DNA from: an uncultured bacterium | Lineage (GTDB): Bacteria > Verrucomicrobiota > Verrucomicrobiia > CAIQCK01 | Reading direction: 5' to 3' | Length of the DNA: 64,000 nucleotides | NCBI GenBank assembly: GCA_903870275.1 | Contig: CAIQCK010000103.1 | Location: 3,819 to 67,818 of the forward strand | In this document: in pieces, positions 1-64,000 of the stretch | Layout of the letters: every line of letters starts with the position of its first letter | Position numbering within the stretch: position 1 is the stretch's first letter | Program-made: the position numbers and the translations under genes | The notes under the pieces: model-generated | What the model was told of the DNA's origin: nothing | The model's database searches: none | The model's input: the letters and a program-made list of their open reading frames with translations, nothing else

Positions 1-132
1 TTGGAAGCCCGGGGCAAAACTGCCAGGCCAGCCGATCTGCCGGCCGACGACGCGCCGCCTGTCATCACGCTGCCCGCCACCCCGGCGTCAAAGACAAACG
101 CCTTGCCCAAGCGCAAGTAGCCGCGCGCCGCA

Positions 133-702
133 TTACAGTTTCACCGATGGCGCCTGCCGCTCAACAGCCGCTTCGATCTCGAAGAAATCCGCTGTCTGAA
201 ATCCGAAGGCGTTGGCGATGAATACCGACGGCACAGTCTGGCAGCGCGTGTTGTAGTCGCGGACGTTGGCGTTGTAGAACCGCCGCGCCGCCTGAAGGCG
301 GTCCTCCGTGTCCACCAGCGACTGCTGGAGATTCAAAAAGTTCTGGTTCGCTTTCAGTTCCGGATAGTTCTCCACCACCGCAAAGAGCGATTTCAGCGTG
401 CGCACCAGATTGTTCTCGTCCACCGCCTGGCTCGACGGCCGGCCTGTCGAGGCCACCGCCGCCGCGCGCGCCTGCGCCACCGCCTCGAACACACCGCGCT
501 CGTGCGCCGCGTAGCCGCGCACTGTCTCGACGAGGTTCGGGATCAGGTCGTAGCGCCGCTTCAACTCCGTGTCCACGTTCGCCCAGCTCTCGCGCACCAG
601 GTTGCGAAGCGACACAAGCTGGTTGTAGAGCGCCACGAAGATAAGCAGCGGCATCCCGAGAATGATCACCACGACGATGATGGGCAGGCAGTTGGCATTC
701 AT
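133..702 (-). CDS. LemA family membrane protein
   Basis: Translation from MNANCLPIIVVVIILGMPLLIFVALYNQL has an N-terminal transmembrane helix followed by the conserved LemA body (RNLVRESWANVDTELKRRYDLIPNLVETVRGYAAHERGVFEAV... YPELKANQNFLNLQ). The start was moved in from the track ORF to the ATG at 702, which overlaps the upstream gene's stop as ATGA. Confidence 0.8.
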   Translation of the reverse strand: MNANCLPIIVVVIILGMPLLIFVALYNQLVSLRNLVRESWANVDTELKRRYDLIPNLVETVRGYAAHERGVFEAVAQARAAAVASTGRPSSQAVDENNLVRTLKSLFAVVENYPELKANQNFLNLQQSLVDTEDRLQAARRFYNANVRDYNTRCQTVPSVFIANAFGFQTADFFEIEAAVERQAPSVKL

Positions 703-1418
703 GCTTGTGCTCGCTCGCGGAGTTTGTCGAACAGGTAGTGCGGCAATCCTTCGACGAGGCTGCGCGCCAGATCGAGCGCCGCCGCCATCGTTTCCGGTTC
801 CCACGTCCGCTCGTCGAAAATCAAGATGGCCGAGCCGTTAAATTCGATGTGCCGGAACGGGCTGGCCAGCAGCCGCTGCATTGTCTGCGCGTTGATGATG
901 TCGAAGGCGATCTCGCGGTTCTCGGCCTTCACGTGGAAGACGCGGTTGAACTCCGCGCTCTCAAACTCCAGGTCGTGAAAGCCGACGAGATGCGCGGCCT
1001 TGTCGAGGAAGTTTTCCGGCCGCAGCCAGATCGCCGGCACGGGGTAGCTCAACTCCACAATCCCCGCCGAGCAGTAGGTGGTGTGCTCCTGCCGCTCCAT
1101 GTTGCCCTTGCTGTCGGTGGTGTAAGTGACCGTGGTGTATTGGAAATCGCATGCGCAATAGTTGCGGCCCTCCACCGCGCCGCGGATCACGTTGGAGGCG
1201 TAGCTGGAGTCGCCGCGCTGGAACAGCTCGAACTGCGCGAACGTGCCGGGCACGCCGATCGGGTCTTCGCCGCTGAACGCCAGCCCGCGTGCCGCCGCCA
1301 GTTGCGCCAGCGCCTGCCGCCGTTCCTGCGCGCGCTTGGCCGACCACCACACCAAAAAACCAACCACCGCGCCGATGGCGAGTATGAAGAACCAGAATGT
1401 GTTGCCGTCGAAAGGCAC
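699..1418 (-). CDS. DUF3137-like membrane protein (LemA partner)
   Basis: 239-aa ORF with an N-terminal transmembrane helix (FWFFILAIGAVVGFLVWW) and a soluble domain. DUF3137-type proteins are frequently encoded next to lemA. Its stop overlaps the LemA start codon. Confidence 0.55.
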   Translation of the reverse strand: MPFDGNTFWFFILAIGAVVGFLVWWSAKRAQERRQALAQLAAARGLAFSGEDPIGVPGTFAQFELFQRGDSSYASNVIRGAVEGRNYCACDFQYTTVTYTTDSKGNMERQEHTTYCSAGIVELSYPVPAIWLRPENFLDKAAHLVGFHDLEFESAEFNRVFHVKAENREIAFDIINAQTMQRLLASPFRHIEFNGSAILIFDERTWEPETMAAALDLARSLVEGLPHYLFDKLRERAQA

Positions 1419-1443
1419 GACGAAGCTGTAGCAAGCCTTGGCG

Positions 1444-3777
1444 CTATTTGCGAACCGAAATCAGCGCAGGTGGCACCAGGTTTTTCAGCCCGATCAGCGA
1501 GAAAACGTAGAGCGCGGCGGCGATCACCAGCAGCCATTGGTAGCCAACCACCAGCGAGAGGTATTCGAGCAGTCCGCCCAGCACCGCGCCCGCAATGTTC
1601 GCGCCGAACGCCAGTTCGGGCGACTTCGAGTTCCGGAACGAGCAGGCGAAGATGACGCCGGCGAAAAGAATCGGCAGACACATGACCACCGCGGACTTGG
1701 CCACTCGCAGCGCGAAGGTGTCCGCCAGAAGCCAGTCGAGTGGGATGCAGAGGTTGACGGCAAGGGCGGCGGCGAGTCCCGCGTAGTAGGGCCACATGCG
1801 TTGCGGCCGCGCCAGCAGGACGTACAGATTCGCCGCCAGAATCATCGCGAGAATCGCCGCGAAGACGATGGAGTTGACCAGCCAGGTGGAACCGAACAAC
1901 TGCGCCGCCTGGGTCACGCTTTTTGTCTCGATCAACATAAAGCCGGCTCCGAGGAAGAAGAAGTGCGGATTGACGCCGCGCAGCGTGCGGACCGGCGCGA
2001 AGACGGCCAGCAAGCCGAGCGAGAGGCCAAGCATCAGCGCCAGCCCCCGCCAGTTGTGCGCCGGGATGCGCGGCTCGCGCAAATAGAGGAACGGCCAATC
2101 GTCCTCGGGCAGTTTCCAGGTTTGCGACTCGATCAGGCTGGCCGATTTGAGGCGCACCGCCTCGCCCTCCGGCGCCGGTCTGCCTGCCAAATCGGCGGTG
2201 GTTGCCGTGAAGCCGTTGAGGGTTCGGTGGAAGTTCGGGTCCTGGTTGAAGAACAGAAAACTTCCGTGCTCGCTGAATTGTTTGCGAATCGGGCTGAGCG
2301 CATCGAGACCGCCGCCCAGCAGCATCGCCATGTGCATTCCCTCGCTCTCACTGTCGCGAATCTCGTCGCGCGGCGGCAGTGAAAGCAGCAGCGGCTCGCA
2401 ACCGAAGCTGTCGCGCATCATCCGGTGCAACCGGGCCACAATCCAGCCCTGGCGGTAGAAGTTGTAGGCGGCAAACACGCCACCGGGCTTCAAGTGCCGC
2501 GCGACGTCCGCGAACGCCTGCCGGGTGAACAGGAAATTTTCCAACCGGATGCTGGAAAAGCTGGAGTGCAACGTCAGCGAGTCCACGAGCGCATAGACGA
2601 TCAGGTCGTATTTCCGGTCGGTCGTCCGCAGGAAGGAGCGGCCGTCGTCAATAATCAACCGCACGCGCGGGTCGTCGTAAGGCCGGTTTGGGTGATGCCG
2701 CCGGCCAAGCCGCGCAATGGCCGGATCAATCTCCACCGCGTCAATGTGCTCCGCCCCTTGCGCGAGTCCGTGGGCCACGTCGTTGCCCGACCCGGCGCCG
2801 ATCACCAGCACGTCTCGAATCGGCGGCAATCCGGCGTCACGCCTCAGCAGATACGGCAACGCGTAGGCCGTCGCCGCCTTGGTGCGGTCCACCATGCGCT
2901 GGTGCGACAAATCATTAACCGAGATGTCCTGCGTCTCCGGCGCGTAACGGATGGAATAATAAGGCGACCAGTGAAACACACACACCGTCCCGCGCCAGCC
3001 CGTCACGCCGATGGCCACCAGCACAACGGCCAGCAGCGCCGTGTTCGAGACGGTGAGCCGCCCCGACGCCCGCAGAAAATAAATCACGCACGCCATGCCG
3101 ACGGCGAACCAGGCCACGGGCGGCAGTTCGCAATACGCCATCGCCCCAAACGCCACGATGCCCGCCAGGCTGCCCGCGATGTTGATGGTGTAGGATTGGA
3201 TGCGATTCTCGATCGCGGCGAGCTTGTTTCCCAAAATCTGGCCGAGCGCCACGAACCACAACGCAATCAGCGTGAAAAAAACGCCCATCAGCAACTCGAC
3301 CGGGATGACCAGTTTCGCCGTCGCCGCTCCCGCGAGTTCGGTGCCGAAGTAAACGAGTTGCGGGCTGCGCTGGTTGCCGACATCCACGCCCGCCAGCCAC
3401 GCGCTGCCCACGGCTGCATAGACCGCCAGCGCCGCCGCGCAGGTCACGCCCATCAGCGTCGGCAGATATGGCAGCACTTTCCACCGGCCGTCGCACGCCA
3501 GACAGCCGACCGACATCCCGACGAACGCCGCCAGCAGCACCGTGTTGGTGAAGAACGTCAGCGAAAAAACGTAGGCGGGAAACCACCGGATCGCGGCCAG
3601 TTCCAAAAACAGGATGGCGAAGCTGATCAGAAACAAATCGAACTTCGGGCGCGCCGCCGCCGGCGCCGGCGATGGCCGTCCCCGCGCCGCGCGCTGGGCC
3701 GCCAGCCACGCCCCCAAGCCGATCATCGCACCGCCCACCAGCGCAAAACACCAAAACGCGTCGCTGTCAAAATCCAT
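1444..3777 (-). CDS. Polytopic membrane protein with spermidine-synthase-like (polyamine aminopropyltransferase family) methyltransferase-fold domain
   Basis: 777 aa. Many transmembrane helices at the N-terminus, then a central domain with VLVIGAGSGNDVAHGL ... DAVEIDP ... DLIV..D (a class-I SAM-binding fold typical of SpeE-like proteins), then further C-terminal transmembrane helices. Confidence 0.7.
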   Translation of the reverse strand: MDFDSDAFWCFALVGGAMIGLGAWLAAQRAARGRPSPAPAAARPKFDLFLISFAILFLELAAIRWFPAYVFSLTFFTNTVLLAAFVGMSVGCLACDGRWKVLPYLPTLMGVTCAAALAVYAAVGSAWLAGVDVGNQRSPQLVYFGTELAGAATAKLVIPVELLMGVFFTLIALWFVALGQILGNKLAAIENRIQSYTINIAGSLAGIVAFGAMAYCELPPVAWFAVGMACVIYFLRASGRLTVSNTALLAVVLVAIGVTGWRGTVCVFHWSPYYSIRYAPETQDISVNDLSHQRMVDRTKAATAYALPYLLRRDAGLPPIRDVLVIGAGSGNDVAHGLAQGAEHIDAVEIDPAIARLGRRHHPNRPYDDPRVRLIIDDGRSFLRTTDRKYDLIVYALVDSLTLHSSFSSIRLENFLFTRQAFADVARHLKPGGVFAAYNFYRQGWIVARLHRMMRDSFGCEPLLLSLPPRDEIRDSESEGMHMAMLLGGGLDALSPIRKQFSEHGSFLFFNQDPNFHRTLNGFTATTADLAGRPAPEGEAVRLKSASLIESQTWKLPEDDWPFLYLREPRIPAHNWRGLALMLGLSLGLLAVFAPVRTLRGVNPHFFFLGAGFMLIETKSVTQAAQLFGSTWLVNSIVFAAILAMILAANLYVLLARPQRMWPYYAGLAAALAVNLCIPLDWLLADTFALRVAKSAVVMCLPILFAGVIFACSFRNSKSPELAFGANIAGAVLGGLLEYLSLVVGYQWLLVIAAALYVFSLIGLKNLVPPALISVRK

Positions 3778-3844
3778 TCTGAACCTCTAGCAGGCTGCCG
3801 TGCCGATTGCGAATCGAAATCGCCGGTGATACTCTCCCGACGCT

Positions 3845-4375
3845 ATGGAGATTTTCGCCATCGGCCACTCGACCCAACCGCTGGAGGATTTCGTGGCGCT
3901 GCTCAAGGCGCATGGGATCGAAACCCTCGCCGACATTCGCACGGTGCCCAAGTCGCGCTACAACCCGCAGTTCAACCAGGACCGGCTCGCCCTCGAGTTG
4001 CCGCGCGTCGGCATCCGCTACGTTCACCTCAAGAACCTCGGCGGCCTGCGCCACGCCCGGCCCGACTCGCAAAACCTCGGCTGGGAGAACCCGGGCTTCC
4101 GCGGCTACGCCGACTACATGCAGACGGAGCCGTTTGCCGCGGGGTTGAACGAACTCATCGAGATGGGCGCGCAAAGCCGGACCTCCATCATGTGCGCCGA
4201 GGGCAACCCGGCGCGCTGCCATCGCAATCTGCTGGCGGACGCGCTCACCGTGCGCGGCGTGACCGTGCTGCACATCTCCAGCCCCAAAAGCGCCCATCCC
4301 CACAAGCTCACGCCGTTTGCCTGCGTCGAAGGCACGCGCGTGACCTATCCGGGTTCGCAACCCAATCTGCTCTGA
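3845..4375 (+). CDS. DUF488 family protein
   Basis: 176 aa, MEIFAIGHSTQPLEDFVALLKAHGIETLADIRTVPKSRYNPQFN... This is the characteristic DUF488 (MTH938-like) N-terminal motif. It is divergent from the upstream operon. Confidence 0.7.
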   Translation: MEIFAIGHSTQPLEDFVALLKAHGIETLADIRTVPKSRYNPQFNQDRLALELPRVGIRYVHLKNLGGLRHARPDSQNLGWENPGFRGYADYMQTEPFAAGLNELIEMGAQSRTSIMCAEGNPARCHRNLLADALTVRGVTVLHISSPKSAHPHKLTPFACVEGTRVTYPGSQPNLL

Positions 4376-4393
4376 CTTCGTCCATGTGTTTTT

Positions 4394-4490
4394 TAGTCGC
4401 CGACGTGTAGCCACCGACGCGTAGCCGCCGACGTGAGGAGGCGGAAAGGTCGTGACTGAAAAACATTCGCCTCCTTACGTCGGCGGCTAC
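4394..4490. repeat. Three tandem 14-bp repeats (TAGYCRCCGACGYG) running into a 23-bp-stem palindrome (GTAGCCGCCGACGTGAGGAGGCG ... CGCCTCCTTACGTCGGCGGCTAC, about 24-nt loop); dispersed-repeat family 1
   Basis: Direct repeats at 4394-4407, 4408-4421 and 4422-4435. Hairpin arms at 4421-4443 and 4468-4490, which are reverse complements apart from one G:U-compatible position. The same 24-mer arm recurs at 27010-27033. Confidence 0.55.
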
Positions 4491-4574
4491 GGTTCGTCCT
4501 CGTCTCGTGCTACGCGTGAAAAAACGGGGCCAGTCAAAAATCCGTGTTCCATCCGTGTTCCATCCGTGGCTAAT

Positions 4575-7142
4575 ATGCCGCCAGTGACAACGACACCTGA
4601 TCCCAGCCTGACGCCCATGATGCAGCAGTATCGCCGCATCAAGCGGGAAATCCCCGCCGACGCGCTGCTCTTGTTCCGGCTGGGCGATTTTTACGAGATG
4701 TTTTTCGACGACGCAAAGTCCGGCGCGCAGACGCTCAACCTCACCCTCACCCACCGCAACCACGTCCCGATGTGCGGCATCCCGCATCACGCCGCCGAGG
4801 GCTACATCAGCCGCCTCCTGCGCGCGGGCCGCAAGGTCGCCATCTGCGACCAGATGGAGGAGCCGCGCCCCGGCCAGCTCGTGAAACGCGAGATTTCCCA
4901 AATCCTCAGTCCCGGCGCGCACTTCGACGGCCGGATGCTCGACGCCTCCCGCAACAACTACCTCGCCGCGCTCAGCACCGACGGCAAACGCTTCGGCTTC
5001 GCCCTCGTGGACCTGACCACCGGCGACTTCAGGCTGACGGAGCTGGACTCCGCCGAATTGCTCGCGCACGAACTGACGCGCACGCGGCCCGCGGAGGTCG
5101 TCGCGCCGGCGGCCAAGGTCGAGGAGTTGTCGAAGCTGCTGACCGATTCCCGCGTGATGATCACCGGCCACGAGGACTGGGTGTTCGAAAACCAGACGGC
5201 GTTCTTCACGCTGCGCGACCATTTCAAGACGCAATCGCTCGACGGCTTCGGCTGCGCGGGGATGACGCTCGGCATCGGCGCGGGCGGCGCGGCGCTCTAC
5301 TATCTCCAGAACGTCCTCCGCCGAAACGTCAGCCACATCCGCCGCCTGCAAGTGTATCAAACCGCTGAGTTCCTGGTGCTCGACTCGATCTCGCAGCGGA
5401 ACCTCGAACTGGTCGAGCCGCTCCGCCCCGACGCGCCAAAGAACTCCACGCTCTTCGCCGCGCTCAACCGCACCGCCACAGCGATGGGCGCGCGGCTGTT
5501 GCGTGAGTGGATCACGCATCCGTTGCGCAACGCCGAGGCCATCCGCGCGCGGCAAAAGGTGGTCTTCGAGTTCCACGACATGACCGACGTGCTCGCGGAC
5601 TTTCGCGACCAGCTCAGCCTCGTGCGCGACCTGGAGCGAACGCTCGCCCGGCTCACCGCCGGCAGCGGCAACGCTCGCGACCTGCTCGGCCTGAAGGAAT
5701 CGCTCGCCGCCCTGCCCCTCTTGAAGAGCATCGTCGAGCCGCTCGCCTCGCCGCTGGCGCTGACGTTGCGCGGCTCCATCATCGAACTGCCCGACACGTG
5801 CGACCTTGTCCAACGCGCCATCACCGACGAGCCGCCGTTTACGCTCAGCGACGGCGGCGTCATCCGCGAAGGCTTCAGCCCGGAGCTGGACGAAATCCGC
5901 CGCGCGTCCAAGGAGGGCAAGGAGTGGATCGCCAAGCTCCAGCAGGACGAGATCGAGCGCACCGGCATTTCGTCGCTGAAGGTCCGCTACAACTCCGTCT
6001 TCGGCTACTTCATCGAGGTCACCAAGTCCAACCTCGCCAAGGTTCCCGACAACTACACCCGCAAACAGACCGTCGCCACCGGCGAGCGGTTCATCACGCC
6101 GGAGTTGAAGGAGGTCGAGGGCAAAATCCTCGGCGCGGACGAGCGCGCGGCGAAGCTGGAGGTGGAGTTGTTCCATCAGGTCCGCGCGAAGGTGCTGGAG
6201 CAGACCGCCGCCATCCAACAGACCGCCTCGGCCGTCGCCCACCTCGACGTGCTGGCCGGCTTCGCCGAACTGGCGCGGCACCAGAACTACCATTGTCCGG
6301 AGGTCAACGAGGAGGCGCGCATCGAGATCCGCGACGGCCGCCATCCGGTCGTCGAGCAGCTCATGACCGAAGAGCGGTTCGTGCCCAACGACACCGTCAT
6401 GAACGGCTCCGAGGCGCGCGTGCTGGTCATCACCGGCCCGAACATGGCCGGCAAGAGCACCTACATCCGGCAGGTGGCGCTCTTGGTGCTCATGGCGCAG
6501 ATCGGCTCGTGGATTCCCGCTGCCAAGGCCACCGTCGGCATCGTGGACCGCATCTTCACCCGCGTCGGCGCCAGCGACGACCTCGTGCGCGGCCAGAGCA
6601 CGTTCATGGTGGAGATGAACGAGACCGCCAACATCCTCAACAACGCCACCGCCAAGAGCCTCGTCATCCTCGACGAGATCGGCCGCGGCACCAGCACGTT
6701 CGACGGCCTCTCCATCGCGTGGTCGGTCGCCGAGCACCTGCACAACGAGGTCAAGGCCAAGACGCTCTTCGCCACGCACTATCACGAGCTGACCGAACTG
6801 GCCCGCACCTGTTCCGCCGTCAAGAACTACAACGTCGCCGTCCGCGAGTGGAGCGACCAGATCATCTTCATCCGCAAGATCGTCGAGGGCGGCACCGACA
6901 AGAGCTACGGCATCCACGTCGCCCGCCTCGCCGGCCTCCCCCGCCCCGTCATCGAGCGCGCCAAGGAAATCCTCCGCAACCTCGAGGAGAGCGAACTGAC
7001 CCCCGAAGGCCAGCCCAAGATCGCCCAGCACGAGCACGGCCGGGGGAAAGCCGGAACGCGAAAGGCGAAAGGCGGAACCAAGCCCGCCAAAGTCAGCGAG
7101 CCGCCCCCGCAGATGTTTTTGTTCGGGGATAAGGTGAAATGA
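4575..7142 (+). CDS. mutS: DNA mismatch repair protein MutS
   Basis: N-terminal MutS mismatch-binding motif (MMQQYRRIKREIPADALLLFRLGDFYEMFFDDA), Walker A (GPNMAGKSTYIRQ), DEIGRGTSTFDG, and TLFATHYHELT. The start was set at the ATG at 4575 (MPPVTT...), since the track ORF extends upstream through the palindromic repeat. Confidence 0.95.
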   Translation: MPPVTTTPDPSLTPMMQQYRRIKREIPADALLLFRLGDFYEMFFDDAKSGAQTLNLTLTHRNHVPMCGIPHHAAEGYISRLLRAGRKVAICDQMEEPRPGQLVKREISQILSPGAHFDGRMLDASRNNYLAALSTDGKRFGFALVDLTTGDFRLTELDSAELLAHELTRTRPAEVVAPAAKVEELSKLLTDSRVMITGHEDWVFENQTAFFTLRDHFKTQSLDGFGCAGMTLGIGAGGAALYYLQNVLRRNVSHIRRLQVYQTAEFLVLDSISQRNLELVEPLRPDAPKNSTLFAALNRTATAMGARLLREWITHPLRNAEAIRARQKVVFEFHDMTDVLADFRDQLSLVRDLERTLARLTAGSGNARDLLGLKESLAALPLLKSIVEPLASPLALTLRGSIIELPDTCDLVQRAITDEPPFTLSDGGVIREGFSPELDEIRRASKEGKEWIAKLQQDEIERTGISSLKVRYNSVFGYFIEVTKSNLAKVPDNYTRKQTVATGERFITPELKEVEGKILGADERAAKLEVELFHQVRAKVLEQTAAIQQTASAVAHLDVLAGFAELARHQNYHCPEVNEEARIEIRDGRHPVVEQLMTEERFVPNDTVMNGSEARVLVITGPNMAGKSTYIRQVALLVLMAQIGSWIPAAKATVGIVDRIFTRVGASDDLVRGQSTFMVEMNETANILNNATAKSLVILDEIGRGTSTFDGLSIAWSVAEHLHNEVKAKTLFATHYHELTELARTCSAVKNYNVAVREWSDQIIFIRKIVEGGTDKSYGIHVARLAGLPRPVIERAKEILRNLEESELTPEGQPKIAQHEHGRGKAGTRKAKGGTKPAKVSEPPPQMFLFGDKVK

Positions 7143-8236
7143 ATGCCGTAGGCAAGATTGGAATGTTCTGCCTTCTCTTGGCGGCAGTGGTTGTTTCTTT
7201 CCTTACGGGCTGTGCAATTGCGCGAGTGCCATATGACGTGACGGTGAAGTATGCAGAGGTTCGTGGTAACATGATTAAGGAGGAGTTCCACAAACAAGTC
7301 CCCTCAGAAATCAAGACATTTGAAGACCTAACCAAGCTGCTGGACGCCTACGACAAGTTCAAAGGCGTAAAGCAGATGAGCTTCGAAGAAAGCGTCTGGA
7401 CCGATGAGGCTCGCGAGGCCATTCGCGGTTTGGAATTCAATCATAACACTTCAGCAGTTTTCTTGGTCGAGATAGTTAGGCGAGAGTTCGATTGCGAAGA
7501 CTTTTGCAAATTCGCCGCGGAACACAGAAACGCAACTGTGGAGTTACTTGATCGCCTTGCAGATCACCCCAGAGAATCTGTTTGGCTTCAAGTCACCAAG
7601 AATTCGAACGTGACCACAGAACTGTTGCGAAAGATATATTTCAACCCAAAGTCTAATTTCTATGTTCGCGGTTACGCAGCTCACAATCCAAAGGCTCCGC
7701 CCGAAATCGTCACCGCTTTTCTTCAGGAAGCGATGTCGAACACGGATCCAAGAAAGAGATGCTGGGCTAGCGGTTTTCCACGCGCGTCGTTATCCTTAGG
7801 AGATTATTCAAAATTGTCGAAAGACCTCGACAAACGCGTTAGAGATGCGCTGGCTAGAAATCCATCAGCGCCAATCTCCATGCTGGAGTCACTTTCGGAA
7901 GATGCTGACCCATATGTGAGCCGGCACGCCCGCGAAACAATTCAAAAGGTGAAGACAAATCACTTCACAAAGAAGGCTCAAGATTTTGTTTGCAGCAACA
8001 AAACGGTTCTTAATCTGATCGGCTCGGTGCCAGAATTTCACCAATTCGATACCAGTTCCTCTAAAGAGCCGTGCCCCGACGGCGGATTTGCGGGACACAC
8101 CTACTTCAGAGTAGAGACACCATCAGCGCACAAAGGCTGTTTGATCAAGATTAGTTGGCGATCCAAAGATTGCGAAGACGACTTCCAACCATTGGAAATT
8201 CAGGCAAACAGCAAAGTGATTTGGAAGACGCAATAA
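7139..8236 (+). CDS. Lipoprotein with LRV-type (leucine-rich repeat variant / HEAT-like) repeats; compositionally atypical (low GC)
   Basis: Signal peptide with lipobox (MFCLLLAAVVVSFLTGC). C-terminal repeats of the form NPxAPPEIVTAFL...D...VR..A.NP.AP. GC is visibly lower (about 48%) than the flanking genes (about 65%). The ATG overlaps the mutS stop as ATGA. Confidence 0.6.
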   Translation: MNAVGKIGMFCLLLAAVVVSFLTGCAIARVPYDVTVKYAEVRGNMIKEEFHKQVPSEIKTFEDLTKLLDAYDKFKGVKQMSFEESVWTDEAREAIRGLEFNHNTSAVFLVEIVRREFDCEDFCKFAAEHRNATVELLDRLADHPRESVWLQVTKNSNVTTELLRKIYFNPKSNFYVRGYAAHNPKAPPEIVTAFLQEAMSNTDPRKRCWASGFPRASLSLGDYSKLSKDLDKRVRDALARNPSAPISMLESLSEDADPYVSRHARETIQKVKTNHFTKKAQDFVCSNKTVLNLIGSVPEFHQFDTSSSKEPCPDGGFAGHTYFRVETPSAHKGCLIKISWRSKDCEDDFQPLEIQANSKVIWKTQ

Positions 8237-8259
8237 TCTTCCACAAAATTCCTCACCCC

Positions 8260-9405
8260 ATGCTTATGAAACGAATCACCGCCACCACGGTCGCGCTTTG
8301 GTTCCTGACCTCCGTGCTGTCAGCCTCGGACGGGACGGCGCCGACCGATGTGCCGCAGATTCCGCTGTGCATGATCGGCGACAGCATTACCTGGGCGGGC
8401 GAAGGCGATTACTGGCGGCAGGATCTCCTGGAGCAGCTTCCCGCGCTGGCTTTTGTCGGCACGCACACGGCCAAGCTCGGCTACAGCCACGCGGGCGAAG
8501 GCGGCAACGGCACGCGGGCCGTGCTCGCGCGCCTCGGCGATATCCCGGATTGTCCATACTACTCGCTGCACATCGGCACCAACGACAACAACCTCAAGGA
8601 CGCGTCCGCCATCGAGTCGCACGCCGCCGCCACCGCGGACCGCATCGTCGCCATCGTGCAGGGGCTGTTGAAGAAGCCGTCGGTGCGAAAGGTGTTCCTG
8701 TGCAGCATTCTCCCCTGCCAGACGGACAACCCGTTGCGGGACCGGACCAACGCCGCGACCAACGTGGTGTTGCGACAGAAGATGGCGGCGTTTCCCAAGG
8801 ACAAGGTGGTTTGGGTGGAACTGGAGAAGCCCGTCCGCGCCATCGAGAACTGGGGTCCGATGATCAAGCTGCACCCGACGCAGGAAGGATACAAGGTGAT
8901 GGGGAAGCTGCTGGCCGATGCCATCGCCGCGGCCCTCGGCGTGCAGGATCGCGCCGCCGTGCCGAAACCGCGGCCCGGTTGCGGCGTGCGGGTGGAGAAT
9001 CTTTGGGACGGCGGCGGCAACGGTCGCACGCGTGCGCCGATCATCGCCGGCTGGTATACGGCGTCGTTCGACGTGGTGCGCGCGGCCGGGCCGAAGGCCA
9101 CGGTGACGATCCGCGGCGAACTTCCGCCCGCAAAGGACCCCAAAACCGTGCAGCACGCATTCAACCAGTCATTCCCCGTGGCCTCCGGGGACGCCGGCAA
9201 GCGCGTCACGGTCAACTTCTTCACGGAACACGAGGGCTACAAATACACGCGCTCGCCGTTGGCGTTGACGGCCTCCGGATGCGAGATCACGAAAATCCTG
9301 GTCGAGAAGCGGCGGCCATCCGGCAAAGCCTCCACCTACGGCCAAGGCTCGTATGTGGACACCGCGACCGCACCCCTGCCCGGCGAACTTGTGGAACGAC
9401 CGTAA
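8260..9405 (+). CDS. Secreted SGNH/GDSL-family hydrolase with C-terminal extra domain
   Basis: Signal peptide (MLMKRITATTVALWFLTSVLSA). SGNH blocks: GDSIT (block I), GEGGNGT (block II), GTNDN (block III), LHPTQEGY (block V, Asp/His). An extension of about 130 aa follows. The start was moved to the internal ATG at 8260. Confidence 0.75.
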   Translation: MLMKRITATTVALWFLTSVLSASDGTAPTDVPQIPLCMIGDSITWAGEGDYWRQDLLEQLPALAFVGTHTAKLGYSHAGEGGNGTRAVLARLGDIPDCPYYSLHIGTNDNNLKDASAIESHAAATADRIVAIVQGLLKKPSVRKVFLCSILPCQTDNPLRDRTNAATNVVLRQKMAAFPKDKVVWVELEKPVRAIENWGPMIKLHPTQEGYKVMGKLLADAIAAALGVQDRAAVPKPRPGCGVRVENLWDGGGNGRTRAPIIAGWYTASFDVVRAAGPKATVTIRGELPPAKDPKTVQHAFNQSFPVASGDAGKRVTVNFFTEHEGYKYTRSPLALTASGCEITKILVEKRRPSGKASTYGQGSYVDTATAPLPGELVERP

Positions 9406-9503
9406 ACGCTGGCGACAGATTTACCCGGCGCTGATAGAAATCTCTGCAAAAGCCGTTGTCCACACTGTAGCGGCGGTCCCATGAAAATAATAGCAAGTTT
9501 CTC

Positions 9504-9532
9504 TTGACATATAGAGAAAGTATCTATATGTT
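9504..9532 (+). promoter_or_regulatory. Sigma-70-like promoter candidate (TTGACA-N17-TATGTT) in an AT-rich patch
   Basis: TTGACA at 9504-9509, a 17-nt spacer, TATGTT at 9527-9532. It sits in the only AT-rich stretch of a 900-bp non-coding region. No protein gene follows for about 770 bp. Confidence 0.25.
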
Positions 9533-10015
9533 CTTCCCGCCATGAATTGGACCGGCACGCGGGCGCAGACCCTCCGGCCGGGAGCCGGCGGCGGCAACCC
9601 GGAGGCCGGCCCGAGCCATCCGCGGATGGTTGCGGGCACCGGCCTCGTGCCGCCATCCAAGACCCGGCCCGGCCCCACAAGCCGGATGGTGACGGGCCAG
9701 ACGCCGCCGGCATGGACCACGGACGATCTGGCGGCCACGCCGCCTCTTGATGGCCCCAAGCGCCAGAACCGCCCCCAACGCGGACGGCTGCGGCTGGTGG
9801 CGGGACGATCATCCTCCCCATCCATCATCTGGGTCAATTTTTCAAAACGAACCCATATGATGGCCCCGGTCCAACCTGGAAAACATCGTTTTCCCGAAGA
9901 AAACCCGGGGTTCGATGCCCGAGGGCCGGGGAATTCAAAAGGTGTTTTTACGAAACGAAGCCAAATGAAAGGAGGCTCATGTCAGGGAATGATACGGTTC
10001 GGAGTTGGCCTTGCC

Positions 10016-10162
10016 CGGTAGCGGCGGTAGCGGCAAAGCGTCTCCAACCCGCTCGCTCGGTCAAGGTTCGGTCAAAGCCAGTCAAAGTGAAAACGCCCAA
10101 AAATAATTTGGCCTAATCCGGGTTGATCCGGCTGCATCCGACCTGATCCGACTCAATCCAAC
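10016..10162. repeat. Three sets of phased short tandem repeats (putative cis-regulatory array)
   Basis: GGTAGCGGC x2 (10018-10035); GTCAARG x3 at 10060, 10071 and 10081; RATCCR x5 at exactly 10-bp spacing (10115, 10125, 10135, 10145, 10155). The array lies 140 bp upstream of the ATG at 10302. Confidence 0.45.
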
Positions 10163-10301
10163 AGAAACCGACCCAGTGAAACCCATGAAACATTGCAAAC
10201 GCACGATGGCTGTGGCGGCGGAACAAAACCAAATCATGCCACCGAAGGGCAAACATTTCACCGAGACTTTCTGGCTGGTTGCCATTAGGATGGCGCCCGA
10301 C

Positions 10302-10817
10302 ATGAAACGGCTTCTCATTCTGCTCCTGTTCGCCGCTGCCGTGTCCGTGGGCGCGGTGGAGGTGGATGTCACGCTCAAGAACGGCAAGAAGGTGACGGGC
10401 GGCGTGCTGGTTGATAACGACCGCGAGATCATCATCCTCGTGCAGGCGTCCAACGGCGTTTACCGGCAGACGATCAAGAAAGCCGACGTTGCTGGGGTCA
10501 AAGAGCACGCCGCGCCGAAAGCCGGGCCGCCCGGCCCCGCGGACGTGGCACGGCTGCAAAAGAGCATCAAGGCCGCCGAGGAGGACGTGCGCCGGCGCGA
10601 GGCGGAGATCCCCATTGCCCAGAAGGCGCTGGATGATTTCTACGGCAGCCACCCCGACGCCAAGGCGGCAACGCTGGACAGGGAGCGGAAGTTGCGTGCG
10701 CGACTGGCGACGACTCGAACGCAAGTGGATATCGCCCGCTCCAAACTCAACGCACTCACCTTGGACCTCGGAGCGATGAGCCGCCAGTTGACCGAGCCGC
10801 CGCCGCAGGCGAAGTGA
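10302..10817 (+). CDS. Hypothetical secreted protein (coiled-coil C-terminus)
   Basis: Starting from MKRLLILLLFAAAVSVGA (signal peptide), 171 aa. There is a lysine-rich beta region and then a helical segment, and no recognisable domain. The track ORF starts earlier at 10176, but the signal peptide argues for 10302. Confidence 0.5.
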   Translation: MKRLLILLLFAAAVSVGAVEVDVTLKNGKKVTGGVLVDNDREIIILVQASNGVYRQTIKKADVAGVKEHAAPKAGPPGPADVARLQKSIKAAEEDVRRREAEIPIAQKALDDFYGSHPDAKAATLDRERKLRARLATTRTQVDIARSKLNALTLDLGAMSRQLTEPPPQAK

Positions 10818-10839
10818 GGAAGCGGTGAGGCGAACCCTC

Positions 10840-11583
10840 TCAACCCTGCCGCCCTGCGGGAACTGTTCCCTTCAGAAGAACGCTGGTTCCCAGCGGCAAA
10901 GGAAGCCCCTTGTCCACCTGCAACAACGCGCGAAGGACGGCACTGGTGAACGGGTGGGTTTTGCTGTCGCCCGAATCGGCAAGCGGGTAGGCACGGCGCA
11001 AAATTCTGCTGTAGAGCAGGCAAACCGGGATCAGGGTGAATCCAAAATACCGCACTCGATCAACCACGACGGCACGGCCGACCGTTTGGCGCAACGAGCG
11101 GATGGAGTAGCGCCGGTAGTGCCCGAGGGATTCATCGTGAAAACCGAACAGCCATTGGCCCGCCGGCACGGTGAGCATCAAGAGGCCGCCGGGGCGCGCG
11201 CACGCGATCAATTTCTCCACGGCTTTCACATCGTCCCGGATATGCTCGATCACGTCGGTGGCGATCACGCAATCGTAGGGCTGGCTGACCTGAAGGTCTT
11301 CGATGGAGCAAACCTTGAACGTGCAACGGGGAATCGCCAGTGCCCCCGCCGTCTGCCTTGCCAGCTCGATATACTCGCGCGAAGGATCAACGCCCATGAC
11401 ATCGTGACCGGCTTCGGCCAGCAGGAACGACAGATCCCCCGAACCGCATCCCGCGTTCAAAATCCTCAGCGGCTTCGGCTCTGCGCCCAGCCATTCCAGG
11501 AGGATGCGATACTTCGTGTGCGCATACAAATCCCGCGAGCGCGCCAGCAAGTCTTGATACTGATAAGCGTTAAAGCCGTTCAT
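10840..11583 (-). CDS. Class I SAM-dependent methyltransferase (type 11/12 family)
   Basis: ILNAGCGSGDLS (motif I), DCVIATDVIEH and ARPGGLLMLTVP motifs. 247 aa. Confidence 0.8.
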   Translation of the reverse strand: MNGFNAYQYQDLLARSRDLYAHTKYRILLEWLGAEPKPLRILNAGCGSGDLSFLLAEAGHDVMGVDPSREYIELARQTAGALAIPRCTFKVCSIEDLQVSQPYDCVIATDVIEHIRDDVKAVEKLIACARPGGLLMLTVPAGQWLFGFHDESLGHYRRYSIRSLRQTVGRAVVVDRVRYFGFTLIPVCLLYSRILRRAYPLADSGDSKTHPFTSAVLRALLQVDKGLPLPLGTSVLLKGTVPAGRQG

Positions 11584-11622
11584 GGCTGAATTACCGGGCG
11601 ACCGGTTCTCGCGACGGTTGTC

Positions 11623-12369
11623 TCACCGATTATAGACTCCGCGGCGGCGATTATAGGCGATGGCGAGCACGTCGCAGAAGGTCCTCACGTTCCGCAAAAA
11701 ACCGGCCCGGGTCGTGCCGTAGTCATTGTTCCACGTGACCGGGATGTCATAAATCCGATACCCGTGAAGCCGGGCGATGGCCAGCAGTTCGACATCGAAC
11801 GCAAATCCGGCGACGGTTTGCCGGCTGAAGACCGTCGTGGCGGCCGCGCGCGAAAAACACTTGAACCCGCACTGGCTGTCCTTGATCCCCGGAAGGACCA
11901 GCCACTGGTAGAACCATCGGAACAAAGCAGCGCCGAACCGGCGGAAAAGCGGGATGTGTTGGACCAGCACGGTGGAGGCGTTGGTCCGGGATGCAATCAC
12001 CACGTCGGCGCCGTTGGCCATCAGCGGCAGCACCTTTTCCATCTCCAGCAATCGCGTCGCATTGTCGGCGTCCATGAACATGATGAGGTCGTGCCGGGCC
12101 AGACTAACGCCATGTTTCACCGAGGCGCCTTTGCCGGCCGGGCCGGGATTCCAATGCGCCTTCATGTTGGGATGCGCCTTCAACAACTCCGCCATCGGCT
12201 CCATGTCTTCGTGCGTCGTCGCTTCGCCGACGAGGAGGACTTCCCAGGGCGCGCTCCATCGCTTGAGATAATCCAATACGTCCTCCAGCGTCCGGGCCAG
12301 TTGAACTCCCTCGTGGAAGAACGGAATGATCACTGAGAGCGAGGGTCGTTGCGGCATGGCGGGTGGCAT
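11623..12369 (-). CDS. Family 2 glycosyltransferase (dolichyl-phosphate mannose synthase-like)
   Basis: SVIIPFFHE ... DADN ... QCGFKCF. These are typical GT2 (GT-A fold) motifs, including the DxD-like DAD and the QxxRW-like region. The alternative start at 12357 is equally plausible. Confidence 0.8.
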   Translation of the reverse strand: MPPAMPQRPSLSVIIPFFHEGVQLARTLEDVLDYLKRWSAPWEVLLVGEATTHEDMEPMAELLKAHPNMKAHWNPGPAGKGASVKHGVSLARHDLIMFMDADNATRLLEMEKVLPLMANGADVVIASRTNASTVLVQHIPLFRRFGAALFRWFYQWLVLPGIKDSQCGFKCFSRAAATTVFSRQTVAGFAFDVELLAIARLHGYRIYDIPVTWNNDYGTTRAGFLRNVRTFCDVLAIAYNRRRGVYNR

Positions 12370-12690
12370 GAACTAAAGCAAGCCTCTCAGGAACTCGATG
12401 TCTCCACGCTCGGCGTGTTTCATGGGTTATATGTTCGTCCATCCTGGAGTTGGCGCAAGAACATTTATCGCACCGCCCCCGACCCGACTCCGGCTGATTC
12501 GATTGCGCACACAAGCTCTCCCAAAAGCATCCGGGCAAATGAACCACCCGCGTCCTCTGCATCACCGCGCACCCATCGCCATGCGGCTCCGAAGCCGGCG
12601 TCCAGCCGGCGTCAGGGTCCGCTTGCAAAACTTTCCGCCGCGTGTAGAATGCTCCCGTCTGCAAACGGCCAAACCGAAAAGGAGCGCAGC

Positions 12691-13527
12691 ATGAACAACA
12701 CTCTAATGACGTGGAAAGACACGCTTGTGGATTTCCTCATCCGCAAGGGGTTCGACATCCTTGGCGCAATTGTCATCCTCATCATCAGCGCGATCCTGGC
12801 GCGCTGGCTTGGCAAGCAGATCGAGAACTGGCTCGCGAAGCAAAAGATGGAGTTGCCCATTCGCACGCTCATCGTGCGCGTCGTCAAGATGCTGGTGTTC
12901 GTGCTGGCCGGCGTGCTGGTGCTCGAGAAACTGGGCGTGGCGATCGGGCCGATGATCGCGGGCATCGGCGTGGCCGGCGCGGGCATCGCGCTGGCGCTGC
13001 AAGGCGTGCTGAGCAACGTCACCGCCGGGTTGCAGCTCATTCTCACCAAACGTTTCCACGTCGGCGAATACATTGAAATCCTCGGCGAGCGCGGACAAGT
13101 CCACAACATCGAGTTATTCTCCATGGTACTGATCCGGCCGGACGGGTCGCGGGCCGTCATCCCCAACAGAAAGATCATCGGCGAGATTTTTCACAACTAC
13201 GGCACAACCCGGCAAGCCAGCCTCAGCGTCGGCGTGGCTTACGATTCGGACATCCCTCTGGTGTTCTCCACGATTCGCGAAGTGCTTGACGCCAACCCGC
13301 GCGTCATGAAAGACCCCGCGGCGGGCATCGGCATCGCCTCGCTGGGTGAGAGCGCCATCAACATCGGCATTTCGCCCTGGGTCACTTTGCAGGATTACGG
13401 AGCGGCCCAGGAGGAAATTTACAAGGTCCTCATCGAGAAGTTCCGAGAGAAGCGCATCGTAATCCCGTGCCCCCGACGCGACGTCCGATTGTTGAACACG
13501 CCGGCGGGCGGCGCGGCCGCGGCGTAA
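12691..13527 (+). CDS. Small-conductance mechanosensitive channel (MscS family)
   Basis: AAAAGGAG Shine-Dalgarno 8 nt upstream of ATG 12691. Three transmembrane helices, then the MscS beta-domain (GEYIEILGERGQVHNIELFSMVLIRPDGSRAVIPN). Confidence 0.8.
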   Translation: MNNTLMTWKDTLVDFLIRKGFDILGAIVILIISAILARWLGKQIENWLAKQKMELPIRTLIVRVVKMLVFVLAGVLVLEKLGVAIGPMIAGIGVAGAGIALALQGVLSNVTAGLQLILTKRFHVGEYIEILGERGQVHNIELFSMVLIRPDGSRAVIPNRKIIGEIFHNYGTTRQASLSVGVAYDSDIPLVFSTIREVLDANPRVMKDPAAGIGIASLGESAINIGISPWVTLQDYGAAQEEIYKVLIEKFREKRIVIPCPRRDVRLLNTPAGGAAAA

Positions 13528-13575
13528 GCTGAAGCGGAATTCATCGTGCAAAAACTCACGGGCGGTTCCCGCGCG

Positions 13576-14769
13576 TCACTCGCTCTTCTCAATCGGCTCA
13601 AAAAGTCCGAGCACGCTGGTGAAGCCGTGCACGAAGACCTTGTCGCCGACGGGGCCGATCTCGCCGTTGCAGAAAAATCCCGCCAGCGGCAACGCGCCGA
13701 GTTTCTCGTGAATGAGGCTCACGTCGTGGTTCGGCAGGCCGAACAGATTTTCGCCGCGACCGAGGCAGGAAAACAGCAGCGCGCCCTGCGGCGGGCTTTT
13801 CGCAAGCGCGGTTTTCTGCCGCTCGATCAACTCGCGCAGGTCTTCGTTGGCGGTGGCGCCGTCGCGCAGCTGGAATTGGATCGTCTGCCCGGAATGAATC
13901 TCCCGGTCGCCAATGGCGATGGCGCCGTTGTTCGGGTCGAGACCGACGATGTTGCGGATGAGGAAATCGCCGCGATGGAACTCGGCCTGATACTCGTTGA
14001 TGACACGGCCGACAAACAGCGCCTGCTGCGCCAGTTGCCGGTCCTGTTCGGAGAGCGCCTTGAGCGTTTCCTGCAACGCCACCACGGGCGGCTGGTTGGC
14101 CAGTTCGACGATGACGTTGCGCTGCGCTTTGGTGATGATGAGGGGTTCGCCGATGGGCCGGCAACCCTGGCTGACAATCACGCGCAACCGCACCGGTCCC
14201 ATCAGTGCCACGCCGACCGCGCCGCTGTCGTAAACCTTTTCGCCAATCCAGACGCGGTTCTCGCCGGCCTGCCGCGCGCCGCTGGCCAGCCCGCCGATAA
14301 TCGGACGGCCCGGATACGCCGCGCCGAGTTCCTCCACCGCGCGCGTGGCGTCCATGCTGAAAGGGTCAGGCAAAAAGATGAATGACGCCTCGTCCTCCGG
14401 TCCGACGCCCAGTTCCGAATGCCAGAAGGCCGGGCCGTTGGATTCCTCCACCTGTTCCTGCGTGATGCGAAACGGTTCGACGGTCACGCCGGGCATCGAA
14501 ACCGCCCAGAGCGCGATGGCGACTGATCCCTCCACTTCGCGATCCGCGCCGATGATGCCGCCGCCGGTGCAGCCGACAAGCCGCCGCGCGCCAACCCGGA
14601 GGTGAACGTCCTCGATGAGGTCCGGCAGCACATCCACAAAACGCGGCGAAACGAACAGCAAGGCAAGGTCCACCTTGGCCGCGCCAAGCTGCGCGCGCAC
14701 TTGCTCGCACAACTCAACAGCCGCCTTGCCGGCGTCGCGTTCGACGGATATGGCCGCGGAGAACTTCAT
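13576..14769 (-). CDS. FIST domain (FIST_N/FIST_C) sensory protein
   Basis: 397 aa from MKFSAAIS. It has the FIST-type architecture with no transmembrane region. The start was moved to the internal ATG at 14769. Confidence 0.65.
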   Translation of the reverse strand: MKFSAAISVERDAGKAAVELCEQVRAQLGAAKVDLALLFVSPRFVDVLPDLIEDVHLRVGARRLVGCTGGGIIGADREVEGSVAIALWAVSMPGVTVEPFRITQEQVEESNGPAFWHSELGVGPEDEASFIFLPDPFSMDATRAVEELGAAYPGRPIIGGLASGARQAGENRVWIGEKVYDSGAVGVALMGPVRLRVIVSQGCRPIGEPLIITKAQRNVIVELANQPPVVALQETLKALSEQDRQLAQQALFVGRVINEYQAEFHRGDFLIRNIVGLDPNNGAIAIGDREIHSGQTIQFQLRDGATANEDLRELIERQKTALAKSPPQGALLFSCLGRGENLFGLPNHDVSLIHEKLGALPLAGFFCNGEIGPVGDKVFVHGFTSVLGLFEPIEKSE

Positions 14770-14811
14770 CCGCTGTAAAATGCGCGCCCCTTGCCCTTCG
14801 CGCAAGCTCTT

Positions 14812-16281
14812 TCAAGGAAACACGTCCTCGCCCGTTTTCCCCGGCATGACGAGCGCCCCATGCACGCAGTCCGGCCGCGCATACAACATGCAGCCTTTGT
14901 CGCTGTAAAGGCGCGACCATTTTAGCTCGTTCACAATCTCCTGCTCTCGCGGCCAGCCGCGCGGCACGAGCGCGAAGTCCGTGGGGTAATCGGACAGCAG
15001 CCGCCGCCAGCCCGCTCGGCCCATCGAGAAGTCCAGCGAACAACGCACCGCGTCGCGCGTGAACACCGTCACATGGCGGCCGTCGGCGGACATGCGGCAT
15101 TGGCCGTGCAGCTTCCACACGACAAACTCGCCCCACGGAAACCAGATGGCGAGATTGCCGCGAAGGCCATTGGCCTTCATGAACTCGACGCCGCCGACCG
15201 GATAATAGATGCCACCGGCGTGGGGACTGCCCGGCACGCGCAGATGCCACGGCGCGCTGCGAAGCCACAAACCAAAAACGAGCGCCGCGATAACCAGCGC
15301 GCCAACGGGCACGATGCGCTGCGCCGCCGCCGTCTCCGCTCGCGGCCAGCGCTGGCGCAGGCGGGCCGCCCACCGTTCCATCACCGGCGGCAACAAAGCG
15401 ACGGCGCCAATGGCCAGCAACGGTATCTGCCGGTTCTGGCGTGTGCCCATGACGGCGAACAGCGCGAGCACCATCCACCGCCGCACATCACGCTCGCGGG
15501 CCGCCAGCAAAACGGCGAACGCCAGAAAGACGAGGATTTGAAACTCCGGATAGTTGTTGGTAAACCAGGCAACCGACTGCCACTCGGTGATGTCCTTGTT
15601 GGGGTCGCGGAGCGTTTCCCAAACCATCGCCCAGTAGTTCGCGTGATAAGGATTGACCAGCGTCGCCGCGGCGCAGGTGGCCGTGATGAGAGCGAGCCGT
15701 TTCGCCGTCGCCAGTTCGCGCCACGATCCAACCGTCCACATGCCCATCAGCACGAGTCCGATCAGCACCCCGGCATGCAGGTTGACCCACAACACGAAGA
15801 AGGCGGGCATCCACCACCACGCGCGCCCACAGCGGAGCCACGCCAGCAGCATCGCCACGAACAGAAAGGAAAACATCGTCTGCCGAAACGGCATCGCACC
15901 GACAGCCAATGAAGGAATGGCGCACGCGACAACCAGAAGCGTCACCAATGCCGACGCGCCCTCGCGCCGCGCCGCGCGATACGCCACCACGAACGTGCCG
16001 ATCATCAGCGCCAGCGTCAGCCCGCGCGCCGCCGCGCCGCCGCCCCAGACGAACAGCGGATAGGTCAGCGCGTTGCTCAGCCAATGGTGGCACACCCACG
16101 ATCCCGTCGGCAGGTAGGAGTCCGCGTCCACGCGGGGCGCGCCGCCGGTGTCCCACACGAGTTTGCCTTCCGAGAGATAACCCCAGAGATCATAGGTGGC
16201 GATGTAACCGCTGAGATAGACCAGCGCAATGCTCCAGACCAGCGCGTGGGCGGCAATGACGAGCAGGCGTTCGCGATTCAT
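14812..16281 (-). CDS. Polytopic membrane protein, putative GT-C-type glycosyltransferase
   Basis: From MNRERLLVIAAHALVWSIALVY: about 12 predicted transmembrane helices with periplasmic loops rich in W and Y. The start was chosen at the ATG at 16281. The upstream 110 codons of the track ORF are low complexity. It lies upstream of the FIST gene in the same orientation. Confidence 0.5.
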   Translation of the reverse strand: MNRERLLVIAAHALVWSIALVYLSGYIATYDLWGYLSEGKLVWDTGGAPRVDADSYLPTGSWVCHHWLSNALTYPLFVWGGGAAARGLTLALMIGTFVVAYRAARREGASALVTLLVVACAIPSLAVGAMPFRQTMFSFLFVAMLLAWLRCGRAWWWMPAFFVLWVNLHAGVLIGLVLMGMWTVGSWRELATAKRLALITATCAAATLVNPYHANYWAMVWETLRDPNKDITEWQSVAWFTNNYPEFQILVFLAFAVLLAARERDVRRWMVLALFAVMGTRQNRQIPLLAIGAVALLPPVMERWAARLRQRWPRAETAAAQRIVPVGALVIAALVFGLWLRSAPWHLRVPGSPHAGGIYYPVGGVEFMKANGLRGNLAIWFPWGEFVVWKLHGQCRMSADGRHVTVFTRDAVRCSLDFSMGRAGWRRLLSDYPTDFALVPRGWPREQEIVNELKWSRLYSDKGCMLYARPDCVHGALVMPGKTGEDVFP

Positions 16282-16503
16282 GGGCGCGTGAGGACAATCG
16301 CGGCTTTCACTCATTGGCACAGCACGGCGGCGGGCGAAACGCCCAACGTCGCCTCGAAGATGTTGAAAACCAAGACGGCGAGCTTGACGTGCATCGTGCA
16401 AAGGATAGCCGCCCGCCGCATGCTTCGTCAACGTTACGTCGGACACCGTCGTCCGCAAAGAAAAACGCCTTGACAGAAAAATGCGGGGGTCGAGGATGAA
16501 CAC

Positions 16504-18084
16504 GTGAACGGCATGGCACGATTGCAGCGGCGGGACTGGGGCATTGCTGCATTGATCTTCCTGGCGAGCGCCGCGATACGCATCCCGTTTCGCAGTGAAC
16601 TGGCTTATCATTGGGATTGCATCGAGTTCTCACTGGGGATCAGCGACTACAACATGCTTCTCAACCAGCCGCATCCGCCCGGTTATTTTCTTTTTGTGAT
16701 GCTGGGCCGGCTGGTGAATCTGTGGCTGGGCGACCCGCACGCGAGCCTGGTGTGGGTCAGTCTTGTCGCGGGCGCGGCCGTGGCGGGCGGCGGTTATCTG
16801 CTGGGCACGTCGCTTTTCGGCCGGGCTTGCGGCGCAGCCACCGCCGTGATTCTGGCCACCGGCCCGACGTGCTGGTTCCACGGCGAGGTGGCCATGGCCA
16901 CGATGCTGGATTCCGCGCTGACACTGGCGACGGTGCTCGTGTGCCTGTGGGCCATCCACCGGGGCGGCGCGTGGTGGCAGGTGGCGCTCATGTCCCTGTC
17001 GCTGGCGCTGGTGGCATCCAACCGGGGCCACGTGGCCATCACCCTGGTGCCGTTCTGGCTTTACACGTTTTACCGGCTGCAACCACCCCGCGGGCTGAAG
17101 TTGCTGGCGGGGTTGCTGATGACCGCCGTCTTCTGTCTGGCATGGCTGGCGGCGTTGGCACACCTCTGCGGCGGCTTTGACGTTTACCTCGGCTGTTCCA
17201 TCCGCATGTGGCGGCGGCTGGGCGAGTATATGCCCTGGGGCTCGGGCATGTTCCAGGTGGTCGCCAGCGCGATGCAAATGGCGGCCTGTTGCTGGACGGG
17301 CTTGCTGCTGGCGGCCGTCATTGCGATCATCGAATTGGTGCGGTGGGCGATGTTTCAATCGCGTGAAAACAAAATCCGGTTCTTCGCGCAGCACCGCGAA
17401 TCATTGCTGCTATTGGCTTTTTGGCTGGGGCCGCAGGTGGCGTGCGGTTTGTTTGTGTTCTTCACGACCTCGCCCGGCCACGTGCTGAGTTACTTCCCGG
17501 TGCTGGCCGTGCTGGCTGGACTGGCGTTGTGCCGGGCCGCCGGCGGTCTCGGTGGAGAACGCCCTGCCGGCGGACTGAAATGGCCGGTTTTGTTTGCCGT
17601 GCTGGGCGCCGTCGCGCTGGTCAACGCGGGCGTCTTTATCTTCCAACCCAGAGGGTCGTTCGCGCTGCCGCTCACCTCGGCGCAACGCCGGCAGGACGAG
17701 CAACAACTCAAATCCTATTTCAAAACAATCCGCTCCGGTTATCCGCCGGAGACAACGTGGATTTGTCATTATGGCGAGTTTTTGTACTGTGGTTTTCAGC
17801 ACTTCGCGTATTACATGCCGGAGTATCACAACGTGTTGCTGGAGCGCGACCGGGCCTTGCCCAAACCCTACTCGGAAGAATTCTGGGTGAGCCACCAAAG
17901 ACACCTGACGTTTATCGAGCGTCTGGAGTGTCCGCCGGGCGTGACGCGTCTGTTGCTGGTGGTGCCGCCGCCCTGGTCGCTCGATTCCCTGTTCGCGCGG
18001 TTTTTTGACCTCGCCAAAGCGCGCCCGGTGCCGGGAACAGCGGGCATGTTGTTCGAGCTGCCCGTCGAGATCGCCCGCCCATGA
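16504..18084 (+). CDS. GT-C family membrane glycosyltransferase (ArnT/PMT_2-like)
   Basis: 526 aa, with transmembrane helices along the whole length. The N-terminal region resembles the dolichyl-phosphate-mannose/ArnT glycosyltransferase family (PGYFLFVMLG, a periplasmic loop after transmembrane helix 1). It is divergent from the preceding membrane protein. Confidence 0.55.
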   Translation: MNGMARLQRRDWGIAALIFLASAAIRIPFRSELAYHWDCIEFSLGISDYNMLLNQPHPPGYFLFVMLGRLVNLWLGDPHASLVWVSLVAGAAVAGGGYLLGTSLFGRACGAATAVILATGPTCWFHGEVAMATMLDSALTLATVLVCLWAIHRGGAWWQVALMSLSLALVASNRGHVAITLVPFWLYTFYRLQPPRGLKLLAGLLMTAVFCLAWLAALAHLCGGFDVYLGCSIRMWRRLGEYMPWGSGMFQVVASAMQMAACCWTGLLLAAVIAIIELVRWAMFQSRENKIRFFAQHRESLLLLAFWLGPQVACGLFVFFTTSPGHVLSYFPVLAVLAGLALCRAAGGLGGERPAGGLKWPVLFAVLGAVALVNAGVFIFQPRGSFALPLTSAQRRQDEQQLKSYFKTIRSGYPPETTWICHYGEFLYCGFQHFAYYMPEYHNVLLERDRALPKPYSEEFWVSHQRHLTFIERLECPPGVTRLLLVVPPPWSLDSLFARFFDLAKARPVPGTAGMLFELPVEIARP

Positions 18085-18112
18085 AGCCGGCCAGGCAACC
18101 GGCCGGCACGAA

Positions 18113-19675
18113 TCACTGCTTGCTTCGGTAGGAGCCAACCACCAGGTCGCTGATGAACCGCTCCGGGTTTTCCACGGCGGCGCGCGTCAGGATGAATTCG
18201 TTCTGGCCGGAGTTTTTCTTGATCAGCCGCAGGCCAAACTCAAAGTCCTTGAACAACTCATCGCAGAAGTCGCGCACCGGACGCTGCGCGGCGAGCGCCC
18301 GCTCCACGACGGCTTCGACACCGTCCGGATCAAAGCCGAGTGTCAACTCGTGTTTCCGGCTGAACCGCTCCGCCCACTGCCGCGCCAGCATGCGCGCCAC
18401 GATCTGCGGCTCATAGTTCGGATCGGCGAGCAGTTTCTCCAGCTCGCGCGCCGGGTTCTCGATCACCTCCGCGGTGACAACAAAACTGCGGACACTGCTC
18501 GATGGCAGATGAAACTTGAACTCGCGCAACGCCCGCTCGCAAACCGTCAGCAGCGCGCGCGCGCCGGTCCGCTCGGTCGCCGCCTGCCGGGCAATGGCGC
18601 GCAAGCCCTCCTCCGCAAAGAGCACGTCAATGCCGAACGCGCGGAAACTCTGCTCATACTGGTGGATCACCGAGCCTTCGCTCTGCCTGAGAATGGCGAA
18701 CAGGTCGTCCTCGGCCAGTTCGTCGCACACGACGCGCACGGGCAGCCGGCCGACGAACTCCGGCTCGAAGCCGAACTGGATGAGGTCCTCCGTCGTCGCT
18801 TTTCGCAACAGGTCGCCGCGGGGAATCTCGCCGCGGATTTTCGCGCCGAAGCCGATCTGCGCCTCGCGCAGCCTCGATCGGGCGATGTCCTCGAGTTTGT
18901 CGAAGGCACCGCTGACGATGAAGAGGATGTGGCGGGTGTTGATGGTCTGCCGCTTGATCTTGCCGTGGCGCTGAAATTCCATCGCCGCCTGGAGCTGGCC
19001 GGTGAGGTCGGTCTGCGAACGCAGCGGCACCTCGGTTTCCTCCATCAGCTTCAGGAGGTTGCTCTGCACGCCACGGCCGGAGACGTCGCGGCCGATGTTC
19101 TGCGCGGCGGCGGCGATCTTGTCAATCTCGTCCACGTAGATGATGCCGTATTGGGCGAGCTTGACGTTGCCGTCGGCGCGCGCGACCAGCTCGCGCACGA
19201 GGTCCTCGACGTCGCCGCCGACGTAGCCGGTCTCGCTGAACTTGGTGGCGTCGCCTTTGACAAACGGCACGCCGATGAGCTGGGCGATGCAGCGGATGAG
19301 GTAGGTCTTGCCCACGCCGGTCGGCCCGATGAGCACCACGTTCTGCTTGTGATACTCGTGGGTGGCGCGGCCGGTCTCGGCGAGCTTGACGTGGTTGTAG
19401 TGGTCGCACACGGCGATGGAGAGAACTTTCTTGGCCTCGTCCTGCCGGATGACGAACCGGTCGAGATGGGCCTTGATGTCCTTGGGCTTGAAGTTGAAAT
19501 CGAACGTGAGCGGCTTCTCCTCGGCGGCCTCGCCGGGTTCGTCGGTGGCAGCCCTCTCCGGCTGGTTCGGGACGCTGACGAAGACAGCCTTGTCGCCAAA
19601 CTGCTGTTTCATGAAATCGGAGAGTTTCTTCTGCACCTCTTCCGGCGTCGGCGAATTGTTCGCTTGTGGTTTCAT
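18113..19675 (-). CDS. ClpX-like AAA+ ATPase lacking the N-terminal zinc-binding domain, with C-terminal extension
   Basis: ClpX signature blocks: [11 protein letters not shown] (Walker A), [12 protein letters not shown] (Walker B), [42 protein letters not shown] (sensor 2). There is no C4 zinc finger at the N-terminus. About 120 extra residues follow the sensor-2 region. The start is the ATG at 19675. Confidence 0.8.
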
Positions 19676-19831
19676 CGCGGCCGAATATACACGGCGGGAA
19701 TAGTGGTTGCACCGCCATTCCGCGCGCGGGCGGGCCATGCCGCTCCAAACACACCGTAAATTTCCGCTGGCCCGGCGCACTTCCTGTTTGACGCGTTTCC
19801 CTTGGGTTTGCTAAAAGCCACATGCGCTTTT

Positions 19832-20620
19832 ATGGCTATGATGTTCGGCAACCTGCTAATTCGAGCGGTCGGCGGCGTTCTTGTATTGAGCGCGGCGGCC
19901 TCCGCGACCCTGGCACAAACCGCCGGTGATTTTTTTATCCTCAAGATCGGCCAGCGCCGTGACGTCGTCATCACCCGCGCTGACGCGAAGAATCTCTATT
20001 ACCAAACGCCCAGCGGCGACGCGCCCATGCCGTGGCCGAGCATCAAGAACGAGCCGGGCAGTTGGAATCTGGCCGACCGGCCGGGCGTCAAAGAGGCGCT
20101 CGCCAGCGCCGATGCCGGCCAATACGCCGCCGCGCTGGCGGTCTTGAAACCGCTGGTGGAACGCTACATGGTGCTGCCGGTGCCGTGGGTCCAGGACGCG
20201 GTGGTCGCGGTGGTCCGGTGTCATACGGAGTTGAAGCAGTTCGCCGACGCGGACGCCGTGGCGAAAAAGTTTTCGGAATTCCAGCCCGGTCAGGCCAATC
20301 GCGTGAAGCCCTACCTCGCCATCGCGCTGGCCGGCCAGAAGAAGTATGACGAGGCGATCACTGTGCTCAGCGAAGTGGTCAAGTCCAGCGAAACCAAACT
20401 GGTCGTGACGTTCGCGGAGGCGCGGATGTTCGGCCTGGCGTATCTGGCGCTGGGCGACTGCTACGCTGCCAAAGGCGATGCCGCCAAAGCGCTGGAATGT
20501 TATTTGACGACGGCCGTCCTTTATTATCAGGATGAACCGACCGCCCGCCAGGCGCAGGCCAAGGCGGACGAATTGAAAAAGAAACTGCAACCGCAAACAG
20601 CCAAGGCATCCGATCAATAA
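19832..20620 (+). CDS. Secreted helical-repeat (TPR-like) protein
   Basis: Signal peptide MAMMFGNLLIRAVGGVLVLSAAASATLA. The C-terminal half has TPR-like helical hairpins (LAYLALGDCYAAKGDAAKALECYLTTAVLYY). It lies immediately upstream of exbB. Confidence 0.5.
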   Translation: MAMMFGNLLIRAVGGVLVLSAAASATLAQTAGDFFILKIGQRRDVVITRADAKNLYYQTPSGDAPMPWPSIKNEPGSWNLADRPGVKEALASADAGQYAAALAVLKPLVERYMVLPVPWVQDAVVAVVRCHTELKQFADADAVAKKFSEFQPGQANRVKPYLAIALAGQKKYDEAITVLSEVVKSSETKLVVTFAEARMFGLAYLALGDCYAAKGDAAKALECYLTTAVLYYQDEPTARQAQAKADELKKKLQPQTAKASDQ

Positions 20621-20677
20621 CAGCGTTTCACCACGAAAGCAAAAGTGCGTCGTCTTTGAGCCAACCGGAAATAACTT

Positions 20678-21646
20678 ATGAAAAATAAATTGAACATCCG
20701 TTTCGAAGCTCGTCATCGCTGGACGGCGGTCGCCACGCTGTTGGCTCTGAGCGCGGCATGGCCGGCCAACGCTTCGGCCGCGGCGGCTCATGAGACGCTG
20801 TGGGACACGCTCAAAGCCGGCGGTCCGATGCTGATCCTCATCGGCGTTCTCTCCGTGCTCACCGTGGGACTGATTTTGGAGTGCTCCTTCCGGCTGCGCG
20901 TGTCCAAAGCCGCGCCGAAGGCGATCGTGGATTTGTTGCAAAAGGCCATCGCCGACGGCAACTACCAGGAAGCGTGGCGCGTGTGCGACAAGAACCCCAC
21001 CTTCATGACCAACGTCCTCAAGCCCGCCATCCAGCGTGTCGGCCGCGGCAAGGAGGTCGTCCGCGAAATCATGTCGGACCACGCGTTGAAAGAGGCGATG
21101 GGCTGGCGCGCGCGGTGCAGCTATCTCTCCATGATCGGCGTCGTCGCGCCGATGTTCGGCCTGATGGGCACGGTGGTGGGCATGATTCACGCCTTCGCCG
21201 CTCTCGCCGGCGGCGGCATCATCGCCGACCCGACGAAGCTGGCCGGCGCCATCTCCGAGGCGCTGGTGAACACCGCCGCCGGTTTGTTTGTGGCGGTGCC
21301 TGGGTTCATGGCCTTTTACTTTTTCCGCAACCGCACGCAGGAAGTCATCGTCGCGGTTGAAGACGTCCTCAACATCCTCCTGGAGGACGTTCCCTACGAT
21401 CAGCTCCAGGGCATCAAGATCGGCCCGCAACTCGAAGCCGAGCTGAGCGGCGAGGCGGCTTCCACCACTCCATCCGGCGGTGAGGCGGGTTCTGCCTCTC
21501 CATCCGGCGAAGGAGCCGCGGGCGAGATGCCCAAGGCGGCGCCGGCTGCGGGCGCGGTCATCGTCCCCTGCCCCAACTGCAACGCGCAGATTCCGCAGGG
21601 CATTCCGACCTGCCCCAACTGCAAGTCCACGCTGGAGTGGGCCTGA
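20678..21646 (+). CDS. exbB: MotA/TolQ/ExbB-family proton channel with unusual C-terminal Cys4 zinc-ribbon tail
   Basis: Signal-like N-terminus, then the conserved ExbB core (GPMLILIGVLSVLTVGLILE ... LSMIGVVAPMFGLMGTVVGMIHAF ... EALVNTAAGLFVAVPGFMAFYFF). This is followed by an acidic/Ser-rich linker and CPNCNAQIPQGIPTCPNCKST. Confidence 0.8.
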   Translation: MKNKLNIRFEARHRWTAVATLLALSAAWPANASAAAAHETLWDTLKAGGPMLILIGVLSVLTVGLILECSFRLRVSKAAPKAIVDLLQKAIADGNYQEAWRVCDKNPTFMTNVLKPAIQRVGRGKEVVREIMSDHALKEAMGWRARCSYLSMIGVVAPMFGLMGTVVGMIHAFAALAGGGIIADPTKLAGAISEALVNTAAGLFVAVPGFMAFYFFRNRTQEVIVAVEDVLNILLEDVPYDQLQGIKIGPQLEAELSGEAASTTPSGGEAGSASPSGEGAAGEMPKAAPAAGAVIVPCPNCNAQIPQGIPTCPNCKSTLEWA

Positions 21647-21703
21647 GCGCGGGATGGTGTTCGAAGCCATGATGGTCTAGCTTGGCAGTAGCCGCGAGAA
21701 GCC

Positions 21704-22192
21704 ATGAGAAAAGAGTCCAAAGCCAGCAGGTTCATGAACGACATGGAGGATCCGGACATCTGCATCGCAGCGATGGCGGATTGCCTGTTCGTGCTCCTGA
21801 CTTTTTTCATGTCCATTTGCTCGCTGGACGTGATGCGCGCCACATTGGAGGTGGCGCTACCGGACGCGCTGAGCGCTCGCGAAATCAAGGAAGGCCGCCA
21901 GGGCTGGGCCTACATCCACATGGTCTGGCAACCGGTGGAGCGCGTCGCAGTGACCACTTTTGAAGGAAAACAATACACCGAGCCGGAGCAGCTCGCGCCG
22001 ATCCTCAGCCGGCGCATGAACGATACCAACCTCAAGAGCGCCTACATCCGCGCGCAAAAAGACTGCCCGTATATTTTCATCTCGCGCCTGACCAAAGTGA
22101 TCGCCGAAGCGGGCATTCCCAACCTGGTCTTCGGGACTTACGAGTCGGGCGGCGCGGGAGCCAAGGCCGCCGCCGCCGCAAAAAAACCATGA
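21704..22192 (+). CDS. exbD: ExbD/TolR-family biopolymer transport protein
   Basis: Single transmembrane helix (ICIAAMADCLFVLLTFFM) plus a periplasmic domain. The likely true start is the ATG at 21734. Confidence 0.7.
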   Translation: MRKESKASRFMNDMEDPDICIAAMADCLFVLLTFFMSICSLDVMRATLEVALPDALSAREIKEGRQGWAYIHMVWQPVERVAVTTFEGKQYTEPEQLAPILSRRMNDTNLKSAYIRAQKDCPYIFISRLTKVIAEAGIPNLVFGTYESGGAGAKAAAAAKKP

Positions 22193-22611
22193 GAACAGAA
22201 GCGCCGGAAGAACAGGAAATCGGTTTTCAGATCACGCCCATCGTGGACATCGTCGCGTTGCTGATCATGTTCTTCATGTGCACCGCCTCCAAGGTGAAGC
22301 CAGAAGGCCAGATCGGCGTCACCCTGCCCGGCTCCGGCGAAGGCGCCAGTGTCGCCGAAGTGGAAGTCTATCTCGGCATCCAGCCCGACGGCGCGGTCAC
22401 GTTCAACGAATCGCCCATCGGCACGCCCATGGACGACAAACTGCAACAGTTGCGCGACAAGCTCCAGTCCATTACCAAGCGGTTCGGCGACAAGATTCCC
22501 GTCTATATCGCGCCGGCGCCCAATTGCATGCACCAGCGCGTGATAGACGTGCTCGATGCCTGCGCCGCCTCCGGCATCAAAAACCTCTCCTTCTCCGAAG
22601 CAGCCGGGTAG
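22189..22611 (+). CDS. exbD: ExbD/TolR-family biopolymer transport protein (second copy)
   Basis: ITPIVDIVALLIMFFM transmembrane helix plus the periplasmic domain (VYLGIQPDGAVTFNESPI). Its ATG overlaps the preceding stop as ATGA. Confidence 0.75.
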   Translation: MRTEAPEEQEIGFQITPIVDIVALLIMFFMCTASKVKPEGQIGVTLPGSGEGASVAEVEVYLGIQPDGAVTFNESPIGTPMDDKLQQLRDKLQSITKRFGDKIPVYIAPAPNCMHQRVIDVLDACAASGIKNLSFSEAAG

Positions 22612-22717
22612 CGTGGTGCCGCCCCGGGTTTCTTCCTTCAGAGTCTGTTTTTCCGCCTTGCCTTCGACTGCGCCGGCTCCTACGTTGCCGTGCGTGGTCA
22701 GGCGACTCAAATGCCCC

Positions 22718-22912
22718 ATGAAAACGACCGACAGCTACAAGGCCAAATTGGATATCTGGGCGCGGGAGCACCAGCCATGCCCACAGCCGAAGATCGCCAA
22801 TCTTCCGCGCTTTGGTTCCAAGAAGTTCAACTCCTACGCCGAGCTGAACGCGTGGAAGAAACAGCTGCTCGAAACGCTGGCCAGCCGCGGCGGAGCGCGA
22901 TGGACGACGTAA
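22718..22912 (+). CDS. Small hypothetical protein (64 aa)
   Basis: MKTTDSYKAKLDIWAREHQPC...; overlaps the next gene by 13 nt. No recognisable domain, so weakly supported. Confidence 0.3.
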   Translation: MKTTDSYKAKLDIWAREHQPCPQPKIANLPRFGSKKFNSYAELNAWKKQLLETLASRGGARWTT

Positions 22913-23349
22913 TCCGCCTATTCAACCGGCATCGCGTGCGCTACTTGCTGATCGGAGGGCAGGCTGTGCGATTGGAGGGCATGCCGCGCTTCACCATGGA
23001 CTGGGATTTTTATGTTCCTGCGCGTGATGCGGTGAACATTGAAAAGATCAACCGTCTGTTGGCCGACGAACTGGACGCTCCATTGCTCCCGCTCGGCCCG
23101 CACGGCGAGAATTTTGTGCAAACCTATCAGACTCGCTGGGGAATCATCCAATTCCACCTCGGCGGTGTTGGACTTCCGGCTTTCGATAAAGCTGAAAAGC
23201 AAACCGTGGTTCATGTCACCGAAACCGGCGCCCGCGCGCGCTGCATGTGCACCAAGGACTTGATTGCGAGCAAGAAGCGCGCCGGACGCCCGCAGGACTT
23301 GCTCGACGTGGAGTTCTTGAAAAGAAAAACGGCGGCGAGTTCCTCTTAA
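22900..23349 (+). CDS. Nucleotidyltransferase-fold protein (minimal NTase / MNT-like)
   Basis: YLLIGGQAVRLEGMPRFTMDWDFYV resembles the GS/GG-x(n)-DxD core of minimal nucleotidyltransferases. 149 aa. Confidence 0.5.
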   Translation: MDDVIRLFNRHRVRYLLIGGQAVRLEGMPRFTMDWDFYVPARDAVNIEKINRLLADELDAPLLPLGPHGENFVQTYQTRWGIIQFHLGGVGLPAFDKAEKQTVVHVTETGARARCMCTKDLIASKKRAGRPQDLLDVEFLKRKTAASSS

Positions 23350-23411
23350 AGAGATCCGCCACCCGCTGCCAGCACACCCAGCCGGTGTCCGTGCAATTTG
23401 GAAAGAATAGT

Positions 23412-23439
23412 TTGACAAGTCAGGGGCGATTCCTAGGAT
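23412..23439 (+). promoter_or_regulatory. Sigma-70-like promoter for the fabG-acpP-fabF operon (TTGACA-N16-TAGGAT)
   Basis: TTGACA at 23412-23417 and TAGGAT at 23434-23439, 15 nt upstream of the fabG ATG. Confidence 0.35.
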
Positions 23440-23454
23440 ACGCGCGGCTTTTTT

Positions 23455-24198
23455 ATGGGCAATCTAAACGACAAAATTGCGTTGGTTACGGGCGCGGGCC
23501 GCGGCATCGGCCAGGCTATTGCGCTCAAACTGGCTGCGAACGGCGCTGATGTGGCCGTCGTGGACCTCAAACCTGAGTTCTGCACCGAGACGTGCGACAA
23601 GGTCCGCGCGCTGGGCCGCCGCGCCTGGGCGTACGGCGCCGACGTCTCCAAAGCCGCCTCCGTGGAGGAGACGGTCGCCAAGGTCCTCGCCGACTGCGGC
23701 AAGGTGGACATTCTGGTCAACAACGCCGGCATCACCAAGGACACGCTGCTCATGCGCATGAGCGAGGCGGACTGGGACATGGTGCTGGACATCAATCTCA
23801 AGGGCACGTTCCTCTTCACCAAGGCGCTCGCGCGCGATTTCGTCAGACAGCGCTCCGGCCGCATCGTGAACATCGCCTCCGTCATCGGCCTCGTCGGCAA
23901 CGCCGGCCCGTGCACCTACGGCGCGTCCAAGGCCGGCGTCATCGGCCTGACCAAGTCCGTGGCCCGCGAGTTGGCCTCGCGCAGCGTCACCTGCAACGCC
24001 GTCGCCCCCGGCTTCATCGAAACAAAGATGACGGCGGCCCTCGGCGAGGAGATCCGGCAGAAGCTGATGACCCAAATCCCGCTGCGCCGGCTCGGTTCCC
24101 CCGAGGACGTGGCCAATGCAGTGCATTTTCTGGCAAGTGACCAGGCCGCTTACATCACCGGTCAGGTCTTGACAGTGGACGGCGGAATGGTGATGTAA
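23455..24198 (+). CDS. fabG: 3-oxoacyl-[acyl-carrier-protein] reductase FabG
   Basis: KIALVTGAGRGIGQAIALKLA (Rossmann), NNAGIT, Tyr-x3-Lys (YGASKAG). 247 aa SDR protein directly upstream of acpP. Confidence 0.9.
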   Translation: MGNLNDKIALVTGAGRGIGQAIALKLAANGADVAVVDLKPEFCTETCDKVRALGRRAWAYGADVSKAASVEETVAKVLADCGKVDILVNNAGITKDTLLMRMSEADWDMVLDINLKGTFLFTKALARDFVRQRSGRIVNIASVIGLVGNAGPCTYGASKAGVIGLTKSVARELASRSVTCNAVAPGFIETKMTAALGEEIRQKLMTQIPLRRLGSPEDVANAVHFLASDQAAYITGQVLTVDGGMVM

Positions 24199-24234
24199 AT
24201 AGCAAACATCTGAGAGAATAAGGAGAATACAACC

Positions 24235-24492
24235 ATGGCAGACAACAAAGGCAAGCCCACCTTCGAGCGCGTTAAGGACATTATTGTCGAACAGCTCGGC
24301 GTCAACCCCGACCAGGTGAAACCGGAAGCGCGTTTCATCGAGGACCTCTGCGCCGACTCGCTGGACACCGTCGAGCTGGTCATGGCTTTCGAGGAAGAGT
24401 TCGGCACCGAGATTCCCGACGAGGATGCGGAGAAGCTCCAAACCGTCGGCGACGCGGTCAAGTATATCGAGGAAAAAGCTCCCAAGAGCTAA
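24235..24492 (+). CDS. acpP: Acyl carrier protein
   Basis: 85 aa. [21 protein letters not shown], with the phosphopantetheine-attachment Ser in the DSLD motif. Confidence 0.95.
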
Positions 24493-24581
24493 GCTCCATT
24501 CGAGCGGTTTACACGGGGCATTGGTGGCGGCGCGACAGGACGCTTGACAACCGCACCCAATGCCCCAACTGTCTAATTCAT

Positions 24582-25829
<1,248 letters not shown>

Positions 25830-25958
25830 GCGCCTTCCCGGGAGCGCGGGCATCCTGCCCCCCGACGTTCACGCGCAGGCGCAGCCAGTTAGAAGGCGGT
25901 TGATGGAACCGTCTCTGTTGCGACCACTTTTTTTATCCATACTTTATTCGAACGCAGC

Positions 25959-26792
25959 ATGCAATTTACCATCGTCACACCCAGCTTCAGGAATTCTTCC
26001 TGGCTTAAGCTGTGCATCGCCTCGGTGGCCGACCAGGGTGTGGAGGCGGAACACATCGTCCAGGACTCCTGCTCCGATGACGGCACGCAGGACTGGCTGC
26101 CGCACGACTCCCGCGTCATCTCCGTCATCGAAAAGGACACGGGCATGTATGACGCGGTCAACCGCGGATTCCGCCGCGCACGGGGGGAATTGCTGGCCTA
26201 TCTCAACTGCGACGAACAATACCTTCCCGACGCTTTGCGCAAGGTAAGCCGTTTCTTTGACCAGCATCCCGGCGTGGACGTGATTTTCGGCGACACCGTG
26301 ATCGTCGGCCCCCAGGGCGAATACATCTGCGAGCGCCGCGCGCTCCTGCCCCATCGCCTCCATACCCTCATCAGCATGAACCTGAGTTTCCTCACGGCCG
26401 CCACCTTCATGCGGCGGCGGGTTTTTCATGAACTCGGACTCCACTTCGATCCAAGCCTGCGTGACGTGGGCGACGCCGAATGGACACTCCGTTTGCTCAA
26501 GGCTGGAGTGCGCATGGCGACGATGAAAGAATTGACCAGCGCGTATACGGAGACAGGAACCAACATGAGCCTCGGCCCGAATATGGCTCGCGAACGGGCT
26601 GTCTTCGCCCAAACCGCCCCGCTGTGGGCGCGCACACTGGCCCCGTTCCTCGTGGCCTATTTCCGGTCCCGCCGATGGCGCGCGGGGCATTACCGCTGCC
26701 AACCGCATTCGTATGTCATCTACACCAAGGACGGCCCCAACGAGCGAAAGCTCTTCCAAGCGAACCAGCCGACCTTCCGATGGTCGCGGTGA
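25959..26792 (+). CDS. Family 2 glycosyltransferase
   Basis: TIVTPSFRNSSWLKLCIASV, DSCSDDGT and NCDEQY (DxD-type) motifs. 277 aa. Confidence 0.75.
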   Translation: MQFTIVTPSFRNSSWLKLCIASVADQGVEAEHIVQDSCSDDGTQDWLPHDSRVISVIEKDTGMYDAVNRGFRRARGELLAYLNCDEQYLPDALRKVSRFFDQHPGVDVIFGDTVIVGPQGEYICERRALLPHRLHTLISMNLSFLTAATFMRRRVFHELGLHFDPSLRDVGDAEWTLRLLKAGVRMATMKELTSAYTETGTNMSLGPNMARERAVFAQTAPLWARTLAPFLVAYFRSRRWRAGHYRCQPHSYVIYTKDGPNERKLFQANQPTFRWSR

Positions 26793-26844
26793 CCCGTCAG
26801 AAATCACGACGAAGCACGCAACCCTTGATATGACCGCCCTTCTT

Positions 26845-27130
26845 CGCTGTAGCGGCGGTCTCCAACCACCGAGCTGTTCATTATCAACCTCAACTACACG
26901 CCCAACACCGCGCGCGAGTCGAAAGTGGACGCCATCCTCAACAACGCCCCCGGCTTTGGCGGCCACAACTGTTCCCTCGTCGCCAAGCGGTTCGTGTAGG
27001 CAGACGCCTGTAGCCGCCGACGTAAGGAGGCGGTCATGTTCGCATCCTCGATCTTTCCGCTGTAGCGGCGGTCTCCGACCGCCGAAATGTTCATCATCAA
27101 CAACCGGCGGTCAGAGACCGCCGCTACAGC
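26845..27130. repeat. Dispersed-repeat family 2 (CGCTGTAGCGGCGGTCTCC...) x2 plus a 25-bp-stem hairpin, and one copy of family-1 arm (27010-27033)
   Basis: Copy A at 26845-26888. Copy A' at 27058-27085, with its inverted partner at 27106-27130 (20-nt loop). A family-1 24-mer at 27010-27033 is followed by an ATG and a 9-codon ORF. The CTGTAGCGGCGGTC core also occurs at 9465-9478. Confidence 0.55.
26878..27000 (+). pseudogene. Diverged duplicate of the last ~115 bp of fabF (3'-end remnant)
   Basis: 26884-27000 aligns with fabF 25716-25830 with about 7 substitutions, including the stop (TAA versus TAG). It encodes ...[37 protein letters not shown], and no upstream fabF body is present. Confidence 0.65.
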
Positions 27131-27199
27131 CACCGCTTGTCCGCGTGACTTCCCCCGCCCCTTCTGGTAGAAACGCCGCCAAGGAGAGCGGCAGAGACG

Positions 27200-29605
27200 A
27201 TGAAGAAGTGGCTGAAGATTCTGTCTGTGGTATTGCTCGGGGCTCTAATGGCAACGGGCGCGTTCTTCGTCGCCAAACCGGCAAGGATGCCGGTGTTCCA
27301 ATCAACTTCTGTTTTCCGGCATTATCACACTTTGTGCGTGCCTTACCGCCGACCACCGGCGCTTGATGCGGCCGAAGCAACCCCCATATTGGAACACGCC
27401 ATCCAGCGAATCCGCCAGCGCCTCTTTAAAGCCCGCAATCGTTTGCCGGCACTGTCGGAAATAGACAAAGCAACAATCAAGGGATGTGACTTCACATATC
27501 GGAAAGGAGACGTCTCCCGCGATGAGACAGGCAAGCGGGTTTTTGATCCGCCGGATTCCTGCTACTTGTCCCTGCATGCCGAATATCCGTTCTGGGAATC
27601 AATGATGCTGTCAGTTGTTCCAAAGGAGTATTCAGTGTATGGGGATTGTTTTGCTGTCTACGCATCGGTAACTACGGAAACCGGTCAGTCCGAGATTTAC
27701 AAAATAATTCAGCAGGAAATGGACCGTGCAGTTGAAGAACTCCAAACGGCGGTCCGGTCCAAAATGCTCAAGGCAGGGGAAGGAATCTTTCTGGCCGTCA
27801 GAACCAGCGACGCCGCAAAGGTGGAGCAGTTCCTGGCCCGCAAACCCGAGTTGGCCAATGCCAAAGACACCCATGGGCTTGCGCCGCTTCATTGGGCACA
27901 AGACACGCGCGTTGCGGAGTTGTTGCTGGCGAAGAAAGCCGATGTTACCGCCAAAGACAACTTCGGTCTCACGCCCCTGCACTGGGCGGTCTATAATGGC
28001 CGCTTCGAACTCGTAAAACTGCTCGTCGCCAACAGGGCCGACATCAACGCCAAAACCACCGATGGCTGGACTCCCACGGACCTCGCCGAGGAACTGTACG
28101 GTGAAGCCGGGAAAGCAACGTCTTTTCTTCTCCAGCACGGCGGAATTCCTGGCCTGCCCGACGCAAGATTGATGGTAGTTCTTAGATGGCTCGACAAAAC
28201 GCACTTGAAGCGAGCGCTGCAAATGAAACCTAATTTCGTTGCCCTGAAGGACGAACAGGGGCGCACCGCACTGCATCACGCAGTTTTATCTCGCAACAGA
28301 GAAGCGGTGGAACTGCTTTTGAACGCCGGCGCGGATCCCAACATCAAGGACAATTATGGAAACACGGCAATATTGACGCCAAATGTCATGGTTGATCCAA
28401 AACTGCTGGAACTGCTGCTGACTCACAAGGCCGACCTCAACGTCATGGACGAGAAAGGCCGGACGCCTCTCGACCGTGCACTACTGGATCATGCATCAGA
28501 AATCGTCGCTCTTCTTCGCAAATACGGCGCCCAGAGAGGAGTAGAACCCCTTCGCAATACCATAATGCAACAAGACATGGGCGAACTGAAAGTATTGCTG
28601 TCATCCCAAACGGTTGACGTCAATAAGAAGGACCGTTATGGCAGTTATCCCGTTCATCTTGCGGTGTTTTACAAAAACATCGAAATGCTGAAGCTGTTGC
28701 TGGATCACAACGCTGATCCCAATGTCAGGGACAAAGAAGGTTATACATTGTTCCAAGTGTTCCTCGGATCCAAAGAAATGATGGCTTTGCTGATCGCCCA
28801 CGGAGCCGATGTTAACGCCAGAGACGGGTGGGGTGCCACGGCGCTTCATCATGCAGTCGGACTTATCAACAACAAGGAAGCCGTAGAGTTCCTCATTGCC
28901 AACAAGGCCGACGTCAACGCTGAAGACAAGAATGGCTGCACACCTTTGGATCGCGCATTTCGGCACAGCTCTAACCCGCATCACAGAATTGTGATTGATC
29001 TTCTTCGAGAGCACGGTGGCATATTCAAGAAATACCAGAAAGAAGCCAGCATCATGGAGTCACACCTCAAGAGACGGCAGTACATAATGGCTGGGATGCC
29101 TCTCTTTCCATACGGTTTAACAAACATAATTATTCGCCCGTTGCCGATAGTCCGCAAAAAAACATCGCTTACTCCTATTCAGGATATGGAGTTGCGGAAC
29201 ATGCCGGATGTGAAGGCCGCCAGCGAAGCACTGTCGGAAACTGGCAAAAAGTCTGCCAACGTGAGAAGAGCGACAATGTCCAAACTGGGATATCACATTG
29301 AGTCTCGCACTAATGGCACGTCGAATGTCGGGACAAGCGTATTCCGTGGGTGGTTTACTGCCGATGGGGAGCGGGTGACGACCAAGCAATTGACGGAATT
29401 CGACGATTTGCCGGACGTGAAGGCCAGTCGTGAAGCCACTGCACAAGCTGGCATGCTATACTGGGCAGTGAGGAGAGCAGCAACGACCACGCTTGTTAAT
29501 CAGACAGGTTATGGCACCAATCGCGCATCATCGGCGATTCAAGCACCGCCGGCGGGATCGGGCACGAATGGAGCGGTGCAGGTGAAGGGGAATGTGATGC
29601 GATGA
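27200..29605 (+). CDS. Secreted ankyrin-repeat protein (about 12 ANK repeats) with C-terminal tandem-repeat tail; low GC
   Basis: AAGGAGAG Shine-Dalgarno. Signal peptide MKKWLKILSVVLLGALMATGAFFVA. Repeated ANK consensus (G.TPLH.A...G....V.LLL..GAD.N.KD). Two C-terminal repeats, MPDVKAASEAL... and LPDVKASREAT.... GC is visibly below the genome background. Confidence 0.85.
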   Translation: MKKWLKILSVVLLGALMATGAFFVAKPARMPVFQSTSVFRHYHTLCVPYRRPPALDAAEATPILEHAIQRIRQRLFKARNRLPALSEIDKATIKGCDFTYRKGDVSRDETGKRVFDPPDSCYLSLHAEYPFWESMMLSVVPKEYSVYGDCFAVYASVTTETGQSEIYKIIQQEMDRAVEELQTAVRSKMLKAGEGIFLAVRTSDAAKVEQFLARKPELANAKDTHGLAPLHWAQDTRVAELLLAKKADVTAKDNFGLTPLHWAVYNGRFELVKLLVANRADINAKTTDGWTPTDLAEELYGEAGKATSFLLQHGGIPGLPDARLMVVLRWLDKTHLKRALQMKPNFVALKDEQGRTALHHAVLSRNREAVELLLNAGADPNIKDNYGNTAILTPNVMVDPKLLELLLTHKADLNVMDEKGRTPLDRALLDHASEIVALLRKYGAQRGVEPLRNTIMQQDMGELKVLLSSQTVDVNKKDRYGSYPVHLAVFYKNIEMLKLLLDHNADPNVRDKEGYTLFQVFLGSKEMMALLIAHGADVNARDGWGATALHHAVGLINNKEAVEFLIANKADVNAEDKNGCTPLDRAFRHSSNPHHRIVIDLLREHGGIFKKYQKEASIMESHLKRRQYIMAGMPLFPYGLTNIIIRPLPIVRKKTSLTPIQDMELRNMPDVKAASEALSETGKKSANVRRATMSKLGYHIESRTNGTSNVGTSVFRGWFTADGERVTTKQLTEFDDLPDVKASREATAQAGMLYWAVRRAATTTLVNQTGYGTNRASSAIQAPPAGSGTNGAVQVKGNVMR

Positions 29606-29660
29606 GTGAAGAGTTTGGAAATTCCGGCAACTCTTCACTCTTCATTCTTAACTTTTAACT
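29604..29660. terminator. Bidirectional rho-independent terminator candidate
   Basis: GAGTGAAGAGTT (29604-29615), a 13-nt loop, AACTCTTCACTC (29629-29640), followed by a T-rich run. It lies between two convergent genes. Confidence 0.5.
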
Positions 29661-30734
29661 CTTCACTTTCCTTCCCGCCAGCTCCTCGTAGAGATCCTCC
29701 AGCCGCCGGGCCATCCGGTCGAGGCTGAAGCTCTCCACCACGTGCGCGCGGGCGGCGTCGGCGAGACGTTGCGCCAGAGCCCGGTCGCGCAACAGCCGCG
29801 CCACGGCCTCCGCCAGCGCCCCCACGTCGCCCGATTGCACCACAAGGCCGTCGCGCTCGTGCGTGACGATCTCGCGCAGACCGTCCACGTTCGTCACGAC
29901 CACCGGCCGCGCCATCGCCATCGCCTCCAGCACGGCCAGCCCCAATCCCTCCCACAAGGCCGGCAGCACCACCACCGCCGCCCGTGCCAGCACCGGCTGC
30001 ACGTCCGGCACCGTGCCGAGGAAGTTGACGCGGCTGCCGATCCCAAGCTGCCCGGCGCGTGTTTGCAGTTCATCTCGCAGCATGCCGCCGCCGGCCAGTT
30101 CGAGCCGCAGGTCGGGAAACTCGCTCAACAACCGCCGCATGGCCTCCAGCAGGATGCGGTGGCCCTTCTGCTGGGTGAAGTTGGCCACGCAGACGACCGG
30201 CCCGGCCGCCGGCAGCGGTTGCGGCGCGAATTTTCCGCAATCCACGCCGTTGTGAATCACCTCCAGCCGGCGCGCGTGCCGATACTCCGCCGCCACCGCG
30301 CTCGACACCGCCACGACCGCGTCCACGCGCCGCTCCACCCAGCGCCCCACCGGCCGCAGCCGGCGGTCATGCCGGTCGTAATAGCGGACATTGTGCTTGG
30401 TGGAGACAATCGCCCGCGTCCACGCCAGCCGCCCCGCCGCATAACCCAGAATGTCCGCCTGGATCAGATGCGTGTGCAGGACCTCGATCCGCTCCCGCTT
30501 CAGCAACTGCGCCAGCCGCCACGCCGGCCAGGGGTCGAACTTCTGTGTCGAGCGCAGATGGTGAACGCGGATGCCGGCCCGCTCCAGTTCCGCCGCCAGC
30601 GGCGCGTCGCCGTGAAGATAAGCCACCTGCGGCTCGACCTTGGTGCGGTCAAGGCGTGGCAGCACCGTCGTCAACAGGCGCTCGGCGCCACCGACGTTCA
30701 GCTCGGTAATAAAATTCAAGACGCGGCAAGGCAT
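29655..30734 (-). CDS. Family 4 (GT-B) glycosyltransferase
   Basis: From MPCRVLNFITELNVGGAE. C-terminal EGLGLAVLEAMAMARPVVVTNVDGLRE (the E-x7-E motif). The track ORF's N-terminal 22 codons overlap the upstream gene, so the ATG at 30734 was chosen. Confidence 0.8.
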   Translation of the reverse strand: MPCRVLNFITELNVGGAERLLTTVLPRLDRTKVEPQVAYLHGDAPLAAELERAGIRVHHLRSTQKFDPWPAWRLAQLLKRERIEVLHTHLIQADILGYAAGRLAWTRAIVSTKHNVRYYDRHDRRLRPVGRWVERRVDAVVAVSSAVAAEYRHARRLEVIHNGVDCGKFAPQPLPAAGPVVCVANFTQQKGHRILLEAMRRLLSEFPDLRLELAGGGMLRDELQTRAGQLGIGSRVNFLGTVPDVQPVLARAAVVVLPALWEGLGLAVLEAMAMARPVVVTNVDGLREIVTHERDGLVVQSGDVGALAEAVARLLRDRALAQRLADAARAHVVESFSLDRMARRLEDLYEELAGRKVKS

Positions 30735-31864
30735 TGGTTGATTTCCTGAATCACGCGGTCCACGTCGAGTTGCCGCATGCAGCGGTGTTGAAAGTCGCAA
30801 CGCATCGGCGGGACGGCGGCGCAGTGTTGCTCATTTTCGGCGGCGGAACAAGCCAACATTGTCCACACCACGCGCTCGTTGGGCCAGCGCGGCAGGAAGC
30901 GCGGGTTTGTCGGCCCGTAGATTGCCACCGTCGGCACGCCGAGGCTCGCAACAATGTGCGTCAGTCCCGTGTCGAGTCCGACATAAACGCGGCAGCCGCG
31001 CGCCAGCGCCGCCACCTGGCGCACCGTCAGGTTGACGATCTCCGCCGGGTCGGACGGTCCGCCGACGAGCGCCACGCGCAAACTGCGCGCCCGGAAATGT
31101 CCGGCGACGGCGCGAAAATTCTCCACCGGCCAGAGCTTCAGCGGAAACCCCGCGCCAACGTGCAGGAGGATGTCGTACGCCGGGGGCGCAGCCGTCCCGC
31201 CCGCCGAAAGGGTGAAGTATACCCCTCTCGTAGACGATACCGGATTTGCCCCCCACCCTTGTCCCAAGGGTGGAACGCCGACACTCCCGGCAATTTCATT
31301 CTCGAGATAAATCGCCGGCATCTGGCCGCCCGCGTCCGCGCCGGCCAGTGCCGCCACCGCGTTGTATTTTTCCACCAACGGAATTTGGGAAACCGGCCGC
31401 AGTTCGCGGTCGAACACAAAACCCAATCCCGACCGCGAAAATCCGACGCTCCAACGCGGCCGGGCCAGCGCCGCCAGCGCGCAACTCGCCGGCACGCCGG
31501 TGAAATCCACGAGCAAGTCGCAACCGCGCAGCCGTCGCGCCAGCGCGAACAGTCCGCGCCAATCCGTGCGCGGCTCGCGGGTCCGGTCGTTGCAAAGCCC
31601 GTCGAAGCAAATGATCTCGCGCAGATGCGGATTACCAAGCAGCGCTTCGCGGGCGCGCGATTTGACGACGGCGTCCATGACGGCGTTTGGAAAGCGGCGT
31701 TTGAGCACGGCGATGGCCGGCGTGGCCAAGAACACATCGCCGAGATAATGGAAATGCAGGATGCCAATGCGGCGGACGTTTTCCGGTGTCGGCGCGCGAC
31801 GACCGCGCCGCCGCCACAGCGCGGCGCCGGCGGCGTGAAAGAGACCGGCCAGCAAACGTTTCAT
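30716..31864 (-). CDS. Family 9 glycosyltransferase (ADP-heptose:LPS heptosyltransferase-like)
   Basis: From MKRLLAGLF (ATG at 31864). ILHFHYLGDVFLATPAI, and GLDTGLTHIVASLGVPTVAIYGPTNP is the GT9 C-terminal signature. The track ORF runs upstream through the tRNA and is spurious there. Confidence 0.8.
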   Translation of the reverse strand: MKRLLAGLFHAAGAALWRRRGRRAPTPENVRRIGILHFHYLGDVFLATPAIAVLKRRFPNAVMDAVVKSRAREALLGNPHLREIICFDGLCNDRTREPRTDWRGLFALARRLRGCDLLVDFTGVPASCALAALARPRWSVGFSRSGLGFVFDRELRPVSQIPLVEKYNAVAALAGADAGGQMPAIYLENEIAGSVGVPPLGQGWGANPVSSTRGVYFTLSAGGTAAPPAYDILLHVGAGFPLKLWPVENFRAVAGHFRARSLRVALVGGPSDPAEIVNLTVRQVAALARGCRVYVGLDTGLTHIVASLGVPTVAIYGPTNPRFLPRWPNERVVWTMLACSAAENEQHCAAVPPMRCDFQHRCMRQLDVDRVIQEINQCLAAS

Positions 31865-31897
31865 GACGGCTGCAGACTTCACCGCTCGGATGGAAAA

Positions 31898-31972
31898 TGG
31901 TGGGCGCTGTTGGGATTGAACCAACGACCCCTTGCGTGTGAAGCAAGTGCTCTCCCACTGAGCTAAGCGCCC
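31898..31972 (-). tRNA. tRNA-Val (anticodon CAC)
   Basis: The reverse complement folds as a cloverleaf: 7-bp acceptor stem (GGGCGCT / AGCGCCC), D-arm GCTC/GAGC, anticodon stem CTTGC/GCAAG with loop TTCACAC, T-arm GTTGG-TTCAATC-CCAAC. Discriminator A and CCA are genome-encoded. 75 nt. Confidence 0.85.
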
Positions 31973-32105
31973 AACCGAGGGCCGAAATTTATAATGCAGC
32001 GCGGCGGCGGTTTCAACCGGTAATTTCAACAACGTTTGGAATGGGGGCACATCGCGCTTCACCGACCGCCCTGAAAAGGCGGCGGGCAGCTCATCGGTTT
32101 TCGAT

Positions 32106-33254
32106 TCAGACCGCCGGCAGCGTGAACCAGAACGTGCTGCCCTTGCCGACTTCGCTTTCCACACCGATCTGGCCGCCGTGCGCTTCGATGGCGAGTTTGC
32201 TGAACACCAGCCCCATGCCGACGGTGTATTGACGCAAGTTCTGTTCAACCACGCCGTATTTTTCGAAGATTTTCCCGCGAGATTCGGGGCGAATCCCCGA
32301 TCCCGTGTCGGTCACCGCCACGCGCGCCATGGCATGGTGCCGGCTCACGGTGACACGGATCCGGCCGTTGTCGGGAGACGCCTTGATGGCATTGCCAACC
32401 AGAGCGGCCAGCACCCGTTGAATGATCTCCTTGTCGGCGTTGGCCACGACCGGCTCCAGTTGCAATTCGACGCTCAGAAAACGCTCTTCCACCAGGGAGC
32501 CGATGGATTCCATGACCGCCTGCATCAAGACCGCGAGGTCGTAAGCCTGCCGGTTCAAAGGCAGTTCACCCGCCTCCAGGCGGCTGGCATCCACCAGCGA
32601 GGCAATCATGCCGACCAGCCTCTCCGTGTTCTGACGAATGCTGTCGAAATACCGCACCTCGGTGCTGGTGAGTTTTCCGGCGGTCTTCGCCTTGAGCAGG
32701 TCCAGATAACCCATCATCGCCGCGATCGGCGAGCGCAAATCGTGCGCGATCATATGAACCAGATTGTCGCGGAAGATTTCGAGGTCGCGGAGGTGAGTGT
32801 AGCTCATCTGCAGCTGCTGGTTTTGCTGCTCCAGATTTTCTTGATAGCAGCGGTTGGCTTCCGTCAGGCGCGCGCGCTCGTCTTCGGACGCCTTCAGCCT
32901 GACGGCGTTGCCCACGCAACGCAGGATCGTCTCCTTGGAAATCGGCTTGACGAGGTAGTCGAACGCGCCGGCCCGCACGGCGGCGGCGGCCGTTTCCACG
33001 GCGGGCTGGCCCGTGATCATGATGACCTGAATGCGCGGCGATTCTTTGTGAATGGCTTGCAGGAGTTCCACGCCCGTGATGCGGGGCATCACGATGTCGG
33101 ACACCACCACGTCATAGTTTTTGGACGGGAGCCGTTGCAGCACCGCGACGGTTGCATCCTCCGCTGTTTCCACTTCGTATCCCGCATCCCGCAGAAACTC
33201 TTGCAGCGTCAGGCGGATGCTTTTTTCGTCGTCCACAATCAATATGCGAGCCAT
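32106..33254 (-). CDS. Hybrid response-regulator/histidine kinase (REC-HisKA-HATPase_c)
   Basis: N-terminal receiver (ILIVDDEKSIRL ... DVVVSDIVMP, phospho-acceptor Asp, ... LVKP). H-box HMIAHDLRSP. N, G1 and G2 boxes (GNAIKAS, DTGSGI, GMGLVFSKL). Confidence 0.85.
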   Translation of the reverse strand: MARILIVDDEKSIRLTLQEFLRDAGYEVETAEDATVAVLQRLPSKNYDVVVSDIVMPRITGVELLQAIHKESPRIQVIMITGQPAVETAAAAVRAGAFDYLVKPISKETILRCVGNAVRLKASEDERARLTEANRCYQENLEQQNQQLQMSYTHLRDLEIFRDNLVHMIAHDLRSPIAAMMGYLDLLKAKTAGKLTSTEVRYFDSIRQNTERLVGMIASLVDASRLEAGELPLNRQAYDLAVLMQAVMESIGSLVEERFLSVELQLEPVVANADKEIIQRVLAALVGNAIKASPDNGRIRVTVSRHHAMARVAVTDTGSGIRPESRGKIFEKYGVVEQNLRQYTVGMGLVFSKLAIEAHGGQIGVESEVGKGSTFWFTLPAV

Positions 33255-33266
33255 GCTTTCCTTTCG

Positions 33267-36200
33267 TTAGTCCTTGACGGGCAAATCCAGATGAAACCGC
33301 GTGTATAGCCCTGTTTGTGTCTCAAAGTGCAGTCCCCCTTGATGGTCTTTCGCGATGCCGTGGCTGATGGACAGTCCCAGACCCGTTCCTCCTTTTCCGA
33401 CCTTGGTGGTGAAGAAGGGGTCGAAAACACGGTCGCGGATTTCCCGAGGCACGCCGACCCCCTGGTCTTCAACGGTCAATCGAATCCAACGGCTTCCTTC
33501 CTTCTCCAGCGACCGGGCGGTGACGCGAATCGTCTTGTTTGCATCATGTTTCGGATACTTCTCGTTCAGCGCGTCGCGGGCGTTCGTCAGCAAGTTCAGA
33601 AACACCTGCTGGATTTGCTGGCTGTGGCACTTCACCTTGGGCAGGTCGGGAGGAACGTCCACGGTCAAGGCGATCTGGTCGTGCCGCATCACGGTCTGAA
33701 TGAGCCGGAGGACGGAGTTGACGATGTCGCTCATGTGCGTCCACTCGTGCTGCCGTTTGTCCTGCCGCGAAAAGGAGAGCAGGTTTTGGACGATCTGGGA
33801 CACGCGATCGGTTTCCTTGATGATCTCCGCCGCGTATTCCCGCAGGGGATTGTCCGCCGCCAGCCGGTCCACCATCAACTGCGCGTAGTTCATGATGCCG
33901 TTGATGGGATTGTTGATCTCGTGGGCGACGCCGCCCGCCAGCGTGCCGAGGGACTCCAGCTTTTGCGATTGGCGCAGTTGGGTTTCAAGCTCGGCTTCGC
34001 GCGTCACATCGAGCTTGAGGGCGATGTAGTTGACAATCCGGCCTGCTGCGTCCCGCACGGGGGAGATGGTGGCGTCCTCCTGGTAAAGCGTGCCATCCTT
34101 CTTTTTGTTGATCATGCGGCCATGCCAGACCTCGCCACGCGTGAGTGTCTCCCACATGTGCTGGTAGAACGCGGTGTCGTGTTTGCCGCTTTTGAGAACG
34201 CGCGGGTTCTGGCCAAGAGCCTCGTCGCGCGTGTAGCCGGTGATTTTCTCGAACGCCGGGTTGACATAGAGGATTGTGCCATGGGCATCGGTGATGACAA
34301 TGGTCTCGGCGGCTTGTTCCATGGCCGTGACCAGCCGCAGACGCTCCTCCTCCGCCCGCTTGCGCTCGGTGACGTCTTCCACAAATCCTTCGTAGAAAAG
34401 CACCCTGCCTTGCGAGCCCCGCGTGACGCGCGCGCTGGTGGAAACCCACATCGTGCTGCCGTCCTTGCGGTAGGCGCGGTTTTCAAATCCCCGCACTTCG
34501 CCCCGCTCTTCCAGTTGCCGTTGAAACTCCCGCCGGTATTCAGGGTGCAGGTAAAACTGGCGACCGATGTCCTGAACGGACGCCAGACACTCGGCGGGCG
34601 ACGCGTAGCCGTGCATGGCCGCGAACGCCGGGTTGACCGTGATCAACTTGCCGTCGGGCGTGCTCTGAAAAATGCCTTCCGCCGCGTTCTCAAAAATGCC
34701 GCGGTATTTCTCCTCCGCCTGGCGCAGTGCATCCTCCGTCCGCCGGCGTTCGGAAATGTCCCGGCTGACCCCCACGATGCCGACAAAGGCGTTCGTCTCG
34801 TCGAACATCCCGCTGTAGCCGACCTCGCACCATGCCGTCCAGCCATCCTTGCAGAGGTATTTGAGTTCGAGCGTTTCGCGCACGCGTTTGCCGGTCCGCA
34901 TCTGGGGGATCGTTTCGTCCAACTTCCCGCGAAGCGCCGTGGCGGAAGCCGCCACCAGCACTTGTTCCAAACCGCGCGACAGGACTTCCTCCGCCGTGTA
35001 GCCCAGCAACCGTTGAACCGAGGGACTCACGTAATTCAGCCGGCCCAACGTGTCCAGCGTCCAGATCACGTCGCTGGCGTTGTCGGCCAGCAACCGGAGG
35101 CGCTGTTCGTTCTCGCGCAACGTCTGTTCCATGAGCTTGCGCTCGCTGATGTCGCTCACCGTGCCCATCAGCCGGACCCGTTCGCCCTTTTCGTTGCGCC
35201 CGACGCGCCCCCGGACCGCAATCCAGCGCGGCGGCCGGCCCGGCCGGGCAATCCGGCACTCAAAACTGAGATGATCGGTGAACAGCGCCTGCGCAAAGCA
35301 ACGCTTGACCGGCTCAAGGTCTTCGGGCACGACATGCTTCAGGAGGATTTCGTAATTCCATTGGGATGGCGGGATGTCGTAGCCGAAAATTTGGTCGTGC
35401 CGCAACGTCCGCCAACTGGTGTCGCCGACCAAGTCCAACTCCCATGCACCCATCTGGCCTGCGTCCAGCGCGAGACGGAGCCGTTCCTCGCCTTGCTTCA
35501 ACTTCTCTTCAGCTTGTTTGCGCTCCGTCACGTCGTCGTAAACGGCCACCAACTCGCCCGACGGCAGCTTATAGACGTAATTTTCCCGCCACGAAACACT
35601 GCGACCCTGCTGGCGCAACGCACCGGAGTGCCGCTCGGGCACACCGGTTTTCCAAACGCGCCGGAACACGTCCAGCAACCCCATTTGCTGGACATTCGGA
35701 AACGTCTTGGCGATGCCTTTCCCAAGCAGTGCCTCCTTTTTCACGTTTTCGATCTGCTCGGCTGCCGTGTTAAAATCCTTGAAAATAAAATCCTCGCCGC
35801 TTCCCCGGACTTCGTAAACCGCGACGCCGCTTTTGATTCCGTTGAACAACTCCCGGTATCGTTTTTCGTTCTCGGCCAGTTGTTGCTCCGTTTGCGCGAG
35901 CTGCTTGCGATTCTGCGCCTCCTGCAAGGTCCGCCGCACGGCCGGCCCCAAACGGTTCAGCCTGTGCTTGAGCACGTAATCGGTCGCCCCTTGGTGCAGC
36001 GCGTCAATGGCGGTTTCCTCGCCAAGGTTGGCGGAAACGAAGATGAAGGGCACTTCGGGGCGTTTCTTTCGCGCAAGCTTCAGGGCGGACAGGCCGTCGT
36101 AGGACGGCAGGGAGTAATCGGCCAGAATCAGGTCCAGAGCCGGGTTCCGCAACCCGGCGGCAAAATCCGCCTCCGTCCAGACGCGCCGCACGCTGCACCG

Positions 36201-36287
36201 GATGCCTTCGCGCTTCAGTTCGCGCATCACCAGTTCGGCGTCGGCGGGGCGGTCTTCGAGGTTGAGTATCTGGAGTTCCTCGCTCAC
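33267..36287 (-). CDS. REC-PAS(x5)-histidine kinase
   Basis: Receiver domain ([25 protein letters not shown] ... LILADYSLP). Repeated PAS blocks with the diagnostic x-DIT-E-R-K ends. HisKA ([17 protein letters not shown]) plus HATPase_c (DQGVGVP..., GGTGLGLSI). The start is proposed as GTG 36287, which overlaps the upstream stop as GTGA. The track ATG at 36356 would overlap the upstream gene by 72 nt. Confidence 0.8.
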
Positions 36288-36760
36288 GGCTTGGCGGTGG
36301 GAAAGCGCACTCCGGATGGACGTTCCGGCGGCTGGTTCAACAACAGCCAGTAACATCCCAGTTGCGCGACAGCTTCGGAAAAGTTGTCGAAGTTCACGGG
36401 CTTGACGATGTAGCTGTTCACGCCCAACTCGTAACTGCGTACGATGTCCTGCTCCTCGCGAGAGGAAGTGAGCACCACCACCGGGATGGTCTTCACGGAG
36501 TTGTCGGACTTGAGCTTGCGCAAGACATCCAGACCGTCCACCTTGGGCAGCTTCAGGTCCAACAGGATGATCTTGGGCCGGTTGCGCACCCGGCTGTTTC
36601 CGCCGCGAGGACCAAAGATAAACTCCAGCGCCTCTTCGCCGTCCTTGACCCAGACTAGTTTGTTGGTCAGGTTGCGTTTCTTGAGCGAGCGCATGGCCAG
36701 TTCGGCGTCGCGCGGATTGTCTTCAACCAACAGGATTTGAACTTCGCTATTTGTGCTCAT
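36284..36760 (-). CDS. Stand-alone response-regulator receiver (CheY-like)
   Basis: [28 protein letters not shown] ... [13 protein letters not shown] ... VVVLTSS ... VNSYIVKP. 158 aa. Its ATG overlaps the kinase stop as ATGA. Confidence 0.85.
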
Positions 36761-39700
36761 GGTCGTCCCTTTCTTACCGGCAGTGAGAAACAAAACATCG
36801 CGCCCTCGTTGAGAGTTGCCTCCGCCCGGACGCGGCCGCCGTGGCGGTGGATCACGCGCTGGACAATGGCCAGCCCGACACCCGTGCCCTCGAACTCAGC
36901 GTCGCCGTGCAACCGCTGGAACACGCCGAAGAGTTTGCCCACATATTTCATGTCGAAGCCGACGCCGTTGTCCTTCACGTAGTAGAGATGCTCCGAGCCT
37001 TCCGCACGGCCTCCGATCTCAATGATCGCCGTCTCCTTTGGACGGGTGTATTTGATGGCGTTGGAAATGAGGTTTACCCACACCTGGCGGAGCATAGCCC
37101 AGTCGCCCTCCGCCGGCGGCAGCGGATGAAGTTGGAACTGGATCTGCCGGCCCGTCGCCCGGGCCGCGCACTCGTCAAAGACCGCCTGAGCCAACCCGCC
37201 CATGTCAATCTCCACCGCATCCAAGGACTGGCGCCCCACCCGCGAAAACGCCAGCAGATCGTCAATCAACTGGCCCATGCGCTTGGTTTCGTCGCAGATG
37301 ATGTCCACGGTCCGCCGGCCTTCCTCGCCGAGTTGCTTGACATGGTCTTCCACCAGGATGTTCGCGAAGCCGTTGATGGCCCGCAGCGGCGCGCGCAAGT
37401 CGTGCGACACCGAGTAGGAAAACGCCTCGAGTTCCTTGTTGGCCGCCTCCAGTTGGGCAGTGCGCTGGATAACGCGCGTCTCCAGTTCGGCGTTGAGGGT
37501 GTTGATTTCCTCCTCCGTCCGCTTGCGCTCGGTGATGTCGCGACCCACAACCACCGATCCGACAATCGTACCGTCTTTGTCGCGAATAGGGGCGAAACTG
37601 TAGCTGCCCACCCACGTTTCGCCCGTGTCTTTGCGTCGCAGCACATGCTCCACATTGGTGGCCGTTTCGCCCCGGAGCGCTCTTGGAACCGCCCACTGAT
37701 CCGACGGCACCGGTTCGCCATTGGTCATGAATACGTCCAGAATCGCGTTGTAATCAGCCAGGATTCGACTGCATTGATCCTTGCTCTTGAACTTATGGAA
37801 CGTCGCGAAGGCGTCGTTGAACTCGATAAACCGCCCCTTGGAATCGGAAATAAACACGGCATCGGTCATGCTGGACATAGCTGCCTGCATTTTCGCCCGG
37901 CTCGCCAGCATCAGTTCCTCGGCCTGTTTGCGCGCGCTGATGTCACGCACAATGACTTGCGCGCCGGGCTTTCCCTCAAAGGTGAACGGCATGGCCCCCG
38001 CCTCCACGTCCACCACGCTGCCATCCAGTCGCAGAAACTGCTCTTCGATGATGGGAAGCGGCTCCGGGTTTCTTTCCATGGCCGCCATGCGCTCCAGAAC
38101 CTCCTGCCGGAACCTTGGGTGGATGAAATCCAAAATGAACTTGCCAAGCAGTTGTTCCGGCCGATCCGCGCCGAAAAGTTTCAGGCCGGCCGGATTGATG
38201 TAAACAAACTTCCGGTCCGAGGAGATGAAAATGGTGTCCGGAGACGACTCCACCAGCCGGCGGTAACGCTCCTCGCTTTCCCGCAGACTCTGTTGGCTCA
38301 GCCGATAGGCGATGGCTACCGCCAGATTGTCGGCCAGCCGCTCCAGCAACGCGACGCGTTCCGGCGTGAAACGCCCTTTGCGCTTGTCGTTGATTTGCAA
38401 CAGTCCGCAGGTGGTCTGGCTCGTGCGCAACGCCACGAGGGCTACCGATTCATAGCCTTCGCCATTGCAACGATTGCGCGTGCGGCCCTGGCGGTCGGCT
38501 TCCGTGGTGCCGGCCAGGAGTTCGGTGGTGGAATTGGTCCAAAAACTGCCGCGCGCGGTGAAGAACGGCTTCGTGCGGTTGAACCGTCCGCAGATCACGT
38601 TGCCGCACATGCAATCCAACACGGGATGGCCGTCGCTGTCCTGCAACGGCCGGCCCTCCGCGTCGTGCAGGCACAGTTTGTCTTCCGCGCGGACAAATTC
38701 CGCCGGAAACCCGCGTGTCTCAAAATACGGATAGTCGCCGTCCTCGCGCAGCCGGATGCCCACGGCATCGCAGTCGAGCCACTCCTTCAGCAACAGCGTC
38801 GAGTCCCGCAACAACTCGCGCAGGTTGCTGGCGGCGTTGAACACCCTGAGCAAATGCACCGTGATCTCGCGATCTCCTTCCAATCGCTTGCGTTCTGTGA
38901 TCACGTCGAACACGGCCACGAAGTGTTCCTTGGCGGGGCTATACACCGCGATTTCGAACCAGTCCTGCAGGCCCTCCACATAAACCTCGAACCGCTCCGG
39001 CACGCCGGTCGCCGCCACACGACCGTAGGTTTCAAGCAACTTTGGGTCGGCCTCGCGAATGCCGGGGATGATTTCGGTGATTTTCCGTCCGACGACATTC
39101 TTCAAGCCGGTTAGTTTTTCAAAAGCGTCGTTGACAGCCAGATAGACGAAGTCCTGCGGCCGGCCTTCCTCGTAAATCATCCGGCAATAGGCGAAACCGT
39201 TGAGCATGTTCTCGAACAAGAAGCGGTATTTCTCCGCGCTTTGCCGCGCCAGCTCCTGCGCCTCCTTGCGCTGGGTGATATCGCGGATGATGGCCAGCCC
39301 GCAGCGGACGCCGCCGACCTCCACAAACCGGTCGCTGCTCTCCACCGGGAACGTCGTGCCGTCCTTGCGCCGGTGGACGGTTTCAAACATGGCGGTGCTG
39401 TCGCGTTCCAGCCGCCAGACTTGTTGCGCGGCATCCTCGTGAGCCTCTGGCGCGCGCAAGTCAGTTAGCCGCATCCGCAGCAGTTCGGCCCGCGAATAAC
39501 CGTAGCTCTCCACGGCACGGTCGTTGGCTTCGAGGATCTTCCACTCCTTGTCGGTCAGCAGGATGATGTCGTTGGCGTTTTTCATCAGGTGCTCGATGCG
39601 CTGGGCCATCGCCACCCGCTCCTGCTCGACCCACAACTGGCGTCGCAACAAATTCACATCGTGCCGCCGCCAGAGCATCGCCACGCTGAGGCAGACGACG

Positions 39701-41385
39701 ACGGCCAGCAATCCCATCCCGCCCCAAACGGTTTGGGCCTGCCGCCGCAACTCGGCATAAATTTCGTCCCGATCCACCTTCGCGATCATGAACCAAGGCG
39801 TATCGGGAACGGCGCGGATGACGGCCAGCACCGGCACGCCGCGATAGTCCGCGCCCTCCACGCGGCCGGTCTCGCCCCGCGCCGCCATCGCCGCCGGCAA
39901 ATCTTTCTTGCCGATGGGCATTCGCAACGCGAGGGCAGTGTTTGTGCGATGGCGCAGTTCGCTCAGAAACAGCACGTCCCCGCCTTCGCGCCGCACCAGC
40001 AGCGTCTCTCCCGTCCGACTCGGCGTCGGCCACTCTCGCAACAGCGGATAGAGAAACCGCTCCGGGTCCACCTCCATGTCAATAGCGCCGATGGCTGGGC
40101 CGCCGTTCGCCGCGAGAATTGGCACCGCGAGGTCGAGATGGATATCTCCGTTGAACCGGCTGCGGTGCAGGTCGGACATGACAACCTCGCTCGAGCGCAT
40201 GGCTTGCTGCGCGTAGCTCACGCCGATGGGGCCAACACCGGTTCTCTCCGAGGGAGAAACCAGAAGCACCCGGCCCGTCGCGTCCGTCAGCGCCACGCAC
40301 AAAGCCTGGTTGTGTTCCCTCAAGGCGTCGAGCCATTGCGTCAGCCGTTCGGGCGAGATGCTGTTGGTCGAATCCTTGAGAAAGTGATTCATCGCCTCGA
40401 TCATGAAGGGATTCAGCAGCCAGGAGCGGGCGTCGCCGAGGCGTTCGGCGCGCCAGTCCACGATCTGCCGCACCTTCAAGTCCGCAATGGCGGTCACGTC
40501 GCCCATCGCGCTCTTGCGCGCCAGGGTGTCCAGATGATTGAGGAAGAAGAAACCGGCGGCCGCTGTCGCCGCGACAACAGACATCAATGCCGCTAGCAGC
40601 GTCAGGCCGAAACTCCGCCGTGACGGCAACGCTGACGCGGCCTGGCCGAACACCATTTGCAACGGCCATCGGTCCAGGCCCGCGGCAAACAAGAGGCCCG
40701 CGCCCAGCAACGTCAACGCAACGGCCGAGGCCGGCGCCATGGGAATCCAGTCGCTTTCGTGAAGGATGGACACGCCCATCGCGTAGCCGAGAATCGCCGA
40801 AAGGCCCAGCAACGTCACCATCAACGCGAATCCGGCGGCCAGTTGTCGAAGCTCCCGCCACCGGCCTATCGGCGGCAGTTGCGTCAGCAACGCCAGCGCC
40901 GCCACCAACAATCCCCCCGCGCTCATCACGGATATCCGACCCACCGGCACGCCGCCGACCTTGGCATGAACGTCCGCCAGCCAGCGTTCGAGGCTGGGGA
41001 TGGCGCCGCTCTCTTTCGTCAACGCCAGCAGACAGAACGCGACCACAGCCAACGCCGCCAGATAAGCCGCTGCTATCGGAACCCAACGCGACGGCCAGCG
41101 GTGGCGCAGGAACAACGCGCCGCTGAGCAGGACTGTCAAGCACGCCGTCAACGGCGCCATCGGCACATGCTCGTCGCCGAATGCGCCCCACTGCCAGCGG
41201 CCACTCCACCATGAGACCATCGCCAGCGCCGCGATGCCCGCCGCGCCAAACGCGCCCCACGCCACCGCGCGGCGCTGAATGATCTGCTGTTTGGAATCCG
41301 CGTTCACGCTCGTTGGCCGTAGTAGCAGTTCGTGGGCATCCCTGGACCGCGAGCGGTCTTCCACCAGGATATCATGGCAGTCCAC
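36757..41385 (-). CDS. Membrane-anchored multi-sensor histidine kinase (polytopic N-terminal region, extracytoplasmic domain, PAS x4-5, GAF, HisKA, HATPase_c)
   Basis: 1542-aa ORF. At least 8 transmembrane helices in the first about 300 aa and a large loop between transmembrane helices. PAS repeats ([33 protein letters not shown]), a GAF-like segment ([24 protein letters not shown]), H-box SHDLRAPLR and G-boxes ([16 protein letters not shown]). The true start codon is uncertain. Confidence 0.85.
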
Positions 41386-41706
41386 GCAATGTGCGCGATC
41401 CTCCCTGAACTGCTGGCGATTCTCCCCGAACGCCTCAGGACACAGCTTGGCCCCCGCCCGCTGATTTCATCCTCCCTCATCGTTGGATTGATAACACAAT
41501 CCACGAAGGAAAAACTAGTTATGGCTCGCCTTGACTTCATTGCCACCCACCAACGCACAACTTTGCCGTTGTGCATGCCCATTCAAAACGACAGCTACGA
41601 ATGTCACCTCGGTTCAGCATGACCTTCCGTGCGCAGGCTAATACTCTTAACACCCTTCTCCTGACAGCGCTAGTCAGGAACCCGCCGACAGGGTGTAGGA
41701 ATTATC

Positions 41707-42381
41707 CTACACGGCGGCACTGGGCGGGGTCTGCCCGGTCAACTGGTGACGGATGGCATAGTGGATCAGGTCTGTTGTTGTTCGTAGATCCATCTTCTTC
41801 AACAACCGCGCACGGTAGGTGCTGACCGTCTTCTCACTCAAGCCCAGTTCCGCCGCGATGGTTTTGCCGGAACCGCCGGCCACGATGCGGTGCAACACTT
41901 CGAATTCGCGGTTGGAGAGATTCTCGTGGGGCAACAGCGTGCGCGCGCCCAAACTGCTCGCCAGCCGTTCGGCGAACGAGGAACTGACGTAGGTGCCACC
42001 GGCCAGAATCCTCCGCACCGCGTCGGCAAGTTCCTCCGGCGCGCGCTCCTTGGTCAAATACCCCGCCGCGTGAAACTTCAACGAGCGCATGGCGAATTGG
42101 TCTTCGGGGTGCACGCTGAAAACCAACACCGGCAACTCCGGGCGTCTTTGTTTGACCTCGCGCAGCACGCTCAAGCCGTCACGATCCGGCAGCGAGATAT
42201 CCAGAATCAGCAAGTCCCACCGTTCCCTGCCGAGTTGCCGCAGCGTCCCGGCGGCGTCCGCCGCCTCGCCAAAGACCGCGCCCCGAAACTCTTCCTTCAG
42301 AATCTGTTTGATGCCAAGCCGCGTGGTGGCGTGGTCGTCGGTAATCAGGATGCGGAGCGGTTTGCGGGCAGGTTTTTTCAT
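41707..42381 (-). CDS. NarL/FixJ-family response regulator (REC + LuxR-type HTH)
   Basis: From MKKPARKPLRILITDDHATTRLGI ... LLILDISLPDRDG. C-terminal LSNREFEVLHRIVAGGSGKTIAAELGLSEKTVSTYRARLLKKM is the LuxR HTH. Confidence 0.85.
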   Translation of the reverse strand: MKKPARKPLRILITDDHATTRLGIKQILKEEFRGAVFGEAADAAGTLRQLGRERWDLLILDISLPDRDGLSVLREVKQRRPELPVLVFSVHPEDQFAMRSLKFHAAGYLTKERAPEELADAVRRILAGGTYVSSSFAERLASSLGARTLLPHENLSNREFEVLHRIVAGGSGKTIAAELGLSEKTVSTYRARLLKKMDLRTTTDLIHYAIRHQLTGQTPPSAAV

Positions 42382-43649
42382 GAATGCTTCAAGGGAATCG
42401 CAACCCGGACGGTGGTGCCTTCGCCGGGCGCGCCGTGAATGATCACCTCGCCCCCAAACTCGCGCGCCCGCTCCCGCATGCCCAGCAGGCCCACGGCGCC
42501 GGCGTCGGCCATCTCCCGTGACGAGATGCCGCGGCCGTTGTCCGACACTTCCATCACCGCCCGACCGGCTACGGCCCGCAGCCGCGTGCGAACGCGCGTA
42601 GCTCCCGCATGGCGCGCGACGTTTGCCAGAATCTCCTGGAAGATGCGGAACATCGCCGTGGACCGGCCCGTGTCGAGCACCATTCCCTCCGCCGGCAAGT
42701 CCAACTCGCACTCGATGCCGCTACGCTCTTCAAACTGTTTCGCCCCCCACTCCATCGCCGCCACAAAACCCGACGTGTCCAGCACGGCGGGCCGCAACTC
42801 GGTGGAAATCCGCCGCGCCGTGTTGAGATCGCTTTCGACGCGCTTCATCATCGTTGCAATCCGCCGGCGCACGCCGGACTGGCCCGATTGCTTTTTCTCA
42901 TCCAACCGCCGGTCCAGCCATGCAAGGTCGAGTTTCAAATCCGTAAATGCATGGCCCATTTCGTCGTGAATTTCGCGGGCGATCCGGGCGCGCTCTTCCT
43001 CGCGAACGCTTCGCAGCCGGGCCGCCAGCGTCCGCAACTGTTCCCGCGAGGTCAGCAACCGTTGTTCGACCTGTTTGCGCTCGGTGATGTCGCGAATCGC
43101 GGCGACATGAATGCCGCGCCCCCGGCTTGTGAAATAGCTGCCCGCGATTTCCACCGGGAACACCGTGCCGTCCTTCTTGCGGTGCCAGCGGAGCGGAACA
43201 CTGGTTTCGCGCGCGGCGATGGCTTGCCCGGTTTTTTCCGGTTCCGCGGACATATCGGTCGGTTTCAACTTCAGAAATTCCTCACGACTGTAGCCGTAGA
43301 GCCGGGTCGCGGCGGCGTTGGCGTCCAAAACACGGCCCGTCTCGCCGTCAATCATGAGAATCGCATCGGACTCGATTTCGAACAGCCGGCGATGCCACTC
43401 TTCGGACTCGGCCAGTGCCTCGCCGTCCGGCTTGCGCCCGGCGATTTCGCGCTCGTCCGCCACCCATTTCTCCCGCTGCCGGCCCAATTCCACCGCCACC
43501 GCGTCCAATTCTCTCATCGCCTCGATCAAGTGCCGCTGCGTCGCGGTCTCTGCCGGTTGTTCATCCGGCGCGGCGTCCCACCTTTCCCGTAAAGCCGCCA
43601 GATGCCGCCGGGCTGCCTCGATGCGTTGGTTGATCAGTTTGTCACTCAC
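42378..43649 (-). CDS. PAS-containing NarX-type sensor histidine kinase (HisKA_3 + HATPase_c), cytoplasmic
   Basis: PAS (AILMIDGETGRVLDANAAATRLYGYSREEFLKLK ... IRDITERKQ). HisKA_3 H-box (RARIAREIHDEMGHAFTDLK). HATPase_c (SDNGRGISS, GLLGMRERA). No transmembrane segment. The stop overlaps the regulator ATG as ATGA. Confidence 0.85.
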   Translation of the reverse strand: MSDKLINQRIEAARRHLAALRERWDAAPDEQPAETATQRHLIEAMRELDAVAVELGRQREKWVADEREIAGRKPDGEALAESEEWHRRLFEIESDAILMIDGETGRVLDANAAATRLYGYSREEFLKLKPTDMSAEPEKTGQAIAARETSVPLRWHRKKDGTVFPVEIAGSYFTSRGRGIHVAAIRDITERKQVEQRLLTSREQLRTLAARLRSVREEERARIAREIHDEMGHAFTDLKLDLAWLDRRLDEKKQSGQSGVRRRIATMMKRVESDLNTARRISTELRPAVLDTSGFVAAMEWGAKQFEERSGIECELDLPAEGMVLDTGRSTAMFRIFQEILANVARHAGATRVRTRLRAVAGRAVMEVSDNGRGISSREMADAGAVGLLGMRERAREFGGEVIIHGAPGEGTTVRVAIPLKHS

Positions 43650-43958
43650 ATGTTCAGTTTTGTCAGACGCAGGCCGTCGCCTGCTATCGCCGTTTATACT
43701 GTGGCCGATAATTTGCTCCTTTTTCCAGTGTCAAATGCCCATGACCCTAAAAACTTTCCCCGGTATTTCCCGTTGTCAGCCTGTTGAAACGGCGTAGTCT
43801 GTCCGCCGGCATCGGACGGCGCAATTGGCGAGAGGAGCTTTTCTTCGTTTGAGCCGTCTAATGCCGTGGTGACCCACATGAACTTCAGACCTGGAAACCG
43901 AAGTTGCGCGGGCAAGGATGCCGGTGCCACGGTCAACTTCAGTTTTCGGGTCAAACCC

Positions 43959-46900
43959 ATGACGCCCATGAACATATACACTCAATTCCTTGCCGCGCTC
44001 GCGGCGATAACCCTCCTCTCTCCAACCGGCGTCGCACTCGCCGACAACGAAATCGGCTTCATCGAACGCTTCGCCCTCGCGCCCGACCGCGAAAAGGCGC
44101 TCAGCGAACTCGTGCCCGGCAGCGAGGATTTTTATTACTACCACGCGCTCCATGTCCAGAACGCGCGCGACACCGTCAAACTTGCCGACACGTTGACGCA
44201 GTGGAAAAAGCGGTTCCCCAACTCCGAGCGGCGGTGCGTGATCGAGAACCGCGAGGCGCTCATCGGCTACGAAACCAATCCGCAAACAACGCTGGCGTAT
44301 CTGCGCGAAAAGCTGAGCCTGCATTTCAACCACGTGCAGGAGGCCCGCGACAAAAAACCCGATCTGCCCTCCTCGCTCGACCCGAAACGCATCGCCCGCG
44401 GGGTCTTCGAGAAAGATTCGCTCACCCACGACGGCGGCATGCAAAGCTTCTCCCAAACCGCGCTGGAGGATCTGGTAAAACGCCAAGCGCCGCTCGATGA
44501 ACAGCGCCGCCGCGCTCTGCTGGCGAAGATTCACCGTCCCGATGTGTCACATCTGGTCGAGGTGATCGTCGCCGATTTGAAATGCAAGGAGTCGCGCGGC
44601 TTCGGCGAGTTTGCGATTCACCGCGCATTGTTACCCGACCAACTCGACGCGCTTGTCCGGGCACTGCCGGCGCTGGCGGTGAACGAGGCGTTCGTGTTAA
44701 CGCGACTACGCAAGCTCGCGCCGTCCGCCGATGCCGACATCGAGTTCGGCACCGCCGAGCGCGAGGCGTGGCTGGAGCGCGTGTGGAACTACACGAAGAC
44801 GCTGCCGCCGGCCTTCAACGCGCTGAAAGCTTGCGTGCTTTATCAGCGGCTCGACCACGACCGCAAAAAGAGCGTCTATAACCACGAGCGGTTTCTCGAA
44901 TACGTCAAGCTGCCGCGCAGTTTCTTCTACGTGAACCCGCTCTGGCTCCGGAGCCGGACGCAACTTGGCGAGCCGGTCGCCGATCTCAACATTAGCTTTG
45001 CTGACCCGCTGCCCGGCGTGCGGCCCGTCGGCATGGACGAACCGCTGGTGCGCGATTATTTCGTGCATCTCTTTGCCGCCAACGGCAAGGCCGACAGCGA
45101 TGCCCATGCGCTGCTGTCGCCGTGGACCGATTACATTCGCGAGTCGTGGCTCAAACCGATCCTCGCCGAGGCGATGATCCTCCACGGCATCGGCGACCCG
45201 GAACGCTGGGCGTCGCTGCTCGCGCCCTCGGAATTTCAGCGGTTGAAGGAACGCGTGGACATCGAGTTTCCGCCGACCAACACCCCGTTCACCACGCCCG
45301 GCGCCGACGTGGCGATGGATGTGATCCTCAAAAACACGCCGAAGCTGCTCGTCCGAATATACGAAGTCAACGCCCTGAACTTTTTCCTCGTGCAACACCG
45401 CCAGCTCAACACCGACCTCAACCTCGACGGCCTCGTCGCCAACAGCGAACGCACGCAGACGTTCGACGCCGGCCCATTCAAGCGCGTGCGGCAGACCTTC
45501 AAGTTTCCCGAACTCCGGGGCCGGCGCGGCGCGTGGATCGTGGAGTTCATCGGCGGCGGGCGCAGCAGCCGGGCGCTGGTGCGCGTCGGCCAGTGGCAGT
45601 TACTCCAGCAAACCGGCCCCGGCGGCGATCTGCTGACCGTGCTCGACGAACAAGGCGAGCCGGTGAAGGACGCCGTCGCGTGGCTCGACGGACGGAAGTT
45701 CACGCGCGACGAAAAGCTCGGCCGCATCAACGTCCCGTTCACCCAACAGCCCGGCCGCGCCAACATCGTCATCTCGGACACGGCCGGCACGTTCGCGACG
45801 CTGACGCAGTTCGAGCATCACGCCGAGGACTACCGGCTCGACGCGCAATTTCACGTTGAGCGCGAACAACTACTGGCCCGGCGCGAAGCGACTCTCGCGG
45901 TGCGCACAACGCTCATGCTCGGCGAATCACACCTCGACCCGGCGATCCTCCGCGAGCCGAAGCTCGCCATCACCACGACCACGCTCGACGGCATCTCCAC
46001 AACGCGCGAGGTCCAGGACGTGAAACTGACCGCCGCGCACGAGTTAACGCATACGCTGACGGTGCCTGAGCGGCTGGCGCAACTCCAAGTGACACTCAGC
46101 GGCAAGGTGGACGTGCTCAGCGAGGGCGGCGCCAAGCGCGACTTGAGCGCGTCGCACACGTGGAACATCAACGGCATGGACAAGACCGACGCGATTAGCG
46201 ACGGGCATTTGTCAAAGTTCGGCGGCGATTACGTCTTCGAGTTGCTCGGCAAGAACGGCGAACCGCTCGCCGACCAGCAGGTAGTGTTTGCGTTCACGCA
46301 TCGTGATTTCAGCCGGCCGCAGCACATCGCGCTCAAGACCAATGAGCGCGGTCGCATCGCGCTCGGCCCGCTCACTGGTTTGCGCAGCGCGCGCGCCAAG
46401 TGTCCGAACAATCGCGAGAGCACGTGGGCGCTCGCGGACTTCGAGCGGACGTGGCCCGGCGTGATTCACGCCCGCGCCGGCGAGGCTATCCGGGTTCCGA
46501 TGCCGCTGCACTCGCGAGAGTTCTCGCTGCTCGAAACCCGCGCCGGAACCTTTGTCGCCGACTGCACCGCGCAGATGAAACCCGATGGCGAATTCCTGGT
46601 CATCCCGGCACTGGCCGCCGGCGATTACTCGTTGCGCTTCCGCAACGACAATCGCGAACTCACGGTCAAAATCACCGACGGCAAACCCAGCGCCGGGTGG
46701 TTCCTCGGCAAAAACCGACAACTTCAGGCGAAGAACACCGCGCCGCTCCATATCACCGGCGTGAGCGTGGAAAAAGATGTCATCGAAATCAAACTGGCGA
46801 ACGCCTCGCCGTTCGCGCGCGTCCATGTCGCCGCGTCGCGGTTCGAGCCAGGGCGCGGATTGTTTGGGGGACTAGCCGGCTTTGCGCGATTTGGCGCGGC

Positions 46901-49900
46901 TGAGAGTGCGCCCGCGAAGCAGCCAAACCTTTACGCCGGCGGCCGCGAGATTGGCGACGAGTATCGCTACATCCTCGAACGCCGCAACGGCCGCGTGTTT
47001 CCGGGTAACATGCTCACGCGCCCCGGCCTGTTGCTCAATCCGTGGGAGACGCGAGACACCGGTCTCGCGGAACTCGAACAAAGGGCCGGCGAAATGGCCG
47101 GGGCCACAGCGGGTAATCGCGCCATGTCAAGATACGGCGGCGGCATGGTCGGCACTCCCAACGTGATGGCCGCAGCCGGCGCAGTTGCGGACAGCGATCT
47201 CGATTTCCTCGCTGCGAGCGAGCCGGTGATTTTCAATCTGTTGCCGGACAAGAACGGCGTTGTGCGCGTCGCGCGCGAGGCGCTCGCCGACCGCCAACAC
47301 GTGCAGGTCTATGCGGAGGATCTCGACGACGCCGTCTGGCGCTCGTTTGCGCTGCCGGAGGCGGGGACCAAGTTCACGGACTTGCGGCTCGCGCACAATC
47401 TCGACCCGGCCAAACCGTTCGCGCAGAAAAAGGAAATTGCCGTGCTCAAGCCGGGCGGGGCATTTGCGCTGACCGACACGCTCACCGGCGAACTCGAAAC
47501 CTATGACACGCTCGGCAGCGTGTACGCGCTTTTCACGACGCTCAGCGGCGACGGCAATCTCGCAAAATTCGCCTGGCTGTTGCAATGGCCAAAGCTCGGC
47601 GACGAAGAACGGCACGCGAAATACGGCGAGTTCGCCTGCCACGAGTTGAACTTTTTCCTGTGGCGCAAAGACGCGGCGTTTTTCGAGAAGACGGTGCGGC
47701 CGTATCTGGCCAACAAGAAGGACAAGACGTTCATGGATGACTTCCTGCTCGGTAACGATCTGGCGCGCTATCTCGAACCGTGGGCCTACGCGCGGCTCAA
47801 CGTCGTCGAGCGCGCGTTGCTGGCCCAGCGCGCGAAAGGCGAAGCCGCCAATGCCGCGCGGCATCTGCGCGAGTTGTGGGAGATGGTGCCGCCCAATCCC
47901 GACGAGCAAGACCGCTTGTTCGAGACCGCGTTGCGCGGCCGGGCGCTGGAATCCTTGATCAAACTCGGGGCGGGGACTTTGATCCTCAATGGTTCCAACT
48001 CCTACGCAGGCGGCGTCGTCATCAATGCCGGCAACCTGTCAGTGACGGTGGCAGGAGGAGGTGCACTCGCAACCGCGCCTCTTCCGCCACCCGGCGCCGC
48101 CGCGCCGGCCACTCCCGCTCTCGTTGTGACGAAAGATGCGCGTCACCTCTCTTTTCGTGCCGATCAATTGGAGACGCTGGCGGAGAAGGCCCCAGCAAAA
48201 CAATCGCCCAAAAACCTCAGGGTACCGATGGAAGTTCGGGCTATGGCAGAACAACGCCACGCCATCTTCAAAAAAGCCGGTCTTGCCATGGATGGGGAAG
48301 AAGGTGTTTTGAGAGACAAAAGCGAATCCGGTCGTTGGGGCTACTTCGGCGCAGACGCCACCAAGCACGCCCGCGGCGAGGGGCGCGCCTATTACCGCCA
48401 GCTCGGCGCGACCAAGGAATGGGCGGAGAATAATTACTACAACCTCCGCATCGCGCAGCAAAATGACAGTCTCGTCGGCATCAACGCCTTCTGGCGCGAC
48501 TACGCCCAGTGGGTTGCCGACGGCGCGAAAGCCCCGTTCGTCTCCGCCAACGTCGCGGAAGCGCACAATGACTTCGCCGAGATGATGCTCGCGCTGGCCG
48601 TGCTCGATCTGCCGTTCGAGGCGCCGAAGCACGCCTCCCAAGTCACGAATCACGAATTACGATTCACAGCCGCCAGCCCGGTCATCATCTACCACAAGGA
48701 AATCAAACCGACCGCGCCCGCCGCCGCGCCGCAGGCGGAACTGCTGGTCTCGCAAAGTTTCTTCCGCCAGGGCGACCGTTACCGGCAGGAAGGCAACGAG
48801 AAGTTCGAGAAATACGTGACGGAGGAATTTCTCGCCGGCGCCGTCTATGGCGCCAACATCGTCGTCACCAACCCGACCAGCGCACCGGTGAAGGCCGAGG
48901 TGCTCCTGCAAATCCCGCAGGGCGCGTTGCCGGCGCTCGGCAGCAAGAACACCGATTCGCGCCGGCTGCGGTTGGAGCCTTACACGACCCAGACCTTCGA
49001 GTATTGTTTTTACTTCCCCGCCACGCCGGCCAAGCCCAATGAAACATTCGCCCACTACCCCGTCAACATCGCCGTCGCCGGCCACTGTGCGGCGGCGGCC
49101 CGGCCGTTTGCGTTCAACGTCGTCGTCAAGCTCTCGCAGATGGACAGGGCATCGTGGGATTATCTCTCGCAATACGGCAGCGAGGCGGAGGTCTTCGCGT
49201 TCCTCAACCAGAACAACGTCGAGCGGCTCGACTTCGAGCGCGTGGCGTGGCGCTGCCGGCAGAGCGTGGATTTCTTCCGGAAACTGACGGGGTTCATGCA
49301 GGTCCACCACGTCTGGAACGAAACGGTTTACAGTTACGCGGTCGTTCACAATGACACGCCGGCGTTGCGCGAGTGGCTGCGGCACAAGGACGAGTTCCTG
49401 GCGAACTGCGGCCCGTTCCTCGCCTGCAAACTGGTCGTGCTCGATCCGATCGAGCGGCGCGCTTACGAGCATCTGGAATACTCGCCGCTGGTCAACCAGC
49501 GCGCGCACCGGCTCGGCAACGAGTGGCGCATCGCCAATCCCGCCGTGCGCGACCAATACCTGCGGCTGCTCGACATCCTCGCGCACAAGTCCGCGCTCGA
49601 TGCGATGGACAGCATGAGCGTGACTTATTATTTGTTCCTGCAAGACCGTGTCGAGGAGGCGCTGGCGCGATTCAAGACGATTGACCCGAAACAACTGCCG
49701 GCGCGCGTGCAGCACGATTACTTCCGCTGCTATGCCGGTTTCTACGAAAGCAACCTGGCCGACGCGCGCGCCATCGCGACCGGCTACCGCGACTTCGCCG
49801 TGCCGCGCTGGCAGAAACTTTTCGCCGAGGTCGCCCGGCAGCTCGATGAGATCGAGGACAAAGCCGTCGTCGCGTCGAAGAAATCCGCCGATGACAAACC

Positions 49901-50591
49901 CGACCGCGAGAAACAACAAAGCGAACTGGCGGCGACCGAGCCGGTTTTCGATTTCAAGGTGGAGAACAAAACCATCGCGTTGACCTGGAAACATCTCGGC
50001 GAGGTGACGATCAACTACTACCTGCTGGACCCGGAGTTTTCGTTCAGCAGCAATCCGTTTGTGAGCCAGGACGCCAGCCGGTTCAGCATCATCAAACCCA
50101 ACAAGACCGCCGCGCAACCGCTGCCGAAGGAGAAGGACGCGCTCGACGTGCCGCTGCCCGGCGAGTTTGCGAAGGCCAACGTGCTGGTGGAGATCGGCGG
50201 CGCCGGCCAGCGCAAAGCGCAGGCGTATCACGCCAACACGTTGAAACTGGCGCTGGCCGAAAACTACGGCCGGCTCGAAGCGCGCGACAGCGTCACCGGC
50301 AAGGCGGTGGCGAAGGCTTACGTGAAGGTGTATGCGCGCCTGCGCAACGGCACGGTGCGGTTCTTCAAGGACGGCTACACCGACCTGCGCGGCCGTTTCG
50401 ATTACGCGAGCCTCAACAGCGCCGGCTCCGAAATGGCGCCGGGGATGCCTGGCGAGACAGCGCCCGCGAACGGTCTCGACTACCAGATGCTCAAGCCCGC
50501 CGAGTTGGGCGAAGTGGAGAAGCTGGCGATTCTCATCCTCAGCGACACCAACGGCGCCGCCACCCGCGAGGTCAATCCGCCCCGCCAGTAG
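43959..50591 (+). CDS. Giant (about 2210 aa) secreted protein of unknown function with one embedded autotransporter-associated beta-strand (PATR-like) repeat
   Basis: Uninterrupted ORF. Signal peptide MTPMNIYTQFLAALAAITLLSPTGVALA|DNE. A mixed helical and beta region with no motif I can assign. LIKLGAGTLILNGSNSYAGGVVINAGNLSVTVAGGGAL near residue 1370 matches the PATR consensus. It is divergently transcribed from the NarL/NarX-like two-component system. Confidence 0.7.
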   Translation: MTPMNIYTQFLAALAAITLLSPTGVALADNEIGFIERFALAPDREKALSELVPGSEDFYYYHALHVQNARDTVKLADTLTQWKKRFPNSERRCVIENREALIGYETNPQTTLAYLREKLSLHFNHVQEARDKKPDLPSSLDPKRIARGVFEKDSLTHDGGMQSFSQTALEDLVKRQAPLDEQRRRALLAKIHRPDVSHLVEVIVADLKCKESRGFGEFAIHRALLPDQLDALVRALPALAVNEAFVLTRLRKLAPSADADIEFGTAEREAWLERVWNYTKTLPPAFNALKACVLYQRLDHDRKKSVYNHERFLEYVKLPRSFFYVNPLWLRSRTQLGEPVADLNISFADPLPGVRPVGMDEPLVRDYFVHLFAANGKADSDAHALLSPWTDYIRESWLKPILAEAMILHGIGDPERWASLLAPSEFQRLKERVDIEFPPTNTPFTTPGADVAMDVILKNTPKLLVRIYEVNALNFFLVQHRQLNTDLNLDGLVANSERTQTFDAGPFKRVRQTFKFPELRGRRGAWIVEFIGGGRSSRALVRVGQWQLLQQTGPGGDLLTVLDEQGEPVKDAVAWLDGRKFTRDEKLGRINVPFTQQPGRANIVISDTAGTFATLTQFEHHAEDYRLDAQFHVEREQLLARREATLAVRTTLMLGESHLDPAILREPKLAITTTTLDGISTTREVQDVKLTAAHELTHTLTVPERLAQLQVTLSGKVDVLSEGGAKRDLSASHTWNINGMDKTDAISDGHLSKFGGDYVFELLGKNGEPLADQQVVFAFTHRDFSRPQHIALKTNERGRIALGPLTGLRSARAKCPNNRESTWALADFERTWPGVIHARAGEAIRVPMPLHSREFSLLETRAGTFVADCTAQMKPDGEFLVIPALAAGDYSLRFRNDNRELTVKITDGKPSAGWFLGKNRQLQAKNTAPLHITGVSVEKDVIEIKLANASPFARVHVAASRFEPGRGLFGGLAGFARFGAAESAPAKQPNLYAGGREIGDEYRYILERRNGRVFPGNMLTRPGLLLNPWETRDTGLAELEQRAGEMAGATAGNRAMSRYGGGMVGTPNVMAAAGAVADSDLDFLAASEPVIFNLLPDKNGVVRVAREALADRQHVQVYAEDLDDAVWRSFALPEAGTKFTDLRLAHNLDPAKPFAQKKEIAVLKPGGAFALTDTLTGELETYDTLGSVYALFTTLSGDGNLAKFAWLLQWPKLGDEERHAKYGEFACHELNFFLWRKDAAFFEKTVRPYLANKKDKTFMDDFLLGNDLARYLEPWAYARLNVVERALLAQRAKGEAANAARHLRELWEMVPPNPDEQDRLFETALRGRALESLIKLGAGTLILNGSNSYAGGVVINAGNLSVTVAGGGALATAPLPPPGAAAPATPALVVTKDARHLSFRADQLETLAEKAPAKQSPKNLRVPMEVRAMAEQRHAIFKKAGLAMDGEEGVLRDKSESGRWGYFGADATKHARGEGRAYYRQLGATKEWAENNYYNLRIAQQNDSLVGINAFWRDYAQWVADGAKAPFVSANVAEAHNDFAEMMLALAVLDLPFEAPKHASQVTNHELRFTAASPVIIYHKEIKPTAPAAAPQAELLVSQSFFRQGDRYRQEGNEKFEKYVTEEFLAGAVYGANIVVTNPTSAPVKAEVLLQIPQGALPALGSKNTDSRRLRLEPYTTQTFEYCFYFPATPAKPNETFAHYPVNIAVAGHCAAAARPFAFNVVVKLSQMDRASWDYLSQYGSEAEVFAFLNQNNVERLDFERVAWRCRQSVDFFRKLTGFMQVHHVWNETVYSYAVVHNDTPALREWLRHKDEFLANCGPFLACKLVVLDPIERRAYEHLEYSPLVNQRAHRLGNEWRIANPAVRDQYLRLLDILAHKSALDAMDSMSVTYYLFLQDRVEEALARFKTIDPKQLPARVQHDYFRCYAGFYESNLADARAIATGYRDFAVPRWQKLFAEVARQLDEIEDKAVVASKKSADDKPDREKQQSELAATEPVFDFKVENKTIALTWKHLGEVTINYYLLDPEFSFSSNPFVSQDASRFSIIKPNKTAAQPLPKEKDALDVPLPGEFAKANVLVEIGGAGQRKAQAYHANTLKLALAENYGRLEARDSVTGKAVAKAYVKVYARLRNGTVRFFKDGYTDLRGRFDYASLNSAGSEMAPGMPGETAPANGLDYQMLKPAELGEVEKLAILILSDTNGAATREVNPPRQ

Positions 50592-50747
50592 CGACGCACG
50601 GCGAAAGCGGGAATTCATTGCGGTTTTTGAGATTTCCGGGATGAACTCTGTTGCTTGCTCAGGCTCAAGCAAATCAAAACTCTGTTTCGGATCTAGAGGA
50701 AACACTTCACGCCCACCGGCCAGGGCAAAAGGCTGACAACGCTTCCG

Positions 50748-53222
50748 TCACTTCAACGACCAGGCTTCGAGTCGTCTGGCACCGGTATAGAGAATCTGCC
50801 CGTTCGGCGCAAACGCCAGGGCGATCCCCGGCCCGACCGCATTCACCCGGTTGAACTGAATCTCCACCAGCAACTCGCCGGTACCGATGCGAAACACTCC
50901 AATCCGGCCTTTGTCCGTATTCAAAGGCGCCCCGACGATGGCCAGCCAGCGGCCATCGGGTGAGAAGACCAGCGAGCACGCCCGGTCCGCCACCGGGTAG
51001 GCAAAGCCTTGCTGGAGCCTGCCCGTCGCCACATCCCACAGCCGAGTTCCGTCCCCTGCCGTGGCCGTGGCAAGGCAGCGGCCATCGGACGAAAAAGCCA
51101 GTCCGCTTACTTGGCCGGCATGTTCGTCAAACTGCCGCAATAGCTTGCCCGTGGCGGTGTCAAACAGTCTTATCGTTTTCGTTGAGACCGAGCCGCCGCC
51201 CGCGGCCAGCAGACTGCCGTCAGGCGACACCGCGACGACGCTCTTCACGCCGCTGTCGCCCTTGTGCTGCCACAAAGCGCGCCCGCTCCCGATATCAAAA
51301 CAGGCGATGTCGTTGAAACCGGCATAACCCAGGCGGAGCGCGGCGCGATCAAACGCAAAAGGACCAAGGCCAATGCCGCTGCTGGGCCTGCCTTTCAGTT
51401 CGATCTCCGAAACCAACTTCCGCTCGGCGACATCCCACTCACTTAACCACCCCTGTTGGTGAACTAGCACCACCTTATGTCCGGTATCGTGGAACGCCGT
51501 CCCCAGACACCAAGACCTGGGCTCGCGCGGAACCTGCCACACAGAGTTCCCCGATTTCGCCTCCCAGATTTCGACCGTTCCGTTGGTGAGCGTTGCCAAC
51601 AACTGGCCGTCGGGCGAGAGAATGAGATGCGACGGGTTGACGAAGAGCGGTGTGGCATAGACAGGTTCGGTGAGGATTTGCCTGGGCAGAGGCGACGGCT
51701 TGGGCGCTGGCTGTTCGGCCAGGTCATATTCATTGCGGAGCAAGTTCCGCCATTGGGCCAGCACCGTCTTCTGGTCGGCTGAACTCCGAGGCTGGGCGTC
51801 GTAGATACTCCGCACGCTGACGAGCGGTTCAGGCCGGCCGGCGTTCGAAATCTCCAGCATCTCTTTGAGTGTGTGCCAGTCGGTCAACTCGAACCGGGGA
51901 TGCTTCATTAACGCGATGAGCAATTCCCTCGTGTCGGGGCGCGCAGCCACCCGCACTTCCTGCAAGAATATTTCCGGCTGGTGGAAAGGATCTCTTGCCG
52001 TGACGAGTGCCTTATAGAACCAATCGGTGAGAAAATCCTTCTCCGCGGCGCCACAAACCCGCCACAAACCGCCGGTCAAATAGCCTGCGGCGCCGACATA
52101 ATCCCTTGTTTCGTGTTTCAGCGCCGTCCGCAGGATGTCGCCGGCGCGGGCGGGTTGCAGCGCCGCCGCGCCGATGGACCATGCCGGGTTGACGCCGTGA
52201 TAATCACGTTCCGCATCCTCGCAGGTGAGCAGCGCGCCGGCATCCTCCGGTCGCAGCAATTGGGCGGCATGACGAAGGATGAAATTGGCGATTCTCACAA
52301 AGTTAGGGTTCTTTTTGTTTTCCATCCGCAGGTCTGGATCGTCCGTCACCGGCTTGCGTTGGAGAAATCGCAACAGCGCTTCCGGCCCCAGTTCGCAGGC
52401 CGTGGCCAGCAGTTCCCGGTCTGACGCCAAACAATGTTCCGCCATGTATCCCTCGTTCCAACCTTCGGGGCATAAAACAAAAAGCCGTGTCCATGCGCGC
52501 TCCCTTGGAGGCAGTGCGTCCATCTCCGTCAAGACCCGCTTGATGTCCGATTGGTATTCCGGCTGAATCGGACTTGTTTCGCGCGTGGCGCGGTTCATTT
52601 TGACTGCGAACCAACCCGCCGAATACTGGCGGCCTTCATATTTCTTCCAGTATTTCTTGAAGATTTCCGCCGTCACCCGCGTCTCCCGTTCATCCGAAAC
52701 TCCCCAAAACTTGAGCATGGCTTGAGCCACGTGATCCACCGTCTGCGGACTCTCTAACTCGTCCACGGGACGCGGGCCTCCCATGCTGCTCATGAGTGCG
52801 CTGTTCATGAATTCGTGGAGGTCCGGGAACGTGGGAGCCTCATCGTCCACGAGCGATGCGATCAGCGGCAAATCCCGTCCATCTTCGCGCTCAAAAAGCG
52901 CGCCCAACGCCAGCGTTCGCATCTTCGGGTTGGGATGTTCGAGCAGTGCCGCCAAACTCTCGCGGTTGCCACTCAACGCGCGAAGCTCGCGCGCCAGACG
53001 ATCCTGCTGCGCCGCCAGCCGGTCATTATCCCACAGCCGCAACTGCCGGTTATAAATGAGGGTGGTTCGCGCGAAGTGACTGTAGGTCTGCGCCATCCGT
53101 TCCAACTGGATCTGAACCTGATTGCCGGTGGCGTCGGCCGCTGACAAGGCCGTAGCCGCCAGAAGCCATGCTGCAAACGTGCCGATGCGAGAGAGGGACC
53201 GGTGTTTCAGTTTGCGGAACAT
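50748..53222 (-). CDS. Secreted protein with N-terminal alpha-helical region and C-terminal WD40 beta-propeller
   Basis: Signal peptide MFRKLKHRSLSRIGTFAAWLLAATALSAA. The C-terminal roughly 350 aa has repeated WD-like blades (LVSVRS..., GHKVVLVHQQGWLSEWD, LATATAGDGTRLWD ...). 824 aa. Confidence 0.8.
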   Translation of the reverse strand: MFRKLKHRSLSRIGTFAAWLLAATALSAADATGNQVQIQLERMAQTYSHFARTTLIYNRQLRLWDNDRLAAQQDRLARELRALSGNRESLAALLEHPNPKMRTLALGALFEREDGRDLPLIASLVDDEAPTFPDLHEFMNSALMSSMGGPRPVDELESPQTVDHVAQAMLKFWGVSDERETRVTAEIFKKYWKKYEGRQYSAGWFAVKMNRATRETSPIQPEYQSDIKRVLTEMDALPPRERAWTRLFVLCPEGWNEGYMAEHCLASDRELLATACELGPEALLRFLQRKPVTDDPDLRMENKKNPNFVRIANFILRHAAQLLRPEDAGALLTCEDAERDYHGVNPAWSIGAAALQPARAGDILRTALKHETRDYVGAAGYLTGGLWRVCGAAEKDFLTDWFYKALVTARDPFHQPEIFLQEVRVAARPDTRELLIALMKHPRFELTDWHTLKEMLEISNAGRPEPLVSVRSIYDAQPRSSADQKTVLAQWRNLLRNEYDLAEQPAPKPSPLPRQILTEPVYATPLFVNPSHLILSPDGQLLATLTNGTVEIWEAKSGNSVWQVPREPRSWCLGTAFHDTGHKVVLVHQQGWLSEWDVAERKLVSEIELKGRPSSGIGLGPFAFDRAALRLGYAGFNDIACFDIGSGRALWQHKGDSGVKSVVAVSPDGSLLAAGGGSVSTKTIRLFDTATGKLLRQFDEHAGQVSGLAFSSDGRCLATATAGDGTRLWDVATGRLQQGFAYPVADRACSLVFSPDGRWLAIVGAPLNTDKGRIGVFRIGTGELLVEIQFNRVNAVGPGIALAFAPNGQILYTGARRLEAWSLK

Positions 53223-53230
53223 GGGATGCC

Positions 53231-55657
53231 TTAGTTGATCGTTCCTGCGCCCGCCGATGCGCGCCGCTGCCGGAGACGTGTCAATGATGACTTCGCCGTC
53301 TGGGTAAGCGGAGCGGCGGGGTCGCCGTGAGTCAGTGTTTCAATCACGGACTCCGCCGCAGCCACGCGGCTGTGTTCGAGCGCCATCACGGCCCGCGGAG
53401 GACGCAGGCGCGCGGATAACGGCAGCAATTTAATTTGCTCTGGGTCGGAGACCGTCGCCGGGCGCAGACGCGCAGCCATGAAAGCCACGGCCGCTTCACC
53501 ACCGGCTGCGAGTGTCCACGCGGCTTGATGCGCAGCCCAATGGTCATTGCTGCCAAGCACCTGCCACAAGGATTCCATTTCGGCCTGCGTCAGCGCGAGG
53601 GCGGGCAATCGGCCGTGTTGCAGCCGGCCGGTCATGTCCCAAACCAAGGCGTCAGCGTCGTCTGGCGTGACCAGCATGGTGTCGTCGGGGAAAAAAGCTA
53701 GCGCACGGCCATCTCTTCTGCCGGTTTTCCAGCGGTGGATTTCCTTCCTGGTCAGCACCTCCCAGAACGCAATCTCACCAAACCGGATCGTCGCCAGAAG
53801 GCAGCCATCAGAAGAAATCGCAGCGGCCGCCTCGTGACTTCCCTTCGCAAGGATTTCACCCGTCTTCGCGTCCCAAACACCGCTGCCCACCGCCAGCCAG
53901 TCGCCATCGGGCGAGACGGCAAGGCTTGGGAGCAAATGGTTGGCGCCCTTGAGCGCGCGGACATCTTCGCCCGTCGTCAGGTCTCGCAAGGCCAGATTCT
54001 GGTATTCACCCGCCCACCAAGCTTGGCTGCCGTCTGATGTGGGTTGCACTGAATAGACAGGTTTCTTGGGGCGCGCGGCTTTTTTTTCAGCGCCGGCACC
54101 GTTCGTTGGTTGCGCCGCAGGGATCGGTGCTTTCGGGTTGTCTATTGAACGCAGCAGCTTACCGGAGGCGGCTTCCCACACGCACATCCCATTCCGTGCA
54201 CCCGTCAACACCTCTTTGCCGTCCGCCAGAAACGCCACAGGTCCGTTGCCTTGGTGGTTTTTTCCAAATTGCGAAACCGGTTCTCCGGTCGCCGTATCAA
54301 AAAGAAAGAACGTGTCACCGCCATTGATCCAAGCTGTCGCGGCAAGGACGCGGCCATCGGGCGAAAACCTCAAATGTTGCACACCCCAATGAGACCCCAC
54401 GCCTTCGATCCGTTTCCGTTCTCGCGCTTCCGGCCAAGTCCACAGAATGATTCTGCCGTCCTGGCCGCCCGTGGCGATCGTCCTGCCATCCGGCGACACC
54501 GCGACCGCCTGTACCGGTTCGTCATGGCCGCAGCCGGGATTGATCTCCTGCCAGGTGTCCGTGTTCCAAAACCGAACACGATGCCCCTGTCCGGTGGCGA
54601 GGGTTTTCCCATCGGGCGAAAAGGCCAACGCTCCAACAGCTTCATGACTGGCTGGCAGACGATGAAGTTCTTGGCCGGTGACGGGGTCGTAGATTCTGAC
54701 CATTTCAGAACCCTTGGCGGCAAACCATCGGCCATCGGGCGAGAACACGCCCCCGCTGTAAGTGCCCGGCACATCATGCAACTCTTGTCCCGTGGCGGGA
54801 TCCCAGAATCGCAAAAACGCCCGATGGGCTCCGGGAATTGGCACCATGCAGGAACCCACCACTATTTTGCCGTTGGGTGAAAAGGCGAACCACGCATGAA
54901 AACCCGTCCCACCCGCCAGCCGAACGGGCGGACCTTCCGTATGGACGGGGCAAACCCACATCTCACCTTCGAAGGAACGCCCCCGGGAATAGGCCAAGGC
55001 GAGATACTGGTCGTCCGGAGAAAATTGCAGAGCCGAGACCAACGGAGAAAATTGCATTTTTTGAAACAACTTCTCATCCGATTTCCAACGCCGCAGTTCT
55101 TTCGCCTGTTCCACATCCCAGAAGATGATGTCGCCGCCATCGCCACTGGCTGCTTGAAGCCCGTCCGCGCTCAAGGCCACGGCGCGAGATATCTCCTTCG
55201 CACCGGTCAATTCGGAGCGGCGCTCCCCGGTGGCCGCATCGAAAACATGGATGATTGGAGGCCCGTTCTCCGCCAGCACCACCGTCCGCCAATCCCGCGA
55301 AATCGCGCCAGCCGTCACGAAGGATGTGGGCTTGAACACCTGCCGTTTTTTTCCTGTCGCCACGTCCCAAAGACCGACTTCGTTCCCTGCCTCCGTGAAC
55401 AACACCGATCCATCGGGCGAAAACGCCAAGCTGCGAATGTGTTCCTGGTGCATAAACCTGTGCGAGCCGAGGCGCGCCACTGTTTTTAGAGCGGCTTCAT
55501 CGCCACCCACGGGTTCCGCGCCAATCGCCACTGCCAGTGTTGGATCCCCTGCAATAGTCAACAACATCGAGAGAACGGCCCCCTCCAACATAGATCGAGT
55601 TTTTCCAAGCACTCTTCTCCAGATTCCCGATTTCCGCCAAACAAAAGCTGTTGTCAT
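53231..55657 (-). CDS. Secreted WD40-repeat beta-propeller protein (two propellers) with C-terminal helical domain
   Basis: Many blades of the form SPDG..LA.G..D..I..WD (IIFWDV, VRIYDP, RVRFWNTDT, IILWTW, CVWEA ...). N-terminal signal-like segment. The start could be the ATG at 55591 instead. 8 nt separates it from the downstream WD40 gene. Confidence 0.8.
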   Translation of the reverse strand: MTTAFVWRKSGIWRRVLGKTRSMLEGAVLSMLLTIAGDPTLAVAIGAEPVGGDEAALKTVARLGSHRFMHQEHIRSLAFSPDGSVLFTEAGNEVGLWDVATGKKRQVFKPTSFVTAGAISRDWRTVVLAENGPPIIHVFDAATGERRSELTGAKEISRAVALSADGLQAASGDGGDIIFWDVEQAKELRRWKSDEKLFQKMQFSPLVSALQFSPDDQYLALAYSRGRSFEGEMWVCPVHTEGPPVRLAGGTGFHAWFAFSPNGKIVVGSCMVPIPGAHRAFLRFWDPATGQELHDVPGTYSGGVFSPDGRWFAAKGSEMVRIYDPVTGQELHRLPASHEAVGALAFSPDGKTLATGQGHRVRFWNTDTWQEINPGCGHDEPVQAVAVSPDGRTIATGGQDGRIILWTWPEARERKRIEGVGSHWGVQHLRFSPDGRVLAATAWINGGDTFFLFDTATGEPVSQFGKNHQGNGPVAFLADGKEVLTGARNGMCVWEAASGKLLRSIDNPKAPIPAAQPTNGAGAEKKAARPKKPVYSVQPTSDGSQAWWAGEYQNLALRDLTTGEDVRALKGANHLLPSLAVSPDGDWLAVGSGVWDAKTGEILAKGSHEAAAAISSDGCLLATIRFGEIAFWEVLTRKEIHRWKTGRRDGRALAFFPDDTMLVTPDDADALVWDMTGRLQHGRLPALALTQAEMESLWQVLGSNDHWAAHQAAWTLAAGGEAAVAFMAARLRPATVSDPEQIKLLPLSARLRPPRAVMALEHSRVAAAESVIETLTHGDPAAPLTQTAKSSLTRLRQRRASAGAGTIN

Positions 55658-55719
55658 GGGTCACCTCGATACGAGCATCACCGCTGCGGTTATCAATGCG
55701 AGTCGGTTCATAAGTGCCT

Positions 55720-57192
55720 TTATGGCGTCGGTTCGGGCGGATCTGGTTTCTTGGTCTTCGGCGCCGGCGACACGGGGGCGGACCCGACAGCAGGCTTGCG
55801 CAGTTTGTTCAGCGCCTCGGCGGCAAAGTGGCGCACGTCCCGATCTGTATCAATCAAGCAGGCGGTCAGTGGGTTGATGGCTCGCGTGTCCCCCAGCCTG
55901 CCCAGCGCCCAAGCGGCTTGGCAGCGGACCTGCTGATTCTTATCGTTCAAGCAAGCGATCAGCAGATCAACGGCTCGCTTGTCACCCAGCTTGCCCAACG
56001 CCCAAGCAGCTAGCCAGCGGACCTGCTGATTCTGGTCTTTCAAGCAAATGATCAGCGGCTCGACGGCTCGCTTGTCCCCCAGCTTGCCTAGGGACTCGGC
56101 AGAGTTACTGCGCACCGACCACGCTTCATCTTTCAGGCAGGCGATCAACGGTTCAACGGCCCGCACATCCCCCAAATCGCCCAACGCCGCGGCGGCAGGC
56201 CAAGACAGACGATTGTCCCGGTCTTGGTCCGTCAAGCAGGCGATCAGCGGCTCCAAAGCCCGCTTGTCCCCCACGTGGCCCAGCGCATGGGCGGCTATTC
56301 TGCGCACGACCCAATCCTGGTCTTTCAAGCAGGCGATCAACGGCTCGACGGCCCGTTCGTTCCCCGGTTTGCCCAGCGCCATGGCGGCATGCCAGCGCAT
56401 GACCTTGTCCTCATCCTTCAAACAGGCGATCAGATGCTCAACGGCTCGCACATCCTCCAGTTTGCCCAGGACCGAGATGGCGCCCCAGCGCATGTTCTCA
56501 TCTGGACCTTTCGAGCAGACAATGAGCGGCTCGACGACTGGCTTGCCCAGCTTGCCCAGCGCCTTGGCGGCGCCTGATCTCACACTCCGATCTTGATCTT
56601 TCAAACAGCCGATCAGCGGCTCGACGGCTGGTTTGCCCAACTTGCCCAGCGCCTCGGCGGTATGGTAGACTACATACAGTTCCTGATTCTTCATCAACTT
56701 CAAGCAGGCGATCAGCGGCTCGACGGCCCGCGCGTCTCCGAGTTTGCCCAGTGCCTCGGCGGCGACCCACCGCAGATTCTGATTCTGATCCTTCAAGCAA
56801 GCGATCAGAGGCTCAACGGCTTGTGCGTCTCCGAGTTTGCCCAACGCCTCGCCGGCGGCCCTGAACACCCTGTATTCTTGATCCTTCAGGCAGGCGATCA
56901 ACGGCTCAACTGCCCGCTTGTCCCCCAGTTTGCCCAGCGCCACAGCCGCACCCGCGCGCACACGCAAATCCGAATCCTTCAAGCAGGCGATCAACGGCCC
57001 GATGGCCCGCTTGTCGCCCAGGTCGCCCAGCGCATAAACCGCACTCTCGCGTCCAAAAAAGCCAAGCGGATCATTCAACTCGTTGATTCGTTCTTGAACG
57101 GTGTCGGTCGTTCCCACCGCCCCGGCCGCCGCAAGACTCATGCAAAGCGTTATTGAACGAATCAACGCCACGACAAAAGGCTTCACGTTCAT
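55720..57192 (-). CDS. Secreted HEAT-repeat protein (PBS-lyase HEAT-like repeats, about 15 copies)
   Basis: Signal peptide MNVKPFVVALIRSITLCMSLAAAGAVG. About 15 31-aa repeats of the form AAEALGKLGDARAVEPLIACLKD...VR. The DNA shows the corresponding 93-bp periodicity between about 55800 and 57060. Confidence 0.85.
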   Translation of the reverse strand: MNVKPFVVALIRSITLCMSLAAAGAVGTTDTVQERINELNDPLGFFGRESAVYALGDLGDKRAIGPLIACLKDSDLRVRAGAAVALGKLGDKRAVEPLIACLKDQEYRVFRAAGEALGKLGDAQAVEPLIACLKDQNQNLRWVAAEALGKLGDARAVEPLIACLKLMKNQELYVVYHTAEALGKLGKPAVEPLIGCLKDQDRSVRSGAAKALGKLGKPVVEPLIVCSKGPDENMRWGAISVLGKLEDVRAVEHLIACLKDEDKVMRWHAAMALGKPGNERAVEPLIACLKDQDWVVRRIAAHALGHVGDKRALEPLIACLTDQDRDNRLSWPAAAALGDLGDVRAVEPLIACLKDEAWSVRSNSAESLGKLGDKRAVEPLIICLKDQNQQVRWLAAWALGKLGDKRAVDLLIACLNDKNQQVRCQAAWALGRLGDTRAINPLTACLIDTDRDVRHFAAEALNKLRKPAVGSAPVSPAPKTKKPDPPEPTP

Positions 57193-57369
57193 ATGGCTGC
57201 CTTCATTTTATAACGAACGGTTGCCGATCCGCTTCACCGGTGCAGCCGCCGTTGTTGAGTCCAAGCATTGTGTGTCCGGAGCGCCCGCATGAACTTGTTG
57301 TCGTGTATGCGGCCATCTGTGTTCATCCGGGAATCTGTCAATGATCAGGAGTTGTGACCCCACGCGAAG

Positions 57370-60300
57370 TCATTTGCGGAGGTTGGCGCGCAGCTCGGCG
57401 ATTCGGTCCTGGTAATATGCCTTCTCGACGCTGGAGAGGTTGGCCTCCAACTGGTCAATCTCAGCGAGTGACGGAAGGTGAGTTTCTGTATATGCCGGCC
57501 GGAAGAGGAACAGGTTCAATACTTGTTCCCTCAGATCATCGAAGTATTGTCCGTTGCGCTTCACCGTTCGCGGTGGCAGCAACATGACCATGCGTATCAC
57601 TTCGTTTCGAGCGTCCGTCTCGTCGCTTTCAATCAAGTATCTGCTCGCGGAATAACGAATCTTTGGATGATCGGCCGCAAGCTGTTTGATCGCAAAGACT
57701 TTGATCTCCTGCCCCTTGAGTCCATGAACCGCTTCATAGATGGCATCGCCGAAACAATTGTTTTTTCCGGGCTGCCCGCGAAGTAAAAGAGCCAGTTCGA
57801 GTTTGGCAAGGCCGTAGCCTGGATCGTGTTTGATAAGATACCGCAGCAAGGCCGCCTGAATCGTGCAGGCCCACCCGCCGTTGGAAGATGAATACAGGGC
57901 CTTTACCTCGTCGAGCAAGGCTGGTGAGCCATAACGCCCGATCACGAAGCTCATCTTGAAAAGGTCGCAAGACCGCTGACCACGCCACGAAAGAGCCGCA
58001 ACCCGAAAGGCCGCATCCAGTTCCGGTACAGGTTGCTCCGGAAGCGATGCCAGTCCTTTGAAAGCAAATCGCGGGTAGCCGCTGCGAATGTCCTCCAGCA
58101 AAAGTTTGCGCGCAGCGTCTGAACCCAGTTCGATCAGACGCTGCATAATGTCGTCGGCAATCGTGTGGCCGGCGTCTTGTTCGGGTTTGTCCGGCAGACG
58201 CAACATCGCTTCAAGCACGGGCTGGAATTGCTGGCAGCGCACGCGTGACCACATCTCATCGCCGAGCACGGCACGTTGTTCGTATTCCTGGAGTCCCGGG
58301 AATGCCTGTGCCAAAGCAAGGCGATCCTTCATCGAAGCACCCTCGCCAACGTTAAGATGATACCGAAGCGCCACACGGCTCTTGAGCGGGCGAAACTGCA
58401 TGGGTATGGACGAAACATCGTAACCGGGATCGCCGGACGGTGAACGTTGCGGCTCCTCGATGCTCACCGGTTTGGTTACCCGATTCTCCAGGCTGCGTTC
58501 GCCGCCTGTGCCGTCATAAGCGATGGTCAATGACCAGGTGTAGTTGGTTCCGTATTTGTCCACCCATTGGTCTGCAAACAGATACATCTCATGATTGTCG
58601 AAGTCTTTGAAGCGGTCAAAAGTATAGCCTCTGAAGCGGCCAAAAGTTTCGCAACTGTTCCAAGCCGGTATGTTTCTTTCGGCCTCGGCGCGCGTCATGC
58701 CCGCTTTGATCGAAGCCGCTTGTGCCATCCAAAGCTTCTTGTCCTCCGGCGAACGCATGACTTTGTTGACCTTGACCGGTGCCAGCACTCTTTCCTGATT
58801 GTTTGGAATCCCGAACTTCTCTCTTTTGGAAACGTCGTAAGTGACTATCACTCGCCAGTCTGCCGAGACGAAGTACTGTTCGGTCATAGAATAGAAGTCG
58901 CCCCACCCGCTCCCGCAAAAGTCATAACTGTTTGAAGCCGGAGGAATCCATCGCGGCAAGATCTTCTCCACCTCCGCCCGCGTCATGCCCACCTTCACCG
59001 TCGCGGCACGGGCTTGCCAATCTGTTAGAGTGTCTTTGTCCTCAACGCGCACTGCCGCGTCATCAGCGTTCATTAACACCACCCGCAAACCGCGGTTGCC
59101 AATGCGATTGGGAGGCGCGCCGCCGTTGCCGCGGCAACTCGACGTGAGAAAGGCGGGATCGCGCATAAACGCCCCGCCTCGCAACACATGGCCTGTGCCG
59201 GAAACCGGGCCTTGAGGGTCTACCGGGACATTGGACAGATGCGGCTCATACCAATCCCTGCACCACTCCCAAACATTGCCGTGCATGTCATAGAGGCCCC
59301 ACGCGTTCGGCTCCTTCAACCCGACCGGGTGGGGCCTGTTTCCCGAGTTGGATTCATACCAGGCGTACATGCCAAGGCGGGTTTCGTCGTCGCCGAAGGA
59401 GTACTTGGTGGTGCTGCCGGCGCGGCACGTGTATTCCCACTGCGCTTCGGTCGGCAGCAGCGCCTTCATGCCGGGCACTTTCTCGCTCAGCGTGGCCAGA
59501 AACGGCTGGCAATCGTCCCATCGGACATTCTCCACCGGATTCCTCGGGTCTTTGGTGGGGTGCGGATTGCCGCCCAAGACGGCCAGCCATTGCTCCCGTG
59601 TTACTTCGTATTTCCCCATGTAAAACGGCTGGGTGAGAACGACCCGGTGCTTTTCGTTTCCATCGCCCATCATGAACGAGCCGCCGGGGATGAGGACAAA
59701 CGCCATTGTCACACCGCCGCCCAGGTTCACGGTGAGGGTTCTTTGCGCTTTTCGTATATCGGGCTCGCGGCTGGCTTTCGCAATGTCCGGGTGCCGCAGG
59801 ATACGGCCCTTGCCGGTGACCTCGTTCACGTCAATCGAATGAAAGACCGTTTCGGCGCGATCACTGACCAGACCCAATGCTCGCTCGTTCGGAAGTTTCC
59901 ACAATCTCTGGCGGCTGGCGTCGCTGAAGTCGGTTTTCCATTCGTTCATCAATCGGCCATCAAGAAAGGCGCGTACGCCGTTCTTCCGCACTTGCAGGAC
60001 CGAAGAATAAACCCGGTTGTTCGCCAGAGAGTGAGGCGTCCACACCGTCAGGGGGTTGTTGTTCGCCGTCCTGCCCTTCACCATTTCGAAGCCGAAACAA
60101 CTGTTGCACCAATGCCCCATCACCCAAAGAGCGGGTCTTTCGTCCTGCGAGAACAATTGCCCAACCGGCTCTTCTCCTTCGGTGCGGGTAAAGACTATGC
60201 GAAAATCGTATTCCTCCGGCGGCTCGTAGGGAATTTGCAGCCGCGCTGCCTGCACATCATCCGCACAAACCAGAGCCTCATCTCGCATCCTCCACCTTCC

Positions 60301-63300
60301 CAGAACCGCGTCCTTGATTGGATCAATAAGCGGCAACAATTGGACTGATCCCGGCCACGCCGCAGCGCTAGTCAAGTGAGCGTCTGCGCTGCCTGGCTCG
60401 AAGATCGAACCGTCATCCACCAAACCGAGCGAGCGGACGACGGTGTCACTGCGCCCAAAAACTCCGACAATCGGCTTGCCCATCCCGGCAAGTTTGATGG
60501 TATCGCCAACGCTGTTCTTGCCGCCAAGCCAGCCGCTCTTGTATCCATCATGAGTATCCAGACCACCGCCGGCGCCTTGGATCTTCATGAATTCGATCTC
60601 AAAGCCGTTAAGAAACACAATCCCCATCCCATTGAGTCCGCCAACCGCGTAGCCGGGCTTGGCCTCCACCGTCTGCGTGGGTTCCTGCACCTCTCCCTGC
60701 ACGGCGCCTAGAAACTTTTTCATGCCCGCGCGGTAGATCGGTTGCAAGGATTTCACCACCCTTTGGTTCTTCTCCTCCCCGAAACTGACCTTGAAGCCGA
60801 CCAGGAACAATTGCGGTTGCGGTATTTCCAAAAAGGCAGCGCCGATGCCGCTGCCGAGTGAAGCGGGCAGTTTGAGCATCGTAGATGTTGGTTTTTGCGC
60901 AAATGCCGGCGCGGCCATCTCAGCGTCGTCAAGCCCCGATGTGAGCCGCTTTTGCAATTGCGTTTCAGCAGTCTCGCGACCGGCTTCCGCGATTCCCAAA
61001 TGCGGCACAACCCTGCCTTTGCTGGTGATTTCTAACAGCTGGATCTCTTGAAAAACGACACGGCTTAGGAAACTCCCCACGCCGAGGCAATTGTGGTCTG
61101 GAATGTCCCAATGGGGATGAAGAGTGCCATCCTTGAAGTCTGTGTTCCAAATCGAAATCAGCTCGTTATTCAGGTAAGCCTTCACGCCGTTCTTCCGAAC
61201 TCGCAATAGGGAAGTGTAAATCTGGCCGTTTTTAAGGAAGTCCTGTCGCTTGACAGTGGTTGCATTATGTTGTGAATCCTGGCCGTTGATGTGTTCGAAG
61301 CCAAAAACTTTGTTGTGATCTCCAGCCATTTGCCAGAGGGCGGCGCGTCCAACGTGAGTCACATATTGGGCAATGCAATCGTTGCCGGAGGTGCGGATAA
61401 AAACGATGCGGAAGTCGTATTCTTCAGGCGGCTCGTAAGGAATCATTAGCCTTTCGTGTTTGCCGCTCCCGGAAACGAGACTGTCTCCTTGGAATGTCCA
61501 CGCTCCCTTTACGGCATCCTTCACAGGATCAATCAGCGGCATGAGATTGACGGCGCGCGACCATGCGGCGTCGTTTTCAGGCAGAGTAGCCAGTGCCTCT
61601 AACGTAAAAGTCTGCTTGCCGCTGCCTTGATTTGAGACAACGGTTTTTGACGACAGCCAACCACACAACTTTTTATCGGCGGAGAGTTCGGGAAGCGAAC
61701 TGCCAGAAGGCTCGGAGATTGTGTGAAACGTGACGGTTTCGTAAGGTTTCTTTGCATAAGACACATTCAGGGGTGCATGAGAAGCGGGGAAAACTCGCCA
61801 AGTTTCGTGGGGTGGCGTGCCGAGCGTGTCGGCTACGTAAGCAACTGTATCTGTCGGCACTTCCGATTCAAATGACTCGCCGGATATGAACGTGCATCCC
61901 ATGAAATTGGAACCCTCTGCGCACCACATAACAGTAGGTGGCACCGCGCAGTCAACGAACTGACAGGAACTAATGGTATTCCACTTGCTGCGAAGTAATT
62001 TCATGTGGTCGAATGGCTTGTCCTTCAAGCGCCTGTGCGCGATTTCCGGAAATCGCATTGACACGAATGCACAATGGGTAAACTGGATCCCGAAATCCGT
62101 TCCTTTGAGTGACGGGAACGCAGATTTGTAGAACAGACAGGAATCCGCCACCCACTTGGAGGAATAATAGCTAAACCACGCACCCCGCTTTTCAAACTGG
62201 CATCGGTCAAAGACGGCCCATTTCGCCTTCAGACCGTGGGGGTTAAGATTCTGTCTGATCGTAACGCCTCGTAGTACCGCCGGTTTCTCCGGCGTGCCTT
62301 CGATCGCAAACTCCCCGTCCTTGTTCAGATAAATGTCACCGCCTCGAATTTCCACTCCCGGCGCCACTTTGATCTCTATGGCGTGCCGGATATTTTCCTT
62401 TACTGCGTAAGTGCCGTTCAACACATACGGCCTCGACGTGTCTGTGAACGCGTAGTCCTTCTCGATGTTCAGGGGAAGGTAAGACTCATTTTGCTTATCA
62501 GTTCGCCACGGCGACCACCACAACAGCCCCGCGAGCGCGAAGGCGACAGCCGCGAAGGCTGCGAACACCAACGGCGCCCGCTGGCGCGGAGGAGTTGCTG
62601 CCGCGCCCGCCGCACCGCCCGCGCTCTGGGTCGGTTGCGATGCCGTGATGGTTTCCACCCGCGTCTTGACCTCACTGATTTGCTGATAGCGGCGTTCGGG
62701 TTCCTTTTCCAGCGCGCGCAACACAACTTCGTCCAGCCGCACATCAATTTGCACTTTTCTCGATGGTGGTTCGATGGGTTTGCCGGGCAGTTCGCCGGTG
62801 AGCAGTTCGTAGAGCACCACGCCGAGCGAGTAGATGTCCGCGCGATGATCGGTAACGCGATGCGCCTTCTGTTCCGGGGCCATGTAGGCTGGCGTACCGC
62901 CGGGCTCGGATCGTGATGTGGGCACTCCTGCGCGCGCGTCATTGCTTTCACAAACAGAAATGTCCGTGCTACGGCCGAGCATTTTCGCGATGCCGAAGTC
63001 GGCAATCTTGACGCGACCGTCCTTGTCCAACAGCAGGTTCTCCGGCTTGACGTCGCGATGCACGATACCGTGCTCATGGGCGTATTGCAGCGCCTCGCAC
63101 ACGGGAGGGACAATGGCCAGCGCCTGTTCCGGCGTGAACCGCTCCGCCTTCATCGCCTGGCGCAGGTTCACGCCGTCCACGAACTCCATCAGCAGGTAGT
63201 AGAAGCCGCCGGCCTGGCCGAAGTCATAAACCGTGACGATGTTCGCATGATTCAGCATCGCGAGCGCCCGCGCTTCGTGAGCGAACCGCTCGGCAAATTG

Positions 63301-64000: not shown

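Follow-up and report, generated by a model that had tools for sequence, protein, structure and literature searches.

The window analysed here is a stretch of 64,000 nucleotides (64 kb) from an uncultivated organism; contigs identical to the window's are found in several metagenomes, and loci L001–L003 are 99.98–99.99% identical to it and therefore uninformative on polymorphism. Two families of short GC-rich palindromic repeats lie in three of its intergenic gaps, which border genes for a DUF488 protein, MutS, a GDSL lipase, a GT2 glycosyltransferase and an ankyrin-repeat protein (Table 1). Every copy of both families in the window is intergenic, and in each case the neighbours on either side are co-directional genes. 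The ankyrin gene just downstream of the gap that holds both families is low in GC and variable in length.

Table 1. Repeat units and neighbouring features in the window
Feature	Position	Strand	Remarks
Gap with family-1 dimer	DUF488 gene (3845–4375) and mutS (4575–7142) on either side		
Two degenerate 14-nt partial REP heads in tandem, TTAGTCGCCGACGT and GTAGCCACCGACGC	4393–4420	+	Starts at 4393 and 4407; full unit next at 4421
Family-1 REP unit, left arm of head-outward dimer	4421–4445	+	GTAG head; CCGCCGAC/GGAGGCGG stem with tandem G.A/A.G; GTGA loop
Dimer spacer, ~21 nt	4446–4466		Sequence peculiar to this dimer among the copies compared
Family-1 REP unit, right arm	4467–4490	-	GTAA loop variant; A as last base
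Gap with 9465 remnant	GDSL lipase gene (8155–9405) and next ORF on either side		
Family-2 head and 5' half-stem, remnant	9465–9478	+	No hairpin; within ~9418–10285, a stretch missing from L207
Second family-2 head fragment	10016–10029	+	GTAGCGGCGGT at 10018 is an 11-nt direct repeat of 9467–9477
Lineage-specific insert with GT2 glycosyltransferase gene (25959–26792)	25832–26886	+	Missing from L207 and L209
Gap with both families	GT2 glycosyltransferase gene (25959–26792) and ankyrin-repeat gene (27200–29605) on either side		
Decayed family-2 left arm and related spacer (AGCTGTTCATTATCA)	26846–26886	+	Cut at 26886, where the duplicated fabF 3' end starts
Duplicate of fabF 3' end, 115 nt	26887–27001	+	95% identical to 25717–25831; ends in TAG
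Single family-1 REP unit	27010–27033	+	Missing from orthologous site in relative L209
Family-2 head-outward dimer	27059–27130		Arms 27059–27084 (+) and 27105–27130 (-); 20-nt spacer

The family-1 sequence GTAGCCGCCGACGTRAGGAGGCGG is matched exactly at 4421–4444 and 27010–27033 on the forward strand, and with one mismatch at 4467–4490 on the reverse strand; these make up two sites in the 64 kb. No match arose in 100 dinucleotide-preserving shuffles of the window. The unit has the formula GTAG-CCGCCGAC-GTRA-GGAGGCGG, with G.A at stem position 6 and A.G at position 7, and because of these G.A pairs a lone unit folds weakly (-5.4 kcal/mol by nearest-neighbour rules). At the first site, the inverted arms 4415–4443 and 4468–4496 are 90% complementary, and folded as DNA the dimer forms 24 consecutive pairs, including one G-T (-35.3 kcal/mol, z = -5.6). 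The tandem triple that an earlier note on this DNA had reported, with a hairpin, at 4394–4490 is real and consists of the two degenerate heads and the full unit after them, the hairpin being the 24-pair fold of the dimer, and the copy it placed at 27010–27033 is the second exact match.

The exact family-2 14-mer CTGTAGCGGCGGTC starts at 9465, 26847 and 27060 on the forward strand and lies inverted at 27116–27129, in agreement with the positions given for this core in the earlier note. Allowing up to two mismatches gives five matches against 0.7 expected, so that this family too, like family 1 with its empty shuffles, recurs far beyond chance. Each arm of the dimer at 27059–27130 consists of GTAG followed by an 8-bp stem, CGGCGGTC/GACCGCCG, around a 3-nt loop, and the unit as a whole can be written GTAG-CGGCGGTC-TCY-GACCGCCG; the inner palindrome, described earlier with a 2-nt TC loop, is therefore to be corrected to CGGCGGTC-TCC-GACCGCCG. 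The two arms are 96% complementary and fold together at -35.3 kcal/mol (z = -11.3), and a lone unit folds at -10.3 kcal/mol (z = -3.65). The decayed copy at 26846–26886 has the same type of spacer as 27059–27104. This organism's tally for family 2 within the 64 kb is three main sites and the head fragment at 10016. A search of the window for further GTAG-hairpin families found none that was convincing, and Rfam holds no family for the repeats or for the region 9300–10400.

The family-1 unit is widely spread outside the window. An exact 23-mer scan of one genome per species, whose counts are lower bounds, found it in at least 119 stretches from at least 56 species-level assemblies, with at least 169 exact units in all and up to 10 of the stretches listed coming from a single assembly. 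The assemblies are mostly labelled Verrucomicrobiota, including Opitutaceae, Pedosphaera and Udaeobacter, and a few bear labels such as Bifidobacterium or Klebsiella (by label only). Among the loci listed, the units are arranged as 84 head-outward dimers, 7 tail-outward dimers and 50 unpaired arms, with no tandem arrangement. The head-outward dimers have a median spacer of 21 nt, with no two of the 84 spacers identical in sequence; clearly related spacers make up 10% of same-assembly pairs and 0.1% of cross-assembly pairs. Four direct copies in L019 that resembled a CRISPR-like array proved to be a run of dimers in tandem, and the array was rejected. Family 2 occurs elsewhere in the JACRQF and DASTLJ assemblies, together with a compensatory stem variant, GGCGCTC/GAGCGCC, and in L116 its copies adjoin or surround family-1 units.

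Elsewhere, in many genomes, most family-1 copies occupy ordinary gaps between genes. By a crude GC3-based gene-calling heuristic, 31.5% of 111 family-1 sites are deep in gene calls, compared with 72% of random positions; the roughly one-third inside gene calls may be genuinely intragenic or may reflect mistakes of the gene caller. With all window copies intergenic and sites elsewhere depleted in gene calls, the repeats are not a protein motif. By the same gene calls the sites fall in convergent and divergent gaps at 21:9, against a baseline of 67:67. This preference for 3' ends, the great stability of the dimer hairpins and the position of every window copy between co-directional genes would all suit hairpins that act mainly at the RNA level in the host, as 3' mRNA stabilisers, attenuators or terminators, and that have spread by selection for that role; similar roles of REPs in other bacteria have been reported (PMC3733652). 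An intrinsic terminator, however, requires a T-run directly after its GC-rich hairpin, and none follows the window hairpins. A terminator scan of 4300–4620 gave no match, and one of 26780–27220 gave a single weak match on the minus strand (27105–27123), which is within chance. An RNA-level role would also leave unexplained why the GTAG head is invariant and why, as described below, the REPs are linked to RAYT genes and co-vary with RAYT lineage. As the main explanation it is thus unlikely, and instead of a real rival it may be a function co-opted secondarily.

In other genomes, family-1 units are physically linked to genes for proteins like RAYT, the REP-associated tyrosine transposase, which is a domesticated transposase. 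When the ORFs at family-1 loci were searched with E. coli RayT, there was one match, in L044 (phmmer, 1.4e-10). It is an ORF of 189 amino acids (3255–3824 of that locus) that lies between family-1 dimers at 3094–3184 and 4027–4123. The protein aligns with positions 3–145 of the 146 of the NCBIfam profile REP_Tyr_transpos (NF047646; E = 1.3e-17), but its score of 64.1 bits is under the 80-bit cut-off and a Pfam search with it gave no match, and it is therefore treated as a divergent relative and not an equivalog. It has 1074 relatives; the 120 of these that were listed are about 190 amino acids long and 60–99% identical, and the JGI name RayT is frequent among them. In an alignment of 34 sequences, H69 and H71 (in PDHLH), W104 and Q105, Y129 and N133 do not vary and P134 hardly does, and the only PDB entry matched by a profile of 34 relatives was 4ER8 (TnpA-REP; 1.3e-09), whose HUH, WQ and Tyr motifs align with those of the profile.

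In 80 metagenomic loci that encode relatives of this protein, family-1 arms (up to five mismatches) lie within 500 bp upstream of the RAYT gene in 49 of 75 cases and downstream in 42 of 69, and REP density within 900 bp of the gene is about nine times that beyond 900 bp (0.12 per kb). RAYT genes flanked by family-1-type REPs also occur in L122 and in L206, a JACRQF locus; the JACRQF genome has both families, and its RAYT (P0080) lies between family-1-type dimers. Beside the RAYT genes of L044, L131 and L161 a head duplication, GTAGCCRCCGAC, directly precedes a full unit, and it is of the same type as the one at 4393–4420 in the window. No RAYT gene was found in the 64-kb window or in the loci of its close relatives. 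P0055, which has a source pattern like that of the window's FabF, was considered as this organism's RAYT and rejected as another organism's. Family-2 arms were found at none of the 80 RAYT loci, and the region between the family-2 copies of L116 holds a 394-aa ORF that is unrelated to RAYT; no family-2 copy was found to have a RAYT beside it, and the assignment of family 2 draws on its anatomy and co-location only.

The sequence of the flanking REPs changes with RAYT lineage. Next to RAYTs that are less than about 63% identical the units are altered, with the GTAG head, the stem and the GTRA loop retained; RAYTs at 55–63% identity are accompanied by units such as GTAGGAGACGACGTGAGGAGTCTC, GTAGCAGCGGACGTGAGTCCGCTC, GTAGCCGCGCTTGTGAAAGCGCGG and GTAGCCCCCGACGTAAGTCGGGGG. 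Hairpins of the form N8-GTRA-N8 with at least six pairs number 83 in the RAYT loci when headed by GTAG and 0–4 when headed by control tetramers. Among 125 distinct GTAG-N8-GTRA-N8 units, collected with no condition on stem pairing, 76% of stem cells are paired, compared with 51.5% after shuffling, and double changes are seen at all eight stem pairs. The covariation score of these units is 0.547 against 0.149 when shuffled (none of 500 shuffles was as high), and it is 0.07–0.12 in slid registers. The stem co-varies, and the constraint on it is therefore one of structure rather than of sequence.

The co-variation also bears on the AAGGAGG that the earlier note had taken for a perfect Shine-Dalgarno sequence. 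This heptamer is present in every family-1 unit, with CCTCCTT on the opposite arm, and at the second site an ATG at 27036, suitably spaced, opens a 9-codon ORF that is closed by the TAG within the GTAG head that follows. Family 1 could on these grounds be imagined as a translation element, either a ribosome site for a small leader ORF or one masked by an anti-Shine-Dalgarno arm. An ATG 5–10 nt past AGGAGG is found, however, in only 7 of 167 exact copies, and the ORFs that follow have unrelated lengths of 9 to 131 codons. Related REP variants have GTCG, GACG or GCCG in place of GGAG, with matching changes on the opposite side of the stem, so that these positions behave as stem bases and not as a ribosome site. 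The ATG and its short ORF do exist, but AAGGAGG is a conserved part of the REP stem and so rarely has a suitably placed ATG that the combination is incidental; a translational role for family 1 is extremely improbable.

Hardly less improbable is a reading of family 1 as DNA uptake sequences or as sites for a conserved host DNA-binding protein. It would account for the retention of the exact 23-mer in at least 56 assemblies and for the commonness of inverted pairs. Known uptake sequences are far shorter than the family-1 unit, however, and neither version of this reading sits well with the roughly nine-fold concentration around RAYT genes, with sequences that shift with RAYT lineage, or with stem co-variation, which indicates a structural constraint.

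Comparison with close relatives shows turnover of the repeats at orthologous sites. The fabF–ankyrin gap holds both families in the window; in L209 (FabF 92% identical to the window's) it has the family-2 dimer corresponding to 27059–27130 and lacks the family-1 unit and the GT2 gene, and in L207 (FabF also 92% identical) it has neither REP family. Upstream of mutS, where the window has its family-1 dimer, L215 (MutS 94% identical) has a diverged family-1 dimer and a single arm, and L214 and L216 (MutS 95% and 88% identical, respectively) have no REP. Since orthologous sites are empty or differently filled in close relatives, the elements have been gained and lost. The description of the repeats as dispersed, GC-rich REP-like palindromes is borne out by their anatomy and by their many copies across genomes. 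As for the comparison with MITEs, no target-site duplication is visible for the family-1 insertion relative to L209, where the flanks have diverged. To our knowledge family 1 has no parent IS, and the gene linked to it is a RAYT and not a classical transposase.

Some of the window copies coincide with rearranged DNA. The fabF region is chimeric: the end of the first fabF copy (TAA) and the sequence that follows it are L207-like, and the 115-nt duplicate (TAG) and the sequence that follows it are L209-like. At the right edge of the GT2 insert, the truncated family-2 dimer and fabF meet within a short microhomology, ACC/TCAAC. This arrangement fits a gain of the GT2 gene through two crossovers, one homologous and one illegitimate, the joint falling in the spacer of a REP dimer, among other possible histories. 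The lineage-specific stretch of about 870 nt at ~9418–10285 has family-2 head fragments about 50 nt from its left edge, near 10016 and near 10210.

The earlier note saw in the repeats elements that promote or mark recombination and took the block with mutS, the low-GC lipoprotein gene and the SGNH gene for a segment flanked by them. Repeats that serve as recombination-promoting sites, or as boundary markers of horizontally acquired islands, would be in keeping with the truncated family-2 dimer that borders the fabF 3' duplicate where the GT2 insert, missing from relatives, ends on the right (the copy at the fabF-fragment junction is as the note described it), with the head fragments inside the ~870-nt insert, and with the position of both families just upstream of the low-GC, length-variable ankyrin gene. 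The order of MutS and GDSL lipase genes, on the other hand, is identical in L214 and L216, both of which lack a REP upstream of mutS, so the block flanked by REPs is not an island; the low-GC gene at 7139–8236 has no REP at either end; and, as noted above, most copies elsewhere lie in ordinary gaps. What stands of the proposal is that occupancy differs between relatives and that copies lie at rearranged DNA, a coincidence of position rather than a demonstrated causal role, and with only three sites in one window an association with island boundaries cannot be established. We consider the recombination-site or island-marker reading improbable.

Much of the anatomy described here is familiar from earlier work. 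[quoted passage not shown] The window families resemble that superfamily (Nunvar et al. 2010; Di Nocera, De Gregorio and Rocco 2013, PMC3733652) in their terminal GTAG, short loop, stem (6–9 bp in the superfamily), often variable spacers (20–100 nt in the superfamily) and the dominance of dimers with GTAG outside. Family 1 differs from it in that tandem G.A/A.G mismatches close its conserved GTRA loop and in its letter-for-letter identity over many species. The families of O. terrae (PMC3733652) have other encoded peptides and dimer spacers of 1–2 bp, unlike families 1 and 2, and a search of part of the supplementary files of Di Nocera et al. (PMC3733652) turned up neither the family-1 nor the family-2 sequence.

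In the REPIN-RAYT systems of Pseudomonas and Enterobacteria (Bertels and Rainey 2011, PMC3116915), as here, an inverted pair of REPs forms a long hairpin, the RAYT gene lies between the same REPs, and some spacers of the same genome are related. Unlike in those systems, a single master dimer per genome is not evident for family 1, since all 84 spacers are distinct and most same-genome pairs are unrelated. The E. coli TnpA-REP protein (RayT; PDB 4ER8; PMC3479197, PMC8266576) shares the HUH, WQ and Y-x-x-x-NP motifs, which align, and is of low sequence identity to the RAYT of this clade (E = 1.4e-10). Family-1 dimers are often made of two REP variants, for example GACGTGAGGAGG with GAGGTAACGAGG, like the Y/Z heterodimers of E. 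coli BIMEs, and the E. coli REP sequences are unrelated to families 1 and 2 except for the GTAG head.

It seems very probable, from their sequence anatomy and from the stem co-variation, intergenic bias, wide spread, linkage of family 1 to RAYT genes in other genomes and turnover at orthologous sites described above, that both families are GTAG-type repetitive extragenic palindromes (REPs), non-autonomous and spread by a RAYT encoded elsewhere in the genome. The units often pair head-outward around a spacer of ~20 nt into REPIN- or BIME-like dimers, 70–100 nt super-hairpins. A RAYT (TnpA-REP, an HUH Y1 enzyme) would act on single-stranded DNA, where it would recognise the GTAG head with its hairpin and would cleave and rejoin the strand, and such cleavage and rejoining would spread copies and maintain them in intergenic DNA. 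We infer that this organism has a RAYT that mobilises the window copies; family 2 would presumably have its own cognate RAYT, and an effect of the REPs on neighbouring genes may likewise be supposed. The window copies are then resident intergenic passengers, of which those at 4421–4490 and 27010–27130 are intact and those at 9465, 10016 and 26846 were decayed or truncated by later rearrangement.

A more far-reaching suggestion, which we offer tentatively and think doubtful, is that family-1 REPs and RAYT form one ancient, largely vertical system over several Verrucomicrobiota orders, in which enzyme recognition has kept the 24-nt hairpin letter-for-letter while the spacers drifted and became lineage-specific, and that the partial head duplications are traces left where RAYT cut and rejoined the DNA abortively at the border of stem and loop. 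If this were true, head duplications would be a natural read-out of the mechanism of REP dissemination. The exact conservation of family 1, its hairpin grammar of GTRA loop and tandem G.A pairs and the recurrent partial head duplications are in any case of some interest here.

For annotation, the repeats account for puzzling GC-rich palindromes in Verrucomicrobiota MAGs. The AGGAGG within them should not be taken for a ribosome site, nor translations such as PPPYVGGY and VAADVRRR for protein motifs, and the REPs help to explain why many RAYT-bearing contigs are short. In the window itself the REPs mark intergenic turnover, and one of them lies at the probable joint of an illegitimate recombination, which is a matter of position and not of a demonstrated role in forming islands. 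For REP biology more generally, these elements add a well-populated clade of co-varying REPs and RAYTs outside the Proteobacteria, and the hairpin grammar that its members share (GTAG, an eight-position stem and a GTRA loop) may be of use in studies of recognition.

The 3'-end of fabF is present twice in this genome, and the two copies flank a GT2 glycosyltransferase gene that is absent from both of the close relatives compared here (loci L207 and L209). The first copy and the sequence 3' of it are L207-like, with stop codon TAA; the second copy is L209-like, ends in TAG and carries a Leu-to-Pro change. The arrangement looks as if the gene had been acquired through two crossovers, one homologous and the other illegitimate. 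The ankyrin-repeat gene that lies downstream of fabF has a low GC content, and its repeat protein varies in length among the three loci (801 amino acids in the window, 248 in L207 and 446 in L209). At the site occupied by a family-2 REP dimer in the window and in L209, L207 has an AT-rich palindrome (GTTAAGAGTGAAGA...TCTTCACTC...TTAAC; bp 11315-11385 of that locus), which may be a member of another repeat family.

Features in the window and, where named, in related loci (L-numbers, with their own coordinates)
Feature	Location	Coordinates	Remarks
AAAATCCGTGTTCCATCCGTGTTCCATCCGTGGCTA, tandem 11-mer (TCCGTGTTCCA)	just 5' of mutS	window 4536-4572; L215 5962-5998; L216 5942-5976	
Low-GC (50%) gene	between mutS and GDSL lipase gene	7139-8236	weak LRV-repeat match
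Lineage-specific stretch	between GDSL lipase gene and next conserved ORF	9418-10285	~870 nt; L207 lacks it
fabF 3'-end duplication	around GT2 glycosyltransferase gene	25717-27001	115 nt, 95% identity
Ankyrin-repeat gene	downstream of fabF	window 27200-29605; L207 11432-12178; L209 11407-12747	
tRNA-Val		31898-31972	
Long internally repetitive coding regions		34200-43500; 50900-57050	

The tandem 11-mer upstream of mutS is kept in three related genomes (the window, L215 and L216) and is missing from a fourth, L214; AAAATCCGTGTTCCATCCGTGTTCCATCCGTGGCTA may be a promoter or operator. The slot between mutS and the GDSL lipase gene seems to be occupied by a different gene from one genome to the next. 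The low-GC gene found there in the window has no homology to the genes at this position in L215 and L216, and in L214 the slot contains just two small ORFs. The lineage-specific stretch beyond the lipase gene has no Pfam or Rfam matches. Its start is AT-rich and promoter-like (TTGACA...TATATG), and an 11-nt direct repeat, GTAGCGGCGGT, at 9467 and 10018 encloses some 540 nt. The stretch may represent an element that has inserted into a family-2 REP, or alternatively a decayed REP cluster.

GTAG/CTAC is scarce in the window, with 192 occurrences on both strands versus 630-750 for most of the control tetramers tried (AGTG and TGAG have 237-333, and GGTA, with 136, falls below GTAG/CTAC), so the GTAG-headed hairpins are conspicuous against this background. 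In the repetitive coding regions, which probably encode repeat-domain proteins, the repeats at 34-43 kb have several-hundred-nt periods, those at 55.8-57.0 kb have a period of 93 nt, and those at 50.9-55.4 kb are degenerate.

Locus L116, from another genome, contains a nested insertion (bp 6548-6781), in which a family-1 dimer, itself flanked by extended inverted repeats, lies within a family-2 dimer, echoing the adjoining family-1 and family-2 units at window positions 27010-27130. Family-1-type dimers form tandem clusters with a period of 82-99 nt in L019 (1549-1901) and L059 (31-286 and 2533-2663), and these resemble BIME-like arrays. Elsewhere (L006, L016, L074, L095, L115 and L103) family-1 dimers are enclosed by conserved inverted flanks of greater length, such as GCCCGGATATTTCAT...ATGAAATATCCGGGC and TTTGAACCGCTGGACC...GGTCCAGCGGTTCAAA; the whole would be a larger, composite palindromic element. 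Among the matches listed, several assemblies in which the family-1 23-mer occurs bear the labels Bifidobacterium, Klebsiella, Acidobacteria, Kapaibacterium or Victivallales (e.g. L005, L016, L067 and L120); these labels could reflect mislabelled or contaminated bins. Some proteins called as REP-associated tyrosine transposases (RAYTs) contain REP-derived peptide (PPPYLGGY..., NPPRYLGGY...VAAEVTRR), at the N-terminus of P0108 and as an internal insert in P0076 (alignment A1), which indicates that the RAYT coding region itself contains REP units or that they are read into it.
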